Shown here: positions 1-64,000 of the stretch, in pieces | Layout: each line of letters opens with the position of its first letter | Numbering within the stretch: position 1 is the first letter of the stretch | From: Escherichia phage EJP2 | Sequence record: OQ411014.1 | Reading direction: 5' to 3' (one strand) | DNA length: 64,000 nucleotides | The notes under the pieces: model-generated | The model's database searches: none | The model's input: only the letters and a program-made list of their open reading frames with translations | What the model was told of the DNA's origin: nothing | Position numbers and translations under genes: made by a program

Positions 1-42
1 GTACAGGATGTACTAACTCGTGACGCTTTCAAAATTCACAAT

Positions 43-447
43 ATGATGTTCAATATAAAAGAAGTCGTACAGTGCTTATTTTATTGTTCAAAGACTATGC
101 ATGACTTCTTTCATTCGGACATGTGTGATATGTTTGTGTGCACTGTAAATCGGGATGAGTCCTTTATTATGGGTATGCCAATGTCCGTGAATGCAGAGTA
201 CAATGAGTGCGTACTTCGTAATAACCCAGGTTCCTCACCACAACGCGATTTGCACGTGAAGAAGAATACGTACTGCATCAAGGGTGATGATATCGTTATA
301 ATGTTCTTGACAAAAGGTTTCATTCTTGATAACTTTACTGTCAAAGAGAGTTATCATGATTTCAGAGTTCAAGAAGATAATCCAACCGTTATGATCTATG
401 CATCTGATATAGAGAGTTTAGCGATGGATAATCCAGGAGTGATGTAG
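43..447 (+). CDS. hypothetical protein
   Basis: 134-aa ORF in the same orientation as the downstream gene block; no recognisable motif. Confidence 0.4.
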   Translation: MMFNIKEVVQCLFYCSKTMHDFFHSDMCDMFVCTVNRDESFIMGMPMSVNAEYNECVLRNNPGSSPQRDLHVKKNTYCIKGDDIVIMFLTKGFILDNFTVKESYHDFRVQEDNPTVMIYASDIESLAMDNPGVM

Positions 448-627
448 TGAAAAAGAAAAGCCAAACTAATGTACCGGATGTTCGTAACTTCGTACACAAA
501 CATATGGAAACATTCAGTAAAGCACAGACATTCGTTGACCGTAAAAAAGACCAACGCAATGGCAAAAGAAAACATAAAGGGCAAGACTGGTAAGTCTGCC
601 CTCTTTAATTAACAACGTGAGGTTATC

Positions 628-1524
628 ATGTTTCTGAATTTCAAAGAGTACAGCCTTAAAGAATACATTGAAATGTTCAGGGCGTTCTTTAAAGACCAAA
701 GTACAGTACTGCCCTTTGAATACTCAATTGATCGGGATTATGCCAGGACTCTTGGGTATATTATCATGCACGTAGGTGGCATGACGTTCTTGACTATTAA
801 AGATAATGGTCAGTTCTACGTTACTGAAGATGATAATATAACTTATAGTTACAATCCGAGTAAAAATTCTGAAAAAATCGTTACTCCACGTATAGACGTC
901 AATAAGTTCATTTGTCCTAAGACTCTAAAATCAGAAATCACTCACAAAGTTATAGTACTGAAGAATCGTACGCACGCTAATACCGGAAACTCTATAACTG
1001 TAATGGTCAAAGACAAATACGATTATACACGTTCAGCATATAAAAATAGTCCAATAAGTAATAAGTACAGTAGTGGAGTACATAAAACATTATGTATTGC
1101 ATCTAGAATGACTATTTCTGAATACTACGATGAAAGCGAAAGTACATGCATCCAAAGTTCTATTAATATTTGGAGTGATACTCTAGCGAATTGTTATAGT
1201 ATAACATTACATGAAAATCAAGGAAAATCTGTTGGTAAGATCGGTATGAGTACTTTGCATCCAAAAAACACCAGTCGCTTTACTATTGCAGATGATATTG
1301 TACAGTCTTTGCCTGATTTATCTTTGAGTCATCTCTTTAGTAATGAAGAAATTTATTTCAAATTACTATTGACACTAGAGCCTGAAGCGTGTAGACTATT
1401 CGAATTGATTCATACTGAAAGTATTGCACTTCTGAATGAAACAATAAATGACTGTACTCCATCGGAACGGAGTCCAGTACTGAGAGATGTAATAAGAAAC
1501 TTATCTATCAAGGAAGAGGGATAA
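628..1524 (+). CDS. hypothetical protein
   Basis: 298-aa ORF; ATG preceded by GAGG; no recognisable domain. Confidence 0.55.
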   Translation: MFLNFKEYSLKEYIEMFRAFFKDQSTVLPFEYSIDRDYARTLGYIIMHVGGMTFLTIKDNGQFYVTEDDNITYSYNPSKNSEKIVTPRIDVNKFICPKTLKSEITHKVIVLKNRTHANTGNSITVMVKDKYDYTRSAYKNSPISNKYSSGVHKTLCIASRMTISEYYDESESTCIQSSINIWSDTLANCYSITLHENQGKSVGKIGMSTLHPKNTSRFTIADDIVQSLPDLSLSHLFSNEEIYFKLLLTLEPEACRLFELIHTESIALLNETINDCTPSERSPVLRDVIRNLSIKEEG

Positions 1525-1525
1525 T

Positions 1526-1828
1526 ATGTATAAACTTGCGTTCAAGGATGGAATTGCAAAATACGCAACAATGGGCAATCGTCGAGTTCCAAGGAATGCT
1601 GAAACGATAACTCACCCAGATGGGACTACTATCTACATTGTTACTGCTACTAATGAACGAATGGCTACTGAACAGATAGTACTCCAAAGTAAGTTCGACC
1701 AGTCCAAAGTAAGTGCTCCGTACTTGCATTATGCGTACACACAGGAGATACTGGATATGGAGAACCCTGATATGTTCATGTTAGTACTGTTTGAATATGA
1801 CGAATGGCATAAACAAATTTTGTATTAA
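1526..1828 (+). CDS. hypothetical small protein
   Basis: 100-aa ORF starting 2 nt after the upstream stop. Confidence 0.5.
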   Translation: MYKLAFKDGIAKYATMGNRRVPRNAETITHPDGTTIYIVTATNERMATEQIVLQSKFDQSKVSAPYLHYAYTQEILDMENPDMFMLVLFEYDEWHKQILY

Positions 1829-1845
1829 CAATCCAAAAGATTTAC

Positions 1846-1874
1846 TTGACATTGTATCTGCACTTTGATATAAT
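1846..1874 (+). promoter_or_regulatory. sigma70-type consensus promoter (TTGACA-N17-TATAAT)
   Basis: TTGACA at 1846-1851 and TATAAT at 1869-1874, 32 nt upstream of the ATG at 1906. Confidence 0.6.
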
Positions 1875-1905
1875 AGATGCACTTTACTAATAAGAGGTTT
1901 TATAA

Positions 1906-2286
1906 ATGAGTACACCTTCCGCTATTCTAAAATCAATCACTGGCGTTCTACTAATTGAGAAGAACGGTGAAGACAAGTTAGTGTGTATTGAGGACTTACG
2001 TTCTTCCAAGCACTTCAGCATCGGTCAACTATTCAATGCCATTCGCGTACTAAACAACAAGACTGTTCAACAGTACGGTGCAAAGTGGCCTCGTTCTGAT
2101 GTAGGTACTGAATGTAGTAATGATTGGCTCGCACTGAAAGCAGCGTACAAGAATTCCAATTCAGATTATGAGTTCTTGATTGAAGTATGTAATCAACTAC
2201 AAGAAACAGTACCTGAAGTTGTTGAACGTGAAAAAGTACTGAAACAATTAGAGAAGTTTCGTCACGGTACTCTAGTACTAGAATAA
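1906..2286 (+). CDS. hypothetical protein
   Basis: 126-aa ORF with RBS AAGAGG upstream. Confidence 0.55.
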   Translation: MSTPSAILKSITGVLLIEKNGEDKLVCIEDLRSSKHFSIGQLFNAIRVLNNKTVQQYGAKWPRSDVGTECSNDWLALKAAYKNSNSDYEFLIEVCNQLQETVPEVVEREKVLKQLEKFRHGTLVLE

Positions 2287-2356
2287 TATAAAATCTTTTG
2301 TTATAAACTAATCAATTCAAATCAAAAAAAATTATACGGATATAAGGAATACTAAA

Positions 2357-2683
2357 ATGGAAAATACTAAATTTGATATGTTTGCATCCCTAGAAGAACG
2401 CGAATTCGAAGTAGAAGAAGTACAAACTCTAGATGAGTCTGATATTGAACTACTAACCGCATCTGAAGATGAAGCAGAAGAAGTTGAAAAGAAACGTCCT
2501 GGTATGAACCGCATTTCTCGCAGTACTGAAGAGTACAATGAAATGATTGAAAGTTCACACTACGAAACTCTAACTCATCCTGTAAGTGGTGTTGAGTACT
2601 CTGTGAAAGTAACTGTCTTCAAACCTGAAGTGAACCCACAAGAGAATATGCGTCCTGCATACGCTTACAGTACTAACCACTAA
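2357..2683 (+). CDS. acidic hypothetical protein
   Basis: 108-aa ORF with a D/E-rich N-terminal half. Confidence 0.5.
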   Translation: MENTKFDMFASLEEREFEVEEVQTLDESDIELLTASEDEAEEVEKKRPGMNRISRSTEEYNEMIESSHYETLTHPVSGVEYSVKVTVFKPEVNPQENMRPAYAYSTNH

Positions 2684-2692
2684 GGGTATAAA

Positions 2693-3010
2693 ATGATTTA
2701 TGAAAGTGAAATAATTTATTTCGGAATTGGGATTCTTATTGCAGTAGTAGTGTACATTATGGTTATAGTTGCAGTGTTTCGATATGCATTTGCATTGAGT
2801 ACACGCAATAATGTTGATATCGATAACTATAATGTTGCACCTGGGCTACCGTTACTAGGGTCAGAAGACTTTCCGTGGATACTGACAGCGTTACTAAGTT
2901 TAGGTGGGTATTTTTTAGGACTTCAGTTAGTCATTATCGCATGGCCTCTAATGATATTCGTAATAATTCAGGTAATTATTTCATATTCTAGAAAGAAAAA
3001 CTTTTCATAA
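2693..3010 (+). CDS. small membrane protein
   Basis: 105 aa with hydrophobic segments (IGILIAVVVYIMVIVAVF and LGGYFLGLQLVIIAWPLMIFVIIQVI). Confidence 0.55.
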   Translation: MIYESEIIYFGIGILIAVVVYIMVIVAVFRYAFALSTRNNVDIDNYNVAPGLPLLGSEDFPWILTALLSLGGYFLGLQLVIIAWPLMIFVIIQVIISYSRKKNFS

Positions 3011-3017
3011 TCAAATT

Positions 3018-3048
3018 AGCACGGTACAATGTATCGTGCTATTTTTTT
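3018..3048 (+). terminator. intrinsic terminator
   Basis: stem AGCACG/CGTGCT followed by a T7 run. Confidence 0.5.
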
Positions 3049-3068
3049 AACTAAACGAAGGAGAAGCA

Positions 3069-3866
3069 ATGAGAATCAAAGATATCAAAGATTACTCTCA
3101 TGCGACGAGAGCAGAAATCATCAGTATAGCCAAAAGCATACATCCACAATTACTGAACATCATCCAGTACCGAAGCCTTCAGGACGAATCCCTGTGTGAT
3201 AATCGTCTTACTGATATGTTCAATGAACAATTGCGTTCTAAAATCGATGCATATAAAATGCAGATGAAAGCAATGCGTACTCAGTACTTAGTAGAGTTCT
3301 TCGAGGATTATCTTCTTCTCGATGAAGGTTCTCCGTACGAGCACGACATGTACTATGGAATCGATTTGAACACAGGTAAGAAGCTCTCTAAGGCTTCGGA
3401 CTTCACTAACCCTACGTACGATGTGATTTATGTTCCAGAGGTTCAGAACGTCGTTGAGTGCGTTAATGCTATGCATACGTCTCATACTGACATTCGTCCG
3501 TTCTGGAATAAGAATTCATACACGATGTACAGTACTACAGAGCAGCATCACATCTATCCGTGCAAGAACGCAGAAGAGTTCATCAAGAGTGCACGTAAAC
3601 AATTCAGTACTTTACCTCATGAAAATGCTATCATGGATTTAGTTAGTACTGCTGCTAAGGTTCGGGACTTTGATTACCCACTACACTTCGCTGCGTTATC
3701 GTCTGGTGATGAGCGTTCGGTATATAGCAGTACTGTAATGAAATCCATTCAACGTCATCAAATCTTACGTGACTTCTTAGAAAGTGTTTACAGTCCTGAT
3801 GAAGTGTACTATACTAGTTCAGTTACAGAAGATGGGACATACAAGTTCTTTCCAAGCAATTACTAA
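3069..3866 (+). CDS. hypothetical protein
   Basis: 265-aa ORF with RBS GGAG. Confidence 0.55.
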   Translation: MRIKDIKDYSHATRAEIISIAKSIHPQLLNIIQYRSLQDESLCDNRLTDMFNEQLRSKIDAYKMQMKAMRTQYLVEFFEDYLLLDEGSPYEHDMYYGIDLNTGKKLSKASDFTNPTYDVIYVPEVQNVVECVNAMHTSHTDIRPFWNKNSYTMYSTTEQHHIYPCKNAEEFIKSARKQFSTLPHENAIMDLVSTAAKVRDFDYPLHFAALSSGDERSVYSSTVMKSIQRHQILRDFLESVYSPDEVYYTSSVTEDGTYKFFPSNY

Positions 3867-3878
3867 CGAGGATATATA

Positions 3879-4736
3879 ATGCGTTTGAGATTGGTTATTT
3901 CCAGTGCAGATGATCAGTTGTGGGTTAGGCCAGCGGACAGTACTAGACGTGTTCGTCTACCATCAGTTCATGGTCATACCTTTATTGTTGAGAACAAACA
4001 ATCAACATTAGAAGAAGCCTTTCGTCTATTCATTGGTGATTATGAATGTAAGCCATTCAATGACTATCATTGCACTTATGAAGTTGTTGATATTCCTGAT
4101 GAGTACATGTTCCAGTTGGCACTATTAGGCGTTCATGAGATGGACTTCCTTGTGTACAATAACGTCACTAAGAAAATGGCAATTTGTTCAGCAGTACATT
4201 TGGCTGTTGAATATACAATGGCAACTAATTCCAAGGTAGGTTATAACCAATCTTCTTATCGTAATAGTACTGCTACTACTAACGATGTTGTATTCCAGTG
4301 GGAGTACAAAAGTGACGAGTGGAAGACTAAGAACGATGATGTTACTGTTCATACAGTACTGGATAGTACTTATGATAATATCTATCAGTACATTGAGCCT
4401 AACCTAATGGAATGGGCTTGTAGGATGTACAGTAACATTGCTGATACTTTACGTCCTAGAGTTTATGGGTTCAAGAACTGGAAAAGTAAGATTGATACAT
4501 CTGATGAACCAGTAGCGTATGAAAAGTCCTACCCGTACTATAACTTCAGTGATTTATATTTCCTGTTCAATCAGTACTGCAACGATGAAGCGATGTTTTT
4601 GTACGCACAGGATGTAATCTCCGATTCAGCAATTGAGATATTGCGTGAACTGTACTGTCATTGTCAGTTTATCAGTACTAACATTCAGGTCGGCAAGGAT
4701 TACATAAAATTCTGTGATGAAAGAAGATCACGATAA
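3879..4736 (+). CDS. hypothetical protein
   Basis: 285-aa ORF with RBS GAGG. Confidence 0.55.
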   Translation: MRLRLVISSADDQLWVRPADSTRRVRLPSVHGHTFIVENKQSTLEEAFRLFIGDYECKPFNDYHCTYEVVDIPDEYMFQLALLGVHEMDFLVYNNVTKKMAICSAVHLAVEYTMATNSKVGYNQSSYRNSTATTNDVVFQWEYKSDEWKTKNDDVTVHTVLDSTYDNIYQYIEPNLMEWACRMYSNIADTLRPRVYGFKNWKSKIDTSDEPVAYEKSYPYYNFSDLYFLFNQYCNDEAMFLYAQDVISDSAIEILRELYCHCQFISTNIQVGKDYIKFCDERRSR

Positions 4737-4737
4737 T

Positions 4738-4767
4738 TTGAGCATTCATAAAAAAATGTGATATAAT
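4738..4767 (+). promoter_or_regulatory. sigma70-type promoter with extended -10 (TGaTATAAT)
   Basis: TTGAGC 4738-4743 and TATAAT 4762-4767; nearly identical to the promoter at 58672-58701. Confidence 0.55.
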
Positions 4768-4773
4768 TAGTAC

Positions 4774-5320
4774 TACGGATGGTTAGCTATCCGTATTTTA
4801 AATTTGAATGACCAGTACTACATACTGGTACGTTTTAACCCTGATTCACTCGAAAATGTAGAGGACAGTTGAGTACGCATTCAAGTACGTTCAGCAGAAG
4901 AAACCCGTTAGGTGTAGGCATAGTTTGTACCTCCCACGGCAATGTGGCTGATTAAACCATGAAGAGTAATACGATGACTCATGGCTTGCTTATGGCATGA
5001 TAGACATATAAGGATCGCTCCTTACCAAAATGTATAAGGGAATCTTATAAATTTTTGTAGGACTGATTAGAGGCTTACCCTTGATCCGTCCAAAATTTGA
5101 AGATACAGTACAGTACTGTTTATGTGGTAATGTATTGATGCGTGCTAAGACCACGACCGTTGCATAGAAACGCGATAGGAAGAAACAGGGCAACCCGCTT
5201 CCGTTCTTAATAGAAATTCGTAACATAAAATGATGACACATACCAGCGTCAAACTTTGTTCTTCCCTCCCTGTGGGGGGATGAAAATGAATCTACAAAAC
5301 CTCGTCAAATAATAATAAGA
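4774..5320 (+). ncRNA. candidate structured noncoding RNA, copy A (unknown class)
   Basis: 740-nt gap between + genes with its own promoter and no conserved reading frame; shares blocks with the locus at 58.7 kb (CACUCGAAAAUGUAGAGG, GAAACCCGU, CACGACCGUUG, AAACAGGGCAACCCG, ACAAACCUCGUCAA); stem GGAAG/CUUCC at 5178-5202 covaries with GCUGG/CCAGC in copy B. Confidence 0.45.
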
Positions 5321-5476
5321 AAGTACTAAATCAATTAGAACGAACGCTAGTGAGTGATAATTGATTTAGTAACAGTAACGCTTCGCTAGAAGTGTTACTC
5401 GTTGTTTAAGAATAAAATAACTTAGTGAGTTTTGGTTCTTTTGTTGTTCACTAAGTCCCTATAGAGAGAATATTAG

Positions 5477-5998
5477 ATGCCAGTGAAATATAAATCCCTT
5501 GATGGTGTTGTGAAGTACAAAGATCAAATGACTGAACAGGAATTACAAGAGTTCAGTGGGTACAAAATCGAGGGCAGTGCGGCACGTATTTCATACATTG
5601 AAGAGTACAAAGACGGAGATTTACTAGGGAAAATTATCCTTAGAATGACAAAAGCCCCAATCATATTTCGGGTAGTATACAAGGGATATAATGAAATTCG
5701 GTACAATACTGGAAGTGTTTCATCTAGATATTGCAGTAATGGTGATGTTTTTTGTGGTGAAATGCTGAGATATGATATGAATGGGAAGCTACAGGTTCGG
5801 GACTTTTTGAATCTAGGCAAGAACGTAACTGATGATATTGTTACTGAATTTGGTATCTCTGATATACTACAGCATGAATTTACAGAAGAAGAGTTATTCC
5901 GACTCTATATGAAATACGATTCAGGATTTAGATTCGTATCGGAATATAATAGAACTCCTGAACACTTCGATTCAGTACTGAAGGCGTGTTTGGAATAA
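5477..5998 (+). CDS. hypothetical protein
   Basis: 173-aa ORF. Confidence 0.55.
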   Translation: MPVKYKSLDGVVKYKDQMTEQELQEFSGYKIEGSAARISYIEEYKDGDLLGKIILRMTKAPIIFRVVYKGYNEIRYNTGSVSSRYCSNGDVFCGEMLRYDMNGKLQVRDFLNLGKNVTDDIVTEFGISDILQHEFTEEELFRLYMKYDSGFRFVSEYNRTPEHFDSVLKACLE

Positions 5999-6013
5999 TA
6001 GGATATACAATTC

Positions 6014-6532
6014 ATGGATGATAAAAAATCAAAGATGGATATACACTTTTCATCTAAAGCTCAAACTTGGAATACTCCAAGAGATTTATGGAATAAAATA
6101 AATGCAGTATGGAAGTTCACTCTAGATGCTGCGTGTTTAGAAAATAGTGCCTTGTGCGAAAAGTACTTCACTCCTGAAGACGATTCATTAGAACAGGACT
6201 GGGGTGATAACATAGTATGGCTTAACCCACCCTATAACGACCTCAAGACTTGGCTATCGAAGGCAGTACAGGAATATAAGAAAGGCTCTACAGTTGTCAT
6301 TCTGGTCCCTTCTAGGACGGATACAAAGGCATTCCAGGACTATGCTTCTAAAGAATGTTCGTGTATTTGTTTTATTAAGGGAAGACTCAAGTTCTTTGAT
6401 CCAGCTAGACCACCTGATGCGAGGGCAGACCCAGCACCATTCCCTAGCTGTTTGATAGTACTGGATGATGATCTTACACAAGAGAAAATCGATTTTCTAA
6501 AAACTCTAGGTCAGGTAATGAAGAATGTCTAA
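6014..6532 (+). CDS. DNA N6-adenine methyltransferase (phage Dam-type)
   Basis: NPPY motif (VWLNPPYNDLKTW) typical of amino-methyltransferases; size fits small phage Dam family. Confidence 0.6.
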   Translation: MDDKKSKMDIHFSSKAQTWNTPRDLWNKINAVWKFTLDAACLENSALCEKYFTPEDDSLEQDWGDNIVWLNPPYNDLKTWLSKAVQEYKKGSTVVILVPSRTDTKAFQDYASKECSCICFIKGRLKFFDPARPPDARADPAPFPSCLIVLDDDLTQEKIDFLKTLGQVMKNV

Positions 6533-7064
6533 ACGCTGTGTCTTTATGTTCGGCAGAATGAACCCGTGCCACCTCGGACACGGGAAAGTATTTGAAAAAG
6601 CACTACAACTAAAGGATAATGAAACTGATGTGAAGTTGTTCCTTAGTGCTTCGTTTGATCCTAAAAAGAATCCACTACCAAGAGAAGTTCGTCAGTACTA
6701 CATATCTGAGTTCTTCCCTGAAATAAAAGATTCTATACAAGATACAAACATAAACAATTTATTTGATATAATGAAATCACTTGATACTTATTATAGTGAT
6801 GTAATATTCGTAGGTGGTTCAGACAGGGCGAGTTCCTTCCAAGAACTACTACTGAAGTACAATAACAAACAGTACTCATTCGATTCTATCAGTACTGTAC
6901 TAGCTGGAACATCAAGAGAAGAATCTATGTTCAGTTCTACTCTAATGCGTAATGCAGTACAGAAGGACGATTTCAGTACTTTCAAGATATGTCTCCCTGG
7001 GGATAATGAATACTTGAAGTACGATATGTTCGCTGGTGTAAAGAAGTACATGAAAAATATTTGA
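6525..7064 (+). CDS. HxGH-family nucleotidyltransferase (cytidylyl/adenylyltransferase-like)
   Basis: N-terminal FGRMNPCHLGHG (GxFxPxHxGH) and C-terminal SSTLMR (ISSTxxR-like) motifs; overlaps the methyltransferase gene by 8 nt. Confidence 0.55.
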   Translation: MSKRCVFMFGRMNPCHLGHGKVFEKALQLKDNETDVKLFLSASFDPKKNPLPREVRQYYISEFFPEIKDSIQDTNINNLFDIMKSLDTYYSDVIFVGGSDRASSFQELLLKYNNKQYSFDSISTVLAGTSREESMFSSTLMRNAVQKDDFSTFKICLPGDNEYLKYDMFAGVKKYMKNI

Positions 7065-7678
7065 CACCTATCTATAGCCATGATACTATATGTACATGGC
7101 TATTTCTATATGAAGGTACTATAATGAAAGCAAAAGATCTGTTTGATATGGTTCACTCCAATCGTAAGCACCAATTGAATATTAATAGATCATTCAAGTT
7201 TGGTCACATGGATGTTACATATATAAAGTCATTTGGTTCTGATTTATTCTTGGTTGAGCTTGCTCAAGCTGGTAAATCTAAACGAGTATGTGAAATAATC
7301 TATTGTCCTCTCGAAGAAGAAAATGATACTTATGTTCCAGTTAAAGTATTTGATACTAAAGTCAAATTATCCAAGACTGAAATTGAGTTTGGTTTTCCGG
7401 TGGATGAAAAATTGAAGGATACAATTCGGTTTGTTCCGACTGATTTCAAAACTCCAGCATTTGATATAGACTTCAGTACTGAAGAATCGGCTTCACAAGC
7501 TATGTTCATTCATGATTTCGACCCCAAGAACTGTGAGTACCTAATGGCGGCTACACGTGCATTACAAGAAGTGTACCACCAGCCTGGATATGGGTACATG
7601 ATTATTTCGAGTACTTCTCCGGCATTACTGTGTGATGTACTAGGGATTGAAGTCCAAGTAGGAGTATACAATGCGTGA
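7061..7678 (+). CDS. paralogous early-gene family member
   Basis: C-terminal motif SASQAMFIHDFDP matching the shared E-x-x-F-Q/S-A-S/T-h-V-x-D/E-h-D module. Confidence 0.55.
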   Translation: MTPIYSHDTICTWLFLYEGTIMKAKDLFDMVHSNRKHQLNINRSFKFGHMDVTYIKSFGSDLFLVELAQAGKSKRVCEIIYCPLEEENDTYVPVKVFDTKVKLSKTEIEFGFPVDEKLKDTIRFVPTDFKTPAFDIDFSTEESASQAMFIHDFDPKNCEYLMAATRALQEVYHQPGYGYMIISSTSPALLCDVLGIEVQVGVYNA

Positions 7679-8222
7679 TAAAGTTCAACACATATTGAAT
7701 TGTATGCAGAAGAAAGTTCACGTTCAGAATGATGTACTTGATATGCAAGTATATACAATTCTATCTTCAGAAGATGGCGTGTTTAGTTCAACTATTCGAT
7801 GCCGCAATAAAAATAGCGGTTCCTTTACTATTATGCTAAGGAAGAAGACTGAAATGATTACTGCTCCTAGTTCAGTACTGGGACAAAACGACACATACAA
7901 TACAGTTTACACTTCTCTTGCAATGAAGATGGCAATCTTCTGTACGCATGGTAATCCCCTACACATTGTTCGTGGGGATAGTACAATAGGTGATGATGTC
8001 GTTCAGGATTTGAGTGACGAAGGTTTCTTTCGCTTGTTATTGGCAGTTGACCCGAAGTATAATATCGATATAGATGGGTACAAGCAGGTTCTTGAAATGA
8101 TTTATGCATTCGAAGAAGTAGTACCTGAAGATTGGACTATTGTTATTAGCTCACCATTAGATAATTTACATTCAATAGATGTTGATTCTATCTATTCAGT
8201 ACTGAAGGATGTCGTAGTATGA
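7671..8222 (+). CDS. hypothetical protein, possible family member
   Basis: DEGFFRLLLAVDP resembles the family motif; start overlaps the upstream gene. Confidence 0.5.
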   Translation: MRDKVQHILNCMQKKVHVQNDVLDMQVYTILSSEDGVFSSTIRCRNKNSGSFTIMLRKKTEMITAPSSVLGQNDTYNTVYTSLAMKMAIFCTHGNPLHIVRGDSTIGDDVVQDLSDEGFFRLLLAVDPKYNIDIDGYKQVLEMIYAFEEVVPEDWTIVISSPLDNLHSIDVDSIYSVLKDVVV

Positions 8223-8788
8223 ATGCCGCAGAGTTTGTTAGAGCACTTGTTGGTTTAGCTAAAGTGAAAACTTATAGAGGAAATATCACTAAATCAAATT
8301 CGCATTTTGTTCCACGTAATGGTCGTGAACATCTATTCGTTGATTCATTACTCATCAAGGGTATCGATGCATATGAAGAAATATACATTTCTATAGATAT
8401 GTGTGATGGATTCTTGAATTCCATTGCAGTTCATACAAGAAATAGATATACTCATTTCTCTATGTACAGAAAAACGGCATACACAGAGTATGATAAGTAC
8501 GCAATGGAAGAAACCTCCCCAGGGCGTTTCCTTATGCTTTTTCACAATGAAATTACCGAGCGTGATTTAATCATGAATCACAAGGGTGAATTTATTGTGC
8601 ACATGGACAATGAAAGTGAAGTGTTCAGTACTTTATTAGTACATAACTTCGATATAGAAAAGTACAGAGAAATTCATGAAACCTATAAGTGCATTGATGA
8701 ACTTAAAACTGACCTCTCATTCAGTACATATGATACTAATTGTGGTCTGAATTTCGCAGCACTATATCAAATTATATGGAAGGCATAA
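8219..8788 (+). CDS. paralogous early-gene family member
   Basis: motif ESEVFSTLLVHNFD; ATGA overlap with the upstream gene. Confidence 0.55.
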   Translation: MNAAEFVRALVGLAKVKTYRGNITKSNSHFVPRNGREHLFVDSLLIKGIDAYEEIYISIDMCDGFLNSIAVHTRNRYTHFSMYRKTAYTEYDKYAMEETSPGRFLMLFHNEITERDLIMNHKGEFIVHMDNESEVFSTLLVHNFDIEKYREIHETYKCIDELKTDLSFSTYDTNCGLNFAALYQIIWKA

Positions 8789-9309
8789 TGACTGCACTAA
8801 ATGATTTCATGACTCTCAGTACTGAAATAGTATCTTCTACAAAGGGAGAAATCACAATCCCCCGTGATGATGTATATATTATACTAACACCAGGAATAGC
8901 AGAGTCCATAAAAGTATACGAAAATAATGATTCTTTACAAGTACTGTACATGCCACAAGATTATCTTTTTGTAAATTCTGATTTTACTTTACATCAATTT
9001 CCTACGTATAGTAATTTTCAACAACGTTTCCCAAGTGATAAAACAAAAGAAATAAAATACGTACAGTACGATAATAGTTTTAAAAGTCGTACTCATTTTA
9101 TCGCTTTAGAAACTGAAGAAGATATATTCAATGCTATGATAGTACATTCATTTGATATAAACGCAGCACTAGAATTGATGAGTGTATTGACTGAAGTACC
9201 GGAAGATGTAACAGGTATTATTACTATAAGAACTAAGTACAATGAAGAATTGTTACTAAAGTGCAACAGTATGATGCGAGATTATATTAGTAATAAGGAA
9301 AACACATGA
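8788..9309 (+). CDS. paralogous early-gene family member
   Basis: start moved to the ATG overlapping the upstream TAA (N-terminus MTALNDF parallels MTVLNDF of the next gene); motif EEDIFNAMIVHSFD; close paralog of 9306-9836. Confidence 0.55.
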   Translation: MTALNDFMTLSTEIVSSTKGEITIPRDDVYIILTPGIAESIKVYENNDSLQVLYMPQDYLFVNSDFTLHQFPTYSNFQQRFPSDKTKEIKYVQYDNSFKSRTHFIALETEEDIFNAMIVHSFDINAALELMSVLTEVPEDVTGIITIRTKYNEELLLKCNSMMRDYISNKENT

Positions 9310-9836
9310 CAGTACTGAATGATTTTCTTAGAGATAGTAAGTACATTATTGATAATATTGCTGAAGAAATATCTATACCATCAATGGATGAGTTGATGAT
9401 GATATCAATGGACCCTGATGGTGGGTTGGTAAAAGTATATTACGATTTTGAACTGCACGTAATGTTCATGAAAAATCATTATGAACACGCTTCTGATATG
9501 TTGACACTTTATGATTTTGGGACGCATAAAAATTACCAACAACGTTTACCAGCAAACAAATCAAAGGATATGAAACTAAGTGTTTACAATTCTGCTGGTG
9601 TTACTATTCCGACTAAGATTTCTCTTGGTTCTGAAGAGGGAATCTTTTCTGCGGAATTAGTACATGATTCCAGTACTGAAGAAGCACTTGAAGTTATGCA
9701 AGTAATTTCTGAAGTACCTGACAGTACCAAAGGAATACTTACTATAAGAAATAAGTACAACGAACGATTACTTATAAAATGTAATGTGTTATTAGAACAA
9801 TATATACATGGAGTACTGAATGCAAATATGGTATAA
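9306..9836 (+). CDS. paralogous early-gene family member
   Basis: motif EEGIFSAELVHD; internal FGTHKNYQQRLPANKSK parallels FPTYSNFQQRFPSDKTK of the previous gene. Confidence 0.6.
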   Translation: MTVLNDFLRDSKYIIDNIAEEISIPSMDELMMISMDPDGGLVKVYYDFELHVMFMKNHYEHASDMLTLYDFGTHKNYQQRLPANKSKDMKLSVYNSAGVTIPTKISLGSEEGIFSAELVHDSSTEEALEVMQVISEVPDSTKGILTIRNKYNERLLIKCNVLLEQYIHGVLNANMV

Positions 9837-10113
9837 TGTAGTACAGAAGGATTGGGATGATAATGAAAAGACAGGGATGCGTTTCATTTCTGTTATCATT
9901 TCGAATGAAACTCGTTATGTTCTACGAGCGGATAAGAATGATGGCGTATGGGAATCATCTTTGTATCCAATGGGTTACAAATATTCTTTAGATGATGTTG
10001 CAAGTCTAGCTGATTCTATGATAGACTCAGTAAAGATTATGAAGTTCCTTGAACGTCCAGAGCTAACAACGGCTGATGATGTACAGGAATTTTTGGCGAC
10101 TTTACAAGGGTAA
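9820..10113 (+). CDS. hypothetical protein
   Basis: 97-aa ORF. Confidence 0.45.
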   Translation: MQIWYNVVQKDWDDNEKTGMRFISVIISNETRYVLRADKNDGVWESSLYPMGYKYSLDDVASLADSMIDSVKIMKFLERPELTTADDVQEFLATLQG

Positions 10114-10115
10114 TT

Positions 10116-10634
10116 ATGAAACTTTCTGACTTCATTGCACGCAAAGATTCGTTCAAAAATGGCGTTTTTCATCAAGTAGAAGGTACTGACTTTACATATA
10201 TCAGTACTAGTATTGGATTGGGAGAAGCATCGAGTATCGTATCTTTTTATACAAAAGAAACACTTGCTATATGTGATTTTGTATTTTCAACTAAACATTA
10301 TAATACCACAGACAATGCAATTATGTTCGATGCAAACTCAGTGAATGATGCTTGGTGTGTATATTTTTCTTATCCAAATACAAATGAAAATATAGTATTA
10401 TTCTTGGATGATTCAGAAGATAACGAGCCACCAGTACTGGTAGATATCTCATCAGAAGCGGATATCTTCACTAAAGCAGTAGCATTCGATATAAATTGTG
10501 ATGGTATTGAAGAGTACATTTCGATTTCCAAAGCAATCGAAAAAATTGCCAAGGATTTGGGATTACCGGAATTTACTCTAGAACTTCGTCACAATAAACT
10601 GAAGGAATTTCTTGAGATATTTGAACTATGCTAA
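10116..10634 (+). CDS. paralogous early-gene family member
   Basis: motif EADIFTKAVAFDIN. Confidence 0.55.
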   Translation: MKLSDFIARKDSFKNGVFHQVEGTDFTYISTSIGLGEASSIVSFYTKETLAICDFVFSTKHYNTTDNAIMFDANSVNDAWCVYFSYPNTNENIVLFLDDSEDNEPPVLVDISSEADIFTKAVAFDINCDGIEEYISISKAIEKIAKDLGLPEFTLELRHNKLKEFLEIFELC

Positions 10635-10873
10635 TAATTGACAATTTAGACATACCTGGTGAATTCGAAGTACTCGAAGGGATTAGTATGAGTACGTTCG
10701 TAATAAAAAGTACTGAAGCGTGGGTGAAAAAACACTTGACTGAATTAGGGTTATCCGATACACTACACTTCTTTAGTTACAGTACTGGAGATTTAGTTTT
10801 AGAATCGACAAGAGCGAGGATTACGAGTTTAAGTTCTAAGCGATTTTATGTTGAATTTATGGAAGGAGAATGA
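10628..10873 (+). CDS. hypothetical small protein
   Basis: 81-aa ORF overlapping both neighbours by a few nt. Confidence 0.45.
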   Translation: MLIIDNLDIPGEFEVLEGISMSTFVIKSTEAWVKKHLTELGLSDTLHFFSYSTGDLVLESTRARITSLSSKRFYVEFMEGE

Positions 10874-11442
10874 CAATGATCAATAGTAATACTTATATGC
10901 GTTACCTACGTATGGGCGTTTCTTTAGTTCCAGTTCGTGGAAAAGATTCAGTAGACCAAGAGTTCGCATATGCGATGCCTATTGATGGTGTACAGTACGT
11001 ACTGAACGATGGTGGTATGTACGAAGATACAAATGAGTCCGAAGACATGTCTGATATGCTTCAGAACTTATTAGCAGTAGTCAATAGTGACCGTCATGAT
11101 AAAGTAAAACGCGTTACTACGTTCCTGGAAAAGAATCTACACAAAACTGTTTGGTGTGAGATTGCTTCTGGACCACAACTGGGTTTGCTATTCGGGAACG
11201 CAGATGGTACAATTTGTCAATTAGCGATGGATTTCCGTTCTCCAGAGCAGTTCCAAGAGTACCGTGCATCTATCATCGAACACTTTGCAGCACTCGGTCT
11301 TGACGAATCTAAGATTCCAGAAATTAGTCCAATGGATACATTTGTACTGATTCCTGAGAGTCCAGCATTCGAAGCACTATTCAGTACTTTCCAGTGCTTA
11401 GGGATTGAAGTAAGTCCAGCAGATGTAGATGATGAAGAATAA
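10870..11442 (+). CDS. hypothetical protein
   Basis: 190-aa ORF with acidic C-terminus. Confidence 0.5.
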   Translation: MTMINSNTYMRYLRMGVSLVPVRGKDSVDQEFAYAMPIDGVQYVLNDGGMYEDTNESEDMSDMLQNLLAVVNSDRHDKVKRVTTFLEKNLHKTVWCEIASGPQLGLLFGNADGTICQLAMDFRSPEQFQEYRASIIEHFAALGLDESKIPEISPMDTFVLIPESPAFEALFSTFQCLGIEVSPADVDDEE

Positions 11443-11493
11443 TTAGTACTGTATATGTATACACCTTTACGATAAAGTCTTAAATATCTGAAG

Positions 11494-11724
11494 GTGTATA
11501 TTGTCATAGGAGGAAAAGTTATGAAATATTCATTGATTCGTTTAGGATTATTTGTTACAGTAGTCTTAATGGTTGTGATTGGTTCAGTACTGACACAGTT
11601 ATACCCTGCGTTTATTTTACTCGCTGGGATTTTTGGTTCAGTACTGATTGGGCTGGTGGGTTGGGCTTTGCAGCTTACCATCGATGCGGAATTAGAAAAG
11701 AGGATTAAAGATAAAGATGAATGA
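11494..11724 (+). CDS. small membrane protein
   Basis: 76 aa, two hydrophobic helices, RBS GGAGG. Confidence 0.55.
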   Translation: MYIVIGGKVMKYSLIRLGLFVTVVLMVVIGSVLTQLYPAFILLAGIFGSVLIGLVGWALQLTIDAELEKRIKDKDE

Positions 11725-11876
11725 TAAAGGTGAAGAGGAAGTCTTCTGTACTGCGTGCAATCTGTACGTACAACCTGAATACAGTTCGTACTCATGTATT
11801 TCACAGTACGGTTCATCAGTGTTCTGTAAAGAACTCTGTCCTATTTGTTATAAACAATTTCGGGAATTTTTAGTCG

Positions 11877-12566
11877 ATGCAGACATTTGATAATTCAATC
11901 AACATCAGTACTGAACTATTAAAAGTACTAAAAGTGATTTATAGTTTCAGTACTGAAGAGTTGTTGAAAGTACTACCAGAGAGTGTATCTAAACGAGAAA
12001 ACGAATATAAGTGCGTTTTTGATATACAACAAGATGTACAATTTCAAGTTCAAATTAACTACAAAGACGATTTGAATTATCGCAGTACTAATATTTCCAT
12101 TCTTGATGTGCGTCGCGGCGTAACAATGAATGGGACAATTCCATGTATCTTAGCTTTAGGTACATACGCAGCGAATAAATCAGAACCATCTATCATTTGT
12201 AACTACTCCCAAAGTAAAGAATTTATGGTTCGATATCATTCATTGACCGAAAATCCTGCTTATACAAATGTCAGTACTGATGGCAATTCACTTAGAATGA
12301 ATCGAATCAAGTACTACGAGATTGATGATATTTTTGATGAAGGTGCAGTATTCCAACATTCAATTATGCATGAGTTCGACCCTAATAGTATTCTGTTATT
12401 ACAGAAGATGGTCACTGTTGGGGATTACATCAGTACTAAATGTAATTCCAATAAAATCCTTGTCTCGGCTGATGAAGATAAGTTAGATGGTCTGTTGGAT
12501 TCACTTCTAAAGATTGATGTTGTTAGTAAATTCATTTCCTTATATGAAGGTACAGAATGGTCATAG
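11877..12566 (+). CDS. paralogous early-gene family member
   Basis: motif EGAVFQHSIMHEFDP. Confidence 0.55.
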   Translation: MQTFDNSINISTELLKVLKVIYSFSTEELLKVLPESVSKRENEYKCVFDIQQDVQFQVQINYKDDLNYRSTNISILDVRRGVTMNGTIPCILALGTYAANKSEPSIICNYSQSKEFMVRYHSLTENPAYTNVSTDGNSLRMNRIKYYEIDDIFDEGAVFQHSIMHEFDPNSILLLQKMVTVGDYISTKCNSNKILVSADEDKLDGLLDSLLKIDVVSKFISLYEGTEWS

Positions 12567-13180
12567 CCAATAAAGGTTTAGAAATCATTGAAATTGCACC
12601 GGATGAAGTTCAAATGGAAGTTGAAGTAATGTATCCGTGCAACATTGAACAGTACTGCAAACAGGGATTACAGTACTTAGAAGAAATGCAAGTACTACTT
12701 GATTCTCCTGATTGTATCGATAATTATACCAAATACACAACTGTAACCAGAACTACACCAGAATTGGAATTGATTGGTATTCGATATTGCAACACACGTC
12801 TCCCATCAATTATTACTACAGTTAAATTTACTGAAGTAATGTTGCTGGAAACATTTAGATGGCCTAAAACGTTACAAAGTCATTTCAATTCAATACGTTT
12901 TGGTGAAGATGAATACATTATCATGTGTGAAGATCCTAAGTCCTACAAATATGTAGTGATGGTCGAGCAAGATGAAGTATGCACAATTGAAGATATCAGA
13001 GACGAAAGTTCTTTATTTCAGGCTTCATTAGTTTCTGAATTAGATCCGTGTATACAGGAGTATCTCATCAAACATCACGAACTGTACTTGCGTGCAATTA
13101 GTAATGAGAACAAAGAGATTACTACTCTATGTACTACTCTGGCAGGTGGTGATTACTACGCAGAGAGGCAGTACTTATGA
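12557..13180 (+). CDS. paralogous early-gene family member
   Basis: motif ESSLFQASLVSELDP. Confidence 0.55.
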   Translation: MVIANKGLEIIEIAPDEVQMEVEVMYPCNIEQYCKQGLQYLEEMQVLLDSPDCIDNYTKYTTVTRTTPELELIGIRYCNTRLPSIITTVKFTEVMLLETFRWPKTLQSHFNSIRFGEDEYIIMCEDPKSYKYVVMVEQDEVCTIEDIRDESSLFQASLVSELDPCIQEYLIKHHELYLRAISNENKEITTLCTTLAGGDYYAERQYL

Positions 13181-13716
13181 ATGCCTTAGAACATATTGTA
13201 AAATACTTCAGTACTGCACAACCTAATGGGTATGCGTTGTTTCATGCAATGTTTCATTATGAACGAGAACCACTAGCAATTGAGCGTTATTATCAAAACG
13301 AGAAAACGCACTTCTTGATTCATGTTCGGGTCGGTTCAAAGATTGAAACTCTAAAAATGTACTATAATCACAAAGAATATCCGAAGAAAATTATAATGAT
13401 TCAATCGTCACCTACAAATAGTTTTATACATTTGATGAGTAATTATAAGACACAATTTTTAGATGATGCCAATAGTAATGTGTGTATTATGGGCGTTGAG
13501 GGAAAGGAATATAACTTCAATGCATTTGATGAATGTGCATTATTCCAGGCCAGTACTGTATGTGATATTGATGTGGATTTCATTTCAAAATCTATGTTGA
13601 CATTACAGAATATTTCGGATAGTATTAGTAGTGTTGTTACCTTACAAGGAACCAAAGGTGTAATCGATGAACTTTGTAATCTCAGGATTGATTCGATTAT
13701 GCGATTAGCTTCATAG
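13177..13716 (+). CDS. paralogous early-gene family member
   Basis: motif ECALFQASTVCDIDVD. Confidence 0.55.
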   Translation: MNALEHIVKYFSTAQPNGYALFHAMFHYEREPLAIERYYQNEKTHFLIHVRVGSKIETLKMYYNHKEYPKKIIMIQSSPTNSFIHLMSNYKTQFLDDANSNVCIMGVEGKEYNFNAFDECALFQASTVCDIDVDFISKSMLTLQNISDSISSVVTLQGTKGVIDELCNLRIDSIMRLAS

Positions 13717-13771
13717 TAATAGATTCAAAAAAATTTATAAAAGTGCAAATAATCACAAGGAGTGTGAATAT

Positions 13772-14506
13772 ATGTTAGATCGTATAAAATTTGCCCAGGA
13801 GATGGCGAATGAGCTAAACAAATCAAATTTCCAAACTGTATCACCTATTATGGCTGAGTATGCTACTGCATATGCAACAGATGGAGTTCAGTGTGGACAG
13901 GCGAATATGTTAGCGGACGTGTACAGTACTGTGCAGAGTAAGCAATTCTCTGTTAAGACGTACAAAGATAAATTCGTATCTTCATTCATGAAGGGTGAGA
14001 TTGCAGAAGATCGTGAGTTCACAGATCCTATCATTGAGCGTAGGATTTCTGGGGTGGCGAATCCGAATGCTGATCCATCGTTAGTCTTTGAGGAAGTACT
14101 GAATGATATTCGAGACAATGAACGCAGAAGTCTAAACCACTACGGTATTAATTCCACTGGAACAGTACTGTTAGGATTCAGCGAAGATGATGATTATTTT
14201 TACTTTCGTCTAACTGAATATGATTATGTGTATGATGCTCCCGCTTCAGTACAAGAGAAGACCTTCACAGAACGTAGTAAAAACTACCTAAAACATACAG
14301 GAAATCGTTGCGGAATCGAATGCTACAACACTGAAGGTGTTATGGTGTACGAATGGGTTCACCCGAACAATCAGGCTTATACACGCTGTCTGAAGAAGCG
14401 GTACGACCTACGTGATGCTGATTCTATGTATTTCAAAATCAAGAAGCAGAAGTACACCAGACCTGATGATAATGCATTGTTGGATATGGTTAGTATTCAC
14501 TTCTAA
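13772..14506 (+). CDS. hypothetical protein
   Basis: 244-aa ORF with RBS AAGGAG. Confidence 0.55.
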   Translation: MLDRIKFAQEMANELNKSNFQTVSPIMAEYATAYATDGVQCGQANMLADVYSTVQSKQFSVKTYKDKFVSSFMKGEIAEDREFTDPIIERRISGVANPNADPSLVFEEVLNDIRDNERRSLNHYGINSTGTVLLGFSEDDDYFYFRLTEYDYVYDAPASVQEKTFTERSKNYLKHTGNRCGIECYNTEGVMVYEWVHPNNQAYTRCLKKRYDLRDADSMYFKIKKQKYTRPDDNALLDMVSIHF

Positions 14507-14515
14507 ATCAATTAT

Positions 14516-14545
14516 GCAGTACTGCGATTGTAGTACTGCTTTTTT
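14516..14545 (+). terminator. intrinsic terminator with AGTACT-containing arms
   Basis: GCAGTACT...AGTACTGC stem followed by a T6 run. Confidence 0.6.
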
Positions 14546-14556
14546 CTGGAGATGCT

Positions 14557-15111
14557 ATGAATAATCTTGAGTTCGTTAAACACTTGGCTAATAAAGTTGA
14601 TACAATCGCACAGAAACATATTGACACTCAAAGTTCAATACCTATAAAATTAGCGATTCCTCATGATAATATGGAACTGTTCGATAGATTCTTTTCTGTT
14701 CGAGGCCGCCACGATAAAGATAGATATCTTTTACTCGACACTGACCGGAATGCTTTTCAGTACTCAACACCTACGTTTCCTGGAATTTTCATGAAAGTGT
14801 CTGATGGATTGTACCTTACGTACTCACCACCAGATATATCACAGACTATGATTGGATTGGATTCTAGGGTATTACTATTTCAGCCACGCAATCCAAGTGA
14901 TGTATATGATCCGTATGAATTCTTGACTGAAGAAATGCACTTCCAGGCATCTACAGTACTGGATATTCCGAGCATAGAAACTCTAAGAGAAATGCTTGAT
15001 ATTGTTGAGTTTTTGATTGAAAGTGAATTCAAATTTAGATGTTCAATGGACTACGATGATTACCAGAGTATTCAGATTGGTCGTTTTTATAATTACGCAA
15101 TGCAGGAATAA
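14557..15111 (+). CDS. paralogous early-gene family member
   Basis: motif EEMHFQASTVLDIP. Confidence 0.55.
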   Translation: MNNLEFVKHLANKVDTIAQKHIDTQSSIPIKLAIPHDNMELFDRFFSVRGRHDKDRYLLLDTDRNAFQYSTPTFPGIFMKVSDGLYLTYSPPDISQTMIGLDSRVLLFQPRNPSDVYDPYEFLTEEMHFQASTVLDIPSIETLREMLDIVEFLIESEFKFRCSMDYDDYQSIQIGRFYNYAMQE

Positions 15112-15115
15112 CCAA

Positions 15116-15727
15116 ATGAAGAATCTAGATAAATTTGAAGACCTTATCAGTACTGCAAAAGCGTTCGGGTATTATAATTTCATCCAACGCTTTGGCCTCA
15201 AAGAAGAAAGTAACCGTTTCTGTAAAGTATATCGTGGTATCTGTACTGAAGATTCGGAGTATCAGTTCTTGATTGGAACTATGCGTTCTAGTGGTGGGAT
15301 TACATACATCGTTGAAGATAATAAAACAGGTGAGTACTTGAACATGTTCGCTCTTCGGGCAGAAGGTGAATCTGAACTTACTGCGATGTTTAAAGACTGG
15401 ACACGACTATCATACAAATACGATAAGTTCAACATCTACAACTACGAAACCAAGAAGATGGAAGTTGTACCGAACATTGACATGTCTGAAGATGAACATT
15501 TTCAGTTCATGCTATTGCATGATATTCCAGATTATGATACAGTACAGTCAGTACTGAAATATCATAAAGAAGTTTCACCAATGCTCAAAGAACATAAGCT
15601 ATTCAATATCATCACGTACACGATGCCTGATTTTGATTTCACAAAGATGAAAATCAAACCTGAAGTAATTGACACGTGTATGGATTTGATACCTGAATCA
15701 TCTTTATACAAACACAAGGATATATAA
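15116..15727 (+). CDS. paralogous early-gene family member
   Basis: start set to the ATG at 15116 just after the upstream stop (track ORF begins 15017); motif EDEHFQFMLLHDIP. Confidence 0.5.
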   Translation: MKNLDKFEDLISTAKAFGYYNFIQRFGLKEESNRFCKVYRGICTEDSEYQFLIGTMRSSGGITYIVEDNKTGEYLNMFALRAEGESELTAMFKDWTRLSYKYDKFNIYNYETKKMEVVPNIDMSEDEHFQFMLLHDIPDYDTVQSVLKYHKEVSPMLKEHKLFNIITYTMPDFDFTKMKIKPEVIDTCMDLIPESSLYKHKDI

Positions 15728-16866
15728 TGACTACAATGCGTGAACTATATGACGATTTGAATGCATTAGTATCTGATGCTTTCTATCACAAAGATTTCGT
15801 TAGTAAAGGCTCTGGTACGTACCGGATTTTCTCGTACCGTCTAGCGAGTGCTGCTGACTTCGAAGAACGTAATGCCCTTGAGTCACGTGGTATTATGTTC
15901 GAGATTGATGCAGATACTAAAGAGCCAATTCGTATTGCTTCTCGGACTATGAAGAAGTTTTTCAATGCAGGGGAAACCCAAGAATTACAGTTCAAGAAGG
16001 ACGTACCATTCAGTACTATCAAGTGCGTAATGCCTAAGTTGGATGGTTCTGTTATTGCAACCTTCATGGACAATGATGGAATTATTCGTACTAAATCAAA
16101 CTCTTCGTTGGAGTCTGAGCACGCGTATTACAGTACTGAAATGATTCACGCCAATGATAAGTTACACGATGCAATCATTTGTGCTGAAGCTGCTGGTTAT
16201 ACTGTAATTATGGAATTTACTTCACCTGAGTACCGGATTATTCTTCCTTACCAGAAAGATGAACTAACTGTATTGCGTATCATTCATCGTGAAAGTGGTG
16301 AAAGCATTATGGGTTCTGACTTGAAGGAGAAGTTCCCAGTACTGTATGAGTTTTCGGTATTTGGTGATAAAGACATTCATGAATCATTCCCTGTTCGCAG
16401 TACTTTAGTACAGAGTATTGCTGCTGTTCGTGAAATGGAAGAGATTGAGGGATATGTTGTAGTACTACAAGATGGCACTACATTCAAGCTCAAGACGGAT
16501 TGGTATTGCAATTTACATTTTACCAAAGATAGTATTATCATTGATTCTCGACTATTCAAGGCAGTACTGGATGGTAGTTCAGATGATTTACGTCAATTGT
16601 TTGAAAATGATGAATATGCACTAAAAAAAGTCGAAAAAATGGAAAATTTGATTTTTTTGTGCTATAATAAGTTAGAAGAGGATGTGACTACTTTTTACGA
16701 AAAGTACAAGCACCTTGATCAAAAAACGTATGCTATGAAGGTGTTGGGTGAATTATCGAAAGATATGAACCGACAAGGACTTGCATTCAACTTGTACAAT
16801 GGTAAACCTGTTGATTACAAAGAAGTACTACTAAAGTACATGAAGAACGTGTTAGAAGGATTCTGA
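15727..16866 (+). CDS. rnlA: RNA ligase 1 (T4 RnlA-like)
   Basis: N-terminal TYRIFSY...RGIMFE...RIASR.MKKFFN and the lysine motif KLDGS match my recollection of T4 Rnl1; 379 aa. Confidence 0.85.
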   Translation: MTTMRELYDDLNALVSDAFYHKDFVSKGSGTYRIFSYRLASAADFEERNALESRGIMFEIDADTKEPIRIASRTMKKFFNAGETQELQFKKDVPFSTIKCVMPKLDGSVIATFMDNDGIIRTKSNSSLESEHAYYSTEMIHANDKLHDAIICAEAAGYTVIMEFTSPEYRIILPYQKDELTVLRIIHRESGESIMGSDLKEKFPVLYEFSVFGDKDIHESFPVRSTLVQSIAAVREMEEIEGYVVVLQDGTTFKLKTDWYCNLHFTKDSIIIDSRLFKAVLDGSSDDLRQLFENDEYALKKVEKMENLIFLCYNKLEEDVTTFYEKYKHLDQKTYAMKVLGELSKDMNRQGLAFNLYNGKPVDYKEVLLKYMKNVLEGF

Positions 16867-16895
16867 CATAGTAATAGCTGAACAGGGAGTAGTTC

Positions 16896-17135
16896 ATGGC
16901 TAACAAACCGAAGTACCAATTGAAGAAGGGTGAAGTACGTACACCGGAAGAGCAGAGAAGGATTTTAGAAGAAATCGATTCTTTACAGCATGAACGCTCC
17001 CGCAAAGGAGTTAAGAAAAGTGCTAAGAGGATTGCAAACACATTTGGAGTCTCAAGTACTGCATATAAAAAGGAACGTAAGCCCAAAAAGAAAAGAGACA
17101 GAATATACGATATAGGAAGATATGCTCGTGAATGA
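16896..17135 (+). CDS. small basic protein, possible DNA-binding
   Basis: 79 aa, highly K/R-rich. Confidence 0.5.
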   Translation: MANKPKYQLKKGEVRTPEEQRRILEEIDSLQHERSRKGVKKSAKRIANTFGVSSTAYKKERKPKKKRDRIYDIGRYARE

Positions 17136-17343
17136 TACAGTTATTCTTGAAACAGTAATGTATAAAGATAAAACTTATTATGCGGTGACTAACATATCCA
17201 GTGCTCAACGCACTAAGTACGTTCAACAACTAAAGGCAGTAGGTGATACTGTCTTTGTTATTGACAATTTGTTATTCATTGATGAAATGGGTTTATTCAA
17301 TATTAGTTTATTCGACACAGAAACAGCATTTTCAATTCGCTAA
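17122..17343 (+). CDS. hypothetical small protein
   Basis: 73-aa ORF. Confidence 0.45.
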   Translation: MLVNDTVILETVMYKDKTYYAVTNISSAQRTKYVQQLKAVGDTVFVIDNLLFIDEMGLFNISLFDTETAFSIR

Positions 17344-17360
17344 CAACTAGGAGATATATC

Positions 17361-17582
17361 ATGAAAGTTCAAATTATGCATAGTGTTGTCCAGGACATGT
17401 CTGTGGTGAAGTTTAGTACTCTAAGTGATTATTTCCGTTGTATCGAATTTATGGATACTAACGGTATACTGTGGGAACCAGTGAAGTACAGTTCCAGAAA
17501 CGATACCGCTAGTATTCGCGTTGATGAGGTAGCGTTGAATAAAATTTGTAAACGATATGGAGTTCAGAAATGCCTAAACTAG
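17361..17582 (+). CDS. hypothetical small protein
   Basis: 73-aa ORF with RBS GGAG. Confidence 0.5.
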   Translation: MKVQIMHSVVQDMSVVKFSTLSDYFRCIEFMDTNGILWEPVKYSSRNDTASIRVDEVALNKICKRYGVQKCLN

Positions 17583-18499
17583 TACTGACAGTTGGATTGC
17601 CTGGGTGCGGGAAAAGTACTTGGGCTACAGAAGAAGTAAAGAAATCCAAACGCAAAACTGTCATTCTAAATCGTGATGATATTCGTGAAACGATGTTCGG
17701 TGGTAACTGGGAATATCGTTATAGTAACGAGAACGAAAAATACGTCCAGAATACTCTCGCTTTTCAAGCCCAAGAAGCAGTGAAAAATGGCTGGGATATT
17801 ATCGTTGCAAATACTAATCTCAACCCAAAAGAACAAAACATGTGGAGTACTTTTGCAAAGGAGAATTCATATACCTTAGTACATCAGGACTTCTTCAAGG
17901 AGTTCAAGAAAGGTAAATCCTTTGTGCATGATTACTTCGCAATCAATGCTTTCGTGAAACATTGTAAAGAACGTAACCTAAAACGTTTGAAGTCTGTTCA
18001 AGAAAGTGTAATTGACCAAATGGCAACTTCGTACTATTACAGTACTGTTACGCCTCCACCAGTGATTGAAGGTGATGGTCTAAAATATTACATCGTAGAT
18101 ATTGACGGAACTCTAGCACATATGTTAGATTATCGTTCACCCTATGATGAAACAAAAGTTCATCTTGATGTACCTGATGAGTTCGTAATTTCAGTACTGC
18201 ACGCTCTTGTAAAAGACCCGTCAGTACGTATTATCCTCATGAGTGGTCGTCACGTCACCTGTAAAGAGCTAACACAAGAATGGTTAGCGAAGCATTCAGT
18301 ACCGTATCATGAGCTTCATATGCGTGCTGCGGACGATGTACGAGGGGACGATGTGGTGAAATATGAGTTGTATATGCAAGAAGTATACAACAAAAACAAA
18401 CGAGTCCAAGTTGTGTTCGATGACCGTCAAAAAGTTGTGAACACATGGCGTGAGTTGCTTGGCCTCAAAACCTTCCAGGTACAGCCTGGAAATTTCTAG
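17570..18499 (+). CDS. pseT: polynucleotide 5'-kinase / 3'-phosphatase (T4 Pnk-like)
   Basis: P-loop GLPGCGKSTWA at the N-terminus, HAD phosphatase motif YIVDIDGTLA and C-terminal FDDRQKVV; 309 aa. Confidence 0.85.
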   Translation: MPKLVLTVGLPGCGKSTWATEEVKKSKRKTVILNRDDIRETMFGGNWEYRYSNENEKYVQNTLAFQAQEAVKNGWDIIVANTNLNPKEQNMWSTFAKENSYTLVHQDFFKEFKKGKSFVHDYFAINAFVKHCKERNLKRLKSVQESVIDQMATSYYYSTVTPPPVIEGDGLKYYIVDIDGTLAHMLDYRSPYDETKVHLDVPDEFVISVLHALVKDPSVRIILMSGRHVTCKELTQEWLAKHSVPYHELHMRAADDVRGDDVVKYELYMQEVYNKNKRVQVVFDDRQKVVNTWRELLGLKTFQVQPGNF

Positions 18500-18508
18500 G
18501 AGTGATAT

Positions 18509-18895
18509 ATGCTCGTAATTCGAATCGGCAACGAAGAACGTGAAATCCGACTTGTGGAAACAATTGATAGTACTCAATATTTCGTACTCAAGAATGAAGT
18601 TAGTTCTGTTTCTCTAGTTGAAGCAGTTGACGACCTTTGCATTTCTCTGTATAGTGGTGGTATTGACACACTTGAAGAAGCAATCTGGATTGAAGCTGCA
18701 TACCTATCAGAAACATATGGCGTGTGGACATTTGATGAAGTTGATACAACTAAAGAAGCTACACGCTTGACGGAGTTCATGAACGATCTGATTGATGGTG
18801 TAGAGGAAGATGATCCTTTATATCAGCACGCACATTATACGGTTCAAGAAATCCAAGAAATAATCTCAACAAATCTAAAATATAAGGAAGAATAA
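18509..18895 (+). CDS. hypothetical protein
   Basis: 128-aa acidic ORF. Confidence 0.5.
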   Translation: MLVIRIGNEEREIRLVETIDSTQYFVLKNEVSSVSLVEAVDDLCISLYSGGIDTLEEAIWIEAAYLSETYGVWTFDEVDTTKEATRLTEFMNDLIDGVEEDDPLYQHAHYTVQEIQEIISTNLKYKEE

Positions 18896-18896
18896 T

Positions 18897-19253
18897 ATGA
18901 GCATTACAGTACTATTTGGTCTAGACAACGTTGACATTTTCGATGCAGTTGCAAAAGCACAAGACGTTGATGTTGCTGGGATGGTGGTTTCTTATGGTAA
19001 CGTCCAAGGTGAAACTATCGAGATTTATGGTGAACAAACAGTACTGAAAGTTGCTAGATTAGCAGAATTCAACGGTACTGCATTGACTGTCTATACTGAC
19101 GGTACTAAAGAGTTCATCGATGTTGCTAAGTTCATTCCTGTGTGTGAGCCTGTTGCAGCAGATAAGATTGGTGAACTAGTATTTGATCAAACTGAACTAC
19201 CATTTGCTGTAGCATTAGTTCGTGGTGTTCATCGTTTAGTTCACGTAATCTAA
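18897..19253 (+). CDS. hypothetical protein
   Basis: 118-aa ORF. Confidence 0.5.
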   Translation: MSITVLFGLDNVDIFDAVAKAQDVDVAGMVVSYGNVQGETIEIYGEQTVLKVARLAEFNGTALTVYTDGTKEFIDVAKFIPVCEPVAADKIGELVFDQTELPFAVALVRGVHRLVHVI

Positions 19254-19263
19254 TTTCAAATAC

Positions 19264-19293
19264 AGTACTGCTATTGTGGCAGTACTTTTTTTG
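19264..19293 (+). terminator. intrinsic terminator with AGTACT-containing arms
   Basis: AGTACTGC...GCAGTACT stem followed by a T7 run. Confidence 0.6.
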
Positions 19294-19301
19294 AGGTATA
19301 T

Positions 19302-19544
19302 ATGAGTAGTATTCAAAAGTTCCAAATGCTTGAAGGTACTCTAAAGAGCTTCACTGAAGTTGCTAATGATATGCGTACTGCATTACTCGGAACTAAAATT
19401 CAGTTACACGATGATACTCGTGTATATGAAGTACAAAGTATTTCATGGGATTATTCTGGTTCATTGACTATTGCAATTGAAGAATTACCGCGTGCATATT
19501 CAGTGAAGCGTGTTAGTCTAAATGAAATCTCTCGTGTTCTATAA
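19302..19544 (+). CDS. hypothetical protein
   Basis: 80-aa ORF with RBS GAGG. Confidence 0.5.
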   Translation: MSSIQKFQMLEGTLKSFTEVANDMRTALLGTKIQLHDDTRVYEVQSISWDYSGSLTIAIEELPRAYSVKRVSLNEISRVL

Positions 19545-19555
19545 AGGATAATCAA

Positions 19556-19723
19556 ATGTTTACAGCAATTCTAGGTTTTGTATTCTGGTTGGCAATGGTT
19601 GGTGCAGTAGTGTTTCAGGCACAAACACAAAATCGTAAAATCGCATTTTGGGTAGTGTGTGCACTAATTGTAACTCCAGTAATCCCAGCGAGTATACTCT
19701 ACTTCTTAGGTCGAAGGAAGTGA
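19556..19723 (+). CDS. small membrane protein (55 aa; below the ORF-track length cut-off)
   Basis: ATG at 19556 after RBS AAGGA; hydrophobic MFTAILGFVFWLAMVGAVVF...; stop TGA at 19721-19723. Confidence 0.4.
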   Translation: MFTAILGFVFWLAMVGAVVFQAQTQNRKIAFWVVCALIVTPVIPASILYFLGRRK

Positions 19724-19947
19724 CACTACTATTACTGATGTATATATGTGGATTCACTTCATCAGTACTAATATCTGAGTTTGAATATCATTTATACAAT
19801 GTTGAATGTACCAGAGTGGATTATTGTTATATAATAGTGTATTCACTCCTTGGTTGGTACGTTATGATACCTTGGATTGTCATTGACAATCTTTGGAAAT
19901 ATAAAAGAAAGGGTTAATACCCTTTATTAATTACATAAGGAATTATC

Positions 19948-20298
19948 ATGAACAATGCACAAGCCCAGTCTGCATTAGGTAGTATTGAGACGTTCATAGA
20001 GTCATTGGTTCAAATAAAACAACGTGAACTTGACCGCATAACTGAGAAAGTATCTAACTTGGAAGTACAAGTAACTCCAGAAATTATGTTAGAACTTGCG
20101 TGTGTCTTTTATCACAAAGACTATGATCTTACTGATTGTAAAGTTACTAGTGTTAAAGTACATCAAGTCTTGTACACTGAAGAAGAATGTATTGGTTTTA
20201 TCTTAGTAGTACTGGTAGAAATGCCGGACGAAACTATTGACAAATATTATTTGTGTCCAGATGATATTCATAAATTGAAGTTTATTGATGAGGAATAA
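19948..20298 (+). CDS. hypothetical protein
   Basis: 116-aa ORF with RBS AAGGA. Confidence 0.5.
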   Translation: MNNAQAQSALGSIETFIESLVQIKQRELDRITEKVSNLEVQVTPEIMLELACVFYHKDYDLTDCKVTSVKVHQVLYTEEECIGFILVVLVEMPDETIDKYYLCPDDIHKLKFIDEE

Positions 20299-20300
20299 AA

Positions 20301-20729
20301 ATGAAGCTATATTGCTTAGTGAACGTAAAATGTTGTGCAATACAAGCAGGTATTCAGGCATTACACAGTACTGCAAGAATGATGCACAAGTATCACATGA
20401 ATGGTCAAGCATGGGCTAATCTTATGATTGACACTTGGATGACTCACAACGAAACTGTAGTACTCTTACAGGGTGGTGTGCACAAAACTCTACGTGATAA
20501 AGTCAATCTCCTAAATGGACAAGAAGTTATGCCATTTGATTTCTTCACTGAAGAAGATATCAATGATGCATATACTAGTATCTCCATCCTTTGCAGTACT
20601 GAAATGGTTGAGGATATGAAACGTCTTCGTGAAGAAGAAGTTACTAAAGAAGACTTAGCACAAAAATACAGTTCGTGGTCTGCTGCTGAGATTTTGGAAT
20701 TTATGGCATTTGCGAGGACAATCTCCTAA
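20301..20729 (+). CDS. hypothetical protein
   Basis: 142-aa ORF. Confidence 0.5.
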   Translation: MKLYCLVNVKCCAIQAGIQALHSTARMMHKYHMNGQAWANLMIDTWMTHNETVVLLQGGVHKTLRDKVNLLNGQEVMPFDFFTEEDINDAYTSISILCSTEMVEDMKRLREEEVTKEDLAQKYSSWSAAEILEFMAFARTIS

Positions 20730-21955
20730 TGAAATTACCTACAGAGTGGTATGTTGCTCGAAGCATGAACAGTACTGAAGAGATTTTAGGCTTTTTGGTT
20801 GATGCATCGAGTAAAACATCAAAAACGTTTGAAAGTAAGAAAGAAAAGGCTGATTACTGGGCGAGAAACCGTACTAGTAATGGTAAGCTAGAAGGGATTT
20901 ATGTTAGTAATGAACCCCAAGAAGGTTTTCAGATTGTAACCAACGTTGGTCGTTATCGTACCAAGAACGTTCTATGGCGTGTATGGCATCCAGAAGGTTT
21001 TGAGTTCGAAATCACTTCTGACAACTTCTGTGATTTACTCCAGACTAACACTATCATTGATGGTGAAATTCAGGGTAAATTATTCTTGACTTCAGATAAG
21101 AAGTTAGTGAATGAGAAAACCAAACTCTTTGCAGATCGTATTGCTAAAGAAGAAAAAGCCAATAATATCAATGCTTCAGTAAAAGAATTGAAAATTGGTC
21201 AAGGCATTCGTATTGAAACTGTATCCAAAAGTACATCACCTGATTTTATCTATATGGGTAAAGTGCACTGTATCAGTACTCATGCTAATTACAAATACCG
21301 TATCAAAGATAAGAGTTCCTTAGTACACGTACTGAAACGTGTAATTGATGGTGCGTACTTCTTGACTGCAAAGATTACTCACGACTTTATTCGTGTTGAT
21401 CAGTACGATGTAAAAATCACACCAGCAGAAGTGTGCAAAGAAGTGAATGCATATTTCAAAGATGTATTTGACTATAACAATGCAGCTATGACACATCTAT
21501 GTCCGGTGTATACCTATGTTACTCCGTTGTGTGTGAGTCCAAAGCCATTCAAGAAAGATGACATGCACATTGAATTCACACAAGTTCCTGGTAATAGTAT
21601 TACCCGTTTCGATGGTTCTACACAGATTCGTTATGAACAAGACGGTGAACAGTACTGGGTATTTGGATATCTACGTCCATCCAAAAACACTTCATACGAT
21701 TCACACGTTTATAATATTGTGTTGACAACTAGTACTGGTGCAACTAAAATCTTCATGCGTAAATGCACAGTGAACGAACATGGTGTACTCAACCCCAATG
21801 CTGAATTGGGTAACATGTATAACTTCACGTACTGCACCGAATTTTATTCACCATGCAGTCGGCATATGCCAACATCTGAACTCGATGGCAAGAAGTGTTT
21901 AGTTCGGATTGATATTCCAGAATTTCTTGAAGTTGGACATTACACACTAAAATAA
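20729..21955 (+). CDS. hypothetical protein
   Basis: 408-aa ORF; ATGA overlap with the upstream gene. Confidence 0.55.
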   Translation: MKLPTEWYVARSMNSTEEILGFLVDASSKTSKTFESKKEKADYWARNRTSNGKLEGIYVSNEPQEGFQIVTNVGRYRTKNVLWRVWHPEGFEFEITSDNFCDLLQTNTIIDGEIQGKLFLTSDKKLVNEKTKLFADRIAKEEKANNINASVKELKIGQGIRIETVSKSTSPDFIYMGKVHCISTHANYKYRIKDKSSLVHVLKRVIDGAYFLTAKITHDFIRVDQYDVKITPAEVCKEVNAYFKDVFDYNNAAMTHLCPVYTYVTPLCVSPKPFKKDDMHIEFTQVPGNSITRFDGSTQIRYEQDGEQYWVFGYLRPSKNTSYDSHVYNIVLTTSTGATKIFMRKCTVNEHGVLNPNAELGNMYNFTYCTEFYSPCSRHMPTSELDGKKCLVRIDIPEFLEVGHYTLK

Positions 21956-21965
21956 GGATATTACT

Positions 21966-23381
21966 ATGAGCGTACTTTCTATTTTGACTGAACTAAAAGA
22001 CAATGCATCTATTCTGGTCAAAAAAGACATTCTCAATAAAAACAAGGACGATGCAGTACTGCAACGTGTTCTCAAACTAGCTTTAGACCCAGGAATTGTA
22101 AGTGGTTATAAGAAGCTACCGAATCCCTTCGTTAGTGAAACTAAGTACACACTCAACGAAGCACTAAATCAGCTTGATGATATCTACACTCGTAAGTACA
22201 CTGGTCATGCTGGACGTGACCACATTGCACAAATCCTAGGTTCAGTCACTGAAGATGACCGTGAAGTTATCCGTCGAGTACTGACTAAGGACTTAGAGTG
22301 TGGTGCTAGTGATAAGATTGTGAACGATGTATTTGGTAAAGGTTTTGTCAAAGATGAACCGTATATGCGTTGTTCATTGATTGATCATAAAACTGCAAAA
22401 AACATCAACTTCGATGGTTATGGTTATGCTGTCTCTGAAGTAAAAATGGACGGCACTTACCTGAACCACGTAGTCATCAACAATGCACTAACATCCTCAT
22501 CCAGAAATGGTAAACTATATGATTTTCTTGGTTGTCGTGACTTAGAAATGAGTGGGGTTGCTGGAATCATTCAGAAAAATGATCCACGTTTCAGTTCTGG
22601 TGTAGTTTTCATGGGAGAAGGTTTAGTACTAGACACTGATGGCACTATTCTTCCACGAACAACTGGTAATGGGATCATCCAAAAAGCGGGTAAAGATTCC
22701 ATAACATCGTTCGAAGCTATGCGGGTAGTCTTTGTATTATGGGACGTTGTTCCATATGATGCATTCTGTAATGGTTTTTGGGATGTGAAACGCAAAGAGC
22801 GTCGTGAAATACTTGAAAGTGCAATCAACGAATTCGATAGTGAATTTGTACGTATGGTTGAGTACCGTAAAGTAAAAAATCTAAAAGAAGCATTTGATTA
22901 TAACACTGAACTCATGAACAAGGGTGAAGAAGGTTCAGTACTGAAATGTGAAGATGGTGTTTGGAAATCACACACTTCTCCTAAGCAATTGAAAATGAAA
23001 CTGAAAATGCAAATTGATTTACGCATTGTAGGATTCAATGAAGGGGATAAGAAACGTAAAGGCTGTTTGGGTTCTTTACAACTTGAAAGTGATTGTGGTA
23101 CATTGAAAGTGAATGTAGGTACTGGTATCAAAGAGAAAGATGCCGAATGGACATTCAAAAGTATCTGGGAAAAACGTTTTGAACTATTGAATAAGATTGT
23201 CACTGTTGAGGCAAATGAAATCGTAGTTGATAAACGTACTGGAGAACCATCACTATTTTTGCCAGTGTTTGTTGAATTTAGATTTGACAAGGACACATGT
23301 GACACGTATACTCGTATCTTAGAAATTCGAGAAAGTGCTGTTGAGGTATTTGCAAACAGTATTGTTAGTTCTTTATTGTAA
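21966..23381 (+). CDS. ATP-dependent DNA ligase
   Basis: adenylation motif I KMDG (SEVKMDGTY); 471 aa, similar in size to T4 gp30. Confidence 0.7.
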   Translation: MSVLSILTELKDNASILVKKDILNKNKDDAVLQRVLKLALDPGIVSGYKKLPNPFVSETKYTLNEALNQLDDIYTRKYTGHAGRDHIAQILGSVTEDDREVIRRVLTKDLECGASDKIVNDVFGKGFVKDEPYMRCSLIDHKTAKNINFDGYGYAVSEVKMDGTYLNHVVINNALTSSSRNGKLYDFLGCRDLEMSGVAGIIQKNDPRFSSGVVFMGEGLVLDTDGTILPRTTGNGIIQKAGKDSITSFEAMRVVFVLWDVVPYDAFCNGFWDVKRKERREILESAINEFDSEFVRMVEYRKVKNLKEAFDYNTELMNKGEEGSVLKCEDGVWKSHTSPKQLKMKLKMQIDLRIVGFNEGDKKRKGCLGSLQLESDCGTLKVNVGTGIKEKDAEWTFKSIWEKRFELLNKIVTVEANEIVVDKRTGEPSLFLPVFVEFRFDKDTCDTYTRILEIRESAVEVFANSIVSSLL

Positions 23382-23451
23382 GATAACATTCGTTCCAGTA
23401 CTGAATACGTTATAAAATTTCTAAAATGTTTACCTAATATTAGAAGGGCAA

Positions 23452-23856
23452 ATGAAACCAATATCTAAGGCGACGTTGATGATGTACAAGGATGTACTGT
23501 ACATCACAGCCAAATCAACAAGCATTCAATCTCCAGGGATGGGTCTGTTCTCGGTGCAACGAAGATCAATTTTGTATTATGATTTTTTTGCAGAATTTGA
23601 TTTTGTTGATGCGTCGCTGACGATACATAAAACACGACACGGTTCAGTAAACGATACATTTGATAATTGTCTTGACAACTGCCAGATTGATGGTGTAAAG
23701 TATGTCCTATCAAACGGACTAAGAGCACCATCTCTTGCAGATTTCAGATGTTCTCAAGTTTTCTATGCAGAAGTGCTTGACGAGAACAATAAGTTGAATT
23801 ACAATACTCTTCTTGGTGCACTTCTGGTTGAACAGAATCGCTGGAAAGATATCTAA
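23452..23856 (+). CDS. hypothetical protein
   Basis: 134-aa ORF. Confidence 0.5.
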   Translation: MKPISKATLMMYKDVLYITAKSTSIQSPGMGLFSVQRRSILYYDFFAEFDFVDASLTIHKTRHGSVNDTFDNCLDNCQIDGVKYVLSNGLRAPSLADFRCSQVFYAEVLDENNKLNYNTLLGALLVEQNRWKDI

Positions 23857-23863
23857 AAAATGC

Positions 23864-23891
23864 TTGACAATCTAGAATAATGTGGTATAAT
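23864..23891 (+). promoter_or_regulatory. sigma70-type promoter with extended -10
   Basis: TTGACA 23864-23869 and TGgTATAAT ending at 23891, upstream of the ClpP gene. Confidence 0.6.
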
Positions 23892-23941
23892 AGTTGCACT
23901 TAGTACGAAATTCTAATTGATAATCGAAAAGGAAATAAAAT

Positions 23942-24634
23942 ATGTTTCATAACTCTATCAAAGCCAATGCATACGAAGAACCAACCAACATGACTATTCC
24001 AATCGTTGTTGAACAGACTCATAATGGTGAGCGTTCTTATGATTTACCATCTCGTTTGATGAACTCTCGTATCATCATGGTTGATACTGATTTCAACGAC
24101 CAGATGGCATATGTAATCAAAATGCAGTTGCTGTGGCTTGATAGTCAAAGTGCAGACCCAATCACTATGTACATCAACTCCCCTGGTGGTTCAGTACATG
24201 CTGGTTTAGGTATTGCTGATGTAGTTGCGAACCTTCGCTCTCCAGTACGCACTATCGTTATGGGTATGGCTGCATCGATGGGTTGTTACATGCAAAGTAC
24301 TATGGGTACTCCTGGTCTGCGTCTAGCAGGTAAACGTGCACAAATCATGGCACACCAAGTATCTTCTGGTACACAAGGTCTGATTCTAGACCAAGAGATT
24401 TCTCTGAATCATAGTAAGCGTTTGAACAAACTCTTGACTGAAGAGATTGCTGAAGCAGTAGGTATGCCGATTGAACAATTCCTTATTGACTGTAACCGCG
24501 ATTTGTGGTTAAATGCTGAAGAAGCATTGAACTACGGCACTAAAGGTTTCATCGATGGTATCTATCTGGGTAAACAAAACGAACAAGGCCAACTACTTGT
24601 CCAACGTCGTGGTGGTGTTGAGGAATGGGTGTAA
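23942..24634 (+). CDS. clpP: ClpP-family serine protease
   Basis: INSPGGSVHAG and catalytic-serine motif GMAASMG. Confidence 0.8.
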   Translation: MFHNSIKANAYEEPTNMTIPIVVEQTHNGERSYDLPSRLMNSRIIMVDTDFNDQMAYVIKMQLLWLDSQSADPITMYINSPGGSVHAGLGIADVVANLRSPVRTIVMGMAASMGCYMQSTMGTPGLRLAGKRAQIMAHQVSSGTQGLILDQEISLNHSKRLNKLLTEEIAEAVGMPIEQFLIDCNRDLWLNAEEALNYGTKGFIDGIYLGKQNEQGQLLVQRRGGVEEWV

Positions 24635-24921
24635 TGAGTAAAGTTCTAGTAAGGGGTGGCAACGCCCCTGATAATGCAGAAGTGCTGGATGATGCAGAAT
24701 TCATTCGTCTATGTTACAGTACTATCAAAGATAAGACTGTAGAGCTAGAGAACAGTACTGAAAGTTCTCAAGTCCTAGATGCATTATCAGATATTCTCGA
24801 ATTGAGTATGTCTATCATTCAAAAAGAAAACATTACTGCACAGAATTTATTTGCACACGCAATGAATCGTCGTAATGTTGAAGGTAGTTTTCTGGATAAA
24901 AAAGCAATCACTAAGGAGTAA
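24625..24921 (+). CDS. hypothetical protein
   Basis: 98-aa ORF overlapping the clpP stop. Confidence 0.5.
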   Translation: MGVMSKVLVRGGNAPDNAEVLDDAEFIRLCYSTIKDKTVELENSTESSQVLDALSDILELSMSIIQKENITAQNLFAHAMNRRNVEGSFLDKKAITKE

Positions 24922-24927
24922 TTTACT

Positions 24928-25371
24928 ATGAACGAACAACAACAGCGACAACAAGGTTACGATTTCTACTTCACCAACCAGTCCCTAACTGTAGAACAAC
25001 TAAAGCAACAGAGTACGTTCTTCCGTTTAGGTTATCGTGCAGCACAAGCTGATGTAGCGAAGAAAGCTAACAAAGCATTCCCAACTACCCTATATGATGT
25101 TCCACAGCGTGCAGAGCGTTTCAACGCTACATGGAACGACATTCTAGCAGCTACACGTAAACCACGTATGCGTAAGCTCCACGCTGACCATATGGCTCCA
25201 GTACTGTATACTCTAATCAAACACGTAGAGCTACAGAAAGATGAAATCTATCGCTATGCTGATGTTGTACGTCTAGTCGAAGAAGGTTTCGATAAGATTC
25301 TTCAAATCGGTGTTGATGAAGGTATCTTGACAGCACACGATTGTAAGCAGTATAATTACGTTCCTAAGTGA
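24928..25371 (+). CDS. hypothetical protein
   Basis: 147-aa ORF, Q-rich N-terminus. Confidence 0.5.
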   Translation: MNEQQQRQQGYDFYFTNQSLTVEQLKQQSTFFRLGYRAAQADVAKKANKAFPTTLYDVPQRAERFNATWNDILAATRKPRMRKLHADHMAPVLYTLIKHVELQKDEIYRYADVVRLVEEGFDKILQIGVDEGILTAHDCKQYNYVPK

Positions 25372-25378
25372 ATACCAC

Positions 25379-25402
25379 AGGCCACTTAATTGTGGCCTTT
25401 TT
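25379..25402 (+). terminator. intrinsic terminator
   Basis: stem AGGCCAC/GTGGCCT followed by a T run. Confidence 0.6.
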
Positions 25403-25420
25403 AATATAAGGAGAATCAAT

Positions 25421-26212
25421 ATGAAATTTATGATTATGTCCGACACACACGGTTCCAACGATTTCATTCCAGAGGGTGATTACAGCGATGTAGTACTGAT
25501 TATTCCTGGTGACTTCGATGAAGCTAAACGACCACGTTTCCGTACTAAGATTGAATCTCTGTGTAAGCAGTTTAAGGAAGTAGTACTGGTTCCTGGCAAT
25601 CATGAGTACTACGGTTCTAATATTCACAAAGTACATAAGATTTTGAAAGAAATGAATTTTGAGATTCCCAATTTCTCATTCCTGCAAAACGACTACATTT
25701 ACATTGGTGATGTATTGATTGTCGGTGCTACACTGTGGACTGATTACGACAGAAGTAATGCCCTAGTGAAGTTCGATGCAAAGATGAAGATGAATGATTA
25801 CAAACACATTCGTCATGGTACTGAAGCTGAACCGTGGAAGACTAAACTCACAGTAGAAGATGTAGAGTACATGCATCACATTTCGAAGAAATATATCAAG
25901 ATGCTGATTGACACAGAGCGTGAACTCGTACATAATGATATCAAGGTTGTGGTAGTAACACATCACGCACCAAGTTATCAGAGTGTTTCTCCACGTTACA
26001 AGAATGATTCACTGAATGGTTGTTACTGTTCTGATATGGATCAGTACGTAGCTGATACAAAAGCGGACTTCTGGATTCATGGACACGTACATGATAACTT
26101 CGATTATTATATCGATAAGACTCGTGTTCTGTGCAACCCAAGAGGCTATGCGTCATCTATTGGAGTTCATGAAAATAAAAACTTCAATGCAAACTATATT
26201 TTTGAGGTATAA
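25421..26212 (+). CDS. calcineurin-like metallophosphoesterase
   Basis: motifs SDTHGS, GDFDE, GNHEYY, THHAP and GHVHDN. Confidence 0.7.
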   Translation: MKFMIMSDTHGSNDFIPEGDYSDVVLIIPGDFDEAKRPRFRTKIESLCKQFKEVVLVPGNHEYYGSNIHKVHKILKEMNFEIPNFSFLQNDYIYIGDVLIVGATLWTDYDRSNALVKFDAKMKMNDYKHIRHGTEAEPWKTKLTVEDVEYMHHISKKYIKMLIDTERELVHNDIKVVVVTHHAPSYQSVSPRYKNDSLNGCYCSDMDQYVADTKADFWIHGHVHDNFDYYIDKTRVLCNPRGYASSIGVHENKNFNANYIFEV

Positions 26213-26214
26213 TA

Positions 26215-26808
26215 ATGAAGATTCGTGAGTTCACAGAACAAGAACAAGCTGCAATGCGTTTTGTGTTGCAGGATCGAGTACTGATCTGTAAAGGCATCTT
26301 TGATAAGATGGAAGAACGTCTACGTGAAGCATATGCTAACTACGTTCGTGATTTCAAATATTCATTCTGGAATCCATTCACTTTCAAACCAGTGAAAGAA
26401 TATAATTTCAGGCGAATGCTGATGGGTGATCTGTACTACAAATGGGCTAACCATCGTTATAGTATAGAGGATACTCTTATGGAGTACTTCCCGAAAGGTA
26501 CAGTACTGAATATTATGTACACTGATTCGTTTACACCGCCACATAATTTTGTACTGGATGTAGATAATCGTCTACGTAAAGTTGTGGAATGGGCTTACTG
26601 GTATGTAATTCGTTCTCCAGAAGATTTGGACTTCGGGCGTTTAGTACTGTCCTATGCGAAAGAGCCGTATGAGTTCTCACCAGAAGATGTACTGCGTTAT
26701 CGCAATCTGGAACGTTCGTACAAAGCTATCAGTAAAGAATGGGAAGAAATTCAGGGCATTTACGAGGGTTTCAAAGATGCAGTACACACTGTCGATTCAG
26801 AAAAGTAA
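26215..26808 (+). CDS. hypothetical protein
   Basis: 197-aa ORF. Confidence 0.5.
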   Translation: MKIREFTEQEQAAMRFVLQDRVLICKGIFDKMEERLREAYANYVRDFKYSFWNPFTFKPVKEYNFRRMLMGDLYYKWANHRYSIEDTLMEYFPKGTVLNIMYTDSFTPPHNFVLDVDNRLRKVVEWAYWYVIRSPEDLDFGRLVLSYAKEPYEFSPEDVLRYRNLERSYKAISKEWEEIQGIYEGFKDAVHTVDSEK

Positions 26809-27310
26809 AGAAGTACTTTATGATTTCCAGAACTTTATGATTCTGGCTGCTAAAGTACATACTCTTGCTATTCGCCGTTTGGATGATATGTACAACAAGT
26901 ACTTGAAGAGTGGGTACAATCATTGGTTCCGTGACAAGTACACATATGAAGAGTTCTTGAATGCGATTACGTTCAATACTACAATTGAAGTATTTGAACA
27001 CACAATGCATAATTTACCATTCAAACATATCAAACCAAAGAATTGGTCGTACTTTCTAAAAACCAGAACTATCAAGAAACTCACAAAGATGAGTGATGAG
27101 TCAATCGTGGAAGGTGTTTATGTAGTGACTAATGCGTGTGCAATCATGCAATACATGACACTAATCACTGACGTTACTGGTTTCTTGCGTAGGATTGAGT
27201 TGTATTCTAATTCAATGCCATATACAATTGACGACAACGATGTTCGACTGTACAATAAAGTTGTTGCAATGAACTGCAAGATGGCTACTGTTGTGGGGAA
27301 ATATAAATGA
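26654..27310 (+). CDS. hypothetical protein (start uncertain)
   Basis: track ORF overlaps the upstream gene extensively; the true start is probably an internal ATG near 26776-26834. Confidence 0.4.
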   Translation: MRKSRMSSHQKMYCVIAIWNVRTKLSVKNGKKFRAFTRVSKMQYTLSIQKSKEVLYDFQNFMILAAKVHTLAIRRLDDMYNKYLKSGYNHWFRDKYTYEEFLNAITFNTTIEVFEHTMHNLPFKHIKPKNWSYFLKTRTIKKLTKMSDESIVEGVYVVTNACAIMQYMTLITDVTGFLRRIELYSNSMPYTIDDNDVRLYNKVVAMNCKMATVVGKYK

Positions 27311-27819
27311 AACTAAAAGAACTCGACGTTGCCAGTACTCTAATTTGGATTTCAAATTTAGATAAGGTAGCTAAGGTATATAACTTAGCACTTGCTTATC
27401 ATAAAGAAATCACAGATAAAGCTGAACGTGAATTCGAAGAACATTATAGTAGTAAGTGGTTTTATCGTACCTTCACCAATGCGAATGATTATAAGAACGC
27501 ATGGTATGAAGATGATGGTAAGCACTATACTTTTGGGTGGATATTGGGTATCTTTGAATTGAGCAAGATGACAGTACTACCAGATGAGTTTCCAGAGTTA
27601 GCTAATCAATTGGCTGCTGATTGGGCTACTGGTTATCCAACTAAGTTGGAGCGTACAATCACTGCTTGGTCTAAATATGCAAAGCGACCCTTTGAAATTA
27701 CTACAGAAGATTTGACTTTGTATTTTGAATTCAAAGCGTGGCACTCTCTACTAAAAGAACTAACTACAGCTTTGGGGATTTATGATGAAGCACTCGACTT
27801 GGATGAAGATTGCATGTGA
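27307..27819 (+). CDS. hypothetical protein
   Basis: 170-aa ORF. Confidence 0.5.
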   Translation: MKLKELDVASTLIWISNLDKVAKVYNLALAYHKEITDKAEREFEEHYSSKWFYRTFTNANDYKNAWYEDDGKHYTFGWILGIFELSKMTVLPDEFPELANQLAADWATGYPTKLERTITAWSKYAKRPFEITTEDLTLYFEFKAWHSLLKELTTALGIYDEALDLDEDCM

Positions 27820-28258
27820 CGTAGCAGATGAGAGTAAGTGTATCTCTCATCACGTTGGTGCAGTTATAGTAAACAATGACAGGATTGTCAGTACTGGATA
27901 CAATGGCACACCACCTAAGCAGCCTAATTGCTGTGATGTGAATGCTCATCTGGTACACGACAAGACCTTACAACAATGGGTATCTGATGATGCTAAGGTA
28001 GAGCATCATCACTGGAGTCAATTACATGAGATTCATGCTGAGATGAATGCGTTATTGTATTCTTCTCCGAAGGATCGTATTGGGGCAACTCTTTACAGTA
28101 CTCTACAGCCGTGCTATACTTGCTCTTTATTGATTGCTGCTAGTGGTATCACTAAAGTGATTTATGAGAAGGGATATCCACGAACTCCACCTGAAGCTAC
28201 TTCAGTACTGGAACAGGCGGGTATTGAAATTATCAAGTTTTCTGACTTAGGGGAATAA
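27782..28258 (+). CDS. cd: dCMP deaminase (cytidine/deoxycytidylate deaminase family)
   Basis: zinc-binding motifs HAEMNAL and PCYTCS. Confidence 0.7.
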   Translation: MMKHSTWMKIACDVADESKCISHHVGAVIVNNDRIVSTGYNGTPPKQPNCCDVNAHLVHDKTLQQWVSDDAKVEHHHWSQLHEIHAEMNALLYSSPKDRIGATLYSTLQPCYTCSLLIAASGITKVIYEKGYPRTPPEATSVLEQAGIEIIKFSDLGE

Positions 28259-28260
28259 GT

Positions 28261-28527
28261 ATGATTTACATTATCCTTGGTGTCATCACTATGGCTATCA
28301 CAATTCTTCTTCTTATTGTTGGTGATAAGGTTGGTGTAGTAGAAGAGCCTCCTGGATTGGTTCGGAATTATGAAGTGCGATTTGAACCATCCAATAACAA
28401 GTACTATCTTGTGAATGTACTACCTAAGAAAGAAGTACCTGTAACGAATTGGTACGGGAAGAGAATCATGTATAAGGATATGATCCTAGCGGATTATGTT
28501 CGTGAAAAAATGAATTCTGTGAAATGA
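28261..28527 (+). CDS. small membrane protein
   Basis: N-terminal hydrophobic helix IYIILGVITMAITILLLIV. Confidence 0.5.
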   Translation: MIYIILGVITMAITILLLIVGDKVGVVEEPPGLVRNYEVRFEPSNNKYYLVNVLPKKEVPVTNWYGKRIMYKDMILADYVREKMNSVK

Positions 28528-28530
28528 AAA

Positions 28531-28557
28531 AAGGAGCCATATGGCTCCTTTTCTTTT
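28531..28557. terminator. bidirectional intrinsic terminator
   Basis: palindrome AAGGAGCCAT/ATGGCTCCTT flanked by an A run on one side and a T run on the other. Confidence 0.65.
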
Positions 28558-28661
28558 AGAAAACAATTTAATATCTGGATAATCATTTCAGTCCTTTAAC
28601 ATAATCCCACTGCGGCGGGATATTGGTTTGACATATCAAATTATCCCTAAATGTATTAATT

Positions 28662-29081
28662 TTATTCGTCATCTTTGTTGACAAAATCCAAATCTAGTAC
28701 ACTAGGTGGTGGTACATTACAAAAATATAAATCCCACGGTTTGTAGATTGATTCACCTGAACTTAACTTAATTTTGTGCGTTTGAAATGAAGTAACAAAT
28801 GCTTGATCTATTCGCATAAAAAATGTATTCTTACCAAGCAATGTAGACAGTACTGAATCAGATGCACTTGTGTCCAAGTACTGACCATCTTTATCAGTAT
28901 ATGTCAATCTGATAAAGCTGAAAATATTACCATCAGTGTCAACTAAATCAAAGGTGTTATCAGAGCGTTGTCTGAAAATATTGATGTTGTTTTTGATTAC
29001 ACCATTAATGTTTGCAACTGGGACACAGAATCCACCAATACTAAAAGGTAGTTCACCTCTACCTGCAATCACTTTTGCCAT
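28662..29081 (-). CDS. hypothetical protein, N-terminal paralog of the 29920-30576 gene
   Basis: one of only two convincing minus-strand genes; N-terminal region alignable with the Ig-like protein at 29920-30576. Confidence 0.55.
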   Translation of the reverse strand: MAKVIAGRGELPFSIGGFCVPVANINGVIKNNINIFRQRSDNTFDLVDTDGNIFSFIRLTYTDKDGQYLDTSASDSVLSTLLGKNTFFMRIDQAFVTSFQTHKIKLSSGESIYKPWDLYFCNVPPPSVLDLDFVNKDDE

Positions 29082-29238
29082 ACTATATCCTTTTATAAAA
29101 AACTGGTCATAAAATGACCTACATAATATTTATGTTACTTGTTCATTTTTTGTACAGCTAATGCTAAATAAATTTATATTGACACTGATAAGCAAACATG
29201 CTAGAGTAATCATCTTACACATTCATTGTAGAGGGTAT

Positions 29239-29853
29239 ATGAAAAAAATTCCATTAGAATTGTTACAGATATTTCTTATCTGGTTGCTATGTACTGTTCC
29301 CAGTTCAGCAGAAAGTTTGTCCAGTACTATCTTTAGAGATAAAGAGAATATTGTTCATTTTGGTGCTCCAGTTTCATTCGAGGCATATAGCAAATTACTG
29401 AAAATGTATAAGATAAAACCATTTTCTGAAATTAGACTCACCAGTAATGGTGGAGAATATGATGCTGGTATGAAGATTGCTCACTTAGTTTACACCAATG
29501 ACATATCAGTCTTTGTTCCAAAGTACTGTGCAAGTGCATGTACATTTATATTTTTTGGAGCTAGGGTTGAGCACCGTGACATTGCACCAACGGCAATGTT
29601 GGGATTACATAATGTGTCGTTTGGTATGAACAACTCAACGGGTGAAGACGCGAATAACTCGTCGATAACAGTCAAGGAGGCACTTGATTTTGCACAAGAA
29701 GCAGTTGTAAGATCAGGAATGATGATTTCATTCTATTCTGCGAATGGGATACCAAGTGATGTACTACTTCAAGTATCACAAACATATGGTCAAGGTATCA
29801 TAAATGTGCAACGGGCTGACTTAGTTCGTTGGGGTGCAATACAAGCGAAATAA
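29239..29853 (+). CDS. secreted protein with possible ClpP/SppA-like fold
   Basis: start set at the ATG after RBS AGAGGG; signal-peptide-like MKKIPLELLQIFLIWLLCTVPSSA; TSNGGEYDAG and CASACTF loosely resemble ClpP motifs. Confidence 0.45.
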   Translation: MKKIPLELLQIFLIWLLCTVPSSAESLSSTIFRDKENIVHFGAPVSFEAYSKLLKMYKIKPFSEIRLTSNGGEYDAGMKIAHLVYTNDISVFVPKYCASACTFIFFGARVEHRDIAPTAMLGLHNVSFGMNNSTGEDANNSSITVKEALDFAQEAVVRSGMMISFYSANGIPSDVLLQVSQTYGQGIINVQRADLVRWGAIQAK

Positions 29854-29878
29854 AAAAGGAGCCTAAAGGCTCCTTTTT
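29853..29878. terminator. bidirectional intrinsic terminator
   Basis: AGGAGCC-TAAA-GGCTCCT with flanking A5 and T5 runs. Confidence 0.65.
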
Positions 29879-29919
29879 GAATGTTTAATATCAAACCACA
29901 ATAAAAAAGTGGTTAACTT

Positions 29920-30576
29920 TTACGCCCCCAAAATAGTAACATTACATTGTGCAGTAAAATTACCATCAACACTAGTTGCTGTTATAATAGCATTCCCAGC
30001 CAACAAACCAGTGACCAGACCAGAATCAGAAACTGAAGCTACTGTTGGTTCGGAAGATTCCCACAGTACTGATTGGTTTGTAGCATCCTCTGGTGTGAAA
30101 ATTGGCGTGAGTTGGTCAGTTTCACCTGTCTGAATAGAAGATGTTACTTTATTCAATGCAAGACCAGTAACATACACTGAACGATCACGTTGACTTGCAT
30201 AAGAATTAAGATAAAATGATGAACCATCGCCTAGGATGATTTTATTTAAGAATAGTTTTATTGCAAAACCGACCAGTTCATCTTTTTCTGGATCATATAC
30301 CTTAATACAAAATTTACCAGGGTCAAGTTTAGCAGCAAGTTCTTCATCGGTATCACTTAGCAATAACGGTTGTTTGTTCTTATCCAAAGCTGTTATTTGA
30401 AGAAATTCATATAGTGAATCACCAGTTTTGGATTGCAAGTCAAACATGATAGTACTTCTCTGTTTTGATATATTAATAGTAGTTAGTTCTGTACCATCTT
30501 TCAATACGGCAGCGTTGACATTTATACCCGAAATATCGAACGGAAATTGGTCGCGGCGAGCAATTGGTTTACCCAT
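29920..30576 (-). CDS. Ig-like (Big_2-type) domain protein, possible virion decoration or adhesin
   Basis: C-terminal ~70 aa match the Big_2 pattern (SVLWESSEPTVASVSDSGLVTGLLAGNAIITATSVDGNFTAQCNVTI). Confidence 0.6.
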   Translation of the reverse strand: MGKPIARRDQFPFDISGINVNAAVLKDGTELTTINISKQRSTIMFDLQSKTGDSLYEFLQITALDKNKQPLLLSDTDEELAAKLDPGKFCIKVYDPEKDELVGFAIKLFLNKIILGDGSSFYLNSYASQRDRSVYVTGLALNKVTSSIQTGETDQLTPIFTPEDATNQSVLWESSEPTVASVSDSGLVTGLLAGNAIITATSVDGNFTAQCNVTILGA

Positions 30577-30633
30577 TGTAACCTCCTTATAGTTTACAAT
30601 TTTAAATATTTATCCATAATGTGCTAAAAAAAC

Positions 30634-30663
30634 TTGCACATTCCAAGATAATACTGATATAAT
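30634..30663 (+). promoter_or_regulatory. sigma70-type promoter with extended -10
   Basis: TTGCAC 30634-30639 and TGaTATAAT ending at 30663. Confidence 0.55.
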
Positions 30664-30716
30664 AGACTCATCCAACGCGAAGTTGGTGTAAACAAACTAC
30701 TAAGAGGACTTAGACA

Positions 30717-31790
30717 ATGAAAAACGAAAACGTATATGTATACATCGGACGCTTCCAGCCAGCACATAAAGGCCACGAAGCAGTACTTGAAAATGCAATC
30801 AAAAAAGCTGACCGTGTTGTTATTCTAGTGGGTAGTGCTGAACAAGCTCGTTCCCCTAAGAACCCGTTCACCTTTGAAGAACGCCAAAAAGTACTGGACG
30901 GTATCACAACTCGTCTTGCACAAGATGAATGGGCGAAAGGTCGCCGTGTGATGATCGACATCCTACCTGTACATGACTTCGTATACAACAACCAGAAATG
31001 GCTCATGGAAGTTCAAGAACAAGTTCGTTCCTGCACTAAAAGTGAAAACATTACTCTAACTGGTTGTCGTAAACATGGCGATGATAGTACTTTCTATCTT
31101 GAGTTCTTCCCTCAGTGGAATCAAGATTTCATTACAGAAACTACACAAGAAGATGTTGGTATCAATGCCACTCAACTACGTAACCAATTCTTCAGTACTA
31201 AACAAGTACCTGAACAAAATGTACTTACTCCTGAAACTGTAGAGTTCCTTGAGAAGTTCAGCGTAGAAAAGAAAGATGTACTAGATTACCTAGTGAAAGA
31301 ACATGCTTTTACTACAAAATATAAAGCAGACATGAAGAAACAACTACCATTTGACACAATCCCATTCCTGACTGGTGATAGTCTGATTGTCTGTGCAGGT
31401 CATGTTCTTGTAGGTATTCGTCGCTCTGAACCAGGCAAAGGTCAGTACTGTCTACCTGGTGGGTTCTTCGATGCATGGAAAGATAAAGATCAAGTTGATA
31501 CTGCTTTACGTGAACTCAAAGAAGAAACCAAAATTGATGTACCAATGAATAAACTACGCGGTTCTATTGAACGTGTAGAAGAGTTTGGTGACTTTGACCG
31601 TGACCCACGCTGGCGTGTAATCACTAAGTGCATCTACATCAAACTTGACGGTACTAAACTACCTAAAGTAAAAGGCTCAGATGATCTCAAAGGTTGCTTC
31701 TGGATGCCTATGACTGAAATTGCTAAAAATCGTGCTAACTTCTTTGTTGATCACGTTTCCATCATTGACACGTTCTTAGGAATCCTGTAA
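30717..31790 (+). CDS. natV: bifunctional NMN adenylyltransferase / Nudix hydrolase (NadM-Nudix, NatV-like)
   Basis: N-terminal YIGRFQPAHKGH (HxGH) and a C-terminal Nudix box (...ALRELKEETKI). Confidence 0.75.
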   Translation: MKNENVYVYIGRFQPAHKGHEAVLENAIKKADRVVILVGSAEQARSPKNPFTFEERQKVLDGITTRLAQDEWAKGRRVMIDILPVHDFVYNNQKWLMEVQEQVRSCTKSENITLTGCRKHGDDSTFYLEFFPQWNQDFITETTQEDVGINATQLRNQFFSTKQVPEQNVLTPETVEFLEKFSVEKKDVLDYLVKEHAFTTKYKADMKKQLPFDTIPFLTGDSLIVCAGHVLVGIRRSEPGKGQYCLPGGFFDAWKDKDQVDTALRELKEETKIDVPMNKLRGSIERVEEFGDFDRDPRWRVITKCIYIKLDGTKLPKVKGSDDLKGCFWMPMTEIAKNRANFFVDHVSIIDTFLGIL

Positions 31791-31791
31791 T

Positions 31792-32331
31792 ATGAATGTA
31801 ATTTCTCTGACTCCAGGTTTGAAAGCAGACTTGGATGCAGTAAAGGAAAGTAAGTACAATAAGATAACTAGCTGTACTGAACTAATCTTGAGTACTGATG
31901 GTTATTCTGAATGTAATCAATTGTTCGTTGATGCACTTCAACACATTGATAAAAAACTGTATCTAACCGATTTTCTTTATCTTATTCAGAGAACGTGGAT
32001 TAGCAATGCACAAAACAGAAATCACCTGAATTCAGGTGAAAGTACTTCAAGCTATGGTTATTGGAAATATAACTTCGCTGGAGTATCATCGGATACTTTA
32101 TACATTACGAACTATGTTCCGTCTGGAAATATCAGAATTGTCGATTCAGTACAACATTATGAATATTATGATATTGACACGGAAAAGCCAAGTCTGTATA
32201 CTATATCCGATATCGTAATTAGAAATGAAAAGACATTGTTCAACATGGTATTTCCAACGACTACTAAACTGTTTTCGAAGGAATACATGAAGTTCACAAT
32301 TCCATTGTCTCTGATTATGAACAACCAATAA
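31792..32331 (+). CDS. hypothetical protein
   Basis: 179-aa ORF between the two NAD salvage genes. Confidence 0.5.
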   Translation: MNVISLTPGLKADLDAVKESKYNKITSCTELILSTDGYSECNQLFVDALQHIDKKLYLTDFLYLIQRTWISNAQNRNHLNSGESTSSYGYWKYNFAGVSSDTLYITNYVPSGNIRIVDSVQHYEYYDIDTEKPSLYTISDIVIRNEKTLFNMVFPTTTKLFSKEYMKFTIPLSLIMNNQ

Positions 32332-32379
32332 GAACGCGGAGTTCTTATATAACATCAACTACCAAAGAGGTAATATAAA

Positions 32380-33852
32380 ATGCAAAACGTAAATTTCATC
32401 CTAAACGCAGATAGTTACAAGCACTCTCATTTACTAATGATGAAAGAAGGTGTTCAAGCTCTTGAATCAAACATCATTGCTCGTAAACCATCTAAATTCA
32501 CCAGTCATGTAGTTATGATGGGTCTTCAGATTTTCGTTCAGGAATATCTGGATATCACAATTACTGCGGCTGATATCGATGAAGCAGAGATTGAAACAAA
32601 CGAACGTGGTGATGATTTTGACCGCGACTTCTGGGAACACATCGTGAATGTACACAAAGGTAAACTACCTTTACATATCCGTGCTATCCCTGAAGGTACA
32701 GTAGTTCCAGTTGGTATGCCGTTGGTTCGCTCCTTCAGTACTGACCCACGTACTATGGTACTCGCTAGTTTCGTCGAAACTCAATTACAACGTGCAATCT
32801 GGTTCCAAACTACTGTTGCATCTAATGCTCGCAGTATCAAGGAATTTCTTGCTGATACTATGGAACGTCATGCTGGTCATCGCTTTGTGGATTATCATCT
32901 ACATAACTTCGGCTGTCGTGGTGCAAGTTCCTATGAAACAGCAATGCTCGCAGGTGTAGCTCATGCCGCTCTATTCAGTGGCTCTGACTGCCTATTAGCA
33001 AACCGTAGTATCAAATACTACTACAATACTACTAAACCATATGTTAGTAGTGTTATGGCGAGTGAACACAGTGCTACATGTTCTAACTCCGATGCAGACA
33101 AGCGTGATGATTCAGCAATGGCGTTGAAGATGGTTCGCCTATGGGAAAAGAAAGTAGATAAGTTCATTGCTAATGGTTCAGTTGGTGCACCCCCAATTGT
33201 TTCTGTAGTAATCGATACTTATGATGCTTATCGCTTTGTTCGTGAGTTCATCGGTACTCGTCTAAAATCTACAATCGAAGAGATTGCAGCTAAATGTCCA
33301 AGTGCTAAACTAGTAATGCGTCCTGATAGTGGTAATCCACTAACTATGCCAATCGAAATCGTATCTATCCTTATGGAGAAATTCGGTTCAGTACTGAATG
33401 CTAATGGCATGAAAGTACTTCCATCTTTCATTGGTGTTCTTCAGGGCGACGGAGTTTCAGAAAGTTCAATCCGTGAAATCGTCCACAACCTAGAGAAAAA
33501 GAACTACTCTCTAGAGAATCTAATCTTTGGTATGGGTGGTAAAAACTCCCACGTCGAAGGTGGTCGTGATGCATATTCTTTCGCCCAGAAAGGTTGTGCA
33601 CAGCAACTAGCTGATGGTACTTGGGAAGATTTGTTCAAAGATCCTATTACTGACGTTGGGAAAAAATCCCTTCGTGGTCGTGTAACTACTTACTTGTGCA
33701 AAGAAAGTGGGAAGATGATGGCTGAACGAATCGAACTACAAGAAGTAAATCCTTTCTTAGAAGATATGATGGTTGACATTTTTGTAAATGGTGATATCAT
33801 GAATCTAAGCTCTTTTGATGATGTACGTGCTCGTGCGAACAAGGGATTGTAA
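32380..33852 (+). CDS. nadV: nicotinamide phosphoribosyltransferase (NAMPT/NadV)
   Basis: 490 aa; N-terminal NADSYKHSH and overall pattern match the NAMPT family. Confidence 0.8.
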   Translation: MQNVNFILNADSYKHSHLLMMKEGVQALESNIIARKPSKFTSHVVMMGLQIFVQEYLDITITAADIDEAEIETNERGDDFDRDFWEHIVNVHKGKLPLHIRAIPEGTVVPVGMPLVRSFSTDPRTMVLASFVETQLQRAIWFQTTVASNARSIKEFLADTMERHAGHRFVDYHLHNFGCRGASSYETAMLAGVAHAALFSGSDCLLANRSIKYYYNTTKPYVSSVMASEHSATCSNSDADKRDDSAMALKMVRLWEKKVDKFIANGSVGAPPIVSVVIDTYDAYRFVREFIGTRLKSTIEEIAAKCPSAKLVMRPDSGNPLTMPIEIVSILMEKFGSVLNANGMKVLPSFIGVLQGDGVSESSIREIVHNLEKKNYSLENLIFGMGGKNSHVEGGRDAYSFAQKGCAQQLADGTWEDLFKDPITDVGKKSLRGRVTTYLCKESGKMMAERIELQEVNPFLEDMMVDIFVNGDIMNLSSFDDVRARANKGL

Positions 33853-33860
33853 TATCAATG

Positions 33861-33884
33861 GGGAGTCTTAGTACTCCCTTTTTT
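33861..33884 (+). terminator. intrinsic terminator
   Basis: stem GGGAGT/ACTCCC followed by a T6 run. Confidence 0.55.
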
Positions 33885-33895
33885 GCGAGGTTTAT

Positions 33896-34534
33896 ATGTG
33901 GTCTAAAGTAAAAGATAATCTAGATGCGTACATTATCCCACTACACGATGTGGTATGGCTACGAGATGAAGTACGTAAGGCAATGACCGAAGGTTATGCG
34001 TTTCCAGCAGAAGAAGATGAAATTCAAAAAGATGCATCAGTAGTTTCTGATGAAATGATTATCGGTTATCCAGATCCAGAAAATGAAAATATGTTCATGT
34101 TTGGATTCAAAGATGATGATTGTCTGGACGACCAAAGTATCATTGACCACATTACACATCGCTGTTGGGAAGATATTAGTGAAGCTGGTATTGTTTCATT
34201 TGGTGAAATGGAAAGTTTTTCAGCAGTTGTGTATAATGAAGATGTTCCAAATTTCCGTAAGCACAAGACAGAAGTGGATAACTTCCTAACTCATTTGATT
34301 GGTCGATCTATTGTTAGTGATGAGCCATCATTCCTCAATAACACTGCGGAATGTAAAGAATTCATCTTAGAACGATATGATTATGAAAATATGAAACGTA
34401 CTGCGACGAATAAGTGGGGCAACTTCAATTATCGTTTATTTGAAAATGATGAAGGAGATGTCGTGACAATCGTTACATACAATGCTAAACTGATCTCCTA
34501 CTATAACTTCAGATACAAAGACGAGGATCTATAA
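33896..34534 (+). CDS. hypothetical acidic protein
   Basis: 212-aa ORF. Confidence 0.5.
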   Translation: MWSKVKDNLDAYIIPLHDVVWLRDEVRKAMTEGYAFPAEEDEIQKDASVVSDEMIIGYPDPENENMFMFGFKDDDCLDDQSIIDHITHRCWEDISEAGIVSFGEMESFSAVVYNEDVPNFRKHKTEVDNFLTHLIGRSIVSDEPSFLNNTAECKEFILERYDYENMKRTATNKWGNFNYRLFENDEGDVVTIVTYNAKLISYYNFRYKDEDL

Positions 34535-34535
34535 A

Positions 34536-34748
34536 ATGGTTTTGACTTATCTTTTCATGTTCGGTATGTACGCAGTAACCACTGGTTGTGCATGGTTCCT
34601 GACTTCAATTACATTCATTGGTTGGGCCAATCGTGAAGGTAAAATCAAATACGGCTTGTGGTTCCGTGAGTTCAGTCCTTTTGTAGTACCACTATGGATT
34701 ACAACTATTGTAATTTATATTCTCATCCCAGTAGTATTCTTGGGTTGA
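34536..34748 (+). CDS. small membrane protein
   Basis: 70 aa, two hydrophobic helices. Confidence 0.5.
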   Translation: MVLTYLFMFGMYAVTTGCAWFLTSITFIGWANREGKIKYGLWFREFSPFVVPLWITTIVIYILIPVVFLG

Positions 34749-34788
34749 CATTACAGTACTGTTCAAGATTTTCTAATAAGGATTATAT

Positions 34789-35391
34789 ATGACTTGTATT
34801 ATCGCTTTTACTGATGGTAAATCATCCTTCATCGCAGGTGACAAACTAGGTTCCAACGGCTTTACTAAATCAGTAATGGTTGAACCAAAAGTCTTTGAGA
34901 AAGAGTTTCATCGTGTTAGTACCAATGATGAAGGTACTGTGCGGACGCGTGAAACGATGGCACTCGGTTATACTACGTCATTTCGTATGGGACAACTTCT
35001 GTCTTACAATCTAGTACTGCCTGACCAAGATGCGAATCAATCCTTCAGTCAGTACCTGGTTCAGAAAGTAATTCCACTTATTCGTCATATGTTCAAAGAT
35101 GAATGGGGTGCACGTGATAGCTCACAAGATATTGGTGGTGGTCAGTTCATTATTCTGCATAACCACACTATCTACGAAGTTCAAGGTGACTTCTCAGTAC
35201 TGCAACCTAAGACACAAATTACTGCTGTAGGTTCAGGTACTTACCATGCAATTGCAGCTATGCAAGCACTACAAAGTGTTTCATCTGATACTAAGAAAGA
35301 TCTACTACATTACGTACCAACGATTTTTGATATTGTCAGTACTAATGTAACTTCAGTATCTGCTGAACATGATGTATTGCATTACAAATAA
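34789..35391 (+). CDS. Ntn-hydrolase, HslV/proteasome-beta-like
   Basis: N-terminus MTCIIAF with Thr2 as the candidate nucleophile, followed by SFIAGDKLGS, resembling the HslV start TTIV...AGDGQ. Confidence 0.45.
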   Translation: MTCIIAFTDGKSSFIAGDKLGSNGFTKSVMVEPKVFEKEFHRVSTNDEGTVRTRETMALGYTTSFRMGQLLSYNLVLPDQDANQSFSQYLVQKVIPLIRHMFKDEWGARDSSQDIGGGQFIILHNHTIYEVQGDFSVLQPKTQITAVGSGTYHAIAAMQALQSVSSDTKKDLLHYVPTIFDIVSTNVTSVSAEHDVLHYK

Positions 35392-35582
35392 TGGTTGATA
35401 TATTTTTCATTGTAATGATGATGCTTGGTGTATTCGGGTTGATTGCAATTACCCGAATCACTGATAGACCATACACAGATAACATTGAACGCGTTTGTAT
35501 GTTTCTACTAAGTACTATAATGTTGGTTATCGTTGGTGTAGTAGGTTCTATGTTTGCAGAACTAATTCTAATTGCGTACTGA
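35391..35582 (+). CDS. small membrane protein
   Basis: 63 aa, hydrophobic. Confidence 0.45.
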   Translation: MVDIFFIVMMMLGVFGLIAITRITDRPYTDNIERVCMFLLSTIMLVIVGVVGSMFAELILIAY

Positions 35583-35605
35583 TGTACGCTTTTTAAGGAG
35601 TACTT

Positions 35606-35839
35606 ATGGACTTAGCAGATTTGGTTTATGTTGTATCGTTAGTACTGTACGGTATTTGTATAGTACTGACTATGTTAGAATGGAGTACTTGGAGTGATGG
35701 TTTCAAAGAACTAAATGGTGAGTTTACCTCTAAATACTATGCAATTAGTTATTTTATCATGAAGTTAGGTATGATTGGAATGTATGGTATTTTGGGATAT
35801 CTATTCTACTTCTTACCTGAACATATGAGATTATTTTAG
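35606..35839 (+). CDS. small membrane protein
   Basis: 77 aa, hydrophobic. Confidence 0.45.
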   Translation: MDLADLVYVVSLVLYGICIVLTMLEWSTWSDGFKELNGEFTSKYYAISYFIMKLGMIGMYGILGYLFYFLPEHMRLF

Positions 35840-35849
35840 GAGATATAAA

Positions 35850-36281
35850 ATGGCAGGAAAAGGATATTGCAGCCTAAAACTTGATAAAGCACAAGCAAAG
35901 GAATTGAAACGGATTTTAAAAATCGGTGGCGTTGAATGCTTAGACCCTTCGGATTTGCATTGTACTTTAATGTACGATGAAAGTAATCCTAACATCAAAA
36001 TGCTCAAGAACACAAAGACTTATAAAGCTAAAGTAACTGGTGTTAGTAAATTGGGTGATGCGATTGTATTGGATTTGGAATCCCCTGGCATCAAGAAACG
36101 TCATCAGGAATTGAAGAATGCTGGTTATAAGCACTCATTCCCTGAATTGAAAATTCATATGAGCATCAACTACGATCCAAAAAGTACTGATAAGGATTTA
36201 CTAGAACTCTTTATCAAATTGAAGGGTATTCCTTCAGTACTGATATTTGGTAATGAAAAATTTGAATCTCTAAAGCCGTAA
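35850..36281 (+). CDS. 2H phosphoesterase superfamily protein (LigT/CPDase-like)
   Basis: two H-x-T/S-x motifs (LHCTLMY and IHMSINY) with typical spacing. Confidence 0.5.
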   Translation: MAGKGYCSLKLDKAQAKELKRILKIGGVECLDPSDLHCTLMYDESNPNIKMLKNTKTYKAKVTGVSKLGDAIVLDLESPGIKKRHQELKNAGYKHSFPELKIHMSINYDPKSTDKDLLELFIKLKGIPSVLIFGNEKFESLKP

Positions 36282-36291
36282 GGAGTATATA

Positions 36292-37050
36292 ATGGACGTG
36301 AATAAATTTCTTGACAACAAAGGACAAAAGCGTCTGTTAGTACTAACTGGTGCGGGTTTCAGTGCGGAATCTGGAGTTAGTACATTTCGTGATGCAGAAG
36401 ATGCCCTATGGGAAGGTGTGAAGATTAACGATGTATGTAACATTGCGAGCTTAGGCTTTAAGTACGCACAAGTACATGCATTCTACAACACACTAAGAAC
36501 TATCATCAAGGACAAAGAGCCTAACGAAGCACACTATGAAATTAGCGTTATGGAGTCAATGTACGGGGATAACTTCCTACACATGACTGCTAATATCGAT
36601 GATTTATATGAGCGTGCTGGTGGCACTGCTATGCACCTTCATGGCAACATCAAAGAAGTCATTGAGAACTATTCAATGGCACATAACGACTTTACAGTAC
36701 TGGATGTTGGATATGAAGTTTATATTCCAAAGGAAGGTGTATTTGCTAAACCTAATGTAGTATTCATTGGTGAATCAGAGCGTTATGTGAATAACCAGCG
36801 TATTCCGTTGTATGAAGAACGAAATAAAGTACTGGCATCCTTGACAGACTTAGATACCGTTGTTATCATTGGTTCATCGGATACAATCCTGAAGTGGAGT
36901 TCGTTGGTTGGTTTAGGCACACCAGCTTATACCATCAACATCAACACAAGAAAGAATGACACTGACTGGGCGTTCGATAAGAAGATTTACAAGCCAGTAA
37001 CTAAAGCGTTATTGGAATTGAGGGAGTTAGTTCTTACACGGATGGGATAG
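36292..37050 (+). CDS. Sir2-family NAD-dependent deacylase / ADP-ribosyltransferase
   Basis: NAD-binding motif GAGFSAESGVSTFRD and catalytic HG motif (HLHGN); no zinc-ribbon cysteines seen. Confidence 0.75.
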   Translation: MDVNKFLDNKGQKRLLVLTGAGFSAESGVSTFRDAEDALWEGVKINDVCNIASLGFKYAQVHAFYNTLRTIIKDKEPNEAHYEISVMESMYGDNFLHMTANIDDLYERAGGTAMHLHGNIKEVIENYSMAHNDFTVLDVGYEVYIPKEGVFAKPNVVFIGESERYVNNQRIPLYEERNKVLASLTDLDTVVIIGSSDTILKWSSLVGLGTPAYTININTRKNDTDWAFDKKIYKPVTKALLELRELVLTRMG

Positions 37051-37059
37051 GAGTGAGTT

Positions 37060-37614
37060 ATGGATTTTACAGAGATACCATTCGGACAACGCAGTGAAAG
37101 ATTTGACTGTGCGTTCGTTTGGATCTACGCTAAGAATTGCACACCATACAAGGATTATCCATATAATGATATTCCTAACGTATCTTTAGTACTGACAGAG
37201 TTACGCTTTGATGGTCTAATGGGTGCGGTTGGTGGAGCAGTTGAGGATGATGATCCTTCATTGGAAGTGGCAGTGCAACGTGAAGCCTTAGAGGAAATAA
37301 ACTTTTCTCTTGACATTACTAATCTGAAACCGTTATTATCATTACGTTCCCCATACGGAGCACATAACCATAGTTTCTCGTACGAAGTACAGTACGATGA
37401 GCTACTAGAGATTCGGAACAACGCATACAAAGGTGCTCACTTCAGTGCTGAAAATGCGGGTGTAAATCTGATTCACGTATGTCGCTATACGAAGGGAAGA
37501 GGGAACGAATGTGGTTACAATAACATTCTTACACAGAATTTTATTGGCACATCCAAACTGGAACTAGAGCGTTTAGTTCATAATGAAAATTTACTAATAA
37601 ATTACCTTGCATAA
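37060..37614 (+). CDS. Nudix hydrolase
   Basis: Nudix box GAVGGAVEDDDPSLEVAVQREALEEINF. Confidence 0.65.
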   Translation: MDFTEIPFGQRSERFDCAFVWIYAKNCTPYKDYPYNDIPNVSLVLTELRFDGLMGAVGGAVEDDDPSLEVAVQREALEEINFSLDITNLKPLLSLRSPYGAHNHSFSYEVQYDELLEIRNNAYKGAHFSAENAGVNLIHVCRYTKGRGNECGYNNILTQNFIGTSKLELERLVHNENLLINYLA

Positions 37615-37624
37615 AGGATAAAAT

Positions 37625-37957
37625 ATGTATAAGATGTTTATAGACGACCTTCGGGATGCAGAGAAGCATTACCCAAATGAAGGATTCATCGTCACAAGGA
37701 CTTACAATGAAGCTGTACAGTACGTACAAGAACATGGTCTACCTAGTTTTGTTTCATTCGACCATGACTTGGGCGACACTGACAGTACTGATGAGAAGAC
37801 TGGATATTCTTTTGCTAAGTTCCTCATCGAGTACATGATTGATAACGATTTGCGGGAACCGTTTGAGTACTTTATTCACAGTGCTAATCCAGTTGGTGCA
37901 GAGAATATCAAACAGTACTTGCAAAATGGGTTCAACTTTATCCAAGGGCAAGCATGA
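37625..37957 (+). CDS. hypothetical protein
   Basis: 110-aa ORF. Confidence 0.5.
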   Translation: MYKMFIDDLRDAEKHYPNEGFIVTRTYNEAVQYVQEHGLPSFVSFDHDLGDTDSTDEKTGYSFAKFLIEYMIDNDLREPFEYFIHSANPVGAENIKQYLQNGFNFIQGQA

Positions 37958-38244
37958 AAGTAATAACATTTATTCTGATTTTGATTGTTGTTGTTGGTAT
38001 TCGCCTTAAAATAGCGGAGAACCAATACAACACTGAAAGACTGAATATTACGAAAGAATCTGGAACAGTAGTTGCAACTGGACAATGCAACAAATACACT
38101 TGTGCTTACTCTGTAAAAACCTCTAGTGGTTCTACAGTGAACAGTACTGGTGACACTCCGGTAAGTCTCGGTCAAATCGTATACCGTGAATGCTGGGAAG
38201 AAAGGGTCAGGGGTCCGCGTTGTTACGTAGACTTTAGACCATAA
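37954..38244 (+). CDS. small secreted or membrane protein
   Basis: N-terminal hydrophobic MKVITFILILIVVVGI and several cysteines. Confidence 0.45.
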   Translation: MKVITFILILIVVVGIRLKIAENQYNTERLNITKESGTVVATGQCNKYTCAYSVKTSSGSTVNSTGDTPVSLGQIVYRECWEERVRGPRCYVDFRP

Positions 38245-38269
38245 AACACTATCATGAAAAGGGAATTTT

Positions 38270-39724
38270 ATGAAAAAATATGCTATTGATACAAACGTAC
38301 TTCTAAGCGATCCAAACGCAGCAACCGCTTTCAAAGGTGCTACAGTGGTTCTACCATTTACAGTACTGGAAGAAATGGACTCCATCAAGAGTCGTGGTGT
38401 TGACGTTAGCCGTGATGCACGTGTAGCAATTCGCAATATCAGTAACATCCTGGAAGACGCGTCTCATGAAGAGATTAGTACTACTGGGGTTGATATGTCC
38501 AAACTACATCCACATTTAGATTCCGACAGTCGTCTAATGATTGTTACATCTGAAGAAGCTGAAGCACTTCTACGTGTTGCAGGTATTGATAAGTCCGATG
38601 CTGAACTTACAAAAGTTGCTACACTAATGAACAGTACTGTACCGGATGACAAGATTATTCTTGTTGCTCTAGCTACAGAATCAGTACTGGTTACTCGTGA
38701 TATCAACATGCGTATCAAAGCTATGGCTTATGGTGTTGAAGTTCAGGACTATCGTAGTGATGTTACTATTTCCGATTCTGACCTACTACATATTGGGAAC
38801 CACAAACTAGAGTTTTCGTTCTGGGATACCATTGCGGATCGTGGTTTAGAAGTTTTCAGTACTAAAGAAGGTCGTAACACTTATCAACTAATTGCTAAAG
38901 ATGCAATTCAGGATCTACTACCAGAAAATCTATGCGTTGGTGACTATCTATATGATGACACTGATTTGCTAATGGTATATGATGGAGAAGGTGATCGTGA
39001 GTTCTCTGATGGTGAAGTTGATGACACAGTGTACTCCGTGTTCATTGATGTTGGTCAACACAGTGCAATGCGTACTAAGATTTGGGATATCAAAGCTAAG
39101 AACGTGAAACAAGCAATGGCAATCAACAGTATTCTTGACCCTAATGTTCACTTGACAGTACTGTTAGGTTCTGCGGGTACAGGTAAGACTTTGATTACTC
39201 TAGCATGTGCACTAGAACTAACATTAGAGAAGCGTCAGTACGATAAAGTTATTTTCTCTAAAACCCAAGACTCACAGTTTGATGAAATTGGTTTCTTACC
39301 AGGAACCGAAATGGAAAAAATGCTTCCGAATTGTGGACCTGCACTGGATGCATTGGAATTCCTTCACAAAGATGATGCTAACCCTCAAGGTTCAATTGAA
39401 GAAATCATCAAACGTAATGTTGTACAATTCAAAGCACTGAACTTTATTCGTGGACGTTCGTTTACCAATACAATTCTAGTTGTTGATGAATTCCAAAACA
39501 TTACTCCGGCTCAAGCTAAAACTATCTTGACACGGGCAGGAATGAACTGTAAAGTTATCATCATGGGTAACTTAGCACAGATTGATAGTAAGTTTATCAG
39601 TTCTGTAAACAGCGGTTTGACCTATGTAGTTGAGAAGTTCAAAGATTGGGAAGGTTGTCGTATCATCGAACTCGAAGGTGTTGTACGTTCTGCACTAGCT
39701 GAATTCGCTGAAGAAAATATGTAA
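38270..39724 (+). CDS. phoH: PIN-domain / PhoH-like ATPase fusion (PhoH2-type)
   Basis: N-terminal PIN-like YAIDTNVLLSDP; Walker A LLGSAGTGKT and conserved PhoH C-terminal region. Confidence 0.8.
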   Translation: MKKYAIDTNVLLSDPNAATAFKGATVVLPFTVLEEMDSIKSRGVDVSRDARVAIRNISNILEDASHEEISTTGVDMSKLHPHLDSDSRLMIVTSEEAEALLRVAGIDKSDAELTKVATLMNSTVPDDKIILVALATESVLVTRDINMRIKAMAYGVEVQDYRSDVTISDSDLLHIGNHKLEFSFWDTIADRGLEVFSTKEGRNTYQLIAKDAIQDLLPENLCVGDYLYDDTDLLMVYDGEGDREFSDGEVDDTVYSVFIDVGQHSAMRTKIWDIKAKNVKQAMAINSILDPNVHLTVLLGSAGTGKTLITLACALELTLEKRQYDKVIFSKTQDSQFDEIGFLPGTEMEKMLPNCGPALDALEFLHKDDANPQGSIEEIIKRNVVQFKALNFIRGRSFTNTILVVDEFQNITPAQAKTILTRAGMNCKVIIMGNLAQIDSKFISSVNSGLTYVVEKFKDWEGCRIIELEGVVRSALAEFAEENM

Positions 39725-39757
39725 TATATTGGGGGAGTTTCAATACTCCCCATTCAT

Positions 39758-39967
39758 TTGGACAGTACTATGAGTTTAGATTTGAACTTAGTTCGACACG
39801 CACTGTCACGGTTTGATTGGGCTGATACATTATTTTCGTTAGCTGAACAATCATTATCAACGGTTCCGGCTGATAACACTGACAGGCTTAAGCGTTTGTC
39901 GTTGTTATACAAAACACAAGCCTTAGTGAATCATGACAGAATTTTGAATAGAAGAAAAATGTTATAA
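39758..39967 (+). CDS. hypothetical small protein
   Basis: 69-aa ORF. Confidence 0.4.
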   Translation: MDSTMSLDLNLVRHALSRFDWADTLFSLAEQSLSTVPADNTDRLKRLSLLYKTQALVNHDRILNRRKML

Positions 39968-39971
39968 ATTA

Positions 39972-40001
39972 TTGAGACAAAACTCAATACTATGATATAA
40001 T
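39972..40001 (+). promoter_or_regulatory. sigma70-type promoter with extended -10
   Basis: TTGAGA 39972-39977 and TGaTATAAT ending at 40001. Confidence 0.55.
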
Positions 40002-40031
40002 AGATACATCAACAACAAAGAGGAAATAAAC

Positions 40032-40280
40032 ATGGAACAGAATAAAAAAGAAGCTCAAAACTCCCGTCGCGTAGCAATGGATAAACTATCCGCTCTAACA
40101 GAACTCAAGAAACTACGTCGTGACGGTATCCTAACTCGTCAACAGTTCCGTCGTGAAGTATGGGACAAAGGTCTACAAACTGGCGTGAAAGGTGTTCCAG
40201 AAATCACTGCTTTCGAAGTTGTGAAAGTAGATGGTAAGAAAGCACTAACCGTTCAAGTTCGTCCTTGGGGTCGTATCTGA
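40032..40280 (+). CDS. hypothetical basic protein
   Basis: 82 aa with RBS AGAGGA. Confidence 0.5.
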   Translation: MEQNKKEAQNSRRVAMDKLSALTELKKLRRDGILTRQQFRREVWDKGLQTGVKGVPEITAFEVVKVDGKKALTVQVRPWGRI

Positions 40281-40369
40281 AACGGGCATATTCTAAACAA
40301 TTTTGATAAATAACATTACAAGAATAATAATAAAGTTATTTAACTCCATGTTGTTTAGTTATACTTTCC

Positions 40370-40396
40370 AGCCCACTAATTTAGTGGGCTTTTTTT
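40370..40396 (+). terminator. intrinsic terminator
   Basis: AGCCCACTA...TAGTGGGCT stem followed by a T6 run. Confidence 0.65.
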
Positions 40397-40409
40397 ATGT
40401 GGTGACTAT

Positions 40410-41108
40410 ATGAATTTCGAACAGACAGTACTGAAAGCTGTTAGAGAACACGTAATATACTTCAGTGGTTACAGTACTTTTAGGGGGTATTACATCGTTG
40501 GTTCATTCATGCAATGTAAACGTTGTATCTTCATGGAACCTAAAGATATAGATGTAATTATTGTAACCAATGAGAAAGAAGAAATAGGTGAAAAGGAATA
40601 TAGTTTCTTCATTGAAGAAGCTGATAACATTGAAGTTAATGTTACAGTACTGACACCTGTTGAAAACCTAAATTCTATAATCAGACTCGAACCAAAGTAC
40701 TTTGATTCATTCTGTTCATCTAAGTCTCTTGAATGGGACATTGATGGTATTCGTAATATTTCTAATTCTGAAATCAGGTCTAAGGTCATGAAGTTCTCTG
40801 ACTTAGCTTTCAACAAAGGCAAAAAGAAACTCACCATAGAAAAAGATTACGATGAAGAATTAGGACTCAAGAATATTTGTCATGCTTATCGTTTTCTGAT
40901 TGATGCTATCCGGTTCTATTACCCATCTACACCTATGTTAGAGAAAGAGATGATGGACTTAGGTTATAGCAAGTACCGCAATCGGGTTTATAAAATTTAC
41001 AAAAATACGCAAGGTACACTTGACGATAAGTACCAAGCTATGGTAAAGTACGCTAAACCTGAATACAACAGGATGTGTTCAGAGTTTAGGAAATTGTTCC
41101 CTCGATAA
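40410..41108 (+). CDS. putative nucleotidyltransferase-fold protein
   Basis: VGSF...(x14)...DIDVIIV resembles the minimal Pol-beta-type GS...DxD motif. Confidence 0.35.
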   Translation: MNFEQTVLKAVREHVIYFSGYSTFRGYYIVGSFMQCKRCIFMEPKDIDVIIVTNEKEEIGEKEYSFFIEEADNIEVNVTVLTPVENLNSIIRLEPKYFDSFCSSKSLEWDIDGIRNISNSEIRSKVMKFSDLAFNKGKKKLTIEKDYDEELGLKNICHAYRFLIDAIRFYYPSTPMLEKEMMDLGYSKYRNRVYKIYKNTQGTLDDKYQAMVKYAKPEYNRMCSEFRKLFPR

Positions 41109-41119
41109 AAGGAGTTTAT

Positions 41120-41410
41120 ATGCAATACAGACCACTATACGACCATGTTCTTGCTAAACAGATTGTTCATGAAGCTAAGAGTTCTTTTGGTATCATCCTG
41201 AACAGTACTGGTGTAGAAGAGACAACTACTGCTACTGTTGTTGCAGTTGGTACTGGGTCGAAGAATAGCCTAGGGAAAGTTATTCCAGTTGGTGTAAACG
41301 TAGGTGATGTGGTATCATTCAGTCCTGATGCTGCTGTTCATCGTGTTACACTAGATGGTACTGAATATCTTGTTATGCGTAAAGATTGCATCTTAGGCGT
41401 ACAGGAATAA
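41120..41410 (+). CDS. groES: co-chaperonin GroES (Cpn10) homolog
   Basis: 96 aa; RPL.D.VL.K...GIIL...VVAVG.G...V.VGD.V.F pattern characteristic of GroES. Confidence 0.7.
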   Translation: MQYRPLYDHVLAKQIVHEAKSSFGIILNSTGVEETTTATVVAVGTGSKNSLGKVIPVGVNVGDVVSFSPDAAVHRVTLDGTEYLVMRKDCILGVQE

Positions 41411-41426
41411 CATAAAGGGAGCCATT

Positions 41427-41798
41427 ATGGTTCCCTATTTTTATGAGGTCAATATAATGAACGTGAATACCAGTACTGAACGATTGAAAATTTACGAAAC
41501 ACTAGAACGATATCTTGATATTGATGAAGTTAGTCCACAATATATTATTGACATTTTACAAAAACACGTCGATAATAATCCAGGAAAATGCCTTGTATGT
41601 TATTGCAACGAAGATATGTTAGAAATAACTGCTTCACACTTGGAAACTGATGAAGAATATAACGCCAGACAAAACTTTATCCAACAGCAGCAAGAACGAA
41701 AAGAAACTGAAAAACACATGAAAGCACTGATGAAGAAGTCATCACTCAGTACTGAAGAAAAAGCACTCCTAATCAAATACATTGAGGAAAACAAATGA
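41427..41798 (+). CDS. hypothetical protein
   Basis: 123-aa ORF. Confidence 0.5.
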   Translation: MVPYFYEVNIMNVNTSTERLKIYETLERYLDIDEVSPQYIIDILQKHVDNNPGKCLVCYCNEDMLEITASHLETDEEYNARQNFIQQQQERKETEKHMKALMKKSSLSTEEKALLIKYIEENK

Positions 41799-42568
41799 AT
41801 CGTGAAAAGATGCTTTATCATGCAAAAGAAAAGGGTTGTTTGAATTTTGATATCTACACAATGAAACGTGAAACACGTGATAACCTGGACTTCCTTTTGG
41901 ATGGTGACTTTTTAGATTTCAAAACAGACAGTGCATTCGGTAATGATCGCAACAGTAAATGGCAGGAATACGTAATCACCAATAGGGGTATTGCATTACT
42001 GGGAGTGTATCGTCTTGAGTATGCACATCTCAATGAACGTGATACTGAAAAACATATCGGTCGCATCGAACAACTTCGTGAATTACTTGATGTTGTTGAT
42101 GTAAAGCTAACTGATATTGAATATGCATTTACGAATAACCAACGTAAATCAGTGAACTACATGAACACCAACTATCCTACTGGTGCAAGTACATTAGTTC
42201 ACAAGATAAAAGAACAAGAAAAAAGTGTTGACACAACTCCCAATGATGAGCTATCATTACTCTCGTTGTTTGAGTTCAGTACTGAATTAGGTAAAAAAGG
42301 TTCCAGTACTAAACGCTCTGACGATTATGTCCTGAAGAAGTGTATGGAAGAACTTGGTGAGTTAGCTCTTGAAGTTACTATCAGTCAAGGTGAATCCTAC
42401 AAAGAACCAGGCAAAGATGGTGTCAAAGGTGAAGCAGTAGATTTAGCGATTTGTGCACTTGACATGTTCGCATTACAATGTAATAATATGAGTCCAGACG
42501 AGATAGAACGTGAGTTCTTGACTTATATGACAACTAAAGTGAATAAGTGGAGAAATACTCTAAAATGA
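41795..42568 (+). CDS. hypothetical protein
   Basis: 257-aa ORF with ATGA overlap. Confidence 0.5.
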   Translation: MNREKMLYHAKEKGCLNFDIYTMKRETRDNLDFLLDGDFLDFKTDSAFGNDRNSKWQEYVITNRGIALLGVYRLEYAHLNERDTEKHIGRIEQLRELLDVVDVKLTDIEYAFTNNQRKSVNYMNTNYPTGASTLVHKIKEQEKSVDTTPNDELSLLSLFEFSTELGKKGSSTKRSDDYVLKKCMEELGELALEVTISQGESYKEPGKDGVKGEAVDLAICALDMFALQCNNMSPDEIEREFLTYMTTKVNKWRNTLK

Positions 42569-42843
42569 GTAACACTAACAGTACTATCAAAGTTGAATGG
42601 TATGATAAAGTTACTGAAGTTCGTGCTCAGTGGGAGAATAATCATTTTATCTCTGACGGCGGGTTAGCTGGGCGAATCTACTTCAGTGATGAGTTCAATC
42701 AAGAATGGAGTGCTGGTGAACCTAAGTATTCAGTACTCCACGATGATGGACAATCTTCAGTAGTAGAGTTCGATGAAGAATGTGAGGAATTTGTTTCTGT
42801 TCAATCACATTTACCAATTATCTATTACAACAAAGAGAAATAA
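42547..42843 (+). CDS. hypothetical protein
   Basis: 98-aa ORF. Confidence 0.45.
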   Translation: MEKYSKMSNTNSTIKVEWYDKVTEVRAQWENNHFISDGGLAGRIYFSDEFNQEWSAGEPKYSVLHDDGQSSVVEFDEECEEFVSVQSHLPIIYYNKEK

Positions 42844-43037
42844 TGAAAAAAGTTCTTGCAGTACTGCTATCTACTATGATAGTATCTTGTTCTGCTCCTG
42901 ATGTTAAACCTGGTGAAGCATACCAGGTTTATCCTGGACTGGTACAATTACAAATGCAGGGTGCAACGTACTCTTGTCATGAAATTCACGAAGATAATAC
43001 TCTATCTTTAATGTGTCGCAAAAACCGAATGAGGTAA
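42843..43037 (+). CDS. small lipoprotein
   Basis: signal peptide plus lipobox (MKKVLAVLLSTMIVSCSA). Confidence 0.5.
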   Translation: MKKVLAVLLSTMIVSCSAPDVKPGEAYQVYPGLVQLQMQGATYSCHEIHEDNTLSLMCRKNRMR

Positions 43038-43043
43038 TATAAC

Positions 43044-43376
43044 ATGAAAACTTCCGTACTAATTGCAGTTGATACCAGTGGTGAATACAACAACGAACAC
43101 ACCAAGAGTCGAGTACTGGACATTCTTCGTAACCTGTGTCCTCGTTCTAATGTTGATTTGATTACTTTCGATGCTGATGGTATTCTGCAATGGGATATTC
43201 CGGTGTTCCTTGAAAATAACATCGTCGGTTACGAAACCAAATCCGATTTCATGAGCATCCTTGAATATATGGATGAAACTGATTATGACCGTCAATTCAT
43301 TTTAGTTGAAAATTTTGATGGACTTCAAGACACAATTGATGTATATTCTCTGAAAACACACGGCTTTGTAGCCTAA
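43044..43376 (+). CDS. hypothetical protein
   Basis: 110-aa ORF. Confidence 0.5.
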   Translation: MKTSVLIAVDTSGEYNNEHTKSRVLDILRNLCPRSNVDLITFDADGILQWDIPVFLENNIVGYETKSDFMSILEYMDETDYDRQFILVENFDGLQDTIDVYSLKTHGFVA

Positions 43377-43420
43377 AAAATAAACAACTTAGTAAATAAT
43401 TTCATATAGGAAAACAATAA

Positions 43421-43594
43421 ATGAGCAATACAAATAAACCCCTACTGTGTGGTCACTGTTCCAAAACACTGGGTGAACATAATTCCGTTGACGCAGGGTG
43501 TCCAATTCAAGTAGGGAAACTGGTCGTGGCTTTCAGTAAATCAAAGAAATTCACTGAACATGCTCCTATTGCTAAAATGGAATTCTTTTACTAA
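43421..43594 (+). CDS. small cysteine-containing protein (57 aa; below track cut-off)
   Basis: ATG at 43421 and TAA at 43592-43594; CGHC...GC motif; weak RBS. Confidence 0.3.
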   Translation: MSNTNKPLLCGHCSKTLGEHNSVDAGCPIQVGKLVVAFSKSKKFTEHAPIAKMEFFY

Positions 43595-43741
43595 CTAACA
43601 AATGAAGTACTATAAGCCGTGCCGCTGGGTAATATCAGCATAAGACCGTACGCGACAGAAGCTAATACAGAGAGTCCCTACTCGGTATACCATCCTCTCT
43701 GGGCGATAGTACTTCACCCTTTAATTACAAGGAGTGCAGTG

Positions 43742-44380
43742 ATGAAAGACTTCAAAGATATGACCACATCAGATAAGTACTGGTACATCATCGAACATCC
43801 GGCGTTCATGAATGATGAGTTCGTTTCAGTAAACATCTGTGTTGAACCACAAAACGTATGCCCCATTACTGAACGTATCGAGAATTACAAACCACTGAAT
43901 ACTAAAGTTCAGTACTGGATAGAGTTCTGTCCTCCGTATAAAGATTCGTACACTAATAACAAATTCGTACAATCACACGATACTGATTGTGATTGTGGTG
44001 GTTGGACGTATGAAGAAGCAATCGATAATCTCTTCGATTTGGTTATCGAGAAGTACGGCTCTTACACCGACGAAGACCTAAAAACTAAAATGGGTGAAGT
44101 TTTTGGGACTACCAAACCAGTAATTTGGAAACGCAGCGTTGAGGATCGTGTCCAGGCACTACTCAAACAGCGTACATCAAATAAAGTAGAAGACCCGTTG
44201 GAATTCACTTTCTTAGAAAAAGATATCAAAAATCTAAAAGGTACACTCCATGCCTTGACTGAACATCGAAAGACTGCTAATATAGATTCATACAGTGAAA
44301 TTGACGATTGCATTCAGAATTGTAAAGTAGATATATCTATTCTGGAAGCATCATTAAAAATCGGAATGATGATTGAATGA
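43742..44380 (+). CDS. hypothetical protein
   Basis: start moved to the ATG following RBS AAGGAG (track ORF begins 43619). Confidence 0.5.
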   Translation: MKDFKDMTTSDKYWYIIEHPAFMNDEFVSVNICVEPQNVCPITERIENYKPLNTKVQYWIEFCPPYKDSYTNNKFVQSHDTDCDCGGWTYEEAIDNLFDLVIEKYGSYTDEDLKTKMGEVFGTTKPVIWKRSVEDRVQALLKQRTSNKVEDPLEFTFLEKDIKNLKGTLHALTEHRKTANIDSYSEIDDCIQNCKVDISILEASLKIGMMIE

Positions 44381-44751
44381 ATCCCAAATTAGAACGATTG
44401 GTAAATGAATTACGTACCCTGCCACCTTTGGAGTTAGATGAAGGTGCAGGGCGTAGACGTTATCGTGTTATTGCACGTGCACTTGATAAGCGTGGACGTG
44501 TGATTTGTACCAGAACTAACACGTATAAAACGTCACATCCAGTACAGAAGCATTTCGCGTTAAAGGTTGGTCGTCCTGATGCAATCTTTTTGCACGCTGA
44601 AATTTCAGTACTACTCTCTGCAAAACAGGATGTTCATACACTCCTTATTGCTAGAATCGATAGTAATGGTAATCCCGCTCTCGCTAAACCTTGCGAGATT
44701 TGTTCTATCGCAATTCAGCAATACGGTGTAAAAGAAATTATCCATACATAA
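44377..44751 (+). CDS. cytidine/dCMP deaminase-family zinc enzyme
   Basis: HAEISVL and PCEICS zinc-binding motifs; 124 aa. Confidence 0.55.
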   Translation: MNPKLERLVNELRTLPPLELDEGAGRRRYRVIARALDKRGRVICTRTNTYKTSHPVQKHFALKVGRPDAIFLHAEISVLLSAKQDVHTLLIARIDSNGNPALAKPCEICSIAIQQYGVKEIIHT

Positions 44752-44760
44752 GGAAGTACA

Positions 44761-45318
44761 ATGACTATTATCGTGAATTTAGTAGGTGGTCCGTGCTGTG
44801 GAAAAAGTACTACTGCTGCTGGACTATTCAGTACTATGAAACTTCAAACAACTAACAAGGTTGAACTTGTTACTGAAGTTATCAAAGACCATGTGTACGA
44901 TGAGAACAAAGGTGCAATGCAAGACCAGGTTCTTCTTACTGCTGAACAGAATCACCGATTCAAACGTTTAGATGGTAAAGTTGATTTTGTAATCTCGGAC
45001 GCTTCCCTTTTGAACGCAATCGTGTATAATCAGTTCTACAATCAAAACAAAGATATCAGTACTGAACTATCTCGTAAACTATTCGAGAAGTACGATAACG
45101 TTGTATTCTTCCTTCCACGTAAGCCTCAATATGATGCATACGGACGTACACAGTCAGAAGAAGATGCACGTTTCATCGATGAACTTTTCGAGAGTGTGTT
45201 CTGGGAATATTCTATTCCTTTCATTGATATGCGTGAATATACTCACGATGTTCTTCCAGAAAAGATTCTTGAGAAACTTCAAGAGAAATTTGGCAATACT
45301 GTAACCCTACGAGGCTAA
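44761..45318 (+). CDS. P-loop nucleoside/nucleotide kinase-like protein
   Basis: N-terminal Walker A VGGPCCGKSTT; 185 aa. Confidence 0.45.
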   Translation: MTIIVNLVGGPCCGKSTTAAGLFSTMKLQTTNKVELVTEVIKDHVYDENKGAMQDQVLLTAEQNHRFKRLDGKVDFVISDASLLNAIVYNQFYNQNKDISTELSRKLFEKYDNVVFFLPRKPQYDAYGRTQSEEDARFIDELFESVFWEYSIPFIDMREYTHDVLPEKILEKLQEKFGNTVTLRG

Positions 45319-45319
45319 T

Positions 45320-45502
45320 ATGAAAACAATCTTCAGTAAAGAGTACGATGGAGAAGATCTTTACGATCTAAATCGTGATATCAGTGAAGCACTGGATGAA
45401 CGATTCAATACGTTAGTAGGTTCAATCCCTACTGATGAAAATGGTATTCAAGAAGGTAAATTCATTGTAACAGTAAAGTGGACTGCACACGAGGATGACT
45501 AA
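45320..45502 (+). CDS. hypothetical small protein
   Basis: 60-aa ORF. Confidence 0.4.
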   Translation: MKTIFSKEYDGEDLYDLNRDISEALDERFNTLVGSIPTDENGIQEGKFIVTVKWTAHEDD

Positions 45503-45945
45503 TGCTTCAGTACTGTGATGGTATAGAGGTTAGTCACTATATAGAATCCAGAATACACAAGTATGATTTCTTAGGTTTTCTACCATTGATTGATGTGGAC
45601 GGTCTTGAGTACTATACTGTTGAAAACAAAGGTAGATTGAGTGATATTTTTGCACGTGTTTCTCCTGTTATTGGTGAGGAATCGGACATGATTACTGAAC
45701 TTGAGTATTGGTTCACTCAACCGATTCCCCAAGATGCACGAGAAGAACGAAAGTTATATCATGAATATTATCGTGATGAATTTATAAAACGCTTGCAAGA
45801 ATGGAAATACTGTGTTAGATTCTTAGGGTGCGACGACGCTGATTACTTCATGCGTTTCAAAAACAAGGAACATGCTCTGGAGTTCCTAAATACCGTCAGT
45901 TCGTTTGACGAAATATATAATCATGAACATTCAATGATGTGGTAA
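45502..45945 (+). CDS. hypothetical protein
   Basis: 147-aa ORF. Confidence 0.5.
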   Translation: MLQYCDGIEVSHYIESRIHKYDFLGFLPLIDVDGLEYYTVENKGRLSDIFARVSPVIGEESDMITELEYWFTQPIPQDAREERKLYHEYYRDEFIKRLQEWKYCVRFLGCDDADYFMRFKNKEHALEFLNTVSSFDEIYNHEHSMMW

Positions 45946-45955
45946 GGAAAATATA

Positions 45956-46369
45956 ATGGCTAATACTATTGCAATGAAAAACACAACCACTGGTGAAATC
46001 CGTAATGGTTTCACTGGTTTCTCTTGGACAACCCTGTTCTTCTGGGCTTTCCCAGCAATCTTCCGAATGGACTTTGTTACATTCATCGTGGTGTTCCTAG
46101 TAACACTAGTACTGTCAGCTACTACCATGTTCGGTGGTGCTATCCTAGTAATCGTATGGGCGTTCCTGTACAACCGTTACTACACCATTAGTCTTATCCG
46201 AAAGGGTTACAAGTTCAATGGTACTCACGAAGAGAACAAAGCAGCAGCAATGATTCTCAGGATTGAACTAAATGCTAATAACTGTCTAACTACTGAACCA
46301 GTACCACAAACTCCAGCACCTGCACCAGTTGCACAACCTGAAGTTCAGGGAGAACCAGTACAGAAATAA
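45956..46369 (+). CDS. membrane protein
   Basis: two hydrophobic helices and a proline-rich C-terminus. Confidence 0.5.
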   Translation: MANTIAMKNTTTGEIRNGFTGFSWTTLFFWAFPAIFRMDFVTFIVVFLVTLVLSATTMFGGAILVIVWAFLYNRYYTISLIRKGYKFNGTHEENKAAAMILRIELNANNCLTTEPVPQTPAPAPVAQPEVQGEPVQK

Positions 46370-46380
46370 TCCTCTCTAAG

Positions 46381-46405
46381 AGCGTCCTTTATGGACGCTT
46401 TTTTC
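46381..46405 (+). terminator. intrinsic terminator
   Basis: AGCGTCC-TTTAT-GGACGCT followed by a T6 run. Confidence 0.65.
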
Positions 46406-46526
46406 GTTTTATGTTAATGAAATATAACAGTACTAATATTGATTTAGGTCAACGTATTTTGGGCTTCATGGACGTATAATTCTTCTCAATGGATGTAAAT
46501 AATTTACTAATAACAAGGAGAAGAAT

Positions 46527-48332
46527 ATGAAACATGATAAACTATACGCAGATGTGAACGATTTCTTGAGTCAGAGTAATCCTGATATTCTACAAGAGAA
46601 TGCTAACAAAGATTCCAAAATGGTGAATACTCACAGGGATTTACTCGCTGGGATACTTTCCAAACACTTCGCAGAGGAAGTTATCTCAGATGATTTGATG
46701 AAGTGGCATACTGAAGGTTATGGTCATATTCATGATTTAGATTACTACATTAGCCCGTTGACTAACTGTTGTTTAGTGAACTATCAAGAGATGCTAGAGA
46801 ATGGTTTCAAATTGGGTAATGCACAAGTTGGTTCCCCTAATAGCATTGGTGTAGCGTGTACAGTACTGACACAGATAGTACTGGCAGTTTCAGCTTCACA
46901 GTACGGTGGACAGTCCTTAGCTCACATTGATGCCGGATTAGCTCCGTATGTTCGGAAATCTCACGAACGTCTATTGAAGGAACAAGAAAAGTATAATCTA
47001 CCAGATGAATACGTTACTTCTGCTCTTGAGAAGGAAGTGTATGATTCTATGCAAGCAGTACTGTACCAAGTGAATACCATCACAAGTTCCAATGGACAAA
47101 CGCCTTTTATATCTATTAGCTTAGGTTTGGACACTTCTGTGTATGGTCGGATGATTACTTCTGCGTACTTGAAAGTTCATGAGAAAGGTCTAGGTAAAGA
47201 TGGTACTACTCCTGTATTCCCTAAAGTTATTTTCTTTTTGGATGAAGGTACTAACTTCAAGCCTAATGACCCAAATTACGATCTAAAGGTACAAGCGATG
47301 CAATGTGCATCAAAACGCATCTATCCTGACTTTGTTTCAGTACCGAAGAATAAAGAAGTAACTGGCAGTACAAGTACAGCAGTAACACCTATGGGTTGTC
47401 GTTCTTTCCTGTCACAATGGAAAAACGATGACGGTACTGAACAATACAACGGTCGCTTCAACTTAGGTGTAGTATCCATCAACTTACCGCTAATTGCTCT
47501 TGAAAGTCCGTCAGAAGAGGATTTCTATAGTAATGTGCGTCATCATATGGATATTGCATTCAGAGCACAGATGAACCGTGTAGAGCGTCTAAAGAGCATG
47601 AAAGCGAAGCAGAACCCTACACTTTTCATGGAAGGGGCAATTGCTCGTCTAAAAGCAGATGACACTATCGAAGAGCTATTTTATGATGGTTATGCGAGTA
47701 TTAGTATTGGATATGTCGGTTTAGCTGAATGTTCAGACATTTTACGTTCAGGACTGGATAAAGATTTTTGTGTAGAAATCCTGACCTTTATGAAAAATAT
47801 TTGTAATTCCTATACTGAAAACTCCAAAATCGCTTTTAGTCTGTACGGTACACCTGCGGAGTCATTATGCTACAAATTTGCGAAATGTATCGAGAAAAAG
47901 CATCCTTCAGTACTGAAACGTGATTTTATCACTAACTCATTCCATCAACCAGTTTGGGTGGATAGTACTCCATTTGAGAAGTTCAAATACGAAGAAGGGT
48001 TCTCTTTGCTCAGTAATGGTGGTAATATCAGTTACGTTGAAACTCCTAACCTTGCACAGAATATGAAGGCTCTAGAAGGTATTATTGACTATGCTTATCA
48101 CAGAATCCATTATTTTGGAATCAACCAGCCTGTTGACAGATGTTATGCTTGTCAGTTCAATGGTGAGTTCAAAGTAGATAAAAATGGGTTTCATTGTCCA
48201 CAATGTAATAACCGAGACGAAACGAAGATGTCTGTCATTAGACGTGTTTCTGGGTACTTGAGTTCTCCTAATAGCCGTCCTTTCAACAAAGGTAAGCAAC
48301 AGGAAGTAATTGTAAGGGTAAAACATAAATGA
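46527..48332 (+). CDS. nrdD: anaerobic ribonucleoside-triphosphate reductase (class III RNR)
   Basis: 601 aa; C-terminal zinc ribbon (CYACQ...HCPQC) and glycyl-radical motif RRVSGYL. Confidence 0.85.
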   Translation: MKHDKLYADVNDFLSQSNPDILQENANKDSKMVNTHRDLLAGILSKHFAEEVISDDLMKWHTEGYGHIHDLDYYISPLTNCCLVNYQEMLENGFKLGNAQVGSPNSIGVACTVLTQIVLAVSASQYGGQSLAHIDAGLAPYVRKSHERLLKEQEKYNLPDEYVTSALEKEVYDSMQAVLYQVNTITSSNGQTPFISISLGLDTSVYGRMITSAYLKVHEKGLGKDGTTPVFPKVIFFLDEGTNFKPNDPNYDLKVQAMQCASKRIYPDFVSVPKNKEVTGSTSTAVTPMGCRSFLSQWKNDDGTEQYNGRFNLGVVSINLPLIALESPSEEDFYSNVRHHMDIAFRAQMNRVERLKSMKAKQNPTLFMEGAIARLKADDTIEELFYDGYASISIGYVGLAECSDILRSGLDKDFCVEILTFMKNICNSYTENSKIAFSLYGTPAESLCYKFAKCIEKKHPSVLKRDFITNSFHQPVWVDSTPFEKFKYEEGFSLLSNGGNISYVETPNLAQNMKALEGIIDYAYHRIHYFGINQPVDRCYACQFNGEFKVDKNGFHCPQCNNRDETKMSVIRRVSGYLSSPNSRPFNKGKQQEVIVRVKHK

Positions 48333-48799
48333 ACTACCAAACTATCGTAATTGATGATATGGTGAACGGTGAGGGCATTCGCTGCTCTCTGTTCGTCAGT
48401 GGGTGCAGTCATGGCTGTGAAGGGTGTTTCAACGAAAAAGCGTGGGATTATCGCTCTGGATTTGAATACACTACCAGTACTGAAGAATGTATCCTAGAAG
48501 AGCTTCAGAAGGATTATGTGAGTGGTTTATCGCTATTAGGTGGTGATCCACTCATGCCGAAGAACATTATTGAGGTAATTGCTCTTTGTAAGAAAGTAAA
48601 GGAACAATTCCCAAATAAGACCATTTGGTGCTGGAGTGGGTACACTTTAGAGGAAATCCAAGAGAATCATGCTAAGGACGTATTACAGTACTTAGATGTT
48701 CTTGTGGATGGAAAGTTCGACTTAGAGAAGTATGACAGTACTGTTCAGTTCAGGGGTTCGAGTAATCAACGAATTCTGTATAAAGGTACTGACTTTTGA
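48329..48799 (+). CDS. nrdG: anaerobic RNR activating enzyme (radical SAM)
   Basis: cysteine cluster GCSHGCEGCF; ATGA overlap with nrdD. Confidence 0.8.
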   Translation: MNYQTIVIDDMVNGEGIRCSLFVSGCSHGCEGCFNEKAWDYRSGFEYTTSTEECILEELQKDYVSGLSLLGGDPLMPKNIIEVIALCKKVKEQFPNKTIWCWSGYTLEEIQENHAKDVLQYLDVLVDGKFDLEKYDSTVQFRGSSNQRILYKGTDF

Positions 48800-48803
48800 A
48801 TAT

Positions 48804-48826
48804 AGGCTCCTTTATGGAGCCTTTTC
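48804..48826 (+). terminator. intrinsic terminator
   Basis: AGGCTCC-TTTAT-GGAGCCT followed by a T run. Confidence 0.65.
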
Positions 48827-48840
48827 TATTATAAAGGAGG

Positions 48841-48848
48841 TATAAATA
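48841..48848 (+). promoter_or_regulatory. T4-late-promoter-like TATAAATA box
   Basis: exact TATAAATA 34 nt upstream of the fibre-like gene start. Confidence 0.3.
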
Positions 48849-48881
48849 AGTTATCGGATATCTATAACTAAGGGATATGAA

Positions 48882-51581
48882 ATGACTAAAAGAATTTATG
48901 GAGGCTTAGACGTTACTCATAACGTAACAGTTCAGGGCAAAAGGACAGTACAAGGTATCAATAATCAAGTATTCGATGCGAATGGTGATATGAAGATTAA
49001 TACCTATACTCAACAGGAATTACTCGATATTGTTAGCTTAATGCCAATATCACACTACGGTACTCACAACTACTTACCTGCTGGTGTTAGTGGGGACTTT
49101 AATGGTGCAGCGGAGAACCCAGCACAACGTAGAAACAAAATCCTACTGGAGAACGATGGTACACTAGTAATGCTACGTGCTGGTACAAACGGCAGTGTAG
49201 AAGGTTTATTCTATGCTTACCTACCAAATGCACTATCAGTTACTGATTTAGGTAGAGGTGTAAACACTGGTCGTCAGTACAAGCCAGGTTATTTTGGTAG
49301 TACTAAAACTGCTTTCGGTTTGTATAATACAGATGAGAACATTCTTCTAGGAAGATATTCTGATTCGTCAAATGGCAGTACTGGATGGTTTATTTCCATT
49401 ACTAACGGAACACTAGATGACACACAACATAATGGTTTCTTCTTGAATGCTTATACTGATATTGCCCCTCAAGGTGGTGTTGAATATGCAATGATGGCAG
49501 AAGATGGTTCAATTTACGTATTCAGTGTAGATACAAGTAATAACGAATTTAATATTGCAGTTGTTAGAGTTACTTTCAATTTGACGAATAAAACTTACAC
49601 AGCGTCAAGAATCACTGGTTGGACAACCAAGACGTTCTATAATACTACATATTCAGCAGATACTAATATTGTAGTGACGAAGAAAGTAAACTCAACTAAT
49701 ATCGCTGATAAGCCATATATGTACGTTCCGAATGGACTACTTGGTTTAGGTGTATACATGACGTCAATTGACTTGTGTGTAGCACAACAGCCAGGTACAC
49801 AGAACTTCCGCTTTAGAGTTAATGGTGATGCGTGGGCTACTATGGCAACGTATAATACCAGACCACAGCACAGTTATAGTTTCAACTTCAATATGAGTAC
49901 TAAACAATGTACGCTGGATGCAGGGAATGACATTGGTTCAAACGCAGCACCATTTATTGTTACTAATACAGGTTCACAATTAATTGCTTCTGGTAACGTA
50001 ATCAACCAAGATGATTTATATAATCACGGTGGGTGGAGAAACATTTATAGTTCTTACTATTACTTGGATATTGGTACAGTATTCTGTACTACGAGTCCTA
50101 ACTTGTCAGAACCATTGGGGATTGAAAAAGCAACATACCCAGCACAAAGTGTTTACAGTATGCTTAACGTAAGAGCAGTCAATGCATCAGCATTCAATAA
50201 AGGGAATCTTGGTCCTTCGTTCGGTTCAGCAGTTGGTTCTTACATTAACGGCGTAGAATTACTACCAGGTAACAGTACTAAACAATTCTCTCGTTCTTCT
50301 GGTACTGGTGCATTTAGACCATCATATGCAGTACATGCTGCTTCACCTACCTTTACGTTTAAATCTCTTTCAAGAGGTACAATGAAAGGTTATGAGCCTA
50401 CTGCTGAACGTGATTTCATTACAGATAATATAAACAACCGTATTTTCATTAGTACTGTATCTGGTTCGAATGTTACGACAAATGGTGGGATTTTCATGGT
50501 TGGTCAACGTTATTCACAGTCTTTGTCATTTGACAAACATGGTGTTGGTACTGGAACAATCTCGGTCACTGATTCAGTACTGGTAAATTTCAGAAATTCT
50601 GAATATGCAAAAGTACCTGCTTCATGGAATCTTTCTACAGCAGCAACTAAAGATATGACACTATTTGTTCCACAACAAACTGATATTCCTGCTTTTGTAA
50701 TGTTAAGTACTGTTACTACTGGAAATAAAAACTATATTAAGATTGTGGAAGTGAACGTTAATACCAGAAGTGGTAATATTACTTCAATTAGTTTTAAGCG
50801 TAATGTAATTGAAAACGTTTATGGTGATAGTTTTACACCAAATGGTGCTGGTGGTTTTGCTTCATCTTCTGTAGGTTTAACAATATATGATGGCGGTTCG
50901 TTCTACTTTATTGGTGGTTCAGATCCTTTATCTCACCCAACAATTGGCAATACGAATACACATCAATTCAGAGCTATTGTTACTAAAAGTACTGCACAAT
51001 TTGACAGCTTTATTATTTCAGGTTCACATGCTAGTTATGAACAGGGTATTCAACCTGCTGCTCTTCCTGGTATTGGCTTTGGGTATTTCCAAGCAATTGA
51101 CTACTCAAACAAAATGACATTCCAGAAATGTGGTACTACTGTTGCTGAATATAATGCATGGACAGCAATTGGTGATCCAATTAACGTAGTTTCACAAGAC
51201 GTTGCACAAGGATTTGTTGTTTACTTCAACGAAGAAACACCAGTAATGCTCAGTGGTAAGTCATTTACGATGCCAGTTCAAAGTGTTGATTTGAAAACTA
51301 TTAAAGCTAACCCAGCGAATACGACATTCCACATTTATGTGAGAATGAACCAAGGTAATGCAGAATATCATATAACTACTGAAGTTATTTCCGAAACTGG
51401 TAGTACTGCATATAACGTATTCTGGATTGGTACTGTTACTACGGATGCTATCCAAATCTCGACTATTAATGTATTCAAGCGTTCTCGTTTGGATGTATTT
51501 GGTGCATCACTTGAACCAACCGGATCATCATTCCCAGTGAGTTATGGTCTACCATCAGGCAACGGAACAATTAACTGGTAA
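48882..51581 (+). CDS. tail fibre / receptor-binding-like structural protein
   Basis: 899 aa, S/T/N/G/Y-rich and poor in charged residues; C-terminal ~110 aa module shared with the next two genes. Confidence 0.6.
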   Translation: MTKRIYGGLDVTHNVTVQGKRTVQGINNQVFDANGDMKINTYTQQELLDIVSLMPISHYGTHNYLPAGVSGDFNGAAENPAQRRNKILLENDGTLVMLRAGTNGSVEGLFYAYLPNALSVTDLGRGVNTGRQYKPGYFGSTKTAFGLYNTDENILLGRYSDSSNGSTGWFISITNGTLDDTQHNGFFLNAYTDIAPQGGVEYAMMAEDGSIYVFSVDTSNNEFNIAVVRVTFNLTNKTYTASRITGWTTKTFYNTTYSADTNIVVTKKVNSTNIADKPYMYVPNGLLGLGVYMTSIDLCVAQQPGTQNFRFRVNGDAWATMATYNTRPQHSYSFNFNMSTKQCTLDAGNDIGSNAAPFIVTNTGSQLIASGNVINQDDLYNHGGWRNIYSSYYYLDIGTVFCTTSPNLSEPLGIEKATYPAQSVYSMLNVRAVNASAFNKGNLGPSFGSAVGSYINGVELLPGNSTKQFSRSSGTGAFRPSYAVHAASPTFTFKSLSRGTMKGYEPTAERDFITDNINNRIFISTVSGSNVTTNGGIFMVGQRYSQSLSFDKHGVGTGTISVTDSVLVNFRNSEYAKVPASWNLSTAATKDMTLFVPQQTDIPAFVMLSTVTTGNKNYIKIVEVNVNTRSGNITSISFKRNVIENVYGDSFTPNGAGGFASSSVGLTIYDGGSFYFIGGSDPLSHPTIGNTNTHQFRAIVTKSTAQFDSFIISGSHASYEQGIQPAALPGIGFGYFQAIDYSNKMTFQKCGTTVAEYNAWTAIGDPINVVSQDVAQGFVVYFNEETPVMLSGKSFTMPVQSVDLKTIKANPANTTFHIYVRMNQGNAEYHITTEVISETGSTAYNVFWIGTVTTDAIQISTINVFKRSRLDVFGASLEPTGSSFPVSYGLPSGNGTINW

Positions 51582-51590
51582 GGAGAAATT

Positions 51591-52178
51591 ATGCCATTAC
51601 AATACAGAACGGACGTGAACGCAGCAGGACAAATTAAAGTACAGAATAAAACAACTGGTGTTTCTATTACATCAGGTAACGGTCAAGTATATTCTACAAC
51701 ATCTGCGGGGGCGATTACGTTCCCAGTACTGACAACTGATGATGTGGATTATATTACACTTGAATTACCACTCTCTCAGTTCGGAGAATTGTATGAGAAT
51801 ACTAGTCTTAATATTACAAGTACTGGTTTAGTACTGAAGTTTAATAGAATAATTCCACTCTTCATGAGTGGGATTTACTACGATGTTCCAGTTCAGAACA
51901 TCACAGCACAAGCTGCAACGTCAGGTACAGCAACATATTATGTGTATGTTAAACTAGAACTTGGTGCACCAAAATATTTCATCTCCAGAACAGAAGGTGT
52001 TGAGAACGAAATAACCATGTTCATAGGTACTATCACAGTAAGTACTACCACAATAACAGCAATCAATATTAACAAAGTTTCCAGATTCGGTACATACAGA
52101 CCGAGTACTACACAGAAAGGTTCTTCTTTCCCTGTCAGTACTGGACACCCTTCACAAACTGGTTCAATTAACTGGTAA
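51591..52178 (+). CDS. short paralog carrying only the fibre C-terminal module
   Basis: 195 aa; C-terminus RFGTYRPSTTQKGSSFPVSTGHPSQTGSINW matches the endings of both flanking large proteins. Confidence 0.55.
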   Translation: MPLQYRTDVNAAGQIKVQNKTTGVSITSGNGQVYSTTSAGAITFPVLTTDDVDYITLELPLSQFGELYENTSLNITSTGLVLKFNRIIPLFMSGIYYDVPVQNITAQAATSGTATYYVYVKLELGAPKYFISRTEGVENEITMFIGTITVSTTTITAININKVSRFGTYRPSTTQKGSSFPVSTGHPSQTGSINW

Positions 52179-52187
52179 GGAAATAAC

Positions 52188-54941
52188 ATGTCATCTAAAA
52201 GAGTAATAGGTTCAGTTGAGTTTTTAAGTAACTTAGCTGTAAATGGGAAATACGCAATGCGTTCCTTTAATGGTGTCAATCCAGATGCCAATACTGGTAT
52301 AATCACTTATCCATTTTATACCAGAGAAGAAGTTCAGAAGATTCTCGATATACTCCCTGTTTCACGTATAGGTGAAATGGACTATCTACCACCGAACGTA
52401 AGTGGTTCCTTTAGTGGAGCTACTTCATTCTCGAATGATCGCAGAGTTCAGCCATGTATTATTGAAGATGATGGTACAGCCGTAATTATTCGCCCTGGTA
52501 CGAATGGTAGTCAGTTTGATTTTTATTATGCTTACATCCGTAACGTCAGAAATATCCCAACTCTAACACAAAGTGATATTGTTCAGACGAATACCAGATA
52601 TCACCCATCATATCTTACTAGTACTCAAAAGATTGAACAATTTTACGGTACTGATGGATATGATCTTCTTTGGTACAGAGTTTCTGACTCAGTTAATAGT
52701 TCAAACTATTTTGCAATTACATTAACTAACGGTTCCTTTAACGTAGTAGGTCACCAACATGCTCTTATTCCACAAACATCTATGCCTAATTTCACACCAG
52801 CATATGCTCATATCGTGAATGGTTCAGTATACATGTGGGGCTATGACAGTACTTTAGGTTCAGGTAGAGCATTGAAGTTATACACTATCCCAACTAGTTC
52901 GTTGCGTTCTGGTGTTACTACTGGTTTAACTGCTGTCACTGGATTTAATGGAAAAACTATCAACGGTAATGCTTATACAGCAGCCAGTACTGCTAGGATT
53001 TATGATACATATGCAAGTACTACCAGTACTGCTGATTGCTTAATTCAATACACGTCTAACATGTATTCTCCTGAATATCACGACTACGCCATCTCCAATG
53101 CAATGGCGGCTGGTAATGCTGATAATACACAGATTCGTTTCACTATGTTCCCTACATATCGTTACGGTTCTGCGTATGGTTTTAGTGGTATATTCATGTA
53201 CGCAATTAGTTTAGTCTATAATATCAGTACTAAAACATTTACGTACGATACTACATCTTTAGGTAAAATTGTGGTGAATGCTACACTAAATGGTTCTACA
53301 ATGACCTATACAGAAACTGCTAACCCATATTTGGTTGATGCAACTTCATGGCGTGGTTTTGGTGCAAGTCTAGGTAACTGTGGAACAATCTGTCAAGCAG
53401 GTGATGGTTTCATGGTGAGTACTCGCTCTCGTTGGGCAAGTTCTGCTCCTTACGGTGTCAGTACTTCTAAGATTAATAACTTTACTTCTCAATTCGATTC
53501 TATTAAAATGACTGGTAGAAGTGTTACTGCAAATACTCAACTATTTGCTAACCCAATCTACGGTTCTGCAATTGGTGAGAACTTGATGGGTCCACGTCTG
53601 TTAAGTAAAACTCGTATGATTCTTGCATGTTCAGGTACATACGATGGTGTATCCAACGCAAGCTATGACAATACTGTAGTTGCGGACTTCGGTACTGATT
53701 CGAACTTCTCATACAAGTCAATGACTCAAGGTACACTTACTGGGTATGCACCACAAACGTATCGTAAATTCGCTAATAATGACAACTTCAGACTATCAGA
53801 ATTAGTAACACTAATGGACAGTACTGGTAATGTTCAAGCAAGTAGTACTGCATTCATCGAGAACGTTAAGTACACTGGTGGGATTGGTATTAACCCTGAT
53901 ACACTTGAATACACTGGCAGTACTGTTAATATGTCCAATGCAGTTATCCAATCACTTAAACAAGGTATTGCAACTTCTGCTGGTATTCCATTGAATACAA
54001 GTTTGCTTACAGTGTATTACATTCCTGATACATCATATTGCAATCACCAAGCAGTACTAATGGTTCGTAATCCTGATAACACTGGCGTTGTAGTACTAGC
54101 TGAAATGAATTTAACTACAAGTACTTCTGGAAGTACAATTACTGTTACTGGTGGTTCTGTAATAAGAACTTTCGTTCAGAACAGACCAAATATTACTTCA
54201 GTAAATGGTGGGAACTACGCTCGTAACGTTGGTGTTTGTGCTGGTAAATTCAGTGGTTTTAATTACCTTAGTGTTCACTCAGCGAATAACTTTGGTGTTC
54301 CTGGTGATGCAAGGTCTTATTCGTTCTTTGCAAAAGTTAAGGGTGGTGCTATAGTATCACAGAGAATCGATGAGTCCTATTATTCACAGACATATGGCAG
54401 GACTGGTGGTTTCCTACCAGGGAAAGGTTTCGGTTATTATGATAACTCAGTGAGTGATTACCAGACCAAATCCGTGTTCCAACTCTTCGGTACTACTGAA
54501 GCACAGATGGATGCACTAATTGCTGGTACTGGAACATCAACACCTGTTGTTGTTATGTCTCAAGAAGTTCCTGAAGGTTTTAGTGTTTACTTTACACAAG
54601 AACTACCAGTATTCTTAGGTGGTATGTACGATAAGCTACCAATCCAGACAGTTGATTTGAGAACTATCAAAGCTGATCCATCCAATACTACTTTCTATAT
54701 CTACGTATCAATGGATAGAAGTAAAGGTGAAGCATCATACGTTATCAGTACTGCACTCTTGGATGAAACTCTAACCAGAGCATTCATTGGTACTATTGTG
54801 ACTATTGATGCAGGTATTGACCGGATTGATGCAGAGAAGGTAACACGCTTCTTGACTTACAGACCAAGTACTTACAAGAGGGGTTCTGCAATCCCTGCGA
54901 GTACTGGTGTTCCATCTGGGACTGGTTCACGCTGGCATTAA
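52188..54941 (+). CDS. tail fibre / receptor-binding-like structural protein
   Basis: 917 aa; shares VDL(K/R)TIKA(N/D)P...TTF(H/Y)IYV and C-terminal motifs with 48882-51581. Confidence 0.6.
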   Translation: MSSKRVIGSVEFLSNLAVNGKYAMRSFNGVNPDANTGIITYPFYTREEVQKILDILPVSRIGEMDYLPPNVSGSFSGATSFSNDRRVQPCIIEDDGTAVIIRPGTNGSQFDFYYAYIRNVRNIPTLTQSDIVQTNTRYHPSYLTSTQKIEQFYGTDGYDLLWYRVSDSVNSSNYFAITLTNGSFNVVGHQHALIPQTSMPNFTPAYAHIVNGSVYMWGYDSTLGSGRALKLYTIPTSSLRSGVTTGLTAVTGFNGKTINGNAYTAASTARIYDTYASTTSTADCLIQYTSNMYSPEYHDYAISNAMAAGNADNTQIRFTMFPTYRYGSAYGFSGIFMYAISLVYNISTKTFTYDTTSLGKIVVNATLNGSTMTYTETANPYLVDATSWRGFGASLGNCGTICQAGDGFMVSTRSRWASSAPYGVSTSKINNFTSQFDSIKMTGRSVTANTQLFANPIYGSAIGENLMGPRLLSKTRMILACSGTYDGVSNASYDNTVVADFGTDSNFSYKSMTQGTLTGYAPQTYRKFANNDNFRLSELVTLMDSTGNVQASSTAFIENVKYTGGIGINPDTLEYTGSTVNMSNAVIQSLKQGIATSAGIPLNTSLLTVYYIPDTSYCNHQAVLMVRNPDNTGVVVLAEMNLTTSTSGSTITVTGGSVIRTFVQNRPNITSVNGGNYARNVGVCAGKFSGFNYLSVHSANNFGVPGDARSYSFFAKVKGGAIVSQRIDESYYSQTYGRTGGFLPGKGFGYYDNSVSDYQTKSVFQLFGTTEAQMDALIAGTGTSTPVVVMSQEVPEGFSVYFTQELPVFLGGMYDKLPIQTVDLRTIKADPSNTTFYIYVSMDRSKGEASYVISTALLDETLTRAFIGTIVTIDAGIDRIDAEKVTRFLTYRPSTYKRGSAIPASTGVPSGTGSRWH

Positions 54942-54954
54942 TTTAAACTCAATT

Positions 54955-54983
54955 GAGGTTGTCTATTGACAGCCTCTTTTTTT
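54955..54983 (+). terminator. intrinsic terminator
   Basis: GAGGTTGTC-TATT-GACAGCCTC followed by a T7 run. Confidence 0.65.
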
Positions 54984-54994
54984 CTTGATATAAT
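54966..54994 (+). promoter_or_regulatory. sigma70-type promoter overlapping the terminator
   Basis: TTGACA 54966-54971 lies in the terminator stem; TGaTATAAT ends at 54994. Confidence 0.5.
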
Positions 54995-55021
54995 GTTTAG
55001 ACTCATGGAAGGAGGAAAATT

Positions 55022-55333
55022 ATGCAATACAGAACACCAGTACTGATCAATCGATACAAAAGTAAAGACTTTGATGTTTACATTGGTCGTGGGACAAAAT
55101 GGGGAAACCCGTTCCCAATCGATGAAGCATGTGGTCAAACTCGCCTAATCGTTATTGAAATGTACAGACACCAAATGTATGAATGGCTAGAAAATGGAAC
55201 CATCACTGTTCAGGATATTTTGGATTTATCGGGAAAAACCATTGCATGTTCTTGTGCACCAAAGGCATGTCATGGAGATATAATCATAGAGGTATTCAAT
55301 GAAATAGTGAGTATGATGAATGCAGGAACATAA
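55022..55333 (+). CDS. DUF4326-like protein
   Basis: YIGRGTKWGNPF motif near the N-terminus, as I recall for DUF4326 proteins. Confidence 0.45.
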   Translation: MQYRTPVLINRYKSKDFDVYIGRGTKWGNPFPIDEACGQTRLIVIEMYRHQMYEWLENGTITVQDILDLSGKTIACSCAPKACHGDIIIEVFNEIVSMMNAGT

Positions 55334-55721
55334 AATATATGACATCATTAAAACTCTTAAAACTTGTAAGAGAGTAACATTATCTGAAAAAGTTTACTGC
55401 GGTTTAAATGATAAAAAGTGTATCATGTTCGATTGTATAGATGATGGTGAATCCAGCATTAGTATTGCTAGTCCTAAGAATCCTAATGGTGATTTTATCT
55501 TCTGTACAGTTACTGATGAACTTGAATTTGTACTCGTCAAGAGTGATGGTGCACAATCTGAAATCTTAGACTTGAGTACTGAAGATAGATTCTTTCAACG
55601 AAGTTTACTCTTTGACTTATCATTAACCTATGATGAGTATCAATCAGTACTTCATAATTTCAACAAATTTTATAACGGACTAATCAGTACTGTTATAATC
55701 TATTCAACCGAGGTCATATAA
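55320..55721 (+). CDS. hypothetical protein
   Basis: 133-aa ORF. Confidence 0.5.
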   Translation: MQEHKIYDIIKTLKTCKRVTLSEKVYCGLNDKKCIMFDCIDDGESSISIASPKNPNGDFIFCTVTDELEFVLVKSDGAQSEILDLSTEDRFFQRSLLFDLSLTYDEYQSVLHNFNKFYNGLISTVIIYSTEVI

Positions 55722-56968
55722 TGTCAAAAAATATGCTCGAAAATATCATCGTAAAACACTACGCTGGTAGTATCGCTTATGGTACAAATACTCCCTTATC
55801 AGATGTTGATTTCCGTGGAATCTTTATGGCTCCAAAGGAATTCATCTTGTCTCCGTTCGTAAACGTAGGGGAAGCATCTGATTCAAAAGAAGAAGATACT
55901 AAATTCTACGAACTCAATAAGTTCATGAAACTAAATGTCGATGCGAACCCGAATATCCTCGAAACACTATGGGTCGATGATGAACACATCGTTGAAAGTA
56001 CTGAAATGTACCAACATCTTCGCAAGCACAGAAGTGAACTACTAAGTAATAAGATTGCATTTACTTATACTGGATTCGCATATAACCAAGTTCACCGCAT
56101 GAGCAACCATAATGGCTGGATGGATAAAGAGAGAATTGCTGAACGCAGACTCAATGAAATCATCGAAAAACATCCTTGTATTGAAGTGAAAGAGTGGATG
56201 TACGAATATTTCCCTCATTATGTCATTGACCGGATTGACTTCTCTAATGTAAAAGGTTATAGTGATGATGTTGATTTGGACTTGGATAAGTTCTTGCGTG
56301 ATAGTTCTCTGCAACTGATCAGTACTAAATCCTTAGCACAGCATCACTTCGTGCGTTTAGTACATAATTACTTACCACAGAAAGTACTTGACCGTGATTT
56401 CAACTTAGCTCATTTCAATACGAATCATGAACTAATTCACTACGGTGATAATATCTTTGCAGTAGTTCCAACTCAGGGGAAATCGAAAGTACTTTCAGTA
56501 CATAACGATTTAGTTTGGGATTCAAAGAAAGAACGTACTCCTGAAGAACTAAAAGTACTTCCATCTTTGATTGTGAAATTCAATCGCAAAGAATATGAAG
56601 AACTGAATGATAAACGCAAGCACTATCACAAGTGGAAAGAGAACCGTAACAGTATTCGTGCTGAACTGGAGTCAAAGAATGGCTTCGATACTAAGCACGC
56701 AATGCACGTGGTTCGTTTATTACGTACAGCAAAAGAAGCACTGTTGACTGGTGTCATCAACGTCAAACGTCCTGATGCGGAAGAATTACTTGCAATCCGT
56801 AATGGTGCTTGGACATATGAAGAAATGATGAAGTACTTTGAATCTGAATCTAAATTAGTAATGAACTTAGGTAAAACATCAAAAGTACTTCCATCGTCCC
56901 CAAACCGTAAACTAGCAACTCAATTAGTACTAGACTTACGTGAGATGCATTGGAAACAAGGAAAATAA
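55721..56968 (+). CDS. Pol-beta-superfamily nucleotidyltransferase
   Basis: N-terminal YAGSIAYGTNTPLSDVDFRGIF (GS...SDxD motif); 415 aa. Confidence 0.55.
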   Translation: MSKNMLENIIVKHYAGSIAYGTNTPLSDVDFRGIFMAPKEFILSPFVNVGEASDSKEEDTKFYELNKFMKLNVDANPNILETLWVDDEHIVESTEMYQHLRKHRSELLSNKIAFTYTGFAYNQVHRMSNHNGWMDKERIAERRLNEIIEKHPCIEVKEWMYEYFPHYVIDRIDFSNVKGYSDDVDLDLDKFLRDSSLQLISTKSLAQHHFVRLVHNYLPQKVLDRDFNLAHFNTNHELIHYGDNIFAVVPTQGKSKVLSVHNDLVWDSKKERTPEELKVLPSLIVKFNRKEYEELNDKRKHYHKWKENRNSIRAELESKNGFDTKHAMHVVRLLRTAKEALLTGVINVKRPDAEELLAIRNGAWTYEEMMKYFESESKLVMNLGKTSKVLPSSPNRKLATQLVLDLREMHWKQGK

Positions 56969-56969
56969 T

Positions 56970-57122
56970 ATGCCTGAACTACAGAAACATATTGACGCTA
57001 TCATTGAACTTTACTTCAACGAAAAAGATACAGTAAAGCGTTATGAAATTGCAGCAGAAGTACAACATGCACTAGATGAAGCACGTCAAGCTACTGTTCA
57101 TAAAATCACTAAAGGCAAATAA
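56970..57122 (+). CDS. hypothetical small protein
   Basis: ATG at 56970 after RBS AAGGAA; 50 aa. Confidence 0.4.
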   Translation: MPELQKHIDAIIELYFNEKDTVKRYEIAAEVQHALDEARQATVHKITKGK

Positions 57123-57129
57123 CGAAAAA

Positions 57130-57154
57130 GGCCCAGATTATTCTGGGCTTTTTT
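57130..57154 (+). terminator. intrinsic terminator
   Basis: GGCCCAGA-TTAT-TCTGGGCT followed by a T6 run. Confidence 0.65.
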
Positions 57155-57198
57155 ATGTGCTAAATATTTGTACATTCATCATCAACACGGAGGTACAT

Positions 57199-57555
57199 AT
57201 GGGTGTATTCACGAAGTACTGGAAACTTGCTTCAGTACTTATTCTGTTACTAGGCTCATTCTATTCAGGGTGGTACGTAAAGACTCTAAAGGATGGTTAT
57301 GAACAGAATATTGTTAAAGAAGTAAAACAAGAAGTACAGGGTGCATTAAAGGAAGTAAAAGAACAGAACTACCAAAACTACTTAAACACGAAAGAGTATT
57401 TGGATTCTAAACAAATCAATGTAATCAAAGAAAAGATTCCAGTTATCATTGAGAAAGAAAAAGAGATATACTTCCAGTACTGTTTAGAAGAGGAAGGAGT
57501 AGAGGCTCTACGTATTCTACGTGAGAACTCAAGAATTGCGAGAGGTATGAAATGA
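57199..57555 (+). CDS. i-spanin (Rz-like), candidate
   Basis: start set at the ATG after RBS GGAGG; N-terminal transmembrane helix then a charged coiled-coil-like region; overlaps the lipoprotein gene. Confidence 0.5.
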   Translation: MGVFTKYWKLASVLILLLGSFYSGWYVKTLKDGYEQNIVKEVKQEVQGALKEVKEQNYQNYLNTKEYLDSKQINVIKEKIPVIIEKEKEIYFQYCLEEEGVEALRILRENSRIARGMK

Positions 57556-57875
57556 AAAAGTTAATCCTTAGTATTGTATTCGCTTGTACAGTACTTCTAT
57601 GTGGTTGTGCACCAAAAGCATTAGTAACAATGGAAGCACCTATACTGGAGACTGATTCTAAGTTCCTGGAGCGTTGTACTGCTGATACACCAGTACCGGA
57701 AAATCCTTACATTGATAAAGACGGGAAGAAGCTATACAATGGTATTTCCAGCATGGAAGCCTTTCAAAAATGGCAAACAGTATATGATGATTGTGCACTC
57801 AAACATGATGCACTAATAAATGTTATACTAGAATTGCAAAAAAATCGTACAGTACTATTGAAGAAAGAACATTGA
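57552..57875 (+). CDS. o-spanin (Rz1-like outer-membrane lipoprotein), candidate
   Basis: signal peptide with lipobox (VLLCGC); ATGA overlap with the preceding gene. Confidence 0.5.
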   Translation: MKKLILSIVFACTVLLCGCAPKALVTMEAPILETDSKFLERCTADTPVPENPYIDKDGKKLYNGISSMEAFQKWQTVYDDCALKHDALINVILELQKNRTVLLKKEH

Positions 57876-57927
57876 TGTATTATACTCAGGGGGTCCAATA
57901 TCGGATTCCCTTTTTTATGGAGCAAAT

Positions 57928-58293
57928 ATGACAACTAAAATTTTCCCTCAGAGTCTTATGAAGGATCTATCTTACGGTTACGGTACTACTAAGGTCATGG
58001 GTGATTATAATGAAAAGACTGATTCCTTCGCACCGGATATCGAATATGAAGTCTTACACAATGAACAGTGTAATACTACTCGTTGGAACAGTGTTCATGA
58101 TTTAGTTTTTCTTGACAAGAGTACTGGGAAAACGTATCATACACAGTATGAAGTTGGTCTTACCGAATCGCAGTATTTGAGTGCATTTGACTATGATAAA
58201 GAAGGTGTCGAATGTACTGAAGTACAAACGTGGGAAGAGCAAGTTACCTATACAGTGTTAAAATGGCGGGATAAAAATGATTCAAGATATTGA
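57928..58293 (+). CDS. hypothetical protein
   Basis: 121-aa ORF. Confidence 0.5.
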   Translation: MTTKIFPQSLMKDLSYGYGTTKVMGDYNEKTDSFAPDIEYEVLHNEQCNTTRWNSVHDLVFLDKSTGKTYHTQYEVGLTESQYLSAFDYDKEGVECTEVQTWEEQVTYTVLKWRDKNDSRY

Positions 58294-58666
58294 TTTTTCT
58301 AATTTGGAATACGTCAGTGCAGTCAAAAATATCAGTACTGAAGATGATATCAAATACGTTACTACTACGATTACGTTCTTGCGTAAAGAAGATAGTATTG
58401 CTCATCTAACTGGACTTGAGAAGACTTTCGCTGAACTCAAATTACAAGAAGAATCAAAGTACATCAAACTTGCTTCGGTGTACACTACGGTTGAAGATGT
58501 TATCCAGAAAGATGAGCCAATTAAGGTGATTTTTTCTGGGATAAATAAAAAGTACCGGCAGGTTACTCGTTCTGAAACGGATGAGAACATGCACATTATT
58601 CTGAATGACATTCAGTTCGTAGATATGGTTTTTGACCGTTCTGAAAATAAACATGTTTACATGTAG
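58277..58666 (+). CDS. hypothetical protein
   Basis: 129-aa ORF. Confidence 0.5.
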   Translation: MIQDIDFSNLEYVSAVKNISTEDDIKYVTTTITFLRKEDSIAHLTGLEKTFAELKLQEESKYIKLASVYTTVEDVIQKDEPIKVIFSGINKKYRQVTRSETDENMHIILNDIQFVDMVFDRSENKHVYM

Positions 58667-58671
58667 TATTT

Positions 58672-58701
58672 TTGAGATGAATGAAAATTTTGTGATATAA
58701 T
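58672..58701 (+). promoter_or_regulatory. sigma70-type promoter with extended -10 (TGTGATATAAT)
   Basis: TTGAGA 58672-58677 and TATAAT 58696-58701; near-identical to the promoter at 4738-4767. Confidence 0.55.
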
Positions 58702-58707
58702 GTATAG

Positions 58708-59235
58708 TACGGATAACACCTATGTTGAATGTCTTTGATAAACAGAACCTGATCCACTCGAAAATGTAGAGGGCAGATGAGTAGAACATTCACTACGAAG
58801 TGCAAATGAAACCCGTCAGTAATAAAGCGTAAGTGCGGTCATACAAACGAGACGTAAGACACACGCGACACGGCAAAGCGGCACTATAAAAGCGATAAGA
58901 AAACATATTCGCTCTTGATAGACTTATGAGGCATACTCACCCAGTTGAAAGGGAGTCTCTTTACGGAGAGACAGCAGTATTTGTTGCTGAATTAGCAAGT
59001 ACTGTAAGCGTGTGAGGAACACGACCGTTGTATGCAGACTGTAGTAGCTGGAAACAGGACAACCCGCCAGCGTTGCTACTTTTATTTGTACGGGAAAGAT
59101 CCGTCCAAAAAGTAGTGAATCTACAAATTCAGATTGGTAAGACTACCAGCGTCAGGATATTCCTGATTTTTTTTCGGCCCTCCCTTGTGGGGGGATGGAA
59201 TTGGATCAACAAACCTCGTCAAGTATAATATGAAT
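58708..59235 (+). ncRNA. candidate structured noncoding RNA, copy B (unknown class)
   Basis: 688-nt intergenic gap with promoter; shares sequence blocks with locus A and the covarying stem GCUGG/CCAGC at 59047-59071; the only ORF (59028-59228) starts with TTG and its frame is not conserved in copy A. Confidence 0.45.
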
Positions 59236-59354
59236 AGTATTAGTACTTAATAATTCAAATGAATTGAGAGATATGAGATGAGCGATAGCGAAATCGAATA
59301 TGTCTCAATTCTTGGCTTACGCAGTAAGCCAACGAAACATTACAGGAGCTTATC

Positions 59355-59765
59355 ATGAGTCAGTTAGAACCAATTGTAGGATCTTATAATATTTTCTTCA
59401 AAGATACCAATGTAACACCAAGCAGTTCATATAACCAAAATACACGTGTAAGTACTTACACAATTGAGCATTTAAGTACTGGCAAGAATTTCAGTACTGA
59501 ATACGGGAAGTACGTCCAGAAGAACTCCGATTGTTTTCAGCTATTTCGTAACTCCCCACGTCAAGATATTTTACTAATCACAAACGAAGTGGAGTTCCGT
59601 CAAAGATCTCTTGATTTCCCTAATGCAGTTCATTATACTATTAGTGATATCGACTTCATCAAAGTACTTGTTCATTACGACGAAGTATCAAAGGTAAGTA
59701 CTTTTGAGGATTTGTCTTTTGATGAAGTAATTGCACTCAAGGATAAACTATATGAAAGCAAGTGA
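59355..59765 (+). CDS. hypothetical protein
   Basis: 136-aa ORF with RBS AGGAG. Confidence 0.55.
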   Translation: MSQLEPIVGSYNIFFKDTNVTPSSSYNQNTRVSTYTIEHLSTGKNFSTEYGKYVQKNSDCFQLFRNSPRQDILLITNEVEFRQRSLDFPNAVHYTISDIDFIKVLVHYDEVSKVSTFEDLSFDEVIALKDKLYESK

Positions 59766-60291
59766 ACTAGCTGCGATTCTACTCAAGAATCCAGATATGG
59801 AAGTATATACGGAGAATCATCATTATGACAGTTATGATAATGACTCTTATTTCACTACAGAAAAAGTAGATTCAGTAGTACTGTCACCTGATGGTCTTTT
59901 CTTGAATTTCAAAACTATTGACACGGATACTGCACTGAAGACTCCAATGAGTAAACCGAAGTTGCATACGTTCCGTATAAAACTAAAAGATGGTGAGTAC
60001 TTTAGGATTCCAGAGAGTTACCACACTCTCAGTACTTTGATTGATTTCGAAGTTGAAGGTCATATGGTATTTTATGTGTCATGGCATGATGACTGGTGGA
60101 TTTTAGCACCTGAAGATACAGAAGATGAGTTCGTAAAAGAAAAAATATCTTATTCTTCATCTACACATTACACTCCAGATGATGTAGAATGTGTTCAGAT
60201 AATTACTGCACTAGATGATAAGTGGGAACCAATCTACACTGACTTCACTTTGCAAGATGCCATTGAATTTGCCAATAGGAATACTAAATGA
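59752..60291 (+). CDS. hypothetical protein, paralog of the 60288-60782 gene
   Basis: start set to MKASELAAILLKNPDMEVY, which parallels MKAKDLIDLLKNDPEQELY of the next gene. Confidence 0.5.
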   Translation: MKASELAAILLKNPDMEVYTENHHYDSYDNDSYFTTEKVDSVVLSPDGLFLNFKTIDTDTALKTPMSKPKLHTFRIKLKDGEYFRIPESYHTLSTLIDFEVEGHMVFYVSWHDDWWILAPEDTEDEFVKEKISYSSSTHYTPDDVECVQIITALDDKWEPIYTDFTLQDAIEFANRNTK

Positions 60292-60782
60292 AAGCTAAAG
60301 ACCTAATCGATTTACTAAAAAATGATCCAGAACAAGAACTATACGTGCAGCTTTCCCGAACAACTTCATGGGATGAAGATTACTGTACTGCTCATGTAGT
60401 GACTGATATTGAGATGACTCCATCTGGTATTTTCATTGAGTATGACTATCATAGTGCTAAGTCTGTAAAGATGCCAGCAGATGCACCATATGTCGGAGCT
60501 TTCCGTATCTTCCTGAAAAATGGTGAAGAATTCATTCCTAATGAAGTAGAAGATTTCTGGCCTAGTATTTTTGATTTTGGTTACTACGCATCATACAAAA
60601 CTGACAACGAATGTGTTGTACTGGAGTATAGTGAAGAATGTCAATACAATCCTGATAAAGTTGTCAGTACTGTAGATGATGTAGATCGTGTTGAAGTTGT
60701 AACTAGCGTTCAAGGATGGAAAACAGAATGGACATCTATGACGTTCCAGGAAGCATTCGAGTTTATGACGAATCTAGAGTAA
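60288..60782 (+). CDS. hypothetical protein, paralog of the 59752-60291 gene
   Basis: N- and C-termini align with the upstream gene; ATGA overlap. Confidence 0.5.
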   Translation: MKAKDLIDLLKNDPEQELYVQLSRTTSWDEDYCTAHVVTDIEMTPSGIFIEYDYHSAKSVKMPADAPYVGAFRIFLKNGEEFIPNEVEDFWPSIFDFGYYASYKTDNECVVLEYSEECQYNPDKVVSTVDDVDRVEVVTSVQGWKTEWTSMTFQEAFEFMTNLE

Positions 60783-61144
60783 ATCCGTTCGTACTAGAAG
60801 ATATGCTGTGTAAGTACTTTGAATTCAACATGTACAATAAAGAAAAATTGGCCCCTTGGGACGAAAGATGTTTGTTCGAAATATTGAGGCATAATTTTGA
60901 AGATGAACGCAGTCTATATGATACAGTACTGAAGTTAGTTGATATACTTAGTTCTACATTTGACGAACAGGTATTTGTGGCTTCATACCCAAGTAATTAT
61001 AGTGCTGTAGTTCATCCAAATGTTGTTTACCTTGATGAATTTGCATTCGGAAGAACATATCCAGAATGCAAAATTATCATTGCGTTCAACTATATGAATG
61101 TTGATGTTTCTTATAATGGTGTCCTTAGATATATAGTAAGATGA
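60716..61144 (+). CDS. hypothetical protein (start uncertain)
   Basis: track ORF overlaps the upstream gene by 67 nt; the true start is probably internal. Confidence 0.4.
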   Translation: MENRMDIYDVPGSIRVYDESRVNPFVLEDMLCKYFEFNMYNKEKLAPWDERCLFEILRHNFEDERSLYDTVLKLVDILSSTFDEQVFVASYPSNYSAVVHPNVVYLDEFAFGRTYPECKIIIAFNYMNVDVSYNGVLRYIVR

Positions 61145-61178
61145 TAAATATTCTATATCATTATATGAGGATTATTTT

Positions 61179-61625
61179 ATGAGCGATTTTGATGCAGCAG
61201 TAGATATGCGTAACATACTGGATTACATGGATGATACAGTACAAGAGAACGGTTCTTCTGAACTACTTGAGTTCGTTGAGGATTGTATCTTTTTGGAATC
61301 ATTGAGTCACCACTGGCACTTACAGTGTAAGATTTATTCCAAACATATGGAACTCGATGAACTATACAAAGAAATTGGTGAATACGTTGATTCCTTCATT
61401 GAAGGACTAATGAGTACTCGTGGTGTTCTACCTATGGTATCGGAGAAGCAATACTTCTTCGTAGGATTAGATCAATGTATTCCAGTACTGGAACAGTACG
61501 TACAACAAGCTAAAGTCATCCATGAGATGTTAGCTGCTGAAGATGATTTCGGTTCAGTGAATAGTATTGAAGACATTATTAGTTTTCTAGAACGTACTCT
61601 TTACAAACTGAAGTGTCTAGACTAA
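61179..61625 (+). CDS. hypothetical protein
   Basis: 148-aa ORF. Confidence 0.5.
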   Translation: MSDFDAAVDMRNILDYMDDTVQENGSSELLEFVEDCIFLESLSHHWHLQCKIYSKHMELDELYKEIGEYVDSFIEGLMSTRGVLPMVSEKQYFFVGLDQCIPVLEQYVQQAKVIHEMLAAEDDFGSVNSIEDIISFLERTLYKLKCLD

Positions 61626-61633
61626 AATACAAA

Positions 61634-61655
61634 GGACGCACAATGCGTCCTTTTT
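61634..61655 (+). terminator. intrinsic terminator
   Basis: GGACGCA-CAA-TGCGTCC followed by a T5 run. Confidence 0.65.
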
Positions 61656-61672
61656 CTATATGAGGATTTTAT

Positions 61673-62020
61673 ATGAGTGAAACACGTGTAATCTATGGCT
61701 TGATTGCAGAACTAAATTCACCTGTTGATTACGATGAAGAGATTGACCGCATCTCTGACAGTACTCTAAGTCTGAACTACAATGGTACATTAGTGTATAT
61801 GGTTCAAGAAGAACTAGAGTCATATGAATTTGGTTTGCTAATTTCTACTAAGCAATATGGCGATAAAGACAAGTTCCTTGCACTATGCAAAGAAGCAAAT
61901 CTTGATGTCAATCCTGACAGTACTGACATTTTCTGCGTACAATGGTATGACGGGGTAGATTGTCCTTTGGATTGTACCAGCATTGAAGAATATAGAGCGT
62001 ATCGTACCGGTGCTAAATAG
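61673..62020 (+). CDS. hypothetical protein
   Basis: 115-aa ORF with RBS GAGGA. Confidence 0.5.
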   Translation: MSETRVIYGLIAELNSPVDYDEEIDRISDSTLSLNYNGTLVYMVQEELESYEFGLLISTKQYGDKDKFLALCKEANLDVNPDSTDIFCVQWYDGVDCPLDCTSIEEYRAYRTGAK

Positions 62021-62056
62021 TATTATATCAATACTACTCTATAAGGAGATAATAAA

Positions 62057-62281
62057 ATGCAAGCTAACGATTTGTCTGGTAAAATTGTCACTGAAGGTGA
62101 CGTAGTAGCTTATGGACATGACAATGGAAGTACTTTAGAACTAGGTAAAGTATATAAGATTACGCCTAAGAAAGTTTGGATGTATCCTATTCAGGATGGT
62201 GTAGTACAGTTCCTGTGCAAACAGTGCCGTGATTGGAGGCGAGTGGTAAAGGTTGAGAATTTCTATAATCGAGATAAATGA
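62057..62281 (+). CDS. hypothetical small protein
   Basis: 74 aa with RBS AAGGAG. Confidence 0.5.
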   Translation: MQANDLSGKIVTEGDVVAYGHDNGSTLELGKVYKITPKKVWMYPIQDGVVQFLCKQCRDWRRVVKVENFYNRDK

Positions 62282-62516
62282 GATTTATGAAGAATACCGA
62301 GACGTGTGGCGTAATGCTGATTACAGTATAGTACGCCGCAAACGTCTACTGGAATTATTTGATAAGGGTCTTGTAATTGTGGTGAACACGAAGCATTGTC
62401 CACAACTAAAACAGGATGCGGATTTGAAAAAGTTGCTCAAGGATGGTAAACTAGAACAGTTCAATATCAGAGAGAGTAAGAATTTCAAGAGGACATATCT
62501 AAGAAGGAAGCCATGA
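62253..62516 (+). CDS. hypothetical small protein
   Basis: 87-aa ORF. Confidence 0.4.
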   Translation: MRISIIEINEIYEEYRDVWRNADYSIVRRKRLLELFDKGLVIVVNTKHCPQLKQDADLKKLLKDGKLEQFNIRESKNFKRTYLRRKP

Positions 62517-62517
62517 T

Positions 62518-63072
62518 ATGGCAAAACTACAATTTACATATGCAGCAATGAATTGCGGTAAAAGTACTGCACTATTACAAACAGCTTATAACCTAAGTAA
62601 TATTGGAAAGAAAGTACAATACTACACATCAGCACTTGATGACCGATATGGTTATGGTAAAATTACTTCCAGAATTGGTCTGTCCGAAGAAGCTATGGTC
62701 ATTCCTAAAGATGACTTTTCAGTACTGAATGATATCATTACTGATTACAATGAAGGTACTGAACCTTTTGCAATTTTCGTTGATGAATGTCAGTTCTTGA
62801 ATACAAATCAGATTGACAAATTGGCGTATATCGCTGATAATTGCAATGTAGCCGTATATTGTTATGGACTCAGGACTGATTACAGTGGTGTACTCTTTGA
62901 GGGTTCTAAACGTCTCTTTGAGTTAGCTGATGACTTACATGAGCTAAGTAACAACTGTCAATGTGGTGCTAAGGCTACGATGACAAAGCGACTAAATGAC
63001 AGTACTGAACAAGTACTGATTGGTGATAATGACATGTATCAATGCGTATGCAGAGCGTGTCACAAGAAATAA
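62518..63072 (+). CDS. tk: thymidine kinase
   Basis: P-loop MNCGKST and C-terminal zinc-binding cysteines (CQCGAKAT...CVCRAC). Confidence 0.8.
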   Translation: MAKLQFTYAAMNCGKSTALLQTAYNLSNIGKKVQYYTSALDDRYGYGKITSRIGLSEEAMVIPKDDFSVLNDIITDYNEGTEPFAIFVDECQFLNTNQIDKLAYIADNCNVAVYCYGLRTDYSGVLFEGSKRLFELADDLHELSNNCQCGAKATMTKRLNDSTEQVLIGDNDMYQCVCRACHKK

Positions 63073-63081
63073 GGACAACAT

Positions 63082-63330
63082 ATGATTAGTTACAAAGACA
63101 TTATCTTTGCAGTACTGAAGCGTTTCAAAAATGAAGTACTTGATGAGTTTGATGACCGTACTCTGTTCAAACTATTAGCGTACTGTACTGCTGCATTTGT
63201 AGTATTCTCTTTTGTACCAGGGTGGGCTATTGTTGTTGCACTTCTGATTGGTTGGGTTACTTACATCGTTGACCGTTCACAAGACGCAAAGACTTGGGCT
63301 GAACATGAAAAAGATGTTGACGAAGAATAA
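63082..63330 (+). CDS. small membrane protein
   Basis: 82 aa with a central hydrophobic helix. Confidence 0.5.
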   Translation: MISYKDIIFAVLKRFKNEVLDEFDDRTLFKLLAYCTAAFVVFSFVPGWAIVVALLIGWVTYIVDRSQDAKTWAEHEKDVDEE

Positions 63331-63350
63331 AAAATAACATACACTTAAAA

Positions 63351-63376
63351 GGTGCTACAGATGTAGTGCCTTTTTT
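63351..63376 (+). terminator. intrinsic terminator
   Basis: GGTGCTA...TAGTGCC stem (two G-U pairs) followed by a T6 run. Confidence 0.55.
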
Positions 63377-63390
63377 CTTAGGAGAGTACT

Positions 63391-63870
63391 ATGTGGTTAT
63401 TTCTATTTTGTTTGATAATGGCATTTGCAACAGTGCAATTGTTCTTTGAGATGGTACATTCTGGTGTATTCGGAGATAGATTGTACTTCAAGGTGAAGTT
63501 TATTGGATTTGATGTAAACACTGAGCGTTCACAGGTGATCCGTACATTAATAATGATGTATCATTCTGGTAAGTACAAAATTGAACTGAACAAGCAGACA
63601 TTATATTTCATCCAAGAAGGCGAGAACAGTACTGAATACATTGTGGAGTGCTTACATGTAAGTGATGTGAATTCATATAAGTACGGACGTTTTGCTGGTA
63701 TTACTAGTACTACAATGGATAACCGAGGCATAATTGATTTCGACACTCGGATGATGTTGTATGATATTGTTGCTGAAGCAAAAGAGCCTGAACCACCAGC
63801 AGATGTTCCAACTTACCAGTACTCAAACTTGAAAGGTTTCTTTGCCCCTAAACAGGATATCGAATTATGA
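63391..63870 (+). CDS. hypothetical protein with N-terminal hydrophobic segment
   Basis: 159-aa ORF with RBS GGAGAG. Confidence 0.5.
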   Translation: MWLFLFCLIMAFATVQLFFEMVHSGVFGDRLYFKVKFIGFDVNTERSQVIRTLIMMYHSGKYKIELNKQTLYFIQEGENSTEYIVECLHVSDVNSYKYGRFAGITSTTMDNRGIIDFDTRMMLYDIVAEAKEPEPPADVPTYQYSNLKGFFAPKQDIEL

Positions 63871-64000
63871 TTATTGAATATGTAATTGCAATGTGTACTG
63901 CGAGTGCTGTAGCACCGTTGGGTTCTTATATTCTGTACCAGAATCGTGAAGTTATTTCGCGTAAACTGGGTAAACTCTTCGGTACTAAAAAGCTGATTGA

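Follow-up and report, generated by a model that had tools for sequence, protein, structure and literature searches.

Genes A, B and C of Escherichia phage EJP2, a jumbo relative of Asteriusvirus (PBECO4, 121Q, phAPEC6), constitute one operon that is bounded by terminators and preceded by a conserved motif like the T4 late promoter. We put at about 0.55 the probability that this operon is transcribed late and encodes host-recognition virion proteins of the tail or baseplate periphery, the shared ends of which mediate assembly and docking. The window analyzed is a stretch of 64,000 nucleotides from sequence record OQ411014.1. An earlier sequence-only reading had placed three open reading frames in it, and these were recovered on the plus strand with the same boundaries (Table 1). 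The richness in Ser, Thr, Asn and Gly that it had remarked upon is also real, these four residues making up 38% of A, B and C vs 21-26% of the products of neighboring genes.

Table 1. Features of the A-B-C locus of EJP2 (positions in the 64,000-nucleotide window; residue ranges refer to the respective protein).
Feature	Position	Strand	Description
Terminator-like hairpin and T-run	48804..48822	+	7-bp stem with 5 G-C pairs, then TTTCTATTAT
TATAAATA, T4-late-promoter-like motif	48841..48848	+	33 nt 5' of the gene A ATG
Shine-Dalgarno of gene A	48870..48875	+	AAGGGA
Gene A	48882..51581	+	899 aa
A, N-terminal element	aa 1-80 (48882-49121)	+	helix 44-53, motif MPISHYG
A, all-beta propeller body	aa ~81-765 (49122-51176)	+	predicted structure
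A, shoulder-like beta-sandwich module	aa ~766-869 (51177-51488)	+	predicted structure, conservation
A, conserved tail	aa 870-899 (51489-51578)	+	disordered in the predicted monomer
A/B junction	51579..51593	+	stop TAA overlaps Shine-Dalgarno of B (TAAGGAG), 9-nt spacer
Gene B	51591..52178	+	195 aa
B, N-terminal element	aa 1-70 (51591-51800)	+	helix 49-58, motif LPLSQFG
B, shoulder-like module	aa ~71-166 (51801-52088)	+	
B, conserved tail	aa 167-195 (52089-52175)	+	
B/C junction	52176-52190	+	same form as A/B junction: stop/Shine-Dalgarno overlap, 9 nt
Gene C	52188..54941	+	917 aa; full-length paralogue of A
C, N-terminal element, then variable body	aa 1-~85 (element)	+	
C, module and tail	aa 790-917 (54555-54938)	+	
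Terminator-like hairpin	54955..54976	+	9-bp stem and T-run, directly 3' of gene C
Perfect sigma-70 consensus promoter	54966..54994	+	TTGACA, 17 nt, TG-TATAAT

The assignment of the three genes to one operon is based on the hairpins on both sides, the unique TATAAATA, and the 9-nt junctions in which a stop codon overlaps the Shine-Dalgarno sequence of the following gene. The upstream terminator-like hairpin would constitute both the end of the nrdD-nrdG unit and the upstream boundary of the cassette, and in the alignment an equivalent hairpin is also found 5' of CBB_147 and phAPEC6 gp323c; AAGGGATAT at the Shine-Dalgarno sequence of gene A is kept in all three aligned phages. The terminator-like hairpin behind gene C would form the downstream boundary. 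The sigma-70 promoter, judged from its sequence, would lie outside the late unit and mark its end, restarting non-structural transcription downstream, where DUF4326 and RlaP are encoded.

A late-promoter role of the box upstream of gene A, the resemblance of which to the T4 late promoter had been pointed out in the sequence-only reading, is supported by its conserved position, its depletion elsewhere, its occurrence before genes for virion-structural proteins, and the published motif of CBB. TATAAATA is present as a single copy in the 64 kb vs 6.9 copies expected, and its ATAAATA core as 6 copies vs 25.8 ± 4.9 expected, an approximately four-fold depletion. The core sits at the equal position in Turkey5, phAPEC6 and CBB, and two further copies in the window lie 45 and 30 nt 5' of two isolated minus-strand virion-structural genes. 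The octamer, at its distance from the gene A ATG, is identical to that of the gp55-dependent T4 late promoter, and a related motif together with a gp55-like sigma factor has likewise been reported for the Rak2-like phages CBB and GAP32; in CBB the motif is located upstream of structural genes, the sigma-factor gene is CBB_244, and homologues of gp33 and gp45 were reported absent (PMC5259590). The 64-kb EJP2 window does not contain the sigma-factor gene. We regard TATAAATA as the putative late promoter of the A-B-C operon, which would place expression of the three genes late in EJP2 infection.

Proteins A and C align end to end with 28% identity (E=6e-67), a result that revises the initial picture of a common C-terminus on otherwise diverged bodies. 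The N-terminal ~120 residues are as conserved as the C-terminus, and it is the middle that varies. The description of a conserved C-terminus on diverged bodies as atypical is incomplete, since the N-terminus is conserved as well and the two ends probably work jointly. The N-terminal element consists of a helix and an LPxSxxG motif. Orthologues of A are phAPEC6 gp323c and CBB_147; C, orthologous to CBB_149, varies more between related phages than A or B does (47% identity to Turkey5). Both match the phrog_3573 profile over their full length (1.5e-246 for A, 1.2e-206 for C), and in the records examined their homologues carry only generic labels ('hypothetical protein', 'structural protein', 'minor tail protein'). 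The fiber-like nature that had been supposed for A and C is not supported; both are predicted to be globular, and the body of A is modeled by AlphaFold2 as all-beta (mean pLDDT 86) with structure matches to 5/6-bladed beta-propellers. Propellers matched by bodies of this type include sialidase, lectin and GH43/GH130/GH32 enzyme-like folds, a similarity that is generic among beta-propellers. Pfam searches returned no match of A, B or C to any GH or lectin family, and Foldseek against the full PDB returned no solved protein of the same overall architecture. As modeled, the variable body of ~690 residues is likely the glycan-binding or glycan-processing part of A and C.

Protein B is more than the module to which it had been reduced, as it also keeps an N-terminal stretch of ~70 residues with homology to the first part of the large paralogues (profile i-E=7e-5). 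This stretch is 35% identical to residues 1-70 of CBB_148 (E=9e-10), and CBB_148, the middle large paralogue of CBB, is the best match of B at both ends; B is the CBB_148 orthologue, minus a body of ~725 residues lost by in-frame deletion. Its dN/dS of ~0.28-0.33, similar to that of C, indicates that it is kept under purifying selection. The orthologues of B form 23 clusters, down to 43% identity, with lengths of 192-202 aa and many invariant residues, and among related phages B is 56-63% identical vs 72-75% for A. B matches phrog_26864 (profile match 8.3e-63); PHROG 3573 and 26864 are both filed under the function class 'unknown'.

The C-terminal similarity among the three proteins was confirmed, with 41% identity over 122 aa between B and C (E=7e-21) and 36% between B and A (E=3e-19). 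That it might be an artefact of low complexity is contradicted by the entropy of the module (~4.0 bits vs 4.19 for NrdD), by its profile matches, and by its confident AlphaFold2 fold. Searched against 1.84 billion representatives, the 127-position profile of the module matched 605 clusters at E<=1e-3 and 441 at E<=1e-10. The module, the best-conserved part of the A/B/C proteins, ends within 10 residues of the C-terminus in 202 of 216 proteins; a minority of the family (SG20, SPN3US gp168, P0135, P0144, P0166) carries 150-590 extra residues behind it, for which no Pfam match was found. In minis of two size classes the N-terminal motif precedes the module by 15-20 aa, and 115 of the 156 large proteins have it among their first 130 aa. 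The domain is uncatalogued and, among the phage records examined, confined to jumbo phages. Pfam and NCBIfam gave no match, Peptidase_S74 included, in A, B, C or six distant homologues; those to Cerato-platanin, HapK and SdpB were weak, far below the cut-offs, and were discarded. No sequence relative of the module was found among all PDB sequences using phmmer with a single sequence or the profile, nor did a literature search find a paper describing the family.

[quoted passage not shown] Both AlphaFold2 models are of low confidence in the first ~70 residues and in the C-terminal tail. Among the roles suggested for the module from the letters alone, that of a shared attachment region gains support from its conservation and from its predicted match to a baseplate-docking shoulder domain, and chaperone recognition or autoproteolysis is not supported, Peptidase_S74 and every other Pfam/NCBIfam match being absent.

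Published work on relatives bears on whether the proteins belong to the virion, for which mass spectrometry had been proposed as a check, and it provides support from phAPEC6, GAP32 and SPN3US and a negative result from CBB. The A orthologue phAPEC6 gp323c was found by virion MS with 4 peptides and 5.6% coverage, in a list that also includes obvious non-structural proteins, e.g., thymidylate synthase and RecA. GAP32_144 and GAP32_145 were found in GAP32 virions by MS, and SPN3US gp168, which contains a body and module of the A/C family, was assigned as a tail protein by comparison of mutant particles. CBB_147-149 were not detected by virion MS of CBB. Agricanvirus MS was set aside as virion evidence, as it used crude lysate and shows expression only, and detection of Goslar gp26 or gp28 by virion MS was not found in the supplementary text. 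An identification of A/B/C with the 'hairy whiskers' of CBB and phAPEC6 is unsupported, since all three paralogues are present in GAP32, a phage from which the whisker genes should be missing according to the CBB authors. By analogy with these relatives, A, B and C would be associated with the virion and its tail.

In our proposal, a single assembly and docking unit is made up of the N-terminal element plus the C-terminal module, and the propeller body is, in effect, inserted into it. An assembly role of the ends is suggested because they are conserved and the middle is variable, because B matches CBB_148 at both ends, and because B shows constrained dN/dS and a kept length of ~195 aa; the spacing of motif and module and the C-terminal position of the module point in the same direction. 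B would be the docking unit alone, derived from the middle large paralogue through in-frame loss of the body and kept by selection, and its probable role is that of a subunit or adaptor without a body, either assembling together with A and C or occupying the docking sites that they use. We infer the location, oligomeric state and ligand of the three proteins and likewise trimerization, the docking partner, a tail role, sugar binding and A/B/C co-assembly. A more specific version, which we offer as speculative and consider unlikely, is that A, B and C form a hetero-oligomer, in the simplest case a heterotrimer (1:1:1) built on a shoulder core with three-fold symmetry. The docking domains would be split, the N-terminal helix element and the C-terminal beta-sandwich lying on either side of a double-propeller insertion of ~690 residues, and B, having lost this insertion, would be the 'blank' position. 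Were this true, it would represent a previously undescribed non-fibrous, asymmetric RBP architecture general to Rak2-like jumbo phages, and the stand-alone minis of other jumbo lineages would be a modular building block.

The alternative that deserves the most weight, although we consider it unlikely, reverses the polarity of the proteins: the N-terminal element would be the anchor, and the module a distal trimerization clamp, a branching platform or the carrier of an extra head. The gp131-type N-terminus of EL114/115, OBP143/144, SG19 and SPN3US gp168 is of the kind that docks to the phiKZ baseplate, which puts module and anchor well apart along the sequence of these homologues; in the EL, OBP, Agricanvirus and SPN3US proteins the gp131-type domain is the known anchor, and the module may be distal or a branching platform rather than the part that anchors to the baseplate. 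Reversed polarity would also account for the members with residues behind the module, which then show the canonical order of shoulder and head, and for Goslar gp26 and gp28, which lack the conserved tail. However, the Rak2-like proteins do not carry a gp131-type domain, a profile comparison being negative (probability 31%), and the module is the most conserved part, whereas the distal, host-contacting end of such proteins is normally the most variable. The retention of both ends by B fits a single combined unit equally well.

The remaining alternatives are much less probable. A, B and C might not be virion parts at all but late soluble carbohydrate-active enzymes or lectins, released for example at lysis, with their detection by MS reflecting carry-over; the negative CBB result, the low coverage and contaminants in the phAPEC6 list, the sialidase- and glycosidase-like propeller folds, and the location among nucleotide-metabolism genes would all be compatible with this. 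We nevertheless judge it improbable given the independent detection in GAP32 virions, the placement of SPN3US gp168 in the tail, the baseplate-docking gp131-type fusion in several lineages, the exclusively baseplate and RBP proteins at the top of the fold list, and the RBP cluster that occupies the same slot in RaK2; nor do A, B and C have a signal peptide or a lysis context. The loss of ~725 residues from a CBB_148-type gene and an evolution faster than that of A could indicate that B, as what is left of a deleted paralogue, is decaying and itself functionless, but its C-like dN/dS, the narrow length range and invariant residues of its orthologues, the overlap of its Shine-Dalgarno sequence with the stop codon of A, and stand-alone minis of the same design in other lineages, Goslar gp28 among them, make this very improbable. 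C-terminal intramolecular chaperones and autoproteolytic regions are removed after folding in endosialidases and the T5 fiber, and the C-terminal position of the module and its last ~30 residues, conserved and predicted to be disordered, would suit such a region. We give this reading the least credence, as distant homologues, like A, B and C, lack Peptidase_S74, the fold matches are shoulder rather than chaperone domains, the module is internal in some family members, and B would be almost wholly a discarded chaperone.

Therapy and biocontrol are the aims for which jumbo phages of the Rak2-like and Asteriusvirus groups are being isolated, yet only the depolymerases of RaK2/PhiK64-1 had been assigned to host recognition. 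The docking proposal adds candidates, namely the pair of propeller proteins A and C with B as their body-less partner. It also gives an uncatalogued domain, now defined in >600 protein clusters, a structural rationale as a shoulder-type docking unit. As a swappable host-recognition cassette, the slot that follows nrdG may serve as an evolutionary marker, and B represents a natural experiment on which parts are needed once the body is lost. If the proposal is true, host range could be engineered by exchange of propeller bodies between the conserved ends, and Goslar gp26 and gp28 would be candidate occupants of the unresolved peripheral baseplate density in chimalliviruses.

[quoted passage not shown] This domain docks the p2/1358 RBPs and TssK to their baseplates as a trimer that takes up an inserted partner peptide, the Dit arm or the TssG loop (PMC7291167, PMC6300606). 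The order of parts differs: a canonical RBP or TssK has its shoulder at the N-terminus, in a proximal position and followed by neck and head, whereas the beta-sandwich of A and C is C-terminal with a conserved tail of ~30 residues behind it, and, unlike the known shoulder domains, it is apparently split from the N-terminal helix element by an insertion of ~690 aa.

The gp131 family of phiKZ (gp131-135, peripheral baseplate fibers) likewise consists of tandem jumbo-phage paralogues in which a conserved assembly region precedes a propeller domain; in the phiKZ cryo-EM atlas the gp131 paralogues co-assemble as a hetero-hexamer and the gp131-type N-terminal domain docks the peripheral fibers. The two families meet in EL114/115, OBP143/144, SG19 and SPN3US gp168, in which a gp131-type N-domain of ~250 aa is joined to an A/C-type body and module (E down to 1.5e-21 in the EL, OBP and Agricanvirus proteins). 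A, B and C lack this domain, their sequence starting after the gp131 domain of the fusions, and phiKZ gp131-135 lack both the A/C body and the module, the latter being undetectable in phiKZ. A weak BLAST match between phiKZ gp132 and Goslar gp26 (E=3.7e-4) had suggested homology of the A/B/C N-terminal element to a gp131 segment; at an hhalign probability of 31% we do not claim it. The outer baseplate core protein gp27 of phiKZ (898 aa) shares only its length with A by coincidence, matching neither the module nor the full-length profile. A trio of one mini and two large proteins is a rule only of the Rak2-like group: EL ORF113, OBP_142, EL116 and OBP_145 were rejected as members of such a trio in phiKZ-like phages, as they do not carry the module, and Goslar encodes a single large protein and a single clear mini, gp26 and gp28, located between the tail-fiber genes gp25 and gp29.

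In genome position, the counterpart of A-B-C is the tailspike cluster of RaK2/PhiK64-1, a multi-gene host-recognition cassette that also stands away from the main structural module and, in the related jumbo phage RaK2, lies in the same slot directly downstream of nrdD-nrdG. The order in RaK2 is nrdD, nrdG, ORF524 and then the RBP cluster ORF525w-534, of which ORF526-534 are depolymerase RBPs, beta-helix tailspikes with N-terminal anchors, conserved peptides and T4 gp10-like branching domains (PMC6872550). These proteins are not homologous to A/B/C, and the module is absent from every protein of the RaK2 tailspike cluster. A conceptual analogue of B, unrelated in sequence, is found in KP32-type Klebsiella phages, where a truncated second RBP has lost the receptor-binding part, kept the attachment part and stayed in the genome (PMC6872550); the truncations there are C-terminal, whereas B would have arisen by an internal deletion that kept both termini.

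The three reading frames A, B and C proposed by the sequence-only reading are present exactly as claimed, and the related C-terminal region of ~110 aa that they share (the module) is 41% identical between B and C over 122 aa (E=7e-21) and 36% identical between B and A (E=3e-19). The reported Ser/Thr/Asn/Gly-richness also holds (38% in A, B and C alike vs 21-26% in neighbors), and a low-complexity artefact is countered by the normal entropy of the module (~4.0 bits vs 4.19 for NrdD). Two descriptions need correction: the bodies of A and C are not diverged beyond recognition, the two proteins being homologous over their entire length (28% identity, 949 columns, E=6e-67) and sharing one PHROGs family, phrog_3573; and B is not the module only, as the large proteins have at their N-termini a homologue of its first ~70 residues (profile positions 14-62, i-E=7e-5). 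The C-terminal part is indeed conserved in relatives, but so is the N-terminal part, and the variable part is the middle: pairwise identities among 33 orthologues run at 0.60-0.65 over residues 1-120 and 0.63-0.76 over residues 751-899, vs 0.34-0.60 (mostly ≤0.46) across the body. Conserved ends around a less conserved body are also seen between A-type and C-type paralogues. Among three compared phages, amino-acid identity is 72-75% for A, 56-63% for B and, lowest, 47% for C. Residues 586-661 of A (about 50637-50864), within the body, also match the module profile weakly (i-E 0.008-0.056), a match that may reflect an internal beta-sandwich resembling the shoulder (the docking domain of phage p2/1358 receptor-binding proteins (RBPs), SPP1 gp22 and TssK), or chance.

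Coordinates of the A-B-C genes and of associated transcription signals
Feature	Coordinates	Strand	Remarks
Gene A	48882-51581	+	899 aa
Gene B	51591-52178	+	195 aa
Gene C	52188-54941	+	917 aa
Terminator-like hairpin	48804-48822		ends nrd unit
TATAAATA late-promoter-like motif	48841-48848		33 nt before ATG of A
ATAAATA	29127-29133	-	45 nt upstream of gene 28662-29081
ATAAATA	30607-30613	-	30 nt upstream of gene 29920-30576
Second hairpin, after C	54955-54976		overlaps perfect sigma-70 consensus promoter for downstream genes
Sigma-70 promoter (TTGACA, 17 nt, TG-extended TATAAT)	within 54955-54994		-35 hexamer inside hairpin ending gene C

The more distant Mimasvirus CBB has three full-length paralogues at the same site, CBB_147 (902 aa), CBB_148 (916 aa) and CBB_149 (916 aa), with A the orthologue of CBB_147 (47% identity) and C that of CBB_149 (34% identity). 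The module of B matches CBB_148 best (48.7% identity, E=3e-35, vs 37-38% to CBB_147/CBB_149), and residues 1-70 of B align to residues 1-70 of CBB_148 (35%, E=9e-10). Because CBB_148 is the best match at both ends, the alignments indicate that B is the middle paralogue after an in-frame loss of ~725 residues. B orthologues group into 23 clusters reaching down to 43% identity, nearly all with a length of 192-202 aa; dN/dS is about 0.28-0.33 for B, similar to C (0.31), and 0.13-0.16 for A, values that are approximate because dS is saturated. Selection thus maintains B, and a functionless product of the deletion is unlikely. In the GenBank record of phAPEC6 (L002, MK817115.1), gp323c (the A orthologue) is the only one of the trio annotated; intact orthologues of B (7751-8338, 195 aa) and C (~8265-11084, 939 aa as listed, starting at an upstream GTG) are left unannotated, and so could not have been identified in the mass spectrometry (MS) search of the phAPEC6 paper.

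A 127-position module profile, searched against 1.84 billion cluster representatives, matched 605 proteins at E≤1e-3, of which 441 reached E≤1e-10. The module ends ≤10 residues from the C-terminus in 202 of 216 retrieved sequences, whose two main classes are 850-1050 aa (n=134) and 150-300 aa (n=48) long. By tblastn it was found in 176 phage records; all those listed are jumbo phages (210-390 kb), including Rak2-like, Agricanvirus, EL-like, OBP, RisingSun-like, Aeromonas and Klebsiella jumbo, and SPN3US-like phages. Pfam and NCBIfam leave the module uncovered in A, B, C and six distant homologues, and PDB sequences gave no match to it. AlphaFold2 models residues ~65-165 of B confidently as an all-beta core (pLDDT mostly 83-96); the helix before it (49-58) is of low confidence, and so is the tail after it (167-195, pLDDT ~35), although that tail includes the module's most conserved motif. 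A chaperone or autoprotease function of the module is unlikely; the sequence-only reading had entertained chaperone recognition or autoproteolysis.

In nearly all complete minis (short stand-alone proteins with the module and without the propeller body), which span two size classes of ~195 and ~235 aa, a helix and, after it, the motif [LIF]P[LIV][ST]x[YFW]G lie 15-20 residues ahead of the module. In 115/156 large proteins the motif falls within the first 130 residues, and a further 19, which have N-terminal extensions, carry it at 130-400. From this placement, the ancestry of B and the conservation profile, we infer that the N-terminal element and the C-terminal beta-sandwich probably form one unit, contiguous in the minis, with the propeller body inserted into it in the large proteins; the shoulder domain is likewise composed of a helix and then a beta-sandwich. 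Minis of ~235 aa (retrieved proteins P0090, P0114, P0158, P0168, P0190, P0199 and P0216) and Goslar gp28 (L006 3219-3728) have, N-terminal to the helix-LPxSxxG element, the additional motif NPHGVTxAQ(I/L)G; phiKZ gp131 has the similar VHGLTAADINLG, so that a second attachment motif may be shared. In a minority the module is internal (Special G gp20, L005 4616-8071; SPN3US gp168, L012 2071-7254; P0135, P0144, P0166, P0171, P0181 and P0205), and the 150-590 residues after it have no Pfam match; these extensions may be distal binding domains, because the order matches the shoulder-then-head order of canonical RBPs.

The trio is preceded by NrdD (PF13597, E=1.5e-163) and an NrdG-type radical-SAM activase, and followed by a DUF4326 protein and an RlaP-family nucleotidyltransferase. 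The order phiKZ-ORF260-like, RSL1-like, nrdD, small ORF(s), nrdG is common to phAPEC6 and RaK2; after nrdG come A, B and C in phAPEC6 and in the window, and a 53-aa ORF and ORF525w-534 in RaK2. In RaK2, ORF526-534 make up the RBP/depolymerase system, their protein lengths agreeing with those published, and PhiK64-1 orthologues of the RaK2 RBPs are experimentally verified (PMC6872550); the module is absent from all ORF525w-534 proteins. Because RaK2 RBP genes hold the same position without the module, gene order points to a host-recognition cassette that is non-homologously replaced between lineages, which would explain 'structural' genes among metabolism genes. The DNA of the trio region is only ~72-74% identical to Asteriusvirus jumbo phages such as PBECO4, phAPEC6, Turkey5 and 121Q, and the window therefore belongs to a distinct relative of that group. 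Tandem paralogue pairs with overlapping stop and start codons also occur at 8740-9309/9306-9836 (40% identity, E=1e-37) and 59731-60291/60288-60782 (27% identity, E=8e-13).

The late-promoter-like box reported ahead of A is present, and its position is kept in Turkey5 (as CATAAATA), phAPEC6 and CBB. It is the single copy of TATAAATA in 64 kb (6.9 expected), and the 7-mer ATAAATA is ~four-fold depleted in the window (6 copies vs 25.8+/-4.9 expected), as would be expected if spurious late promoters were selected against. For CBB and GAP32, the motif has been described upstream of structural genes, together with a gp55-like sigma factor (PMC5259590). Two of the other five ATAAATA copies precede genes 28662-29081 and 29920-30576, the only minus-strand genes of substantial size in the window, which are paralogues (34% identity, E=6e-13) matching virion-structural PHROGs ('virion structural protein'), the latter with an Ig-like domain of major-tail-protein type; they have the appearance of additional, isolated late genes within the forward-reading region. 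Another copy (61144-61150, +) lies 28 nt upstream of a phrog_858 homologue (61179-61625, +; 'starvation-inducible transcriptional regulator'), so structural genes are not the only ones to carry the motif. Within the trio, the Shine-Dalgarno sequences of B and C each overlap the stop codon of the preceding gene, with 9-nt spacers, and the segment after C appears to be a compact terminator-promoter switch between a late and an early unit.

Published annotations and MS tables list A/B/C-type genes only as 'hypothetical' or 'structural' proteins. The phAPEC6 virion proteome contains gp323c (4 peptides, 5.6% coverage), on a list with evident contaminants; GAP32 virions were found to contain the homologues of CBB_148 and CBB_149 (Table S1 in supplement S5 of the CBB paper), and MS of CBB virions did not pick up CBB_147-149. 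SPN3US gp168 (1727 aa; family body 558-874, module 1283-1401) has been assigned to the tail and to the 'gp131-like' paralogue family (PMC5105663, PMC5694885). Before an A/C-type body and module, EL114/115, OBP143/144 and Agricanvirus SG19 have ~260 N-terminal residues homologous to phiKZ gp131, gp133, gp134 and gp135 (E 1.5e-21 to 5e-4), and gp131-family N-domains dock twelve peripheral fibers as hetero-hexamers of paralogues in the phiKZ cryo-EM atlas (PMC13250141). In Goslar, the full-length member gp26 (867 aa, E=1.2e-76) and the mini gp28 (169 aa) lie between tail-fiber genes gp25 (Peptidase_S74) and gp29, considered probable peripheral-baseplate or fiber components in a study that did not resolve the peripheral baseplate. 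A conserved ~330-aa opposite-strand gene (pairwise E=2e-60 to 8e-29), labelled 'baseplate assembly protein' in OBP, stands beside module-bearing tandem pairs in EL (ORF117, L003/L010), OBP (OBP_146, L011) and Agricanvirus phages (Special G gp21, L005). Against these virion and tail assignments, a non-virion enzyme role, for which the metabolic neighbors might speak, is unlikely.

The best-supported reading, with a probability of roughly 0.55, is that A-B-C, expressed late, is a cassette for host recognition whose products belong to the tail or baseplate periphery. In this model, whose mechanistic steps are all predicted, A and C would present variable propeller bodies, their conserved ends would form a shoulder-type assembly and docking unit, and B would be the docking unit alone, probably co-assembling with A and C or occupying equivalent docking sites. 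The main rival, which we regard as possible though less probable, keeps the virion role, but in it the module would serve as a distal clamp or branching platform; it draws on the different, structurally proven N-terminal anchor of several lineages. In the libraries and literature searched, we found no account that defines the module as a domain of jumbo phages with a predicted shoulder-like fold, or that describes its C-terminal, probably split placement, the origin of B by body deletion, or the putative locus equivalence with the RaK2 RBP cassette. For the docking cassette, phiKZ offers a structural precedent of paralogues co-assembling via shared domains (PMC13250141), and Klebsiella phages a precedent of truncated RBPs kept as docking pieces (PMC6872550).

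Follow-up and report, generated by a model that had tools for sequence, protein, structure and literature searches.

Downstream of a tail-fibre-like gene of Escherichia phage EJP2 (record OQ411014.1), a DUF4326-like gene is followed, two genes on, by a gene for a large protein with the signature of a Pol-beta-type nucleotidyltransferase (NTase), which raises the question of what such an enzyme does in a phage and whether the two genes form one functional unit. An original prediction, made from the letters of the DNA, had presented the genes as one unit and had left the function of the NTase open, naming tRNA- or RNA-modifying enzymes and nucleotide-signal synthases as options. Analyzing the 64,000-nucleotide stretch of DNA that contains the locus (hereafter the window), we came, with moderate confidence, to the following reading: the NTase is an RNA-repair enzyme of the RlaP family that works with the phage's own Pnkp and Rnl1, the DUF4326 protein acts independently of it, the 133-aa protein encoded between them is an accessory, and all are expressed from an early four-gene cassette.

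Results

The genes lie in an early, terminator-insulated cassette

The locus comprises the following features, of which the first three genes were recovered exactly as originally described:

54955..54986, + strand: intrinsic terminator, a 9-bp G+C-rich hairpin (54955-54976) followed by a U-tract
54966..54994, + strand: sigma-70 promoter TTGACA-17-TATAAT with an extended -10 TG, 12/12 match
55022..55333, + strand: DUF4326 protein, 103 aa, homologue of T4 NrdA.1 (PF14216; phrog_464)
55320..55721, + strand: 133-aa protein (phrog_22376, E 4.1e-17)
55721..56968, + strand: RlaP-family Pol-beta nucleotidyltransferase, 415 aa (Pfam RlaP PF10127; phrog_388)
56971..57122, + strand: fourth small ORF, 50 aa, ATG at 56971 (weak phrog_18343 match, E 7.2e-05)
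57131..57155, unstranded: strong intrinsic terminator, a G+C-rich hairpin (57131-57148) preceded by an A-run and followed by a U-run

The upstream terminator closes the tail-fibre-like gene (52188-54941), and its hairpin (MFE -15.3 kcal/mol, z -5.7) was equalled by 0/200 shuffles; the 3' arm of this hairpin overlaps the -35 hexamer of the promoter, which ends 28 nt 5' of the DUF4326 start codon, with a GGAGGA ribosome-binding site at about position 55010. The window has four perfect sigma-70 sites, each on the + strand, where 0.16 would be expected (four were reached in 0/100 shuffles). The promoter points to transcription of the cassette by the host RNA polymerase, i.e., early in infection. 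At the other end, the downstream hairpin (MFE -20.2 kcal/mol, z -7.1) terminates the cassette before the spanin genes (57199-57875) begin, and it is potentially bidirectional because an A-run precedes it and a U-run follows it. Thus, the promoter and terminator proposed to bracket the unit are both present, but the unit they enclose (about 54966-57155, + strand) holds four genes rather than three, since the 50-aa ORF, starting 2 nt after the NTase stop codon, also precedes the terminator. This ORF had a homologue in 0/83 of the loci compared below, and Munch and 121Q carry other genes at its position. A search of the window found neither non-coding RNAs nor tRNAs associated with the locus. In the phage collection, the closest nucleotide matches were two Escherichia jumbo phages, which align with 34% of the query at ~73% identity. 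We read the cassette as an accessory, early and terminator-insulated one of a Rak2/121Q-like jumbo phage, with tail-fibre genes on one side and spanin genes on the other.

The 415-aa protein belongs to the RlaP family

The GS…SDxD signature of minimal NTases, on which the original call was based, is present at the N-terminus of the 415-aa protein as GS...SDVD (G16-S17 and S27-D28-V29-D30). The protein matched Pfam RlaP PF10127 (E 3e-16, 60.3 bits with a cut-off of 23, residues 9-131) and, at full length (residues 2-413), phrog_388 'nucleotidyltransferase' (E 3.8e-70), and a precomputed PF10127 assignment was found on all but two (P0096 and P0109) of the 120 homologues listed. The Pfam alignment covers only positions 20-144 of the 249 in the RlaP profile, i.e., its N-terminal half; the C-terminal half went undetected by Pfam, also when the middle and C-terminal segments of the protein were scanned alone. 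G16, S17, D28, D30, E58 and D59 are invariant in an alignment of 32 sequences, and D28, D30 and D59 match identical residues of T4 NrdC.11, to whose N-terminal domain the protein is 30% identical (E 3e-14) and which has been placed in PF10127 (PMC12776372). By its sequence, then, the NTase is a member of the RlaP family. A Pfam search at E <= 0.1 returned only RlaP and a sub-threshold NTP_transf_2 match, and with the PolyA_pol head domain (PF01743) absent from its results we rejected a CCA-adding enzyme or class II poly(A) polymerase.

Structure prediction, suggested as a check of the original call, gave a confident AF2 model (pLDDT 90.4) with an N-terminal NTase fold, in which the catalytic D28, D30 and D59 sit at the strand ends of the predicted sheet, and a C-terminal helical domain. 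The NTase thereby shares with the RlaP family the N-terminal Pol-beta domain and the GS motif with three carboxylates, and its predicted helical C-terminal domain may correspond to that in the crystal structure of PfRlaP, where an N-terminal NTase domain is followed by a C-terminal helical one and the last helix packs back on the NTase domain (PMC12776372). Together, the model and the alignment place the core at about residues 1-105, followed by a long helix, a helical insertion (about 138-205), a small beta subdomain (about 211-287) and the helical domain (289-414). At 415 aa the protein is longer than the Pfam model (about 250 aa) and T4 NrdC.11 (336 aa). The beta subdomain is common to the phage forms of about 350 aa, and, among the 32 aligned sequences, those with the insertion of ~65-70 aa come from Rak2-like phages and a small number of others; we regard this insertion in a jumbo-phage RlaP as a mildly new point. 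The model found phage NTases in BFVD (down to E 1.3e-30) and superposed on the whole length of phage NTases of 232-345 aa, with TM scores of 0.6-0.79 normalised to the target.

The informative PDB fold matches of the model (Foldseek) were all Pol-beta NTases, and the top ones, to chains of Hailong HalB (PDB 9dbj and 9dbh; E 4.9e-3, probability 0.98), bring in a second reading, namely that the enzyme is signal-related or anti-defence, for example making a HalB-like oligo-dA that would keep the effector of a Hailong-type system shut, or a different decoy nucleotide. The early promoter is compatible with such a role, and bacterial RlaP can use dATP as a donor (PMC12776372). However, the likeness to HalB consists of the Pol-beta NTase core and a helical region, HalB has only about 217 aa, and the match is weak, with TM scores of 0.20 (query-normalised) and 0.34 (target-normalised), an rmsd of 17.6 A and 17% identity, and barely ahead of those to kanamycin NTase and MNT, which points to a generic Pol-beta fold. 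Neither single-sequence nor profile searches with the NTase, the DUF4326 protein and the 133-aa protein returned anything significant among PDB sequences, and HalB identity was rejected with a TM score of 0.34 at best and no profile match. Scanned against NCBIfam and PADLOC, the three proteins likewise gave no matches (for the NTase, none to the PADLOC models at E <= 0.1), and the sole fold match to a cyclic-dinucleotide synthase, the CD-NTase CdnE, had an E value of 3.3, which speaks against the nucleotide-signal synthase option of the original prediction. With its sequence falling in RlaP, we consider a signal-related or anti-defence NTase quite unlikely.

An RNA-repair role is proposed for the NTase

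Membership of RlaP narrows what had been left open. RlaP has been described as the RNA-repair NTase found most often in jumbo phages, with a distribution mirroring that of RNA ligases (PMC7824862), and in a 2025 preprint bacterial RlaPs added one or two NMPs to an RNA 3'-OH, which they strictly required, favoured nicked-tRNA mimics and Mn2+, accepted dATP as a donor, did not use DNA or protein and improved the aminoacylation of a repaired tRNA that had lacked one nucleotide (PMC12776372). The enzymes assayed there were two from Pseudomonas, which fall in a different sequence cluster (PMC12776372), and an RNA substrate and a repair role are assigned to the phage protein by analogy.

Two further repair genes are encoded in the window:

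15727..16866, + strand: T4 Rnl1 (gp63)-type RNA ligase (RNA_lig_T4_1 E 1.1e-18; T4_Rnl1_C E 1.5e-17)
17570..18499, + strand: polynucleotide kinase-phosphatase, Pnkp (HAD_PNKP E 7.3e-41; AAA_33 E 1.6e-19)

The ligase is about 36% identical to RnlA of T4-like phages such as T6, and only three short ORFs separate the two genes. These are clear homologues of the T4 pair that counters PrrC, and we infer that they are the sealing and end-healing partners of the RlaP enzyme, which, compared with T4 tRNA repair, would add a step, the restoration of excised nucleotides. Although Rnl1 and Pnkp are encoded in the same genome, the NTase gene lies ~39 kb from them and outside any RNA-ligase operon. At 5/66 other viral loci, Rnl1 or Pnkp lay no more than 6 kb from the RlaP homologue, a frequency that we judged to be about chance level by our own estimate for two genes co-resident in genomes of 100-170 kb, and so adjacency to an RNA ligase was dropped as support for repair in this phage clade.

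In the proposed mechanism, the 415-aa product would act as a template-independent RNA nucleotidyltransferase, with D28, D30 and D59 as its carboxylates and probably Mn2+ as its metal. When an RloC-type anticodon nuclease of the host cuts a tRNA and removes a nucleotide, RlaP would restore the missing nucleotide by extending the 3'-OH of the broken RNA with one or two NMPs; the break would then be healed by the phage Pnkp and sealed by the phage Rnl1, and translation could continue during infection. We know of no host RloC-like nuclease for this phage.

The DUF4326 protein probably acts as a separate small enzyme

The motif that had suggested DUF4326, YIGRGTKWGNPF (residues 20-31), was borne out by the profiles: the ORF matched Pfam PF14216 (E 2.5e-21, 76.6 bits with a cut-off of 25, profile positions 7-82 of 82) and phrog_464 (E 1.6e-31). 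It is thus a full-length match that keeps the family motifs YIGRxxxWGNP and CxCxPxxCHG, and I21, R23, G28, N29, L69, C76, C78, P80, C83, H84 and G85 are invariant across 53 sequences. Like most phage DUF4326 proteins it has the stand-alone form of about 100 aa, unlike the forms fused to SLOG, Macro or NADAR. Its T4 homologue is NrdA.1 (40% identity, E 9e-22); T4 gp49.2, annotated 'ribonucleotide reductase', has no similarity to it, and T4 NrdA.2 is unrelated.

[quoted passage not shown] The AF2 model of the ORF is confident (pLDDT 96.4) and places the Cys/His motif where strand 73-76 meets helix 84-101, and a Foldseek search of the PDB with it turned up neither a rhodanese nor a phosphatase as a relative (best E 5.4); that a confidently predicted fold lacks a solved structural relative is, in our view, a mildly new point. 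The strand-loop-helix motif C76-x-C78-x-P-x-x-C83-H84-G85, together with the invariant R23, suggests that the substrate is a phosphorylated nucleotide, a derivative of ADP-ribose or one related to DNA modification. Across 62 diverse loci, the neighbours of DUF4326 genes include RNR, thymidylate synthase, DNA methylases, PhoH, DUF488 and SLOG, and some of the proteins are fused to mSLOG or UDG, a pattern that agrees with earlier reports (PMC7824862, PMC9503650). Most likely, then, the protein is an independent small enzyme, with a putative chemistry of this kind.

The 133-aa protein is restricted to Rak2-like phages

The 133-aa gene shares its first 14 nt with the end of the DUF4326 gene, and its stop codon overlaps the start codon of the NTase by one base (position 55721), which suggests that the two are translationally coupled. 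The protein was found in 51 phage records, all of them Rak2-like, and its gene abuts the NTase gene in most listed records that give both positions; this confinement to one clade, together with the position just 5' of the NTase, is again mildly new. A word-indexed homologue search gave only a 99%-identical copy, and an exhaustive search of 1.84 billion proteins, yielding five representative clusters, added four same-size cluster representatives and one marginal match within a 1962-aa protein; neither revealed a remote family. We found no Pfam match, no PDB relative and no conserved Cys/His, Arg/His or catalytic-looking motif.

The tight pairing would fit a toxin-antitoxin-like system in which the NTase, like MNT or ANT enzymes, NMPylates a protein or small molecule and the 133-aa protein is its substrate or partner: the fold matches include ANT(4') and MNT antitoxins, and the 133-aa ORF is directly 5' of the NTase where both positions could be read, with the stop/start overlap in the window. 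Yet those fold matches are weak (E >= 0.04 overall and E >= 0.17 for MNT), proteins were not labelled by the bacterial RlaPs (PMC12776372), and the 133-aa protein lacks conserved catalytic motifs, HEPN-like ones included, and is absent beside most RlaP homologues, including an insertion-bearing one from another lineage, so that we regard NMPylation as very improbable. An MNT-HEPN or AbiEii-type pair was rejected on the same MNT values and the missing Arg/His motif. The insertion-bearing homologue just mentioned (P0110), which sits among gp32, UvsX and UvsW genes, also led us to discard co-evolution of the RlaP insertion with the 133-aa protein as a general rule. Returning to RNA repair by RlaP, we take the 133-aa protein to be a lineage-specific accessory factor, possibly a partner of the enzyme.

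DUF4326 and RlaP are neighbours in one lineage

We compared 83 loci, 17 of them Rak2-like and 66 other viral RlaP loci. DUF4326 was adjacent to RlaP at 13/17 of the former and at 0/66 of the latter, and even within the Rak2-like clade it is missing at the 121Q and RaK2 loci and lies 1-2.5 kb off in others; in Turkey3 it is 9 kb from the NTase, and the T4 genes for NrdA.1 and NrdC.11 are about 86 kb apart, NrdA.1 adjoining nrdA/td rather than sharing a cassette with RlaP as here. The adjacency is thus a lineage-specific synteny, and, with DUF4326 found elsewhere by genes of DNA and nucleotide metabolism or fused to SLOG, the two proteins are probably functionally independent. DUF4326 would be co-transcribed with RlaP through a shared cassette ancestry and not through a joint function.

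What could still speak for a single unit is the strict 3'-OH requirement of RlaP and the phosphate-processing role predicted for DUF4326: the latter might clear a 2',3'-cyclic or 3'-phosphate to leave a 3'-OH for RlaP, with the 133-aa protein bridging or regulating the two. Successive genes of the trio overlap or adjoin, all three have a single promoter and terminator in common, and the set is kept in the window, in Munch/7t3, in Hallingskeid and in several metagenomic relatives, although the flanking cassette genes vary. Against this stand the scattered positions of DUF4326 given above, its neighbours, among which Pnkp was counted in only 1/112 cases, and the fact that the phage already encodes Pnkp for end healing. 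We consider one functional module unlikely, and the original treatment of DUF4326 and the NTase as a unit finds no backing in the comparison of loci, where the two are adjacent only in part of the Rak2-like clade. A fuller version, in which the trio is an RNA-end restoration module of one Rak2-like branch, the 133-aa protein docking on the RlaP insertion for tRNA specificity, is in our estimate rather more doubtful; there, DUF4326 could supply an end-processing activity that has long been sought, by removing a 2',3'-cyclic, 3'-, 2'- or ADP-ribose-linked phosphate from RNA. If true, it would give the first biochemical function for DUF4326, a family found in over 2,000 phage genomes, that of T4 among them.

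Discussion

DUF4326 and RlaP are both already known and widespread in phages (NrdA.1 and NrdC.11 in T4), and the cassette is an ordinary member of these families and not a new system. Its value lies in correct annotation: relatives are often labelled 'hypothetical protein', 'nucleotidyltransferase' or, in the case of DUF4326 and wrongly, 'NrdA-like ribonucleotide reductase', a label that appears to stem from the place of the gene beside nrdA in T4-like phages. DUF4326, a very widespread small phage protein without a solved structural relative, is the more interesting problem, and this locus gives little leverage on it.

As to RNA repair by RlaP, if the phage enzyme restores nucleotides excised by RloC-type nucleases, it would fill a gap already known in the arms race between PrrC/RloC and T4 repair; this idea has been published before and is not particular to this locus. 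The window also encodes an NAD+ salvage pair. Rnl1, Pnkp and RlaP would make up a full tRNA-repair toolkit in one jumbo phage, alongside that pair, and the combination fits the view that jumbo phages are heavily armed against host defences that target RNA and deplete NAD.

A four-gene cassette bounded by transcription signals

The DUF4326 gene and the nucleotidyltransferase (NTase) gene belong to a compact cassette on the + strand, located between tail-fibre-like and spanin genes.

Features of the cassette and its flanks
48882-54941: three consecutive tail-fibre-like genes (899, 195 and 917 aa)
54955-54986: upstream hairpin with U-tract (z -5.7)
54966-54994, + strand: sigma-70 promoter, perfect TTGACA-17-TATAAT with extended -10 TG
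55022-55333, + strand: DUF4326 ORF, 103 aa, carrying YIGRGTKWGNPF; PF14216, phrog_464
55320-55721, + strand: middle ORF, 133 aa; sole match phrog_22376, which has no assigned function
55721-56968, + strand: NTase ORF, 415 aa, N-terminus ...HYAGSIAYGTNTPLSDVDFRGIF; PF10127, phrog_388
56971 (ATG) to 57122, + strand: fourth ORF, 50 aa, 2 nt past the NTase stop
57131-57148: strong downstream terminator with U-tract (MFE -20.2 kcal/mol, z -7.1)
from 57199: spanin pair, 3' of the downstream terminator

The three longer ORFs are exactly as originally described, and neighbours within this trio overlap or abut; at base 55721 the middle ORF's stop codon overlaps the NTase's start codon. The unit had also been described as bracketed by a promoter and a terminator; the bracket is correct, but it encloses four genes, as the 50-aa ORF also precedes the downstream terminator. 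The upstream hairpin, whose 3' arm overlaps the promoter, follows the end of the 917-aa tail-fibre-like gene at 54941. The window contains four perfect-consensus sigma-70 promoters (TTGACA-16/18-TATAAT), each on the + strand (1846-1874, 23864-23891, 25327-25356 and 54966-54994), against 0.16 expected by chance, which argues for a real promoter class, probably the early class of this phage, transcribed by host RNA polymerase.

As for the flanking fibre genes, the 195-aa and 917-aa proteins carry the same C-terminal module (...TYRPST..KGS..P.STG.PS.TGS..), and residues 796-914 of the latter match phrog_26864, suggesting a duplicated or swappable domain, or an intramolecular-chaperone-like tail.

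A search of a phage collection returned no close DNA-level match to the window. NTases of the Rak2/121Q/PBECO4/Munch group, jumbo phages with genomes of 340-390 kb, share 58-68% identity with the one encoded in the window. The window phage is a member of this group, and a protein identical to its NTase is present on eight metagenomic contigs. The homologous cassette of Salmonella phage Munch has annotated terminators at both ends and a central DUF4326/129-aa/NTase trio. The terminator-bounded cassette lies between tail-fibre and spanin genes and holds ten genes in Munch (locus L001, 1598-7130) versus four in the window (54955-57155), so that its boundaries are conserved while its cargo varies. 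With the DUF4326/small protein/RlaP trio as the common core, the site acts as a hot spot of accessory-gene turnover.

The 415-aa protein is an RlaP-family nucleotidyltransferase

The prediction of a Pol-beta-type NTase was borne out by profile matches far beyond chance, to PF10127 (RlaP, 'RNA repair pathway DNA polymerase beta family'; E 3e-16, 60.3 bits, cut-off 23) and to phrog_388 ('nucleotidyltransferase'; E 3.8e-70, residues 2-413). The alignment is limited to the first half of PF10127, as is that of T4 NrdC.11, a protein assigned to this family by the RlaP preprint (PMC12776372). NrdC.11 is 30% identical to the NTase across the N-terminal domain (E 3e-14), with the GS, DxD and third-Asp positions in common, and tblastn recovered relatives in 914 phage records, T4-like phages included. 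Residues G16, S17, D28, D30, E58 and D59 are invariant in an alignment of 32 sequences. Membership in the RlaP family is close to certain.

The AlphaFold2 model of the protein is confident (pLDDT 90.4) and contains the NTase core (~105 residues), followed by a long helix, a helical segment (~138-205) that the alignment identifies as an insertion relative to ~350-aa phage homologues, a small beta subdomain (~211-287) and a C-terminal helical domain (289-414). Among predicted viral structures it matched numerous phage 'nucleotidyltransferases' (lowest E 1.3e-30), some of them 232-345 aa long and aligned at target-normalised TM of 0.6-0.79, which indicates that the core resembles a minimal enzyme of RlaP type into which two elements have been inserted. 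No match came from profile searches of PDB sequences. Solved-structure matches were weak and all to Pol-beta NTases, in a set that evidently did not include the crystal structure of PfRlaP; the best was Hailong HalB (E 4.9e-3, TM <=0.34), followed by kanamycin NTase and MNT antitoxins. The HalB match prompted the idea of an oligonucleotide-signal or anti-defence enzyme, which the evidence gathered disfavours and which we regard as very unlikely.

The 133-aa protein occurs in Rak2-like phages only: it is present in 51 records, and 1.84 billion representatives contain five 50%-identity clusters of it. No relative beyond this set and no conserved Cys/His or acidic motif was detected. Wherever found, its gene is directly 5' of that of the NTase, with a gap of ~470 nt in RaK2, and its product may be an RlaP accessory subunit; an insertion-bearing RlaP of another lineage occurs without it. 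That it partners the NTase in NMPylating a protein or small molecule is a most improbable reading, likewise disfavoured by the evidence gathered.

DUF4326 is a lineage-specific neighbour of RlaP

The DUF4326 assignment holds well past chance (PF14216, E 2.5e-21, 76.6 bits, cut-off 25; phrog_464, E 1.6e-31). Relatives were found by tblastn in 2,126 phage records, and the T4 counterpart is NrdA.1 (40% identity, E 9e-22), encoded between td and nrdA (NC_000866 142671-142997). From this position appears to stem the label 'ribonucleotide reductase NrdA-like', a propagated mislabel in PHROGs (phrog_24867) and several phage records. Conserved residues are I21, R23, G28, N29, L69, C76, C78, P80, C83, H84 and G85. 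In the very confident AlphaFold2 model (m2534b3d1d0a4, pLDDT 96.4) the CxCxPxxCHG motif sits at a strand-to-helix junction, the placement expected of a phosphate-binding loop. Neither Foldseek (best E 5.4) nor sequence searches found a relative in the PDB, leaving a family known from over 2,000 phage genomes without any solved structural homologue. DUF4326 has been predicted to be a distinctive rhodanese-phosphatase clade that either processes terminal phosphates of ADP-ribose derivatives or links NAD signalling to DNA modification (PMC9503650, PMC7824862); our results are compatible with this prediction without confirming it.

An HMM scan covered 83 RlaP loci (17 Rak2-like, 66 from other lineages). 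In 13 of the 17 Rak2-like loci DUF4326 was located upstream of RlaP in the same orientation, five directly adjacent via the 133-aa gene and the others 1-2.5 kb apart. The scan found none near RlaP in 121Q, RaK2 or any of the 66 other loci; the distance is 9 kb in Turkey3 and ~86 kb to the RlaP homologue in T4. Across 62 diverse viral loci, DUF4326 neighbours included ribonucleotide reductase, thymidylate synthase, DNA methyltransferases, PhoH (3 of 112 neighbours), DUF488, SLOG proteins, exonucleases and homing endonucleases, and four fusions were seen.

Fusions in viral DUF4326 loci
L105, 3108-3794: mSLOG-DUF4326
L106, 3147-3803: mSLOG-DUF4326
L112, 2400-3050: mSLOG-DUF4326
L107, 3153-4082: UDG-superfamily/DUF4326 protein, matches overlapping or interleaved

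In L101, a seeming fusion of DUF4326 to RNA polymerase may simply reflect crude ORF calling. The census reproduces the published picture; the context it shows is not one of RNA repair, and this weighs against an end-restoration module made up of the three genes, in which DUF4326 would serve as RNA-end phosphatase, an unlikely arrangement that the evidence as a whole disfavours. DUF4326 is probably not functionally tied to RlaP; it is a lineage-specific co-passenger from a widely catalogued family.

Other genes of the window
15727-16866: T4 Rnl1-type (gp63-like) RNA ligase
17570-18499: Pnkp
21966-23381: ATP-dependent DNA ligase
23942-24634: ClpP-like protease
25421-26212: calcineurin-like phosphoesterase
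30717-31790: bifunctional NMN adenylyltransferase-Nudix protein
32380-33852: nicotinamide phosphoribosyltransferase
38270-39724: PIN-PhoH fusion protein, 484 aa
46527-48332: anaerobic ribonucleotide reductase NrdD

The NAD+ salvage pair (30717-33852) is of interest beside a protein predicted to act on ADP-ribose derivatives. We take it to resemble the phage NAD+ reconstitution pathway (NARP2), a counter to NAD-depleting defences.

A predicted role in tRNA repair

The name RlaP, given by Burroughs and Aravind, reflects operonic association with RNA ligases. Iyer et al. 2021 (PMC7824862) describe RlaP as the most widespread of the repair NTases in jumbo phages, its distribution mirroring that of RNA ligases, and predict that before ligation it restores nucleotides that RloC and similar nucleases have excised. 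In a December 2025 preprint, two assayed Pseudomonas RlaPs extended RNA 3'-OH ends by one or two NMPs (or dNMPs), did not use DNA or protein, favoured Mn2+ and a nicked-tRNA mimic, and increased aminoacylation of tRNA repaired after the loss of one nucleotide (PMC12776372).

Rnl1 and Pnkp, the T4-type tRNA repair pair, are encoded ~39 kb 5' of the NTase, with three small ORFs of unassigned function (79, 73 and 73 aa) between them, so the phage possesses a complete heal-and-seal pathway. Of the 66 loci of other viral lineages, 5 have Rnl1 or Pnkp within 6 kb of RlaP, which we judge to be about chance for co-resident genes and therefore give little weight.

To summarize, the DUF4326 protein and the NTase belong to already known families, as originally called, and the NTase, whose function had been left open, should instead be labelled an RNA-repair NTase of RlaP type, a kind of enzyme that jumbo phages and T4 were already described to have. 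As to substrate and biological role, we infer, and consider rather likely, that the 415-aa phage RlaP would restore lost 3' nucleotides on cleaved tRNA, which Pnkp and Rnl1 would then repair.

What the first reader, a model, noticed from the sequence alone, without database searches (positions are those of the whole stretch)
58672..59354. Noncoding locus B: second copy of the candidate structured RNA, with a near-identical promoter
The promoter (TTGAGA 58672-58677, TGTGATATAAT ending 58701) is nearly the same as at locus A. The locus carries the same conserved blocks (CACUCGAAAAUGUAGAGG at 58755-58772, GAAACCCGU, CACGACCGUUG, AAACAGGACAACCCG at 59052-59066) and the covarying stem GCUGG/CCAGC, extendable to ~11 bp with a 2-nt bulge. 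There is an internal hairpin plus T8 run at 59152-59174, a conserved CCCUCCC-UUGU-GGGGGGA hairpin at 59178-59195, and a perfect 9-bp stem-loop (TTGGCTTAC-GCA-GTAAGCCAA, 59312-59332) just upstream of the next gene's RBS. Two diverged copies about 54 kb apart, both promoter-driven, suggest a functional RNA gene family rather than random spacer.
Basis: seen in the sequence. Interest (0 to 1): 0.8.

Follow-up and report, generated by a model that had tools for sequence, protein, structure and literature searches.

The report
Five-copy structured RNA of jumbo phages
This noncoding stretch is one of five evenly spaced copies of an undescribed, intricately folded RNA gene (about 0.5-0.7 kb) carried by RaK2-like giant phages and also captured by an E. 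coli defence island; what it does is unknown, but its layout suggests a role in phage replication or transcription.

Summary
Locus B (58672-59354) and locus A (4738-5478) are two copies of a real structured RNA. No Rfam family matches.

- **Structure:** Across 32 distinct copies, 12 helices including two pseudoknots are 94.8% base-paired. 38 of 62 pairs show compensatory changes (0/500 shuffles). 34 further copies not used to draw the model are 93.7% paired.
- **Not coding:** No reading frame is conserved. The RNA is 82-88% identical between phages whose flanking proteins are only 25-40% identical.
- **Distribution:** About 70 RaK2-like jumbo phage genomes carry it. The three genomes mapped in full have five ancient paralogues, all on the main coding strand, 52-84 kb apart.
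- **Promoter:** Each copy uses a phage promoter class that also drives tRNA and DNA-synthesis genes.
- **Host copy:** An intact copy sits in an E. coli defence island.
- **Unexplained:** Two 10-nt blocks inside each copy co-evolve as identical direct repeats.

Function is not shown. My leading model (about 0.3) is that the RNA acts where it is made, as the transcript of a T4-oriF/ColE1-like replication origin. The rivals are a trans-acting RNA particle (about 0.3) and a polymerase read-through element (about 0.2).

The parts
58672..58701 (+). Promoter: -35-like TTGAGA (58672-77), 18-nt spacer, extended -10 TGATATAAT (58693-58701). It belongs to a phage promoter class.
   Evidence: The same class occurs at 15-28 sites in phage Hallingskeid, almost all on the main strand, including sites upstream of tRNA genes. 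The CBB paper describes the equivalent TGAAACG class.
58708..58745 (+). 5' leader (inferred start about 7 nt after the -10). In most other copies it holds a hairpin followed by a U run; in locus B that hairpin is degenerate.
   Evidence: Alignment. Folds: B -1.4 kcal/mol, A 4774-4795 -11.4 kcal/mol. The transcription start is inferred, not measured.
58746..59223 (+). Conserved RNA core of about 478 nt.
   Evidence: nhmmer E = 1e-94. Alignment A3 of 32 copies. Covariation statistics.
58749..58776 (+). P1/P1b hairpin: CUG/CAG plus CACUC/GAGGG around the GAAAAUGUA loop.
   Evidence: helices 1-2: 96.9% and 81.6% paired; CG<->AU<->GC changes at column 15/29.
58781..58796 (+). P2 hairpin GUAG/CUAC.
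   Evidence: helix 3: 3 of 4 pairs change on both sides (UA/CG/AU).
58799..58885 (+). P3 long-range helix AGUGC/GCACU. It encloses P4 (CCGU 58813-16 / ACGG 58870-73) and the variable P4 extension 58817-58869.
   Evidence: helices 4-5: 100% paired, 3 pairs with double changes. In other copies the extension is replaced by a UUCG loop.
58975..59004 (+). P9, a 12-bp hairpin (CAGUAUUUGUUG / UAGCAAGUACUG).
   Evidence: helix 6: 10 of 12 pairs change on both sides, 91.6% paired.
58988..59131 (+). Pseudoknot PK1: P9 loop UGAAU (58988-92) pairs with AUUCA (59127-31).
   Evidence: helix 7: 5 of 5 pairs change on both sides, 100% paired.
59010..59022 (+). Hairpin GUGU/ACAC leading into the invariant CGACCGUUG.
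   Evidence: helix 8: 3 of 4 pairs change on both sides.
59027..59063 (+). Pseudoknot PK2: GUUGU (59027-31) pairs with ACAAC (59059-63) inside the P11 loop.
   Evidence: helix 9: 100% paired; the closing pair occurs as CG, UA and AU.
59040..59125 (+). P10 long-range helix UGUAG/CUACA. It encloses P11 GCUGG/CCAGC (59047-51 / 59067-71) and the inserted hairpin P11a (59075-59116), which carries the GAUCCGUCCAAA module (59098-59109).
   Evidence: helices 10-11: 99.4% and 100% paired, 4 of 5 pairs covary in each. In locus A the module sits at a different position (5083-5094).
59145..59156 (+). Block 7 (ACCAGCGUCAGG), the first half of a co-evolving direct repeat.
   Evidence: identity covariation with block 9 over 78 distinct copies; mutual information (MI) = 1.0 bit.
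59151..59175 (+). Internal terminator-like hairpin GUCAGGA-UAU-UCCUGAU followed by U8. Present in B-, C- and D-type copies and absent in A and E.
   Evidence: -7.9 kcal/mol. Alignment. Termination itself was not tested.
59178..59195 (+). P13 GC hairpin CCCUCCC-UUGU-GGGGGGA.
   Evidence: helix 12: 93.8% paired, but only C<->U changes opposite an invariant G run, so support from variation is weak.
59213..59223 (+). Block 9 (ACCUCGUCAAG), the second half of the direct repeat and the 3' edge of the core.
   Evidence: The copy captured in E. coli ends just after this block.
59224..59260 (+). A+T-rich linker (82% A+T over 50 nt).
   Evidence: top 0.2-2.6% of 50-nt windows in every copy examined.
59261..59311 (+). 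3' domain: a GAAUUGAGAGAUAU...AUAUGUCUCAAUUC stem around a GAGCGAUAGCGA-type loop (GAACGNAGUGA in other copies).
   Evidence: Present after all phage copies. MFE fold. Covariation was not scored.
59312..59332 (+). Terminal hairpin UUGGCUUAC-GCA-GUAAGCCAA. It is the counterpart of UUAGACAAUC-GAA-GAUUGGCUAA in other copies and lies 22 nt before the next gene's start codon.
   Evidence: z = -5.6. Conserved position and G-N-A triloop.
4738..5478 (+). Locus A, the second paralogue in the window: promoter 4738-4767, 5' hairpin 4774-4795, core 4838-5309.

Best explanation
SHOWN. Locus B is a gene for a large RNA (about 0.5 kb core; about 0.63 kb from the inferred start to the terminal hairpin) that works through its fold.
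- It has at least 12 helices and two pseudoknots joined by near-invariant single-stranded blocks.
- It is one of five ancient paralogues found in each RaK2-like jumbo phage genome mapped in full.
- Each copy has its own sigma-70-type promoter, from a class that also drives tRNA and DNA-synthesis genes.
- All five copies lie on the main coding strand, 52-84 kb apart, so they tile the roughly 350-kb genome.

INFERRED (about 0.3). The RNA acts in cis, at the place where it is made, as the transcript of a replication origin. Host RNA polymerase starts at the promoter. The folded core keeps the nascent RNA off the template until the A+T-rich tract that follows the core. There the RNA, perhaps helped by the conserved G6 run, forms a persistent RNA-DNA hybrid. 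That hybrid primes leading-strand synthesis in the same direction as most genes. Five such origins, evenly spaced and pointing the same way, would each replicate about 70 kb. On this reading, a copy on a host defence island would be a decoy origin, or would amplify the island when a phage infects.

No step of this origin mechanism has been tested.
For: Structured RNA:
- 94.8% of cells are paired, 38 of 62 pairs change on both sides, and 0 of 500 shuffles reach the observed covariation score. Slid controls are 35-50% paired.
- 93.7% of cells are paired in 34 copies not used to draw the model.
- MFE z = -5.7.
- No Rfam match.
- No conserved ORF: open stretches are 38-80 aa, and 1-nt indels fall inside conserved blocks.
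- The RNA is 82-88% identical between phages whose flanking proteins are 25-40% identical.

Layout:
- Hallingskeid has exactly five copies, all on one strand, with gaps of 66.7/77.0/79.2/65.3/77.8 kb. P(min gap) is about 1.4e-4.
- The same pattern holds in Munch and pEa_SNUABM_49.

Promoter class:
- It is shared with DNA-synthesis genes (PMC5259590; the TGAAACG boxes are visible).

A+T-rich tract:
- The tract directly after the core is in the top 0.2-2.6% of the genome.

Precedent:
- T4 has at least 5 early origins. oriF and oriG each consist of a middle-mode promoter plus an A+T-rich unwinding element, and the transcript forms an R-loop that primes one-directional synthesis. Cloned origins replicate plasmids during infection (PMC3016281).
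- RaK2-like phages carry a T4-type replisome (annotations).

Consistent with a stand-alone element, not a gene leader:
- Two copies are followed by a convergent gene: Hallingskeid copy C and metagenome locus L065.
- The promoter-plus-core unit moved on its own into an E. coli island.
Against: - No known origin transcript has such an elaborate, pseudoknotted and strongly conserved fold. All comparably complex bacterial RNAs are ribozymes, RNA-protein particles or self-assembling RNAs (my own knowledge).
- In three of the five paralogue types, a terminator-like hairpin plus U run lies upstream of the A+T-rich tract. If it terminates efficiently, it would stop the proposed primer short.
- GC skew shows no origin-type switches; it simply follows gene orientation.
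- Even spacing is one inherited arrangement in syntenic genomes, not many independent observations.
- No plasmid carries the element.
- The co-evolving direct repeat is not explained by this model.
Confidence: 0.3

Rival explanations
1. A trans-acting stable RNA. The five genes supply large amounts of a compact folded RNA that works away from its gene. It could be a scaffold or partner for a phage or host protein, a ribozyme, a self-assembling particle like ROOL or GOLLD, or a decoy against a host defence. On this view the host island copy is an interfering variant.
For: - The complexity and conservation are typical of ribozymes and RNA-protein particles.
- The promoter class is also used for tRNA genes.
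- Multiple paralogues share the same core, which suggests gene dosage.
- Copy C is followed within about 250 nt by a bidirectional terminator, giving a discrete transcript.
- The unit moves as an autonomous cassette into a defence island.
- No neighbouring gene is conserved.
Against: - It does not account for five copies being evenly spaced and co-oriented. Duplicated RNA genes normally cluster.
- Fixed terminal repeats reported for CBB argue against the idea that spacing ensures early entry of one copy.
- No partner protein gene is linked.
- It does not explain the internal terminator-like hairpin or the RNA running up to the next gene's ribosome-binding site in four of five loci.
Confidence: 0.3
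2. A cis-acting read-through (processive antitermination) or regulated-leader element. The nascent folded RNA, alone or with a phage protein, changes the RNA polymerase that made it, so that it passes the internal terminator and later terminators. This would license long same-strand transcription units. The defence island would have co-opted the element to make a downstream two-gene module infection-dependent.
For: - A terminator-like hairpin plus U run sits at a fixed internal position in B-, C- and D-type copies and in the island copy.
- All copies point the same way as the main gene strand.
- In A, B, D and E the RNA runs to within 10-50 nt of the next gene.
- In E. coli, the promoter-plus-core is fused directly to the leader of a two-gene module that elsewhere has its own upstream region.
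- Repeated blocks next to complementary GAC/GAUG segments allow alternative pairings.
- Precedent: HK022 put RNA (my own knowledge).
Against: - It is about ten times larger than any known antitermination RNA.
- Copy C and L065 face a convergent gene, so read-through there would make antisense RNA.
- Only 5 of 15-28 promoters of this class carry the element.
- Even spacing is not required by this model.
Confidence: 0.2
3. A riboswitch-like sensor in the 5' UTR that controls the gene immediately downstream in response to a small molecule or a tRNA.
For: - A conserved fold sits upstream of genes, followed by a possible expression platform of alternative pairings.
Against: - The downstream genes of the five paralogues are unrelated to each other.
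- Two copies have no co-oriented downstream gene.
- The terminal hairpin does not cover the ribosome-binding site.
- The size is far beyond known aptamers.
Confidence: 0.05
4. Not an RNA: either small protein-coding genes (as several GenBank records annotate the region) or a DNA-level repeat such as a protein-binding site array or a recombination site.
For: - Some records annotate 33-70 aa 'hypothetical proteins' over the locus.
- The two co-evolving direct repeats could in principle be DNA sites.
Against: - Compensatory changes on both sides occur in 38 of 62 pairs, on one strand only. No DNA-site or coding model predicts this.
- There are 6-10 stop codons per frame in locus B, no conserved frame, and frame-breaking indels in the most conserved blocks.
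Confidence: 0.02

Closest known systems
Bacteriophage T4 origins oriF/ori(uvsY) and oriG/ori(34)
   Same: - A promoter with a phage-specific upstream box and a sigma-70 -10, followed by an A+T-rich tract.
- Several (at least 5) origins per genome in a phage with a T4-type replisome.
- The element works when moved elsewhere (PMC3016281).
   Different: - T4 origins share no sequence with one another and need only about 100 bp.
- They have no conserved folded RNA.
- Here about 590 nt of structured RNA separates the promoter from the A+T-rich tract, and all copies are homologous.
- Origin activity has not been tested here.
ColE1 RNA II pre-primer
   Same: - A promoter-driven transcript of about 550 nt whose folding decides whether a persistent hybrid forms at a site about 0.55 kb downstream.
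- A G-rich segment is implicated in hybrid formation (my own knowledge).
   Different: - No homology.
- RNA II has simple stem-loops and an antisense regulator (RNA I). No antisense promoter was looked for here.
- It occurs as one copy per plasmid.
HK022 put RNA (and other processive antitermination RNAs such as EAR)
   Same: - Structured RNA made just downstream of a phage promoter.
- It acts in cis on the transcribing polymerase and needs no linked protein gene (my own knowledge).
   Different: - put is about 70 nt with two stem-loops.
- The present core is about 480 nt with two pseudoknots.
- Two copies face convergent genes.
GOLLD, ROOL and OLE large 'ornate' RNAs
   Same: - Several-hundred-nucleotide, highly structured noncoding RNAs of unknown or poorly known function.
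- GOLLD and ROOL are often phage- or prophage-borne (my own knowledge).
   Different: - No match to their Rfam models, even at E <= 10.
- They occur in different hosts (Firmicutes and others).
- They are not known to occur as five evenly spaced paralogues.
phi29 pRNA
   Same: - A phage-encoded structured RNA from an early promoter.
- It has covarying loop-to-strand complementarity, as PK1 does (my own knowledge).
   Different: - 174 nt, single copy, unrelated sequence.
- It belongs to a phi29-type packaging motor that T4-like phages do not use.
PA5oct ncRNA001-004 (RNA-seq-defined noncoding RNAs of a related jumbo phage)
   Same: - Abundant noncoding transcripts of 236-619 nt in a phage related to the RaK2 group (PMC7318152).
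   Different: - ncRNA002 shows no sequence similarity to this family in an HMM search with all filters off.
- ncRNA001 lay in the same searched stretch and did not match; ncRNA003 and ncRNA004 were not examined.

Membership tests
Any Rfam 15 family (including GOLLD, ROOL, OLE, HEARO, group I/II introns, RNase P, tmRNA, 6S) | Score at or above the family's gathering threshold against its covariance model | tested here: not met
   0 hits over the whole window at gathering thresholds. Only noise (E >= 1.2, far below gathering scores) at E <= 10 on 58500-59500. ARAGORN found no tRNA or tmRNA.
Structured noncoding RNA (generic) | Base pairs kept through compensatory changes in diverged homologues | tested here: met
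   94.8% of cells paired, 38 of 62 pairs with double changes, 0 of 500 shuffles, slid controls 35-50% paired. 93.7% paired in an independent set of 34 copies.
Structured noncoding RNA (generic) | No conserved open reading frame | tested here: met
   Longest open stretch is 38-80 aa per copy. Locus B has 6-10 stops per frame. 1-nt indels fall inside conserved blocks.
T4-type R-loop replication origin | Promoter followed by an A+T-rich unwinding element | tested here: inconclusive
   A promoter is present. A 50-nt tract of 74-82% A+T follows the core in every copy. However, it lies about 590 nt from the promoter, and intergenic DNA is generally A+T-rich.
T4-type R-loop replication origin | Persistent RNA-DNA hybrid and initiation of DNA synthesis at the site; autonomous replication of a plasmid carrying it during infection | not testable with these tools
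   Needs DRIP or S1 mapping, nascent-strand or marker-frequency sequencing, and plasmid replication assays.
T4-type R-loop replication origin | Strand-composition switch at the origin | tested here: not met
   GC skew follows gene orientation, with no change at the five loci. This feature is also absent at T4 oriA and oriC, so it is a weak criterion.
Processive antitermination RNA (put-like) | Located directly downstream of a promoter and upstream of terminators in the same transcription unit | tested here: inconclusive
   Met for B-, C- and D-type copies and the island copy, which have an internal hairpin plus U run. A and E types lack it, and copies C and L065 are followed by convergent genes.
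Processive antitermination RNA (put-like) | Read-through of terminators that depends on the RNA in cis | not testable with these tools
   Needs in vitro transcription or reporter assays.
Riboswitch / cis-regulatory leader | Consistent association with a functionally related set of downstream genes | tested here: not met
   The downstream proteins of the paralogues are unrelated to each other (blastp). Two copies lack a co-oriented downstream gene.
Intrinsic terminator (for 59151-59175) | G+C-containing hairpin immediately followed by a U run | tested here: met
   A 7-bp stem with 3 G-C pairs and a 3-nt loop, then U8; -7.9 kcal/mol. This is a sequence-level criterion only; activity was not tested.

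The most novel reading that the evidence does not exclude
Jumbo phages of the RaK2 group mark five evenly spaced, co-oriented sites on their roughly 350-kb genome with a ribozyme-sized, pseudoknotted RNA. That RNA acts where it is transcribed to start replication, or otherwise to organise the chromosome. This would be an RNA-fold-specified origin system with no known counterpart. Bacteria would have captured the unit into defence islands as a phage-triggered decoy or switch.
Probability: 0.3. Interest if true: 0.95.

Novelty: categorically new. Interest (0 to 1): 0.85.

Why it matters
- Large, intricately folded bacterial or phage RNAs are rare, and each new class (RNase P, OLE, GOLLD, ROOL) has opened new biology. 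This one is supported by unusually clean covariation and dozens of sequences.
- It occurs in cultivable E. coli, Salmonella, Klebsiella and Erwinia phages that are used in phage therapy and biocontrol, so it can be tested at the bench straight away.
- Five ancient paralogues tiling the genome at about 70-kb intervals point to a link between a folded RNA and chromosome-scale processes in giant viruses. How such genomes start replication is an open question.
- An intact copy in an E. coli defence island suggests that hosts exploit the element. That could reveal a new way of sensing or sabotaging jumbo phages.
- In practice, current GenBank records annotate these loci as strings of tiny hypothetical proteins. 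Those annotations should be replaced.

Tried and rejected
- **Rfam:** gathering thresholds on the whole window and E <= 10 on the locus gave nothing. Rfam on the E. coli island copy gave only sub-threshold noise.
- **tRNA/tmRNA scan:** none found.
- **PA5oct RNA-seq ncRNAs as relatives:** ncRNA002 has none of the conserved blocks, and no HMM hit fell on ncRNA001 or ncRNA002 in the fetched stretch.
- **Extra copies in the window:** none beyond A and B.
- **GC-skew evidence for origins:** uninformative.
- **Similarity to E. coli rRNA or other host RNA:** a blastn search of 5,426 E. coli genomes gave no rRNA hit. It found the island copy instead.
- **Plasmids:** no match.
- **Paralogous flanking genes (block duplication):** none.
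- **A complementary 'guide' for the co-evolving blocks 7 and 9:**
  - No covarying partner column exists in the core.
  - The invariant GAUGAG (58777-82) can pair with CUCGUC of block 9 in many copies, but not in those with other block sequences.
  - A pairing of block 9 with the UUGAC/CUUGGC segment turned out to overlap the conserved terminal hairpin.
- **A sigma-70-like promoter inside the 3' end of locus B** (TTGGAT 59201-06, N17, TATAAT 59224-29): not conserved in other copies.
not supported.
- **Literature:** searches for a prior description (jumbo phage + structured/noncoding RNA; Asteriusvirus + ncRNA; PBECO4 + transcriptome) found none. One of these was poorly framed and wasted.
- **Covariance models:** not built, because the RNA exceeds the tool's practical size. 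MAFFT alignments plus anchored helices were used instead, so variable hairpins (P5, P6, P8, P11a, P12) were not scored.
Full report
**The observation**

- A sigma-70-type promoter with an extended -10 (TTGAGA at 58672-77; TGATATAAT at 58693-58701).
- The conserved blocks, which recur at locus A. The 18-mer CACTCGAAAATGTAGAGG occurs exactly at 4847 and 58755, where chance expects 0.01.
- An internal hairpin plus T8 at 59151-59175.
- The CCCUCCC/GGGGGGA hairpin, and a perfect 9-bp terminal hairpin at 59312-59332 (z = -5.6).

A profile HMM finds exactly two copies in the window, at 4838-5307 and 58746-59221. The whole inferred transcript folds far better than shuffled sequence (z = -5.7).

**What the window is, and how widely the element occurs**

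The window comes from a RaK2-like jumbo phage. The closest record is Erwinia phage Hallingskeid. The Salmonella phages Munch, 7t3 and SE_PL are also close.

Homologues occur in about 70 sequenced jumbo phages of Escherichia, Salmonella, Klebsiella, Erwinia, Yersinia, Serratia, Cronobacter and Pectobacterium, and two 'Xanthomonas' records, with 3-5 places per genome. Pattern scans added more:
- 30 loci from IMG/VR.
- About 70 true homologues from metagenomes.
- Two hits in 100,044 prokaryotic species genomes, both apparently phage contigs.

A divergent subfamily exists in metagenomes only (L065, L142, L143, L086). Rfam has no match, and I found no description in the searchable literature. Some GenBank records annotate the locus as strings of 33-70 aa hypothetical proteins.

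**It is a structured RNA**

Alignments show near-invariant blocks separated by variable helices and insertions. A column-pair scan and inspection gave a model of 12 helices, including two pseudoknots.
- PK1: the P9 loop UGAAU (58988-92) pairs with AUUCA (59127-31).
- PK2: GUUGU (59027-31) pairs with ACAAC (59059-63).

I scored the model on 32 distinct copies.
- 94.8% of cells are standard pairs.
- 38 of 62 pairs change on both sides.
- The covariation score is 0.542, against 0.196 in shuffles (0 of 500 reach it).
- Sliding the 3' partners by 1-3 columns drops pairing to 35-50%.
- PK1, P3, P4, P11 and PK2 are 100% paired, and all five PK1 pairs covary.

Thirty-four further distinct metagenomic copies, not used to derive the model, are 93.7% paired.

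No reading frame is conserved. The RNA is 82-88% identical between this phage and Hallingskeid, while the flanking proteins are 25-40% identical.

A small module (AUAGAUCCGUCCAAA in a hairpin tip) sits at either of two positions depending on the copy: 59098-59109 in B and 5083-5094 in A. This kind of swap is typical of peripheral elements in large RNAs.

**Anatomy beyond the core**

Upstream, every copy has the same kind of promoter. Most also have a hairpin plus U run right after the inferred start.

Downstream of the core, in order, come:
- a strongly A+T-rich tract, in the top 0.2-2.6% of the genome;
- a conserved 3' domain, a GAAUUGA...GAAAAUUC stem around a GAACGNAGUGA-type loop;
- a conserved terminal hairpin with a G-N-A triloop.

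In B-, C- and D-type copies, a terminator-like hairpin plus U run sits inside the conserved RNA, between two blocks.

**Five evenly spaced, co-oriented paralogues**

I assembled the complete Hallingskeid genome. It holds exactly five copies, all on the main coding strand, at 341.5, 276.2, 197.0, 119.9 and 53.2 kb. The gaps are 65-79 kb, including the gap across the ends. For random placement, P(min gap) is about 1.4e-4.

The same five positions appear in two other genomes.
- Munch: gaps of 59.6/81.9/80.9/53.4/74.2 kb.
- pEa_SNUABM_49: gaps of 63.3/81.8/84.4/76.8/51.6 kb.
- CBB, BF and GAP32 match at the positions I could read.

Orthologues are closer to each other than paralogues are, so the five copies predate these genera. 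The genomes are syntenic, so this is one inherited arrangement, but it has been retained over deep divergence. The genes flanking the paralogues are unrelated to one another.

**The promoter**

The promoter similarity is explained by a promoter class. In Hallingskeid, TGTGATATAAT occurs 28 times on the main strand and twice on the other. The motif GGGAYA-N10-14-TGnTATAAT occurs 15 times, all on the main strand.
- Five of those sites drive the RNA copies.
- Two lie directly upstream of tRNA genes.
- Others precede DHFR, SSB and helicase-region genes (with annotations).

In CBB- and GAP32-type phages, the RNA copies carry a TGAAACG box instead. This is the 'divergent RpoD-like' class that the CBB paper found mainly before DNA-synthesis genes (PMC5259590).

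**A host copy**

Two of 5,426 complete E. coli genomes carry an intact copy (HMM E = 8e-105; 60 of 62 model pairs standard), with the phage-type promoter. It lies in a roughly 10.8-kb island between ffs and ybaA. The island also holds a P4-like integrase split by IS3, the candidate defence systems PDC-M45 (DuOB-DUF488-mSLOG/DUF4326) and PDC-S16, and a resolvase.

The captured unit ends just after block 9. It is fused to the roughly 800-nt leader of a two-gene module (a 257/274-aa membrane protein plus a protein of about 118 aa). That module occurs without the RNA in about 52 other E. coli genomes, for example next to a STAND ATPase.

The nearest phage copy is only 80.6% identical: the C-type copy of Serratia BF and the pEa_SNUABM phages. 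No plasmid carries the element.

**An unexplained internal signal**

Two blocks behave as a co-evolving direct repeat: block 7 (59145-56, A-Y-C-A-N-Y-G-U-C-A-R) and block 9 (59213-23, A-Y-C-N-Y-G-U-C-A-R). Across 78 distinct copies:
- the first Y is identical in both blocks in 77 of 78 copies (MI = 1.0 bit);
- the second Y is identical in 78 of 78;
- the GUCA-to-GAAG switch of the divergent subfamily occurs in both blocks together.

These changes are parallel, not complementary, and no complementary partner column exists in the core. Candidate partners (GAUGAG at 58777-82; GAC just upstream of block 7) fit only some copies. The pattern suggests that both blocks are read by one partner, or take turns pairing with one strand. 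I could not resolve which.

**How it most likely works**

*Shown:* a promoter-driven, highly structured RNA gene family, with five ancient, evenly spaced, co-oriented copies per genome and an autonomous, transferable promoter-plus-core unit.

*Not shown:* what the RNA does.

I weigh three models.

1. Origin transcript acting in cis (about 0.3).
   - For: it accounts for the spacing, the co-orientation, the promoter class shared with replication genes, the A+T-rich tract after the core and the capture by a host island. It has a precedent in T4 oriF/oriG and ColE1 RNA II (my own knowledge for ColE1).
   - Against: no origin transcript is known to need such a fold, the internal terminator sits awkwardly, and GC skew is silent.
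2. Trans-acting RNA particle (about 0.3).
   - For: it fits the complexity, the tRNA-type promoter, the discrete copy C and the cassette-like transfer.
   - Against: it leaves the layout unexplained.
3. Read-through or antitermination element (about 0.2).
   - For: it fits the internal terminator, the proximity to downstream genes and the fusion seen in E. coli.
   - Against: the size, and the two copies that face convergent genes.

A riboswitch-type leader (about 0.05) is disfavoured by the unrelated downstream genes. Coding or purely DNA-level readings (about 0.02) are disfavoured by the covariation.

**Comparison with known systems, and novelty**

The family fails membership of every Rfam family, which I tested. 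It resembles GOLLD, ROOL and OLE only in kind. Its possible working analogues (T4 origins, ColE1 RNA II, HK022 put) differ in size, conservation and copy arrangement. PA5oct ncRNA002 is not related, and ncRNA001 gave no match in the same search.

I therefore rate it as a new class, with high interest. The structural evidence is as strong as comparative analysis can give, the genomic arrangement is unusual, the hosts are tractable, and simple experiments would separate the models.

Noticed in passing
window 59145-59156 and 59213-59223 (locus A: 5242-5253 and 5299-5309): Two 10-11-nt blocks within each RNA copy co-evolve as identical direct repeats: 77/78, 78/78 and 78/78 identity at three variable positions over 78 distinct copies. 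No complementary partner was found.
   Followed up: partly
L047 (E. coli LR-29-1, NZ_AP027515) 8890-9545; island L047:4958-15302: An intact copy of the RNA, with a phage-type promoter, lies inside a chromosomal defence island (PDC-M45, PDC-S16, split integrase) between ffs and ybaA. It occurs in only 2 of 5,426 E. coli genomes.
   Followed up: yes
L047:9552-11398 and L149:4902-6891: A two-gene module (257/274-aa membrane protein, 80% identical between the two loci, plus a protein of about 118 aa) has a roughly 800-nt noncoding leader. The leader's first ~100 nt recur in about 52 other E. coli genomes within defence-type islands. The leader itself may be a structured or regulatory RNA. A stretch further down the leader gives a weak sub-threshold hit to IS102 RNA.
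   Followed up: partly
window 59098-59109 versus 5083-5094: A hairpin-tip module (A)GAUCCGUCCAAA occupies different positions in different paralogues: after the P11 helix in B, and after the AAGGGAG block in A. Some copies have it at both sites.
   Followed up: partly
window 55016-55306 and 55721-56968: A DUF4326-like ORF is the only island protein with a phage homologue (tblastn E = 1e-14). An RlaP (RNA-repair-associated nucleotidyltransferase) gene also lies a few kb upstream of locus B. A DUF7325 protein is at 58277-58666.
   Followed up: partly
window 9809-9837 and 39972-40001: Two more promoters of the same class (T[TG]G[AG]G-N-TGnTATAAT) occur in the window, not followed by the RNA.
   Followed up: no
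window 4774-4795: Locus A begins with a strong hairpin (-11.4 kcal/mol) followed by a U-rich run, right after the inferred transcription start. Most paralogues have this, but locus B has lost it. It scans as terminator-like yet sits at the 5' end.
   Followed up: partly
L065:1000-1650(-), L142:8087-8560(-), L143:1150-1535, L086, L083:900-1050: A divergent metagenome-only subfamily keeps the 3' half of the core but has a different 5' half and CGAAG in place of CGUCA in both repeat blocks. L065 lies between an MFS transporter gene and giant BNR/RCC1-like proteins. L083 is more distant still.
   Followed up: partly
L042:95-515 (Hallingskeid 196095-196515, minus strand) and equivalent C-type copies (L020, L024, L028, L006, L013, L015): All C-type copies are followed, 40-60 nt after the terminal hairpin, by a conserved bidirectional terminator (A7-8 CCAGC...GCTGG T-rich). 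In Hallingskeid it is shared with a convergent baseplate-hub gene.
   Followed up: partly
GenBank records PQ464590, LT960551, MK773491 and others over the RNA loci: Small 'hypothetical protein' CDSs (33-70 aa), some with annotated ribosome-binding sites, are called across the RNA. They are almost certainly spurious.
   Followed up: yes
L035 (DPOH01000171, 'Clostridium sp.' MAG) and L037 (Enterobacteriaceae bacterium RIT714, 299-kb contig): True homologues sit in records labelled as bacterial genomes. These are most likely jumbo-phage contigs binned or assembled with the host.
   Followed up: no
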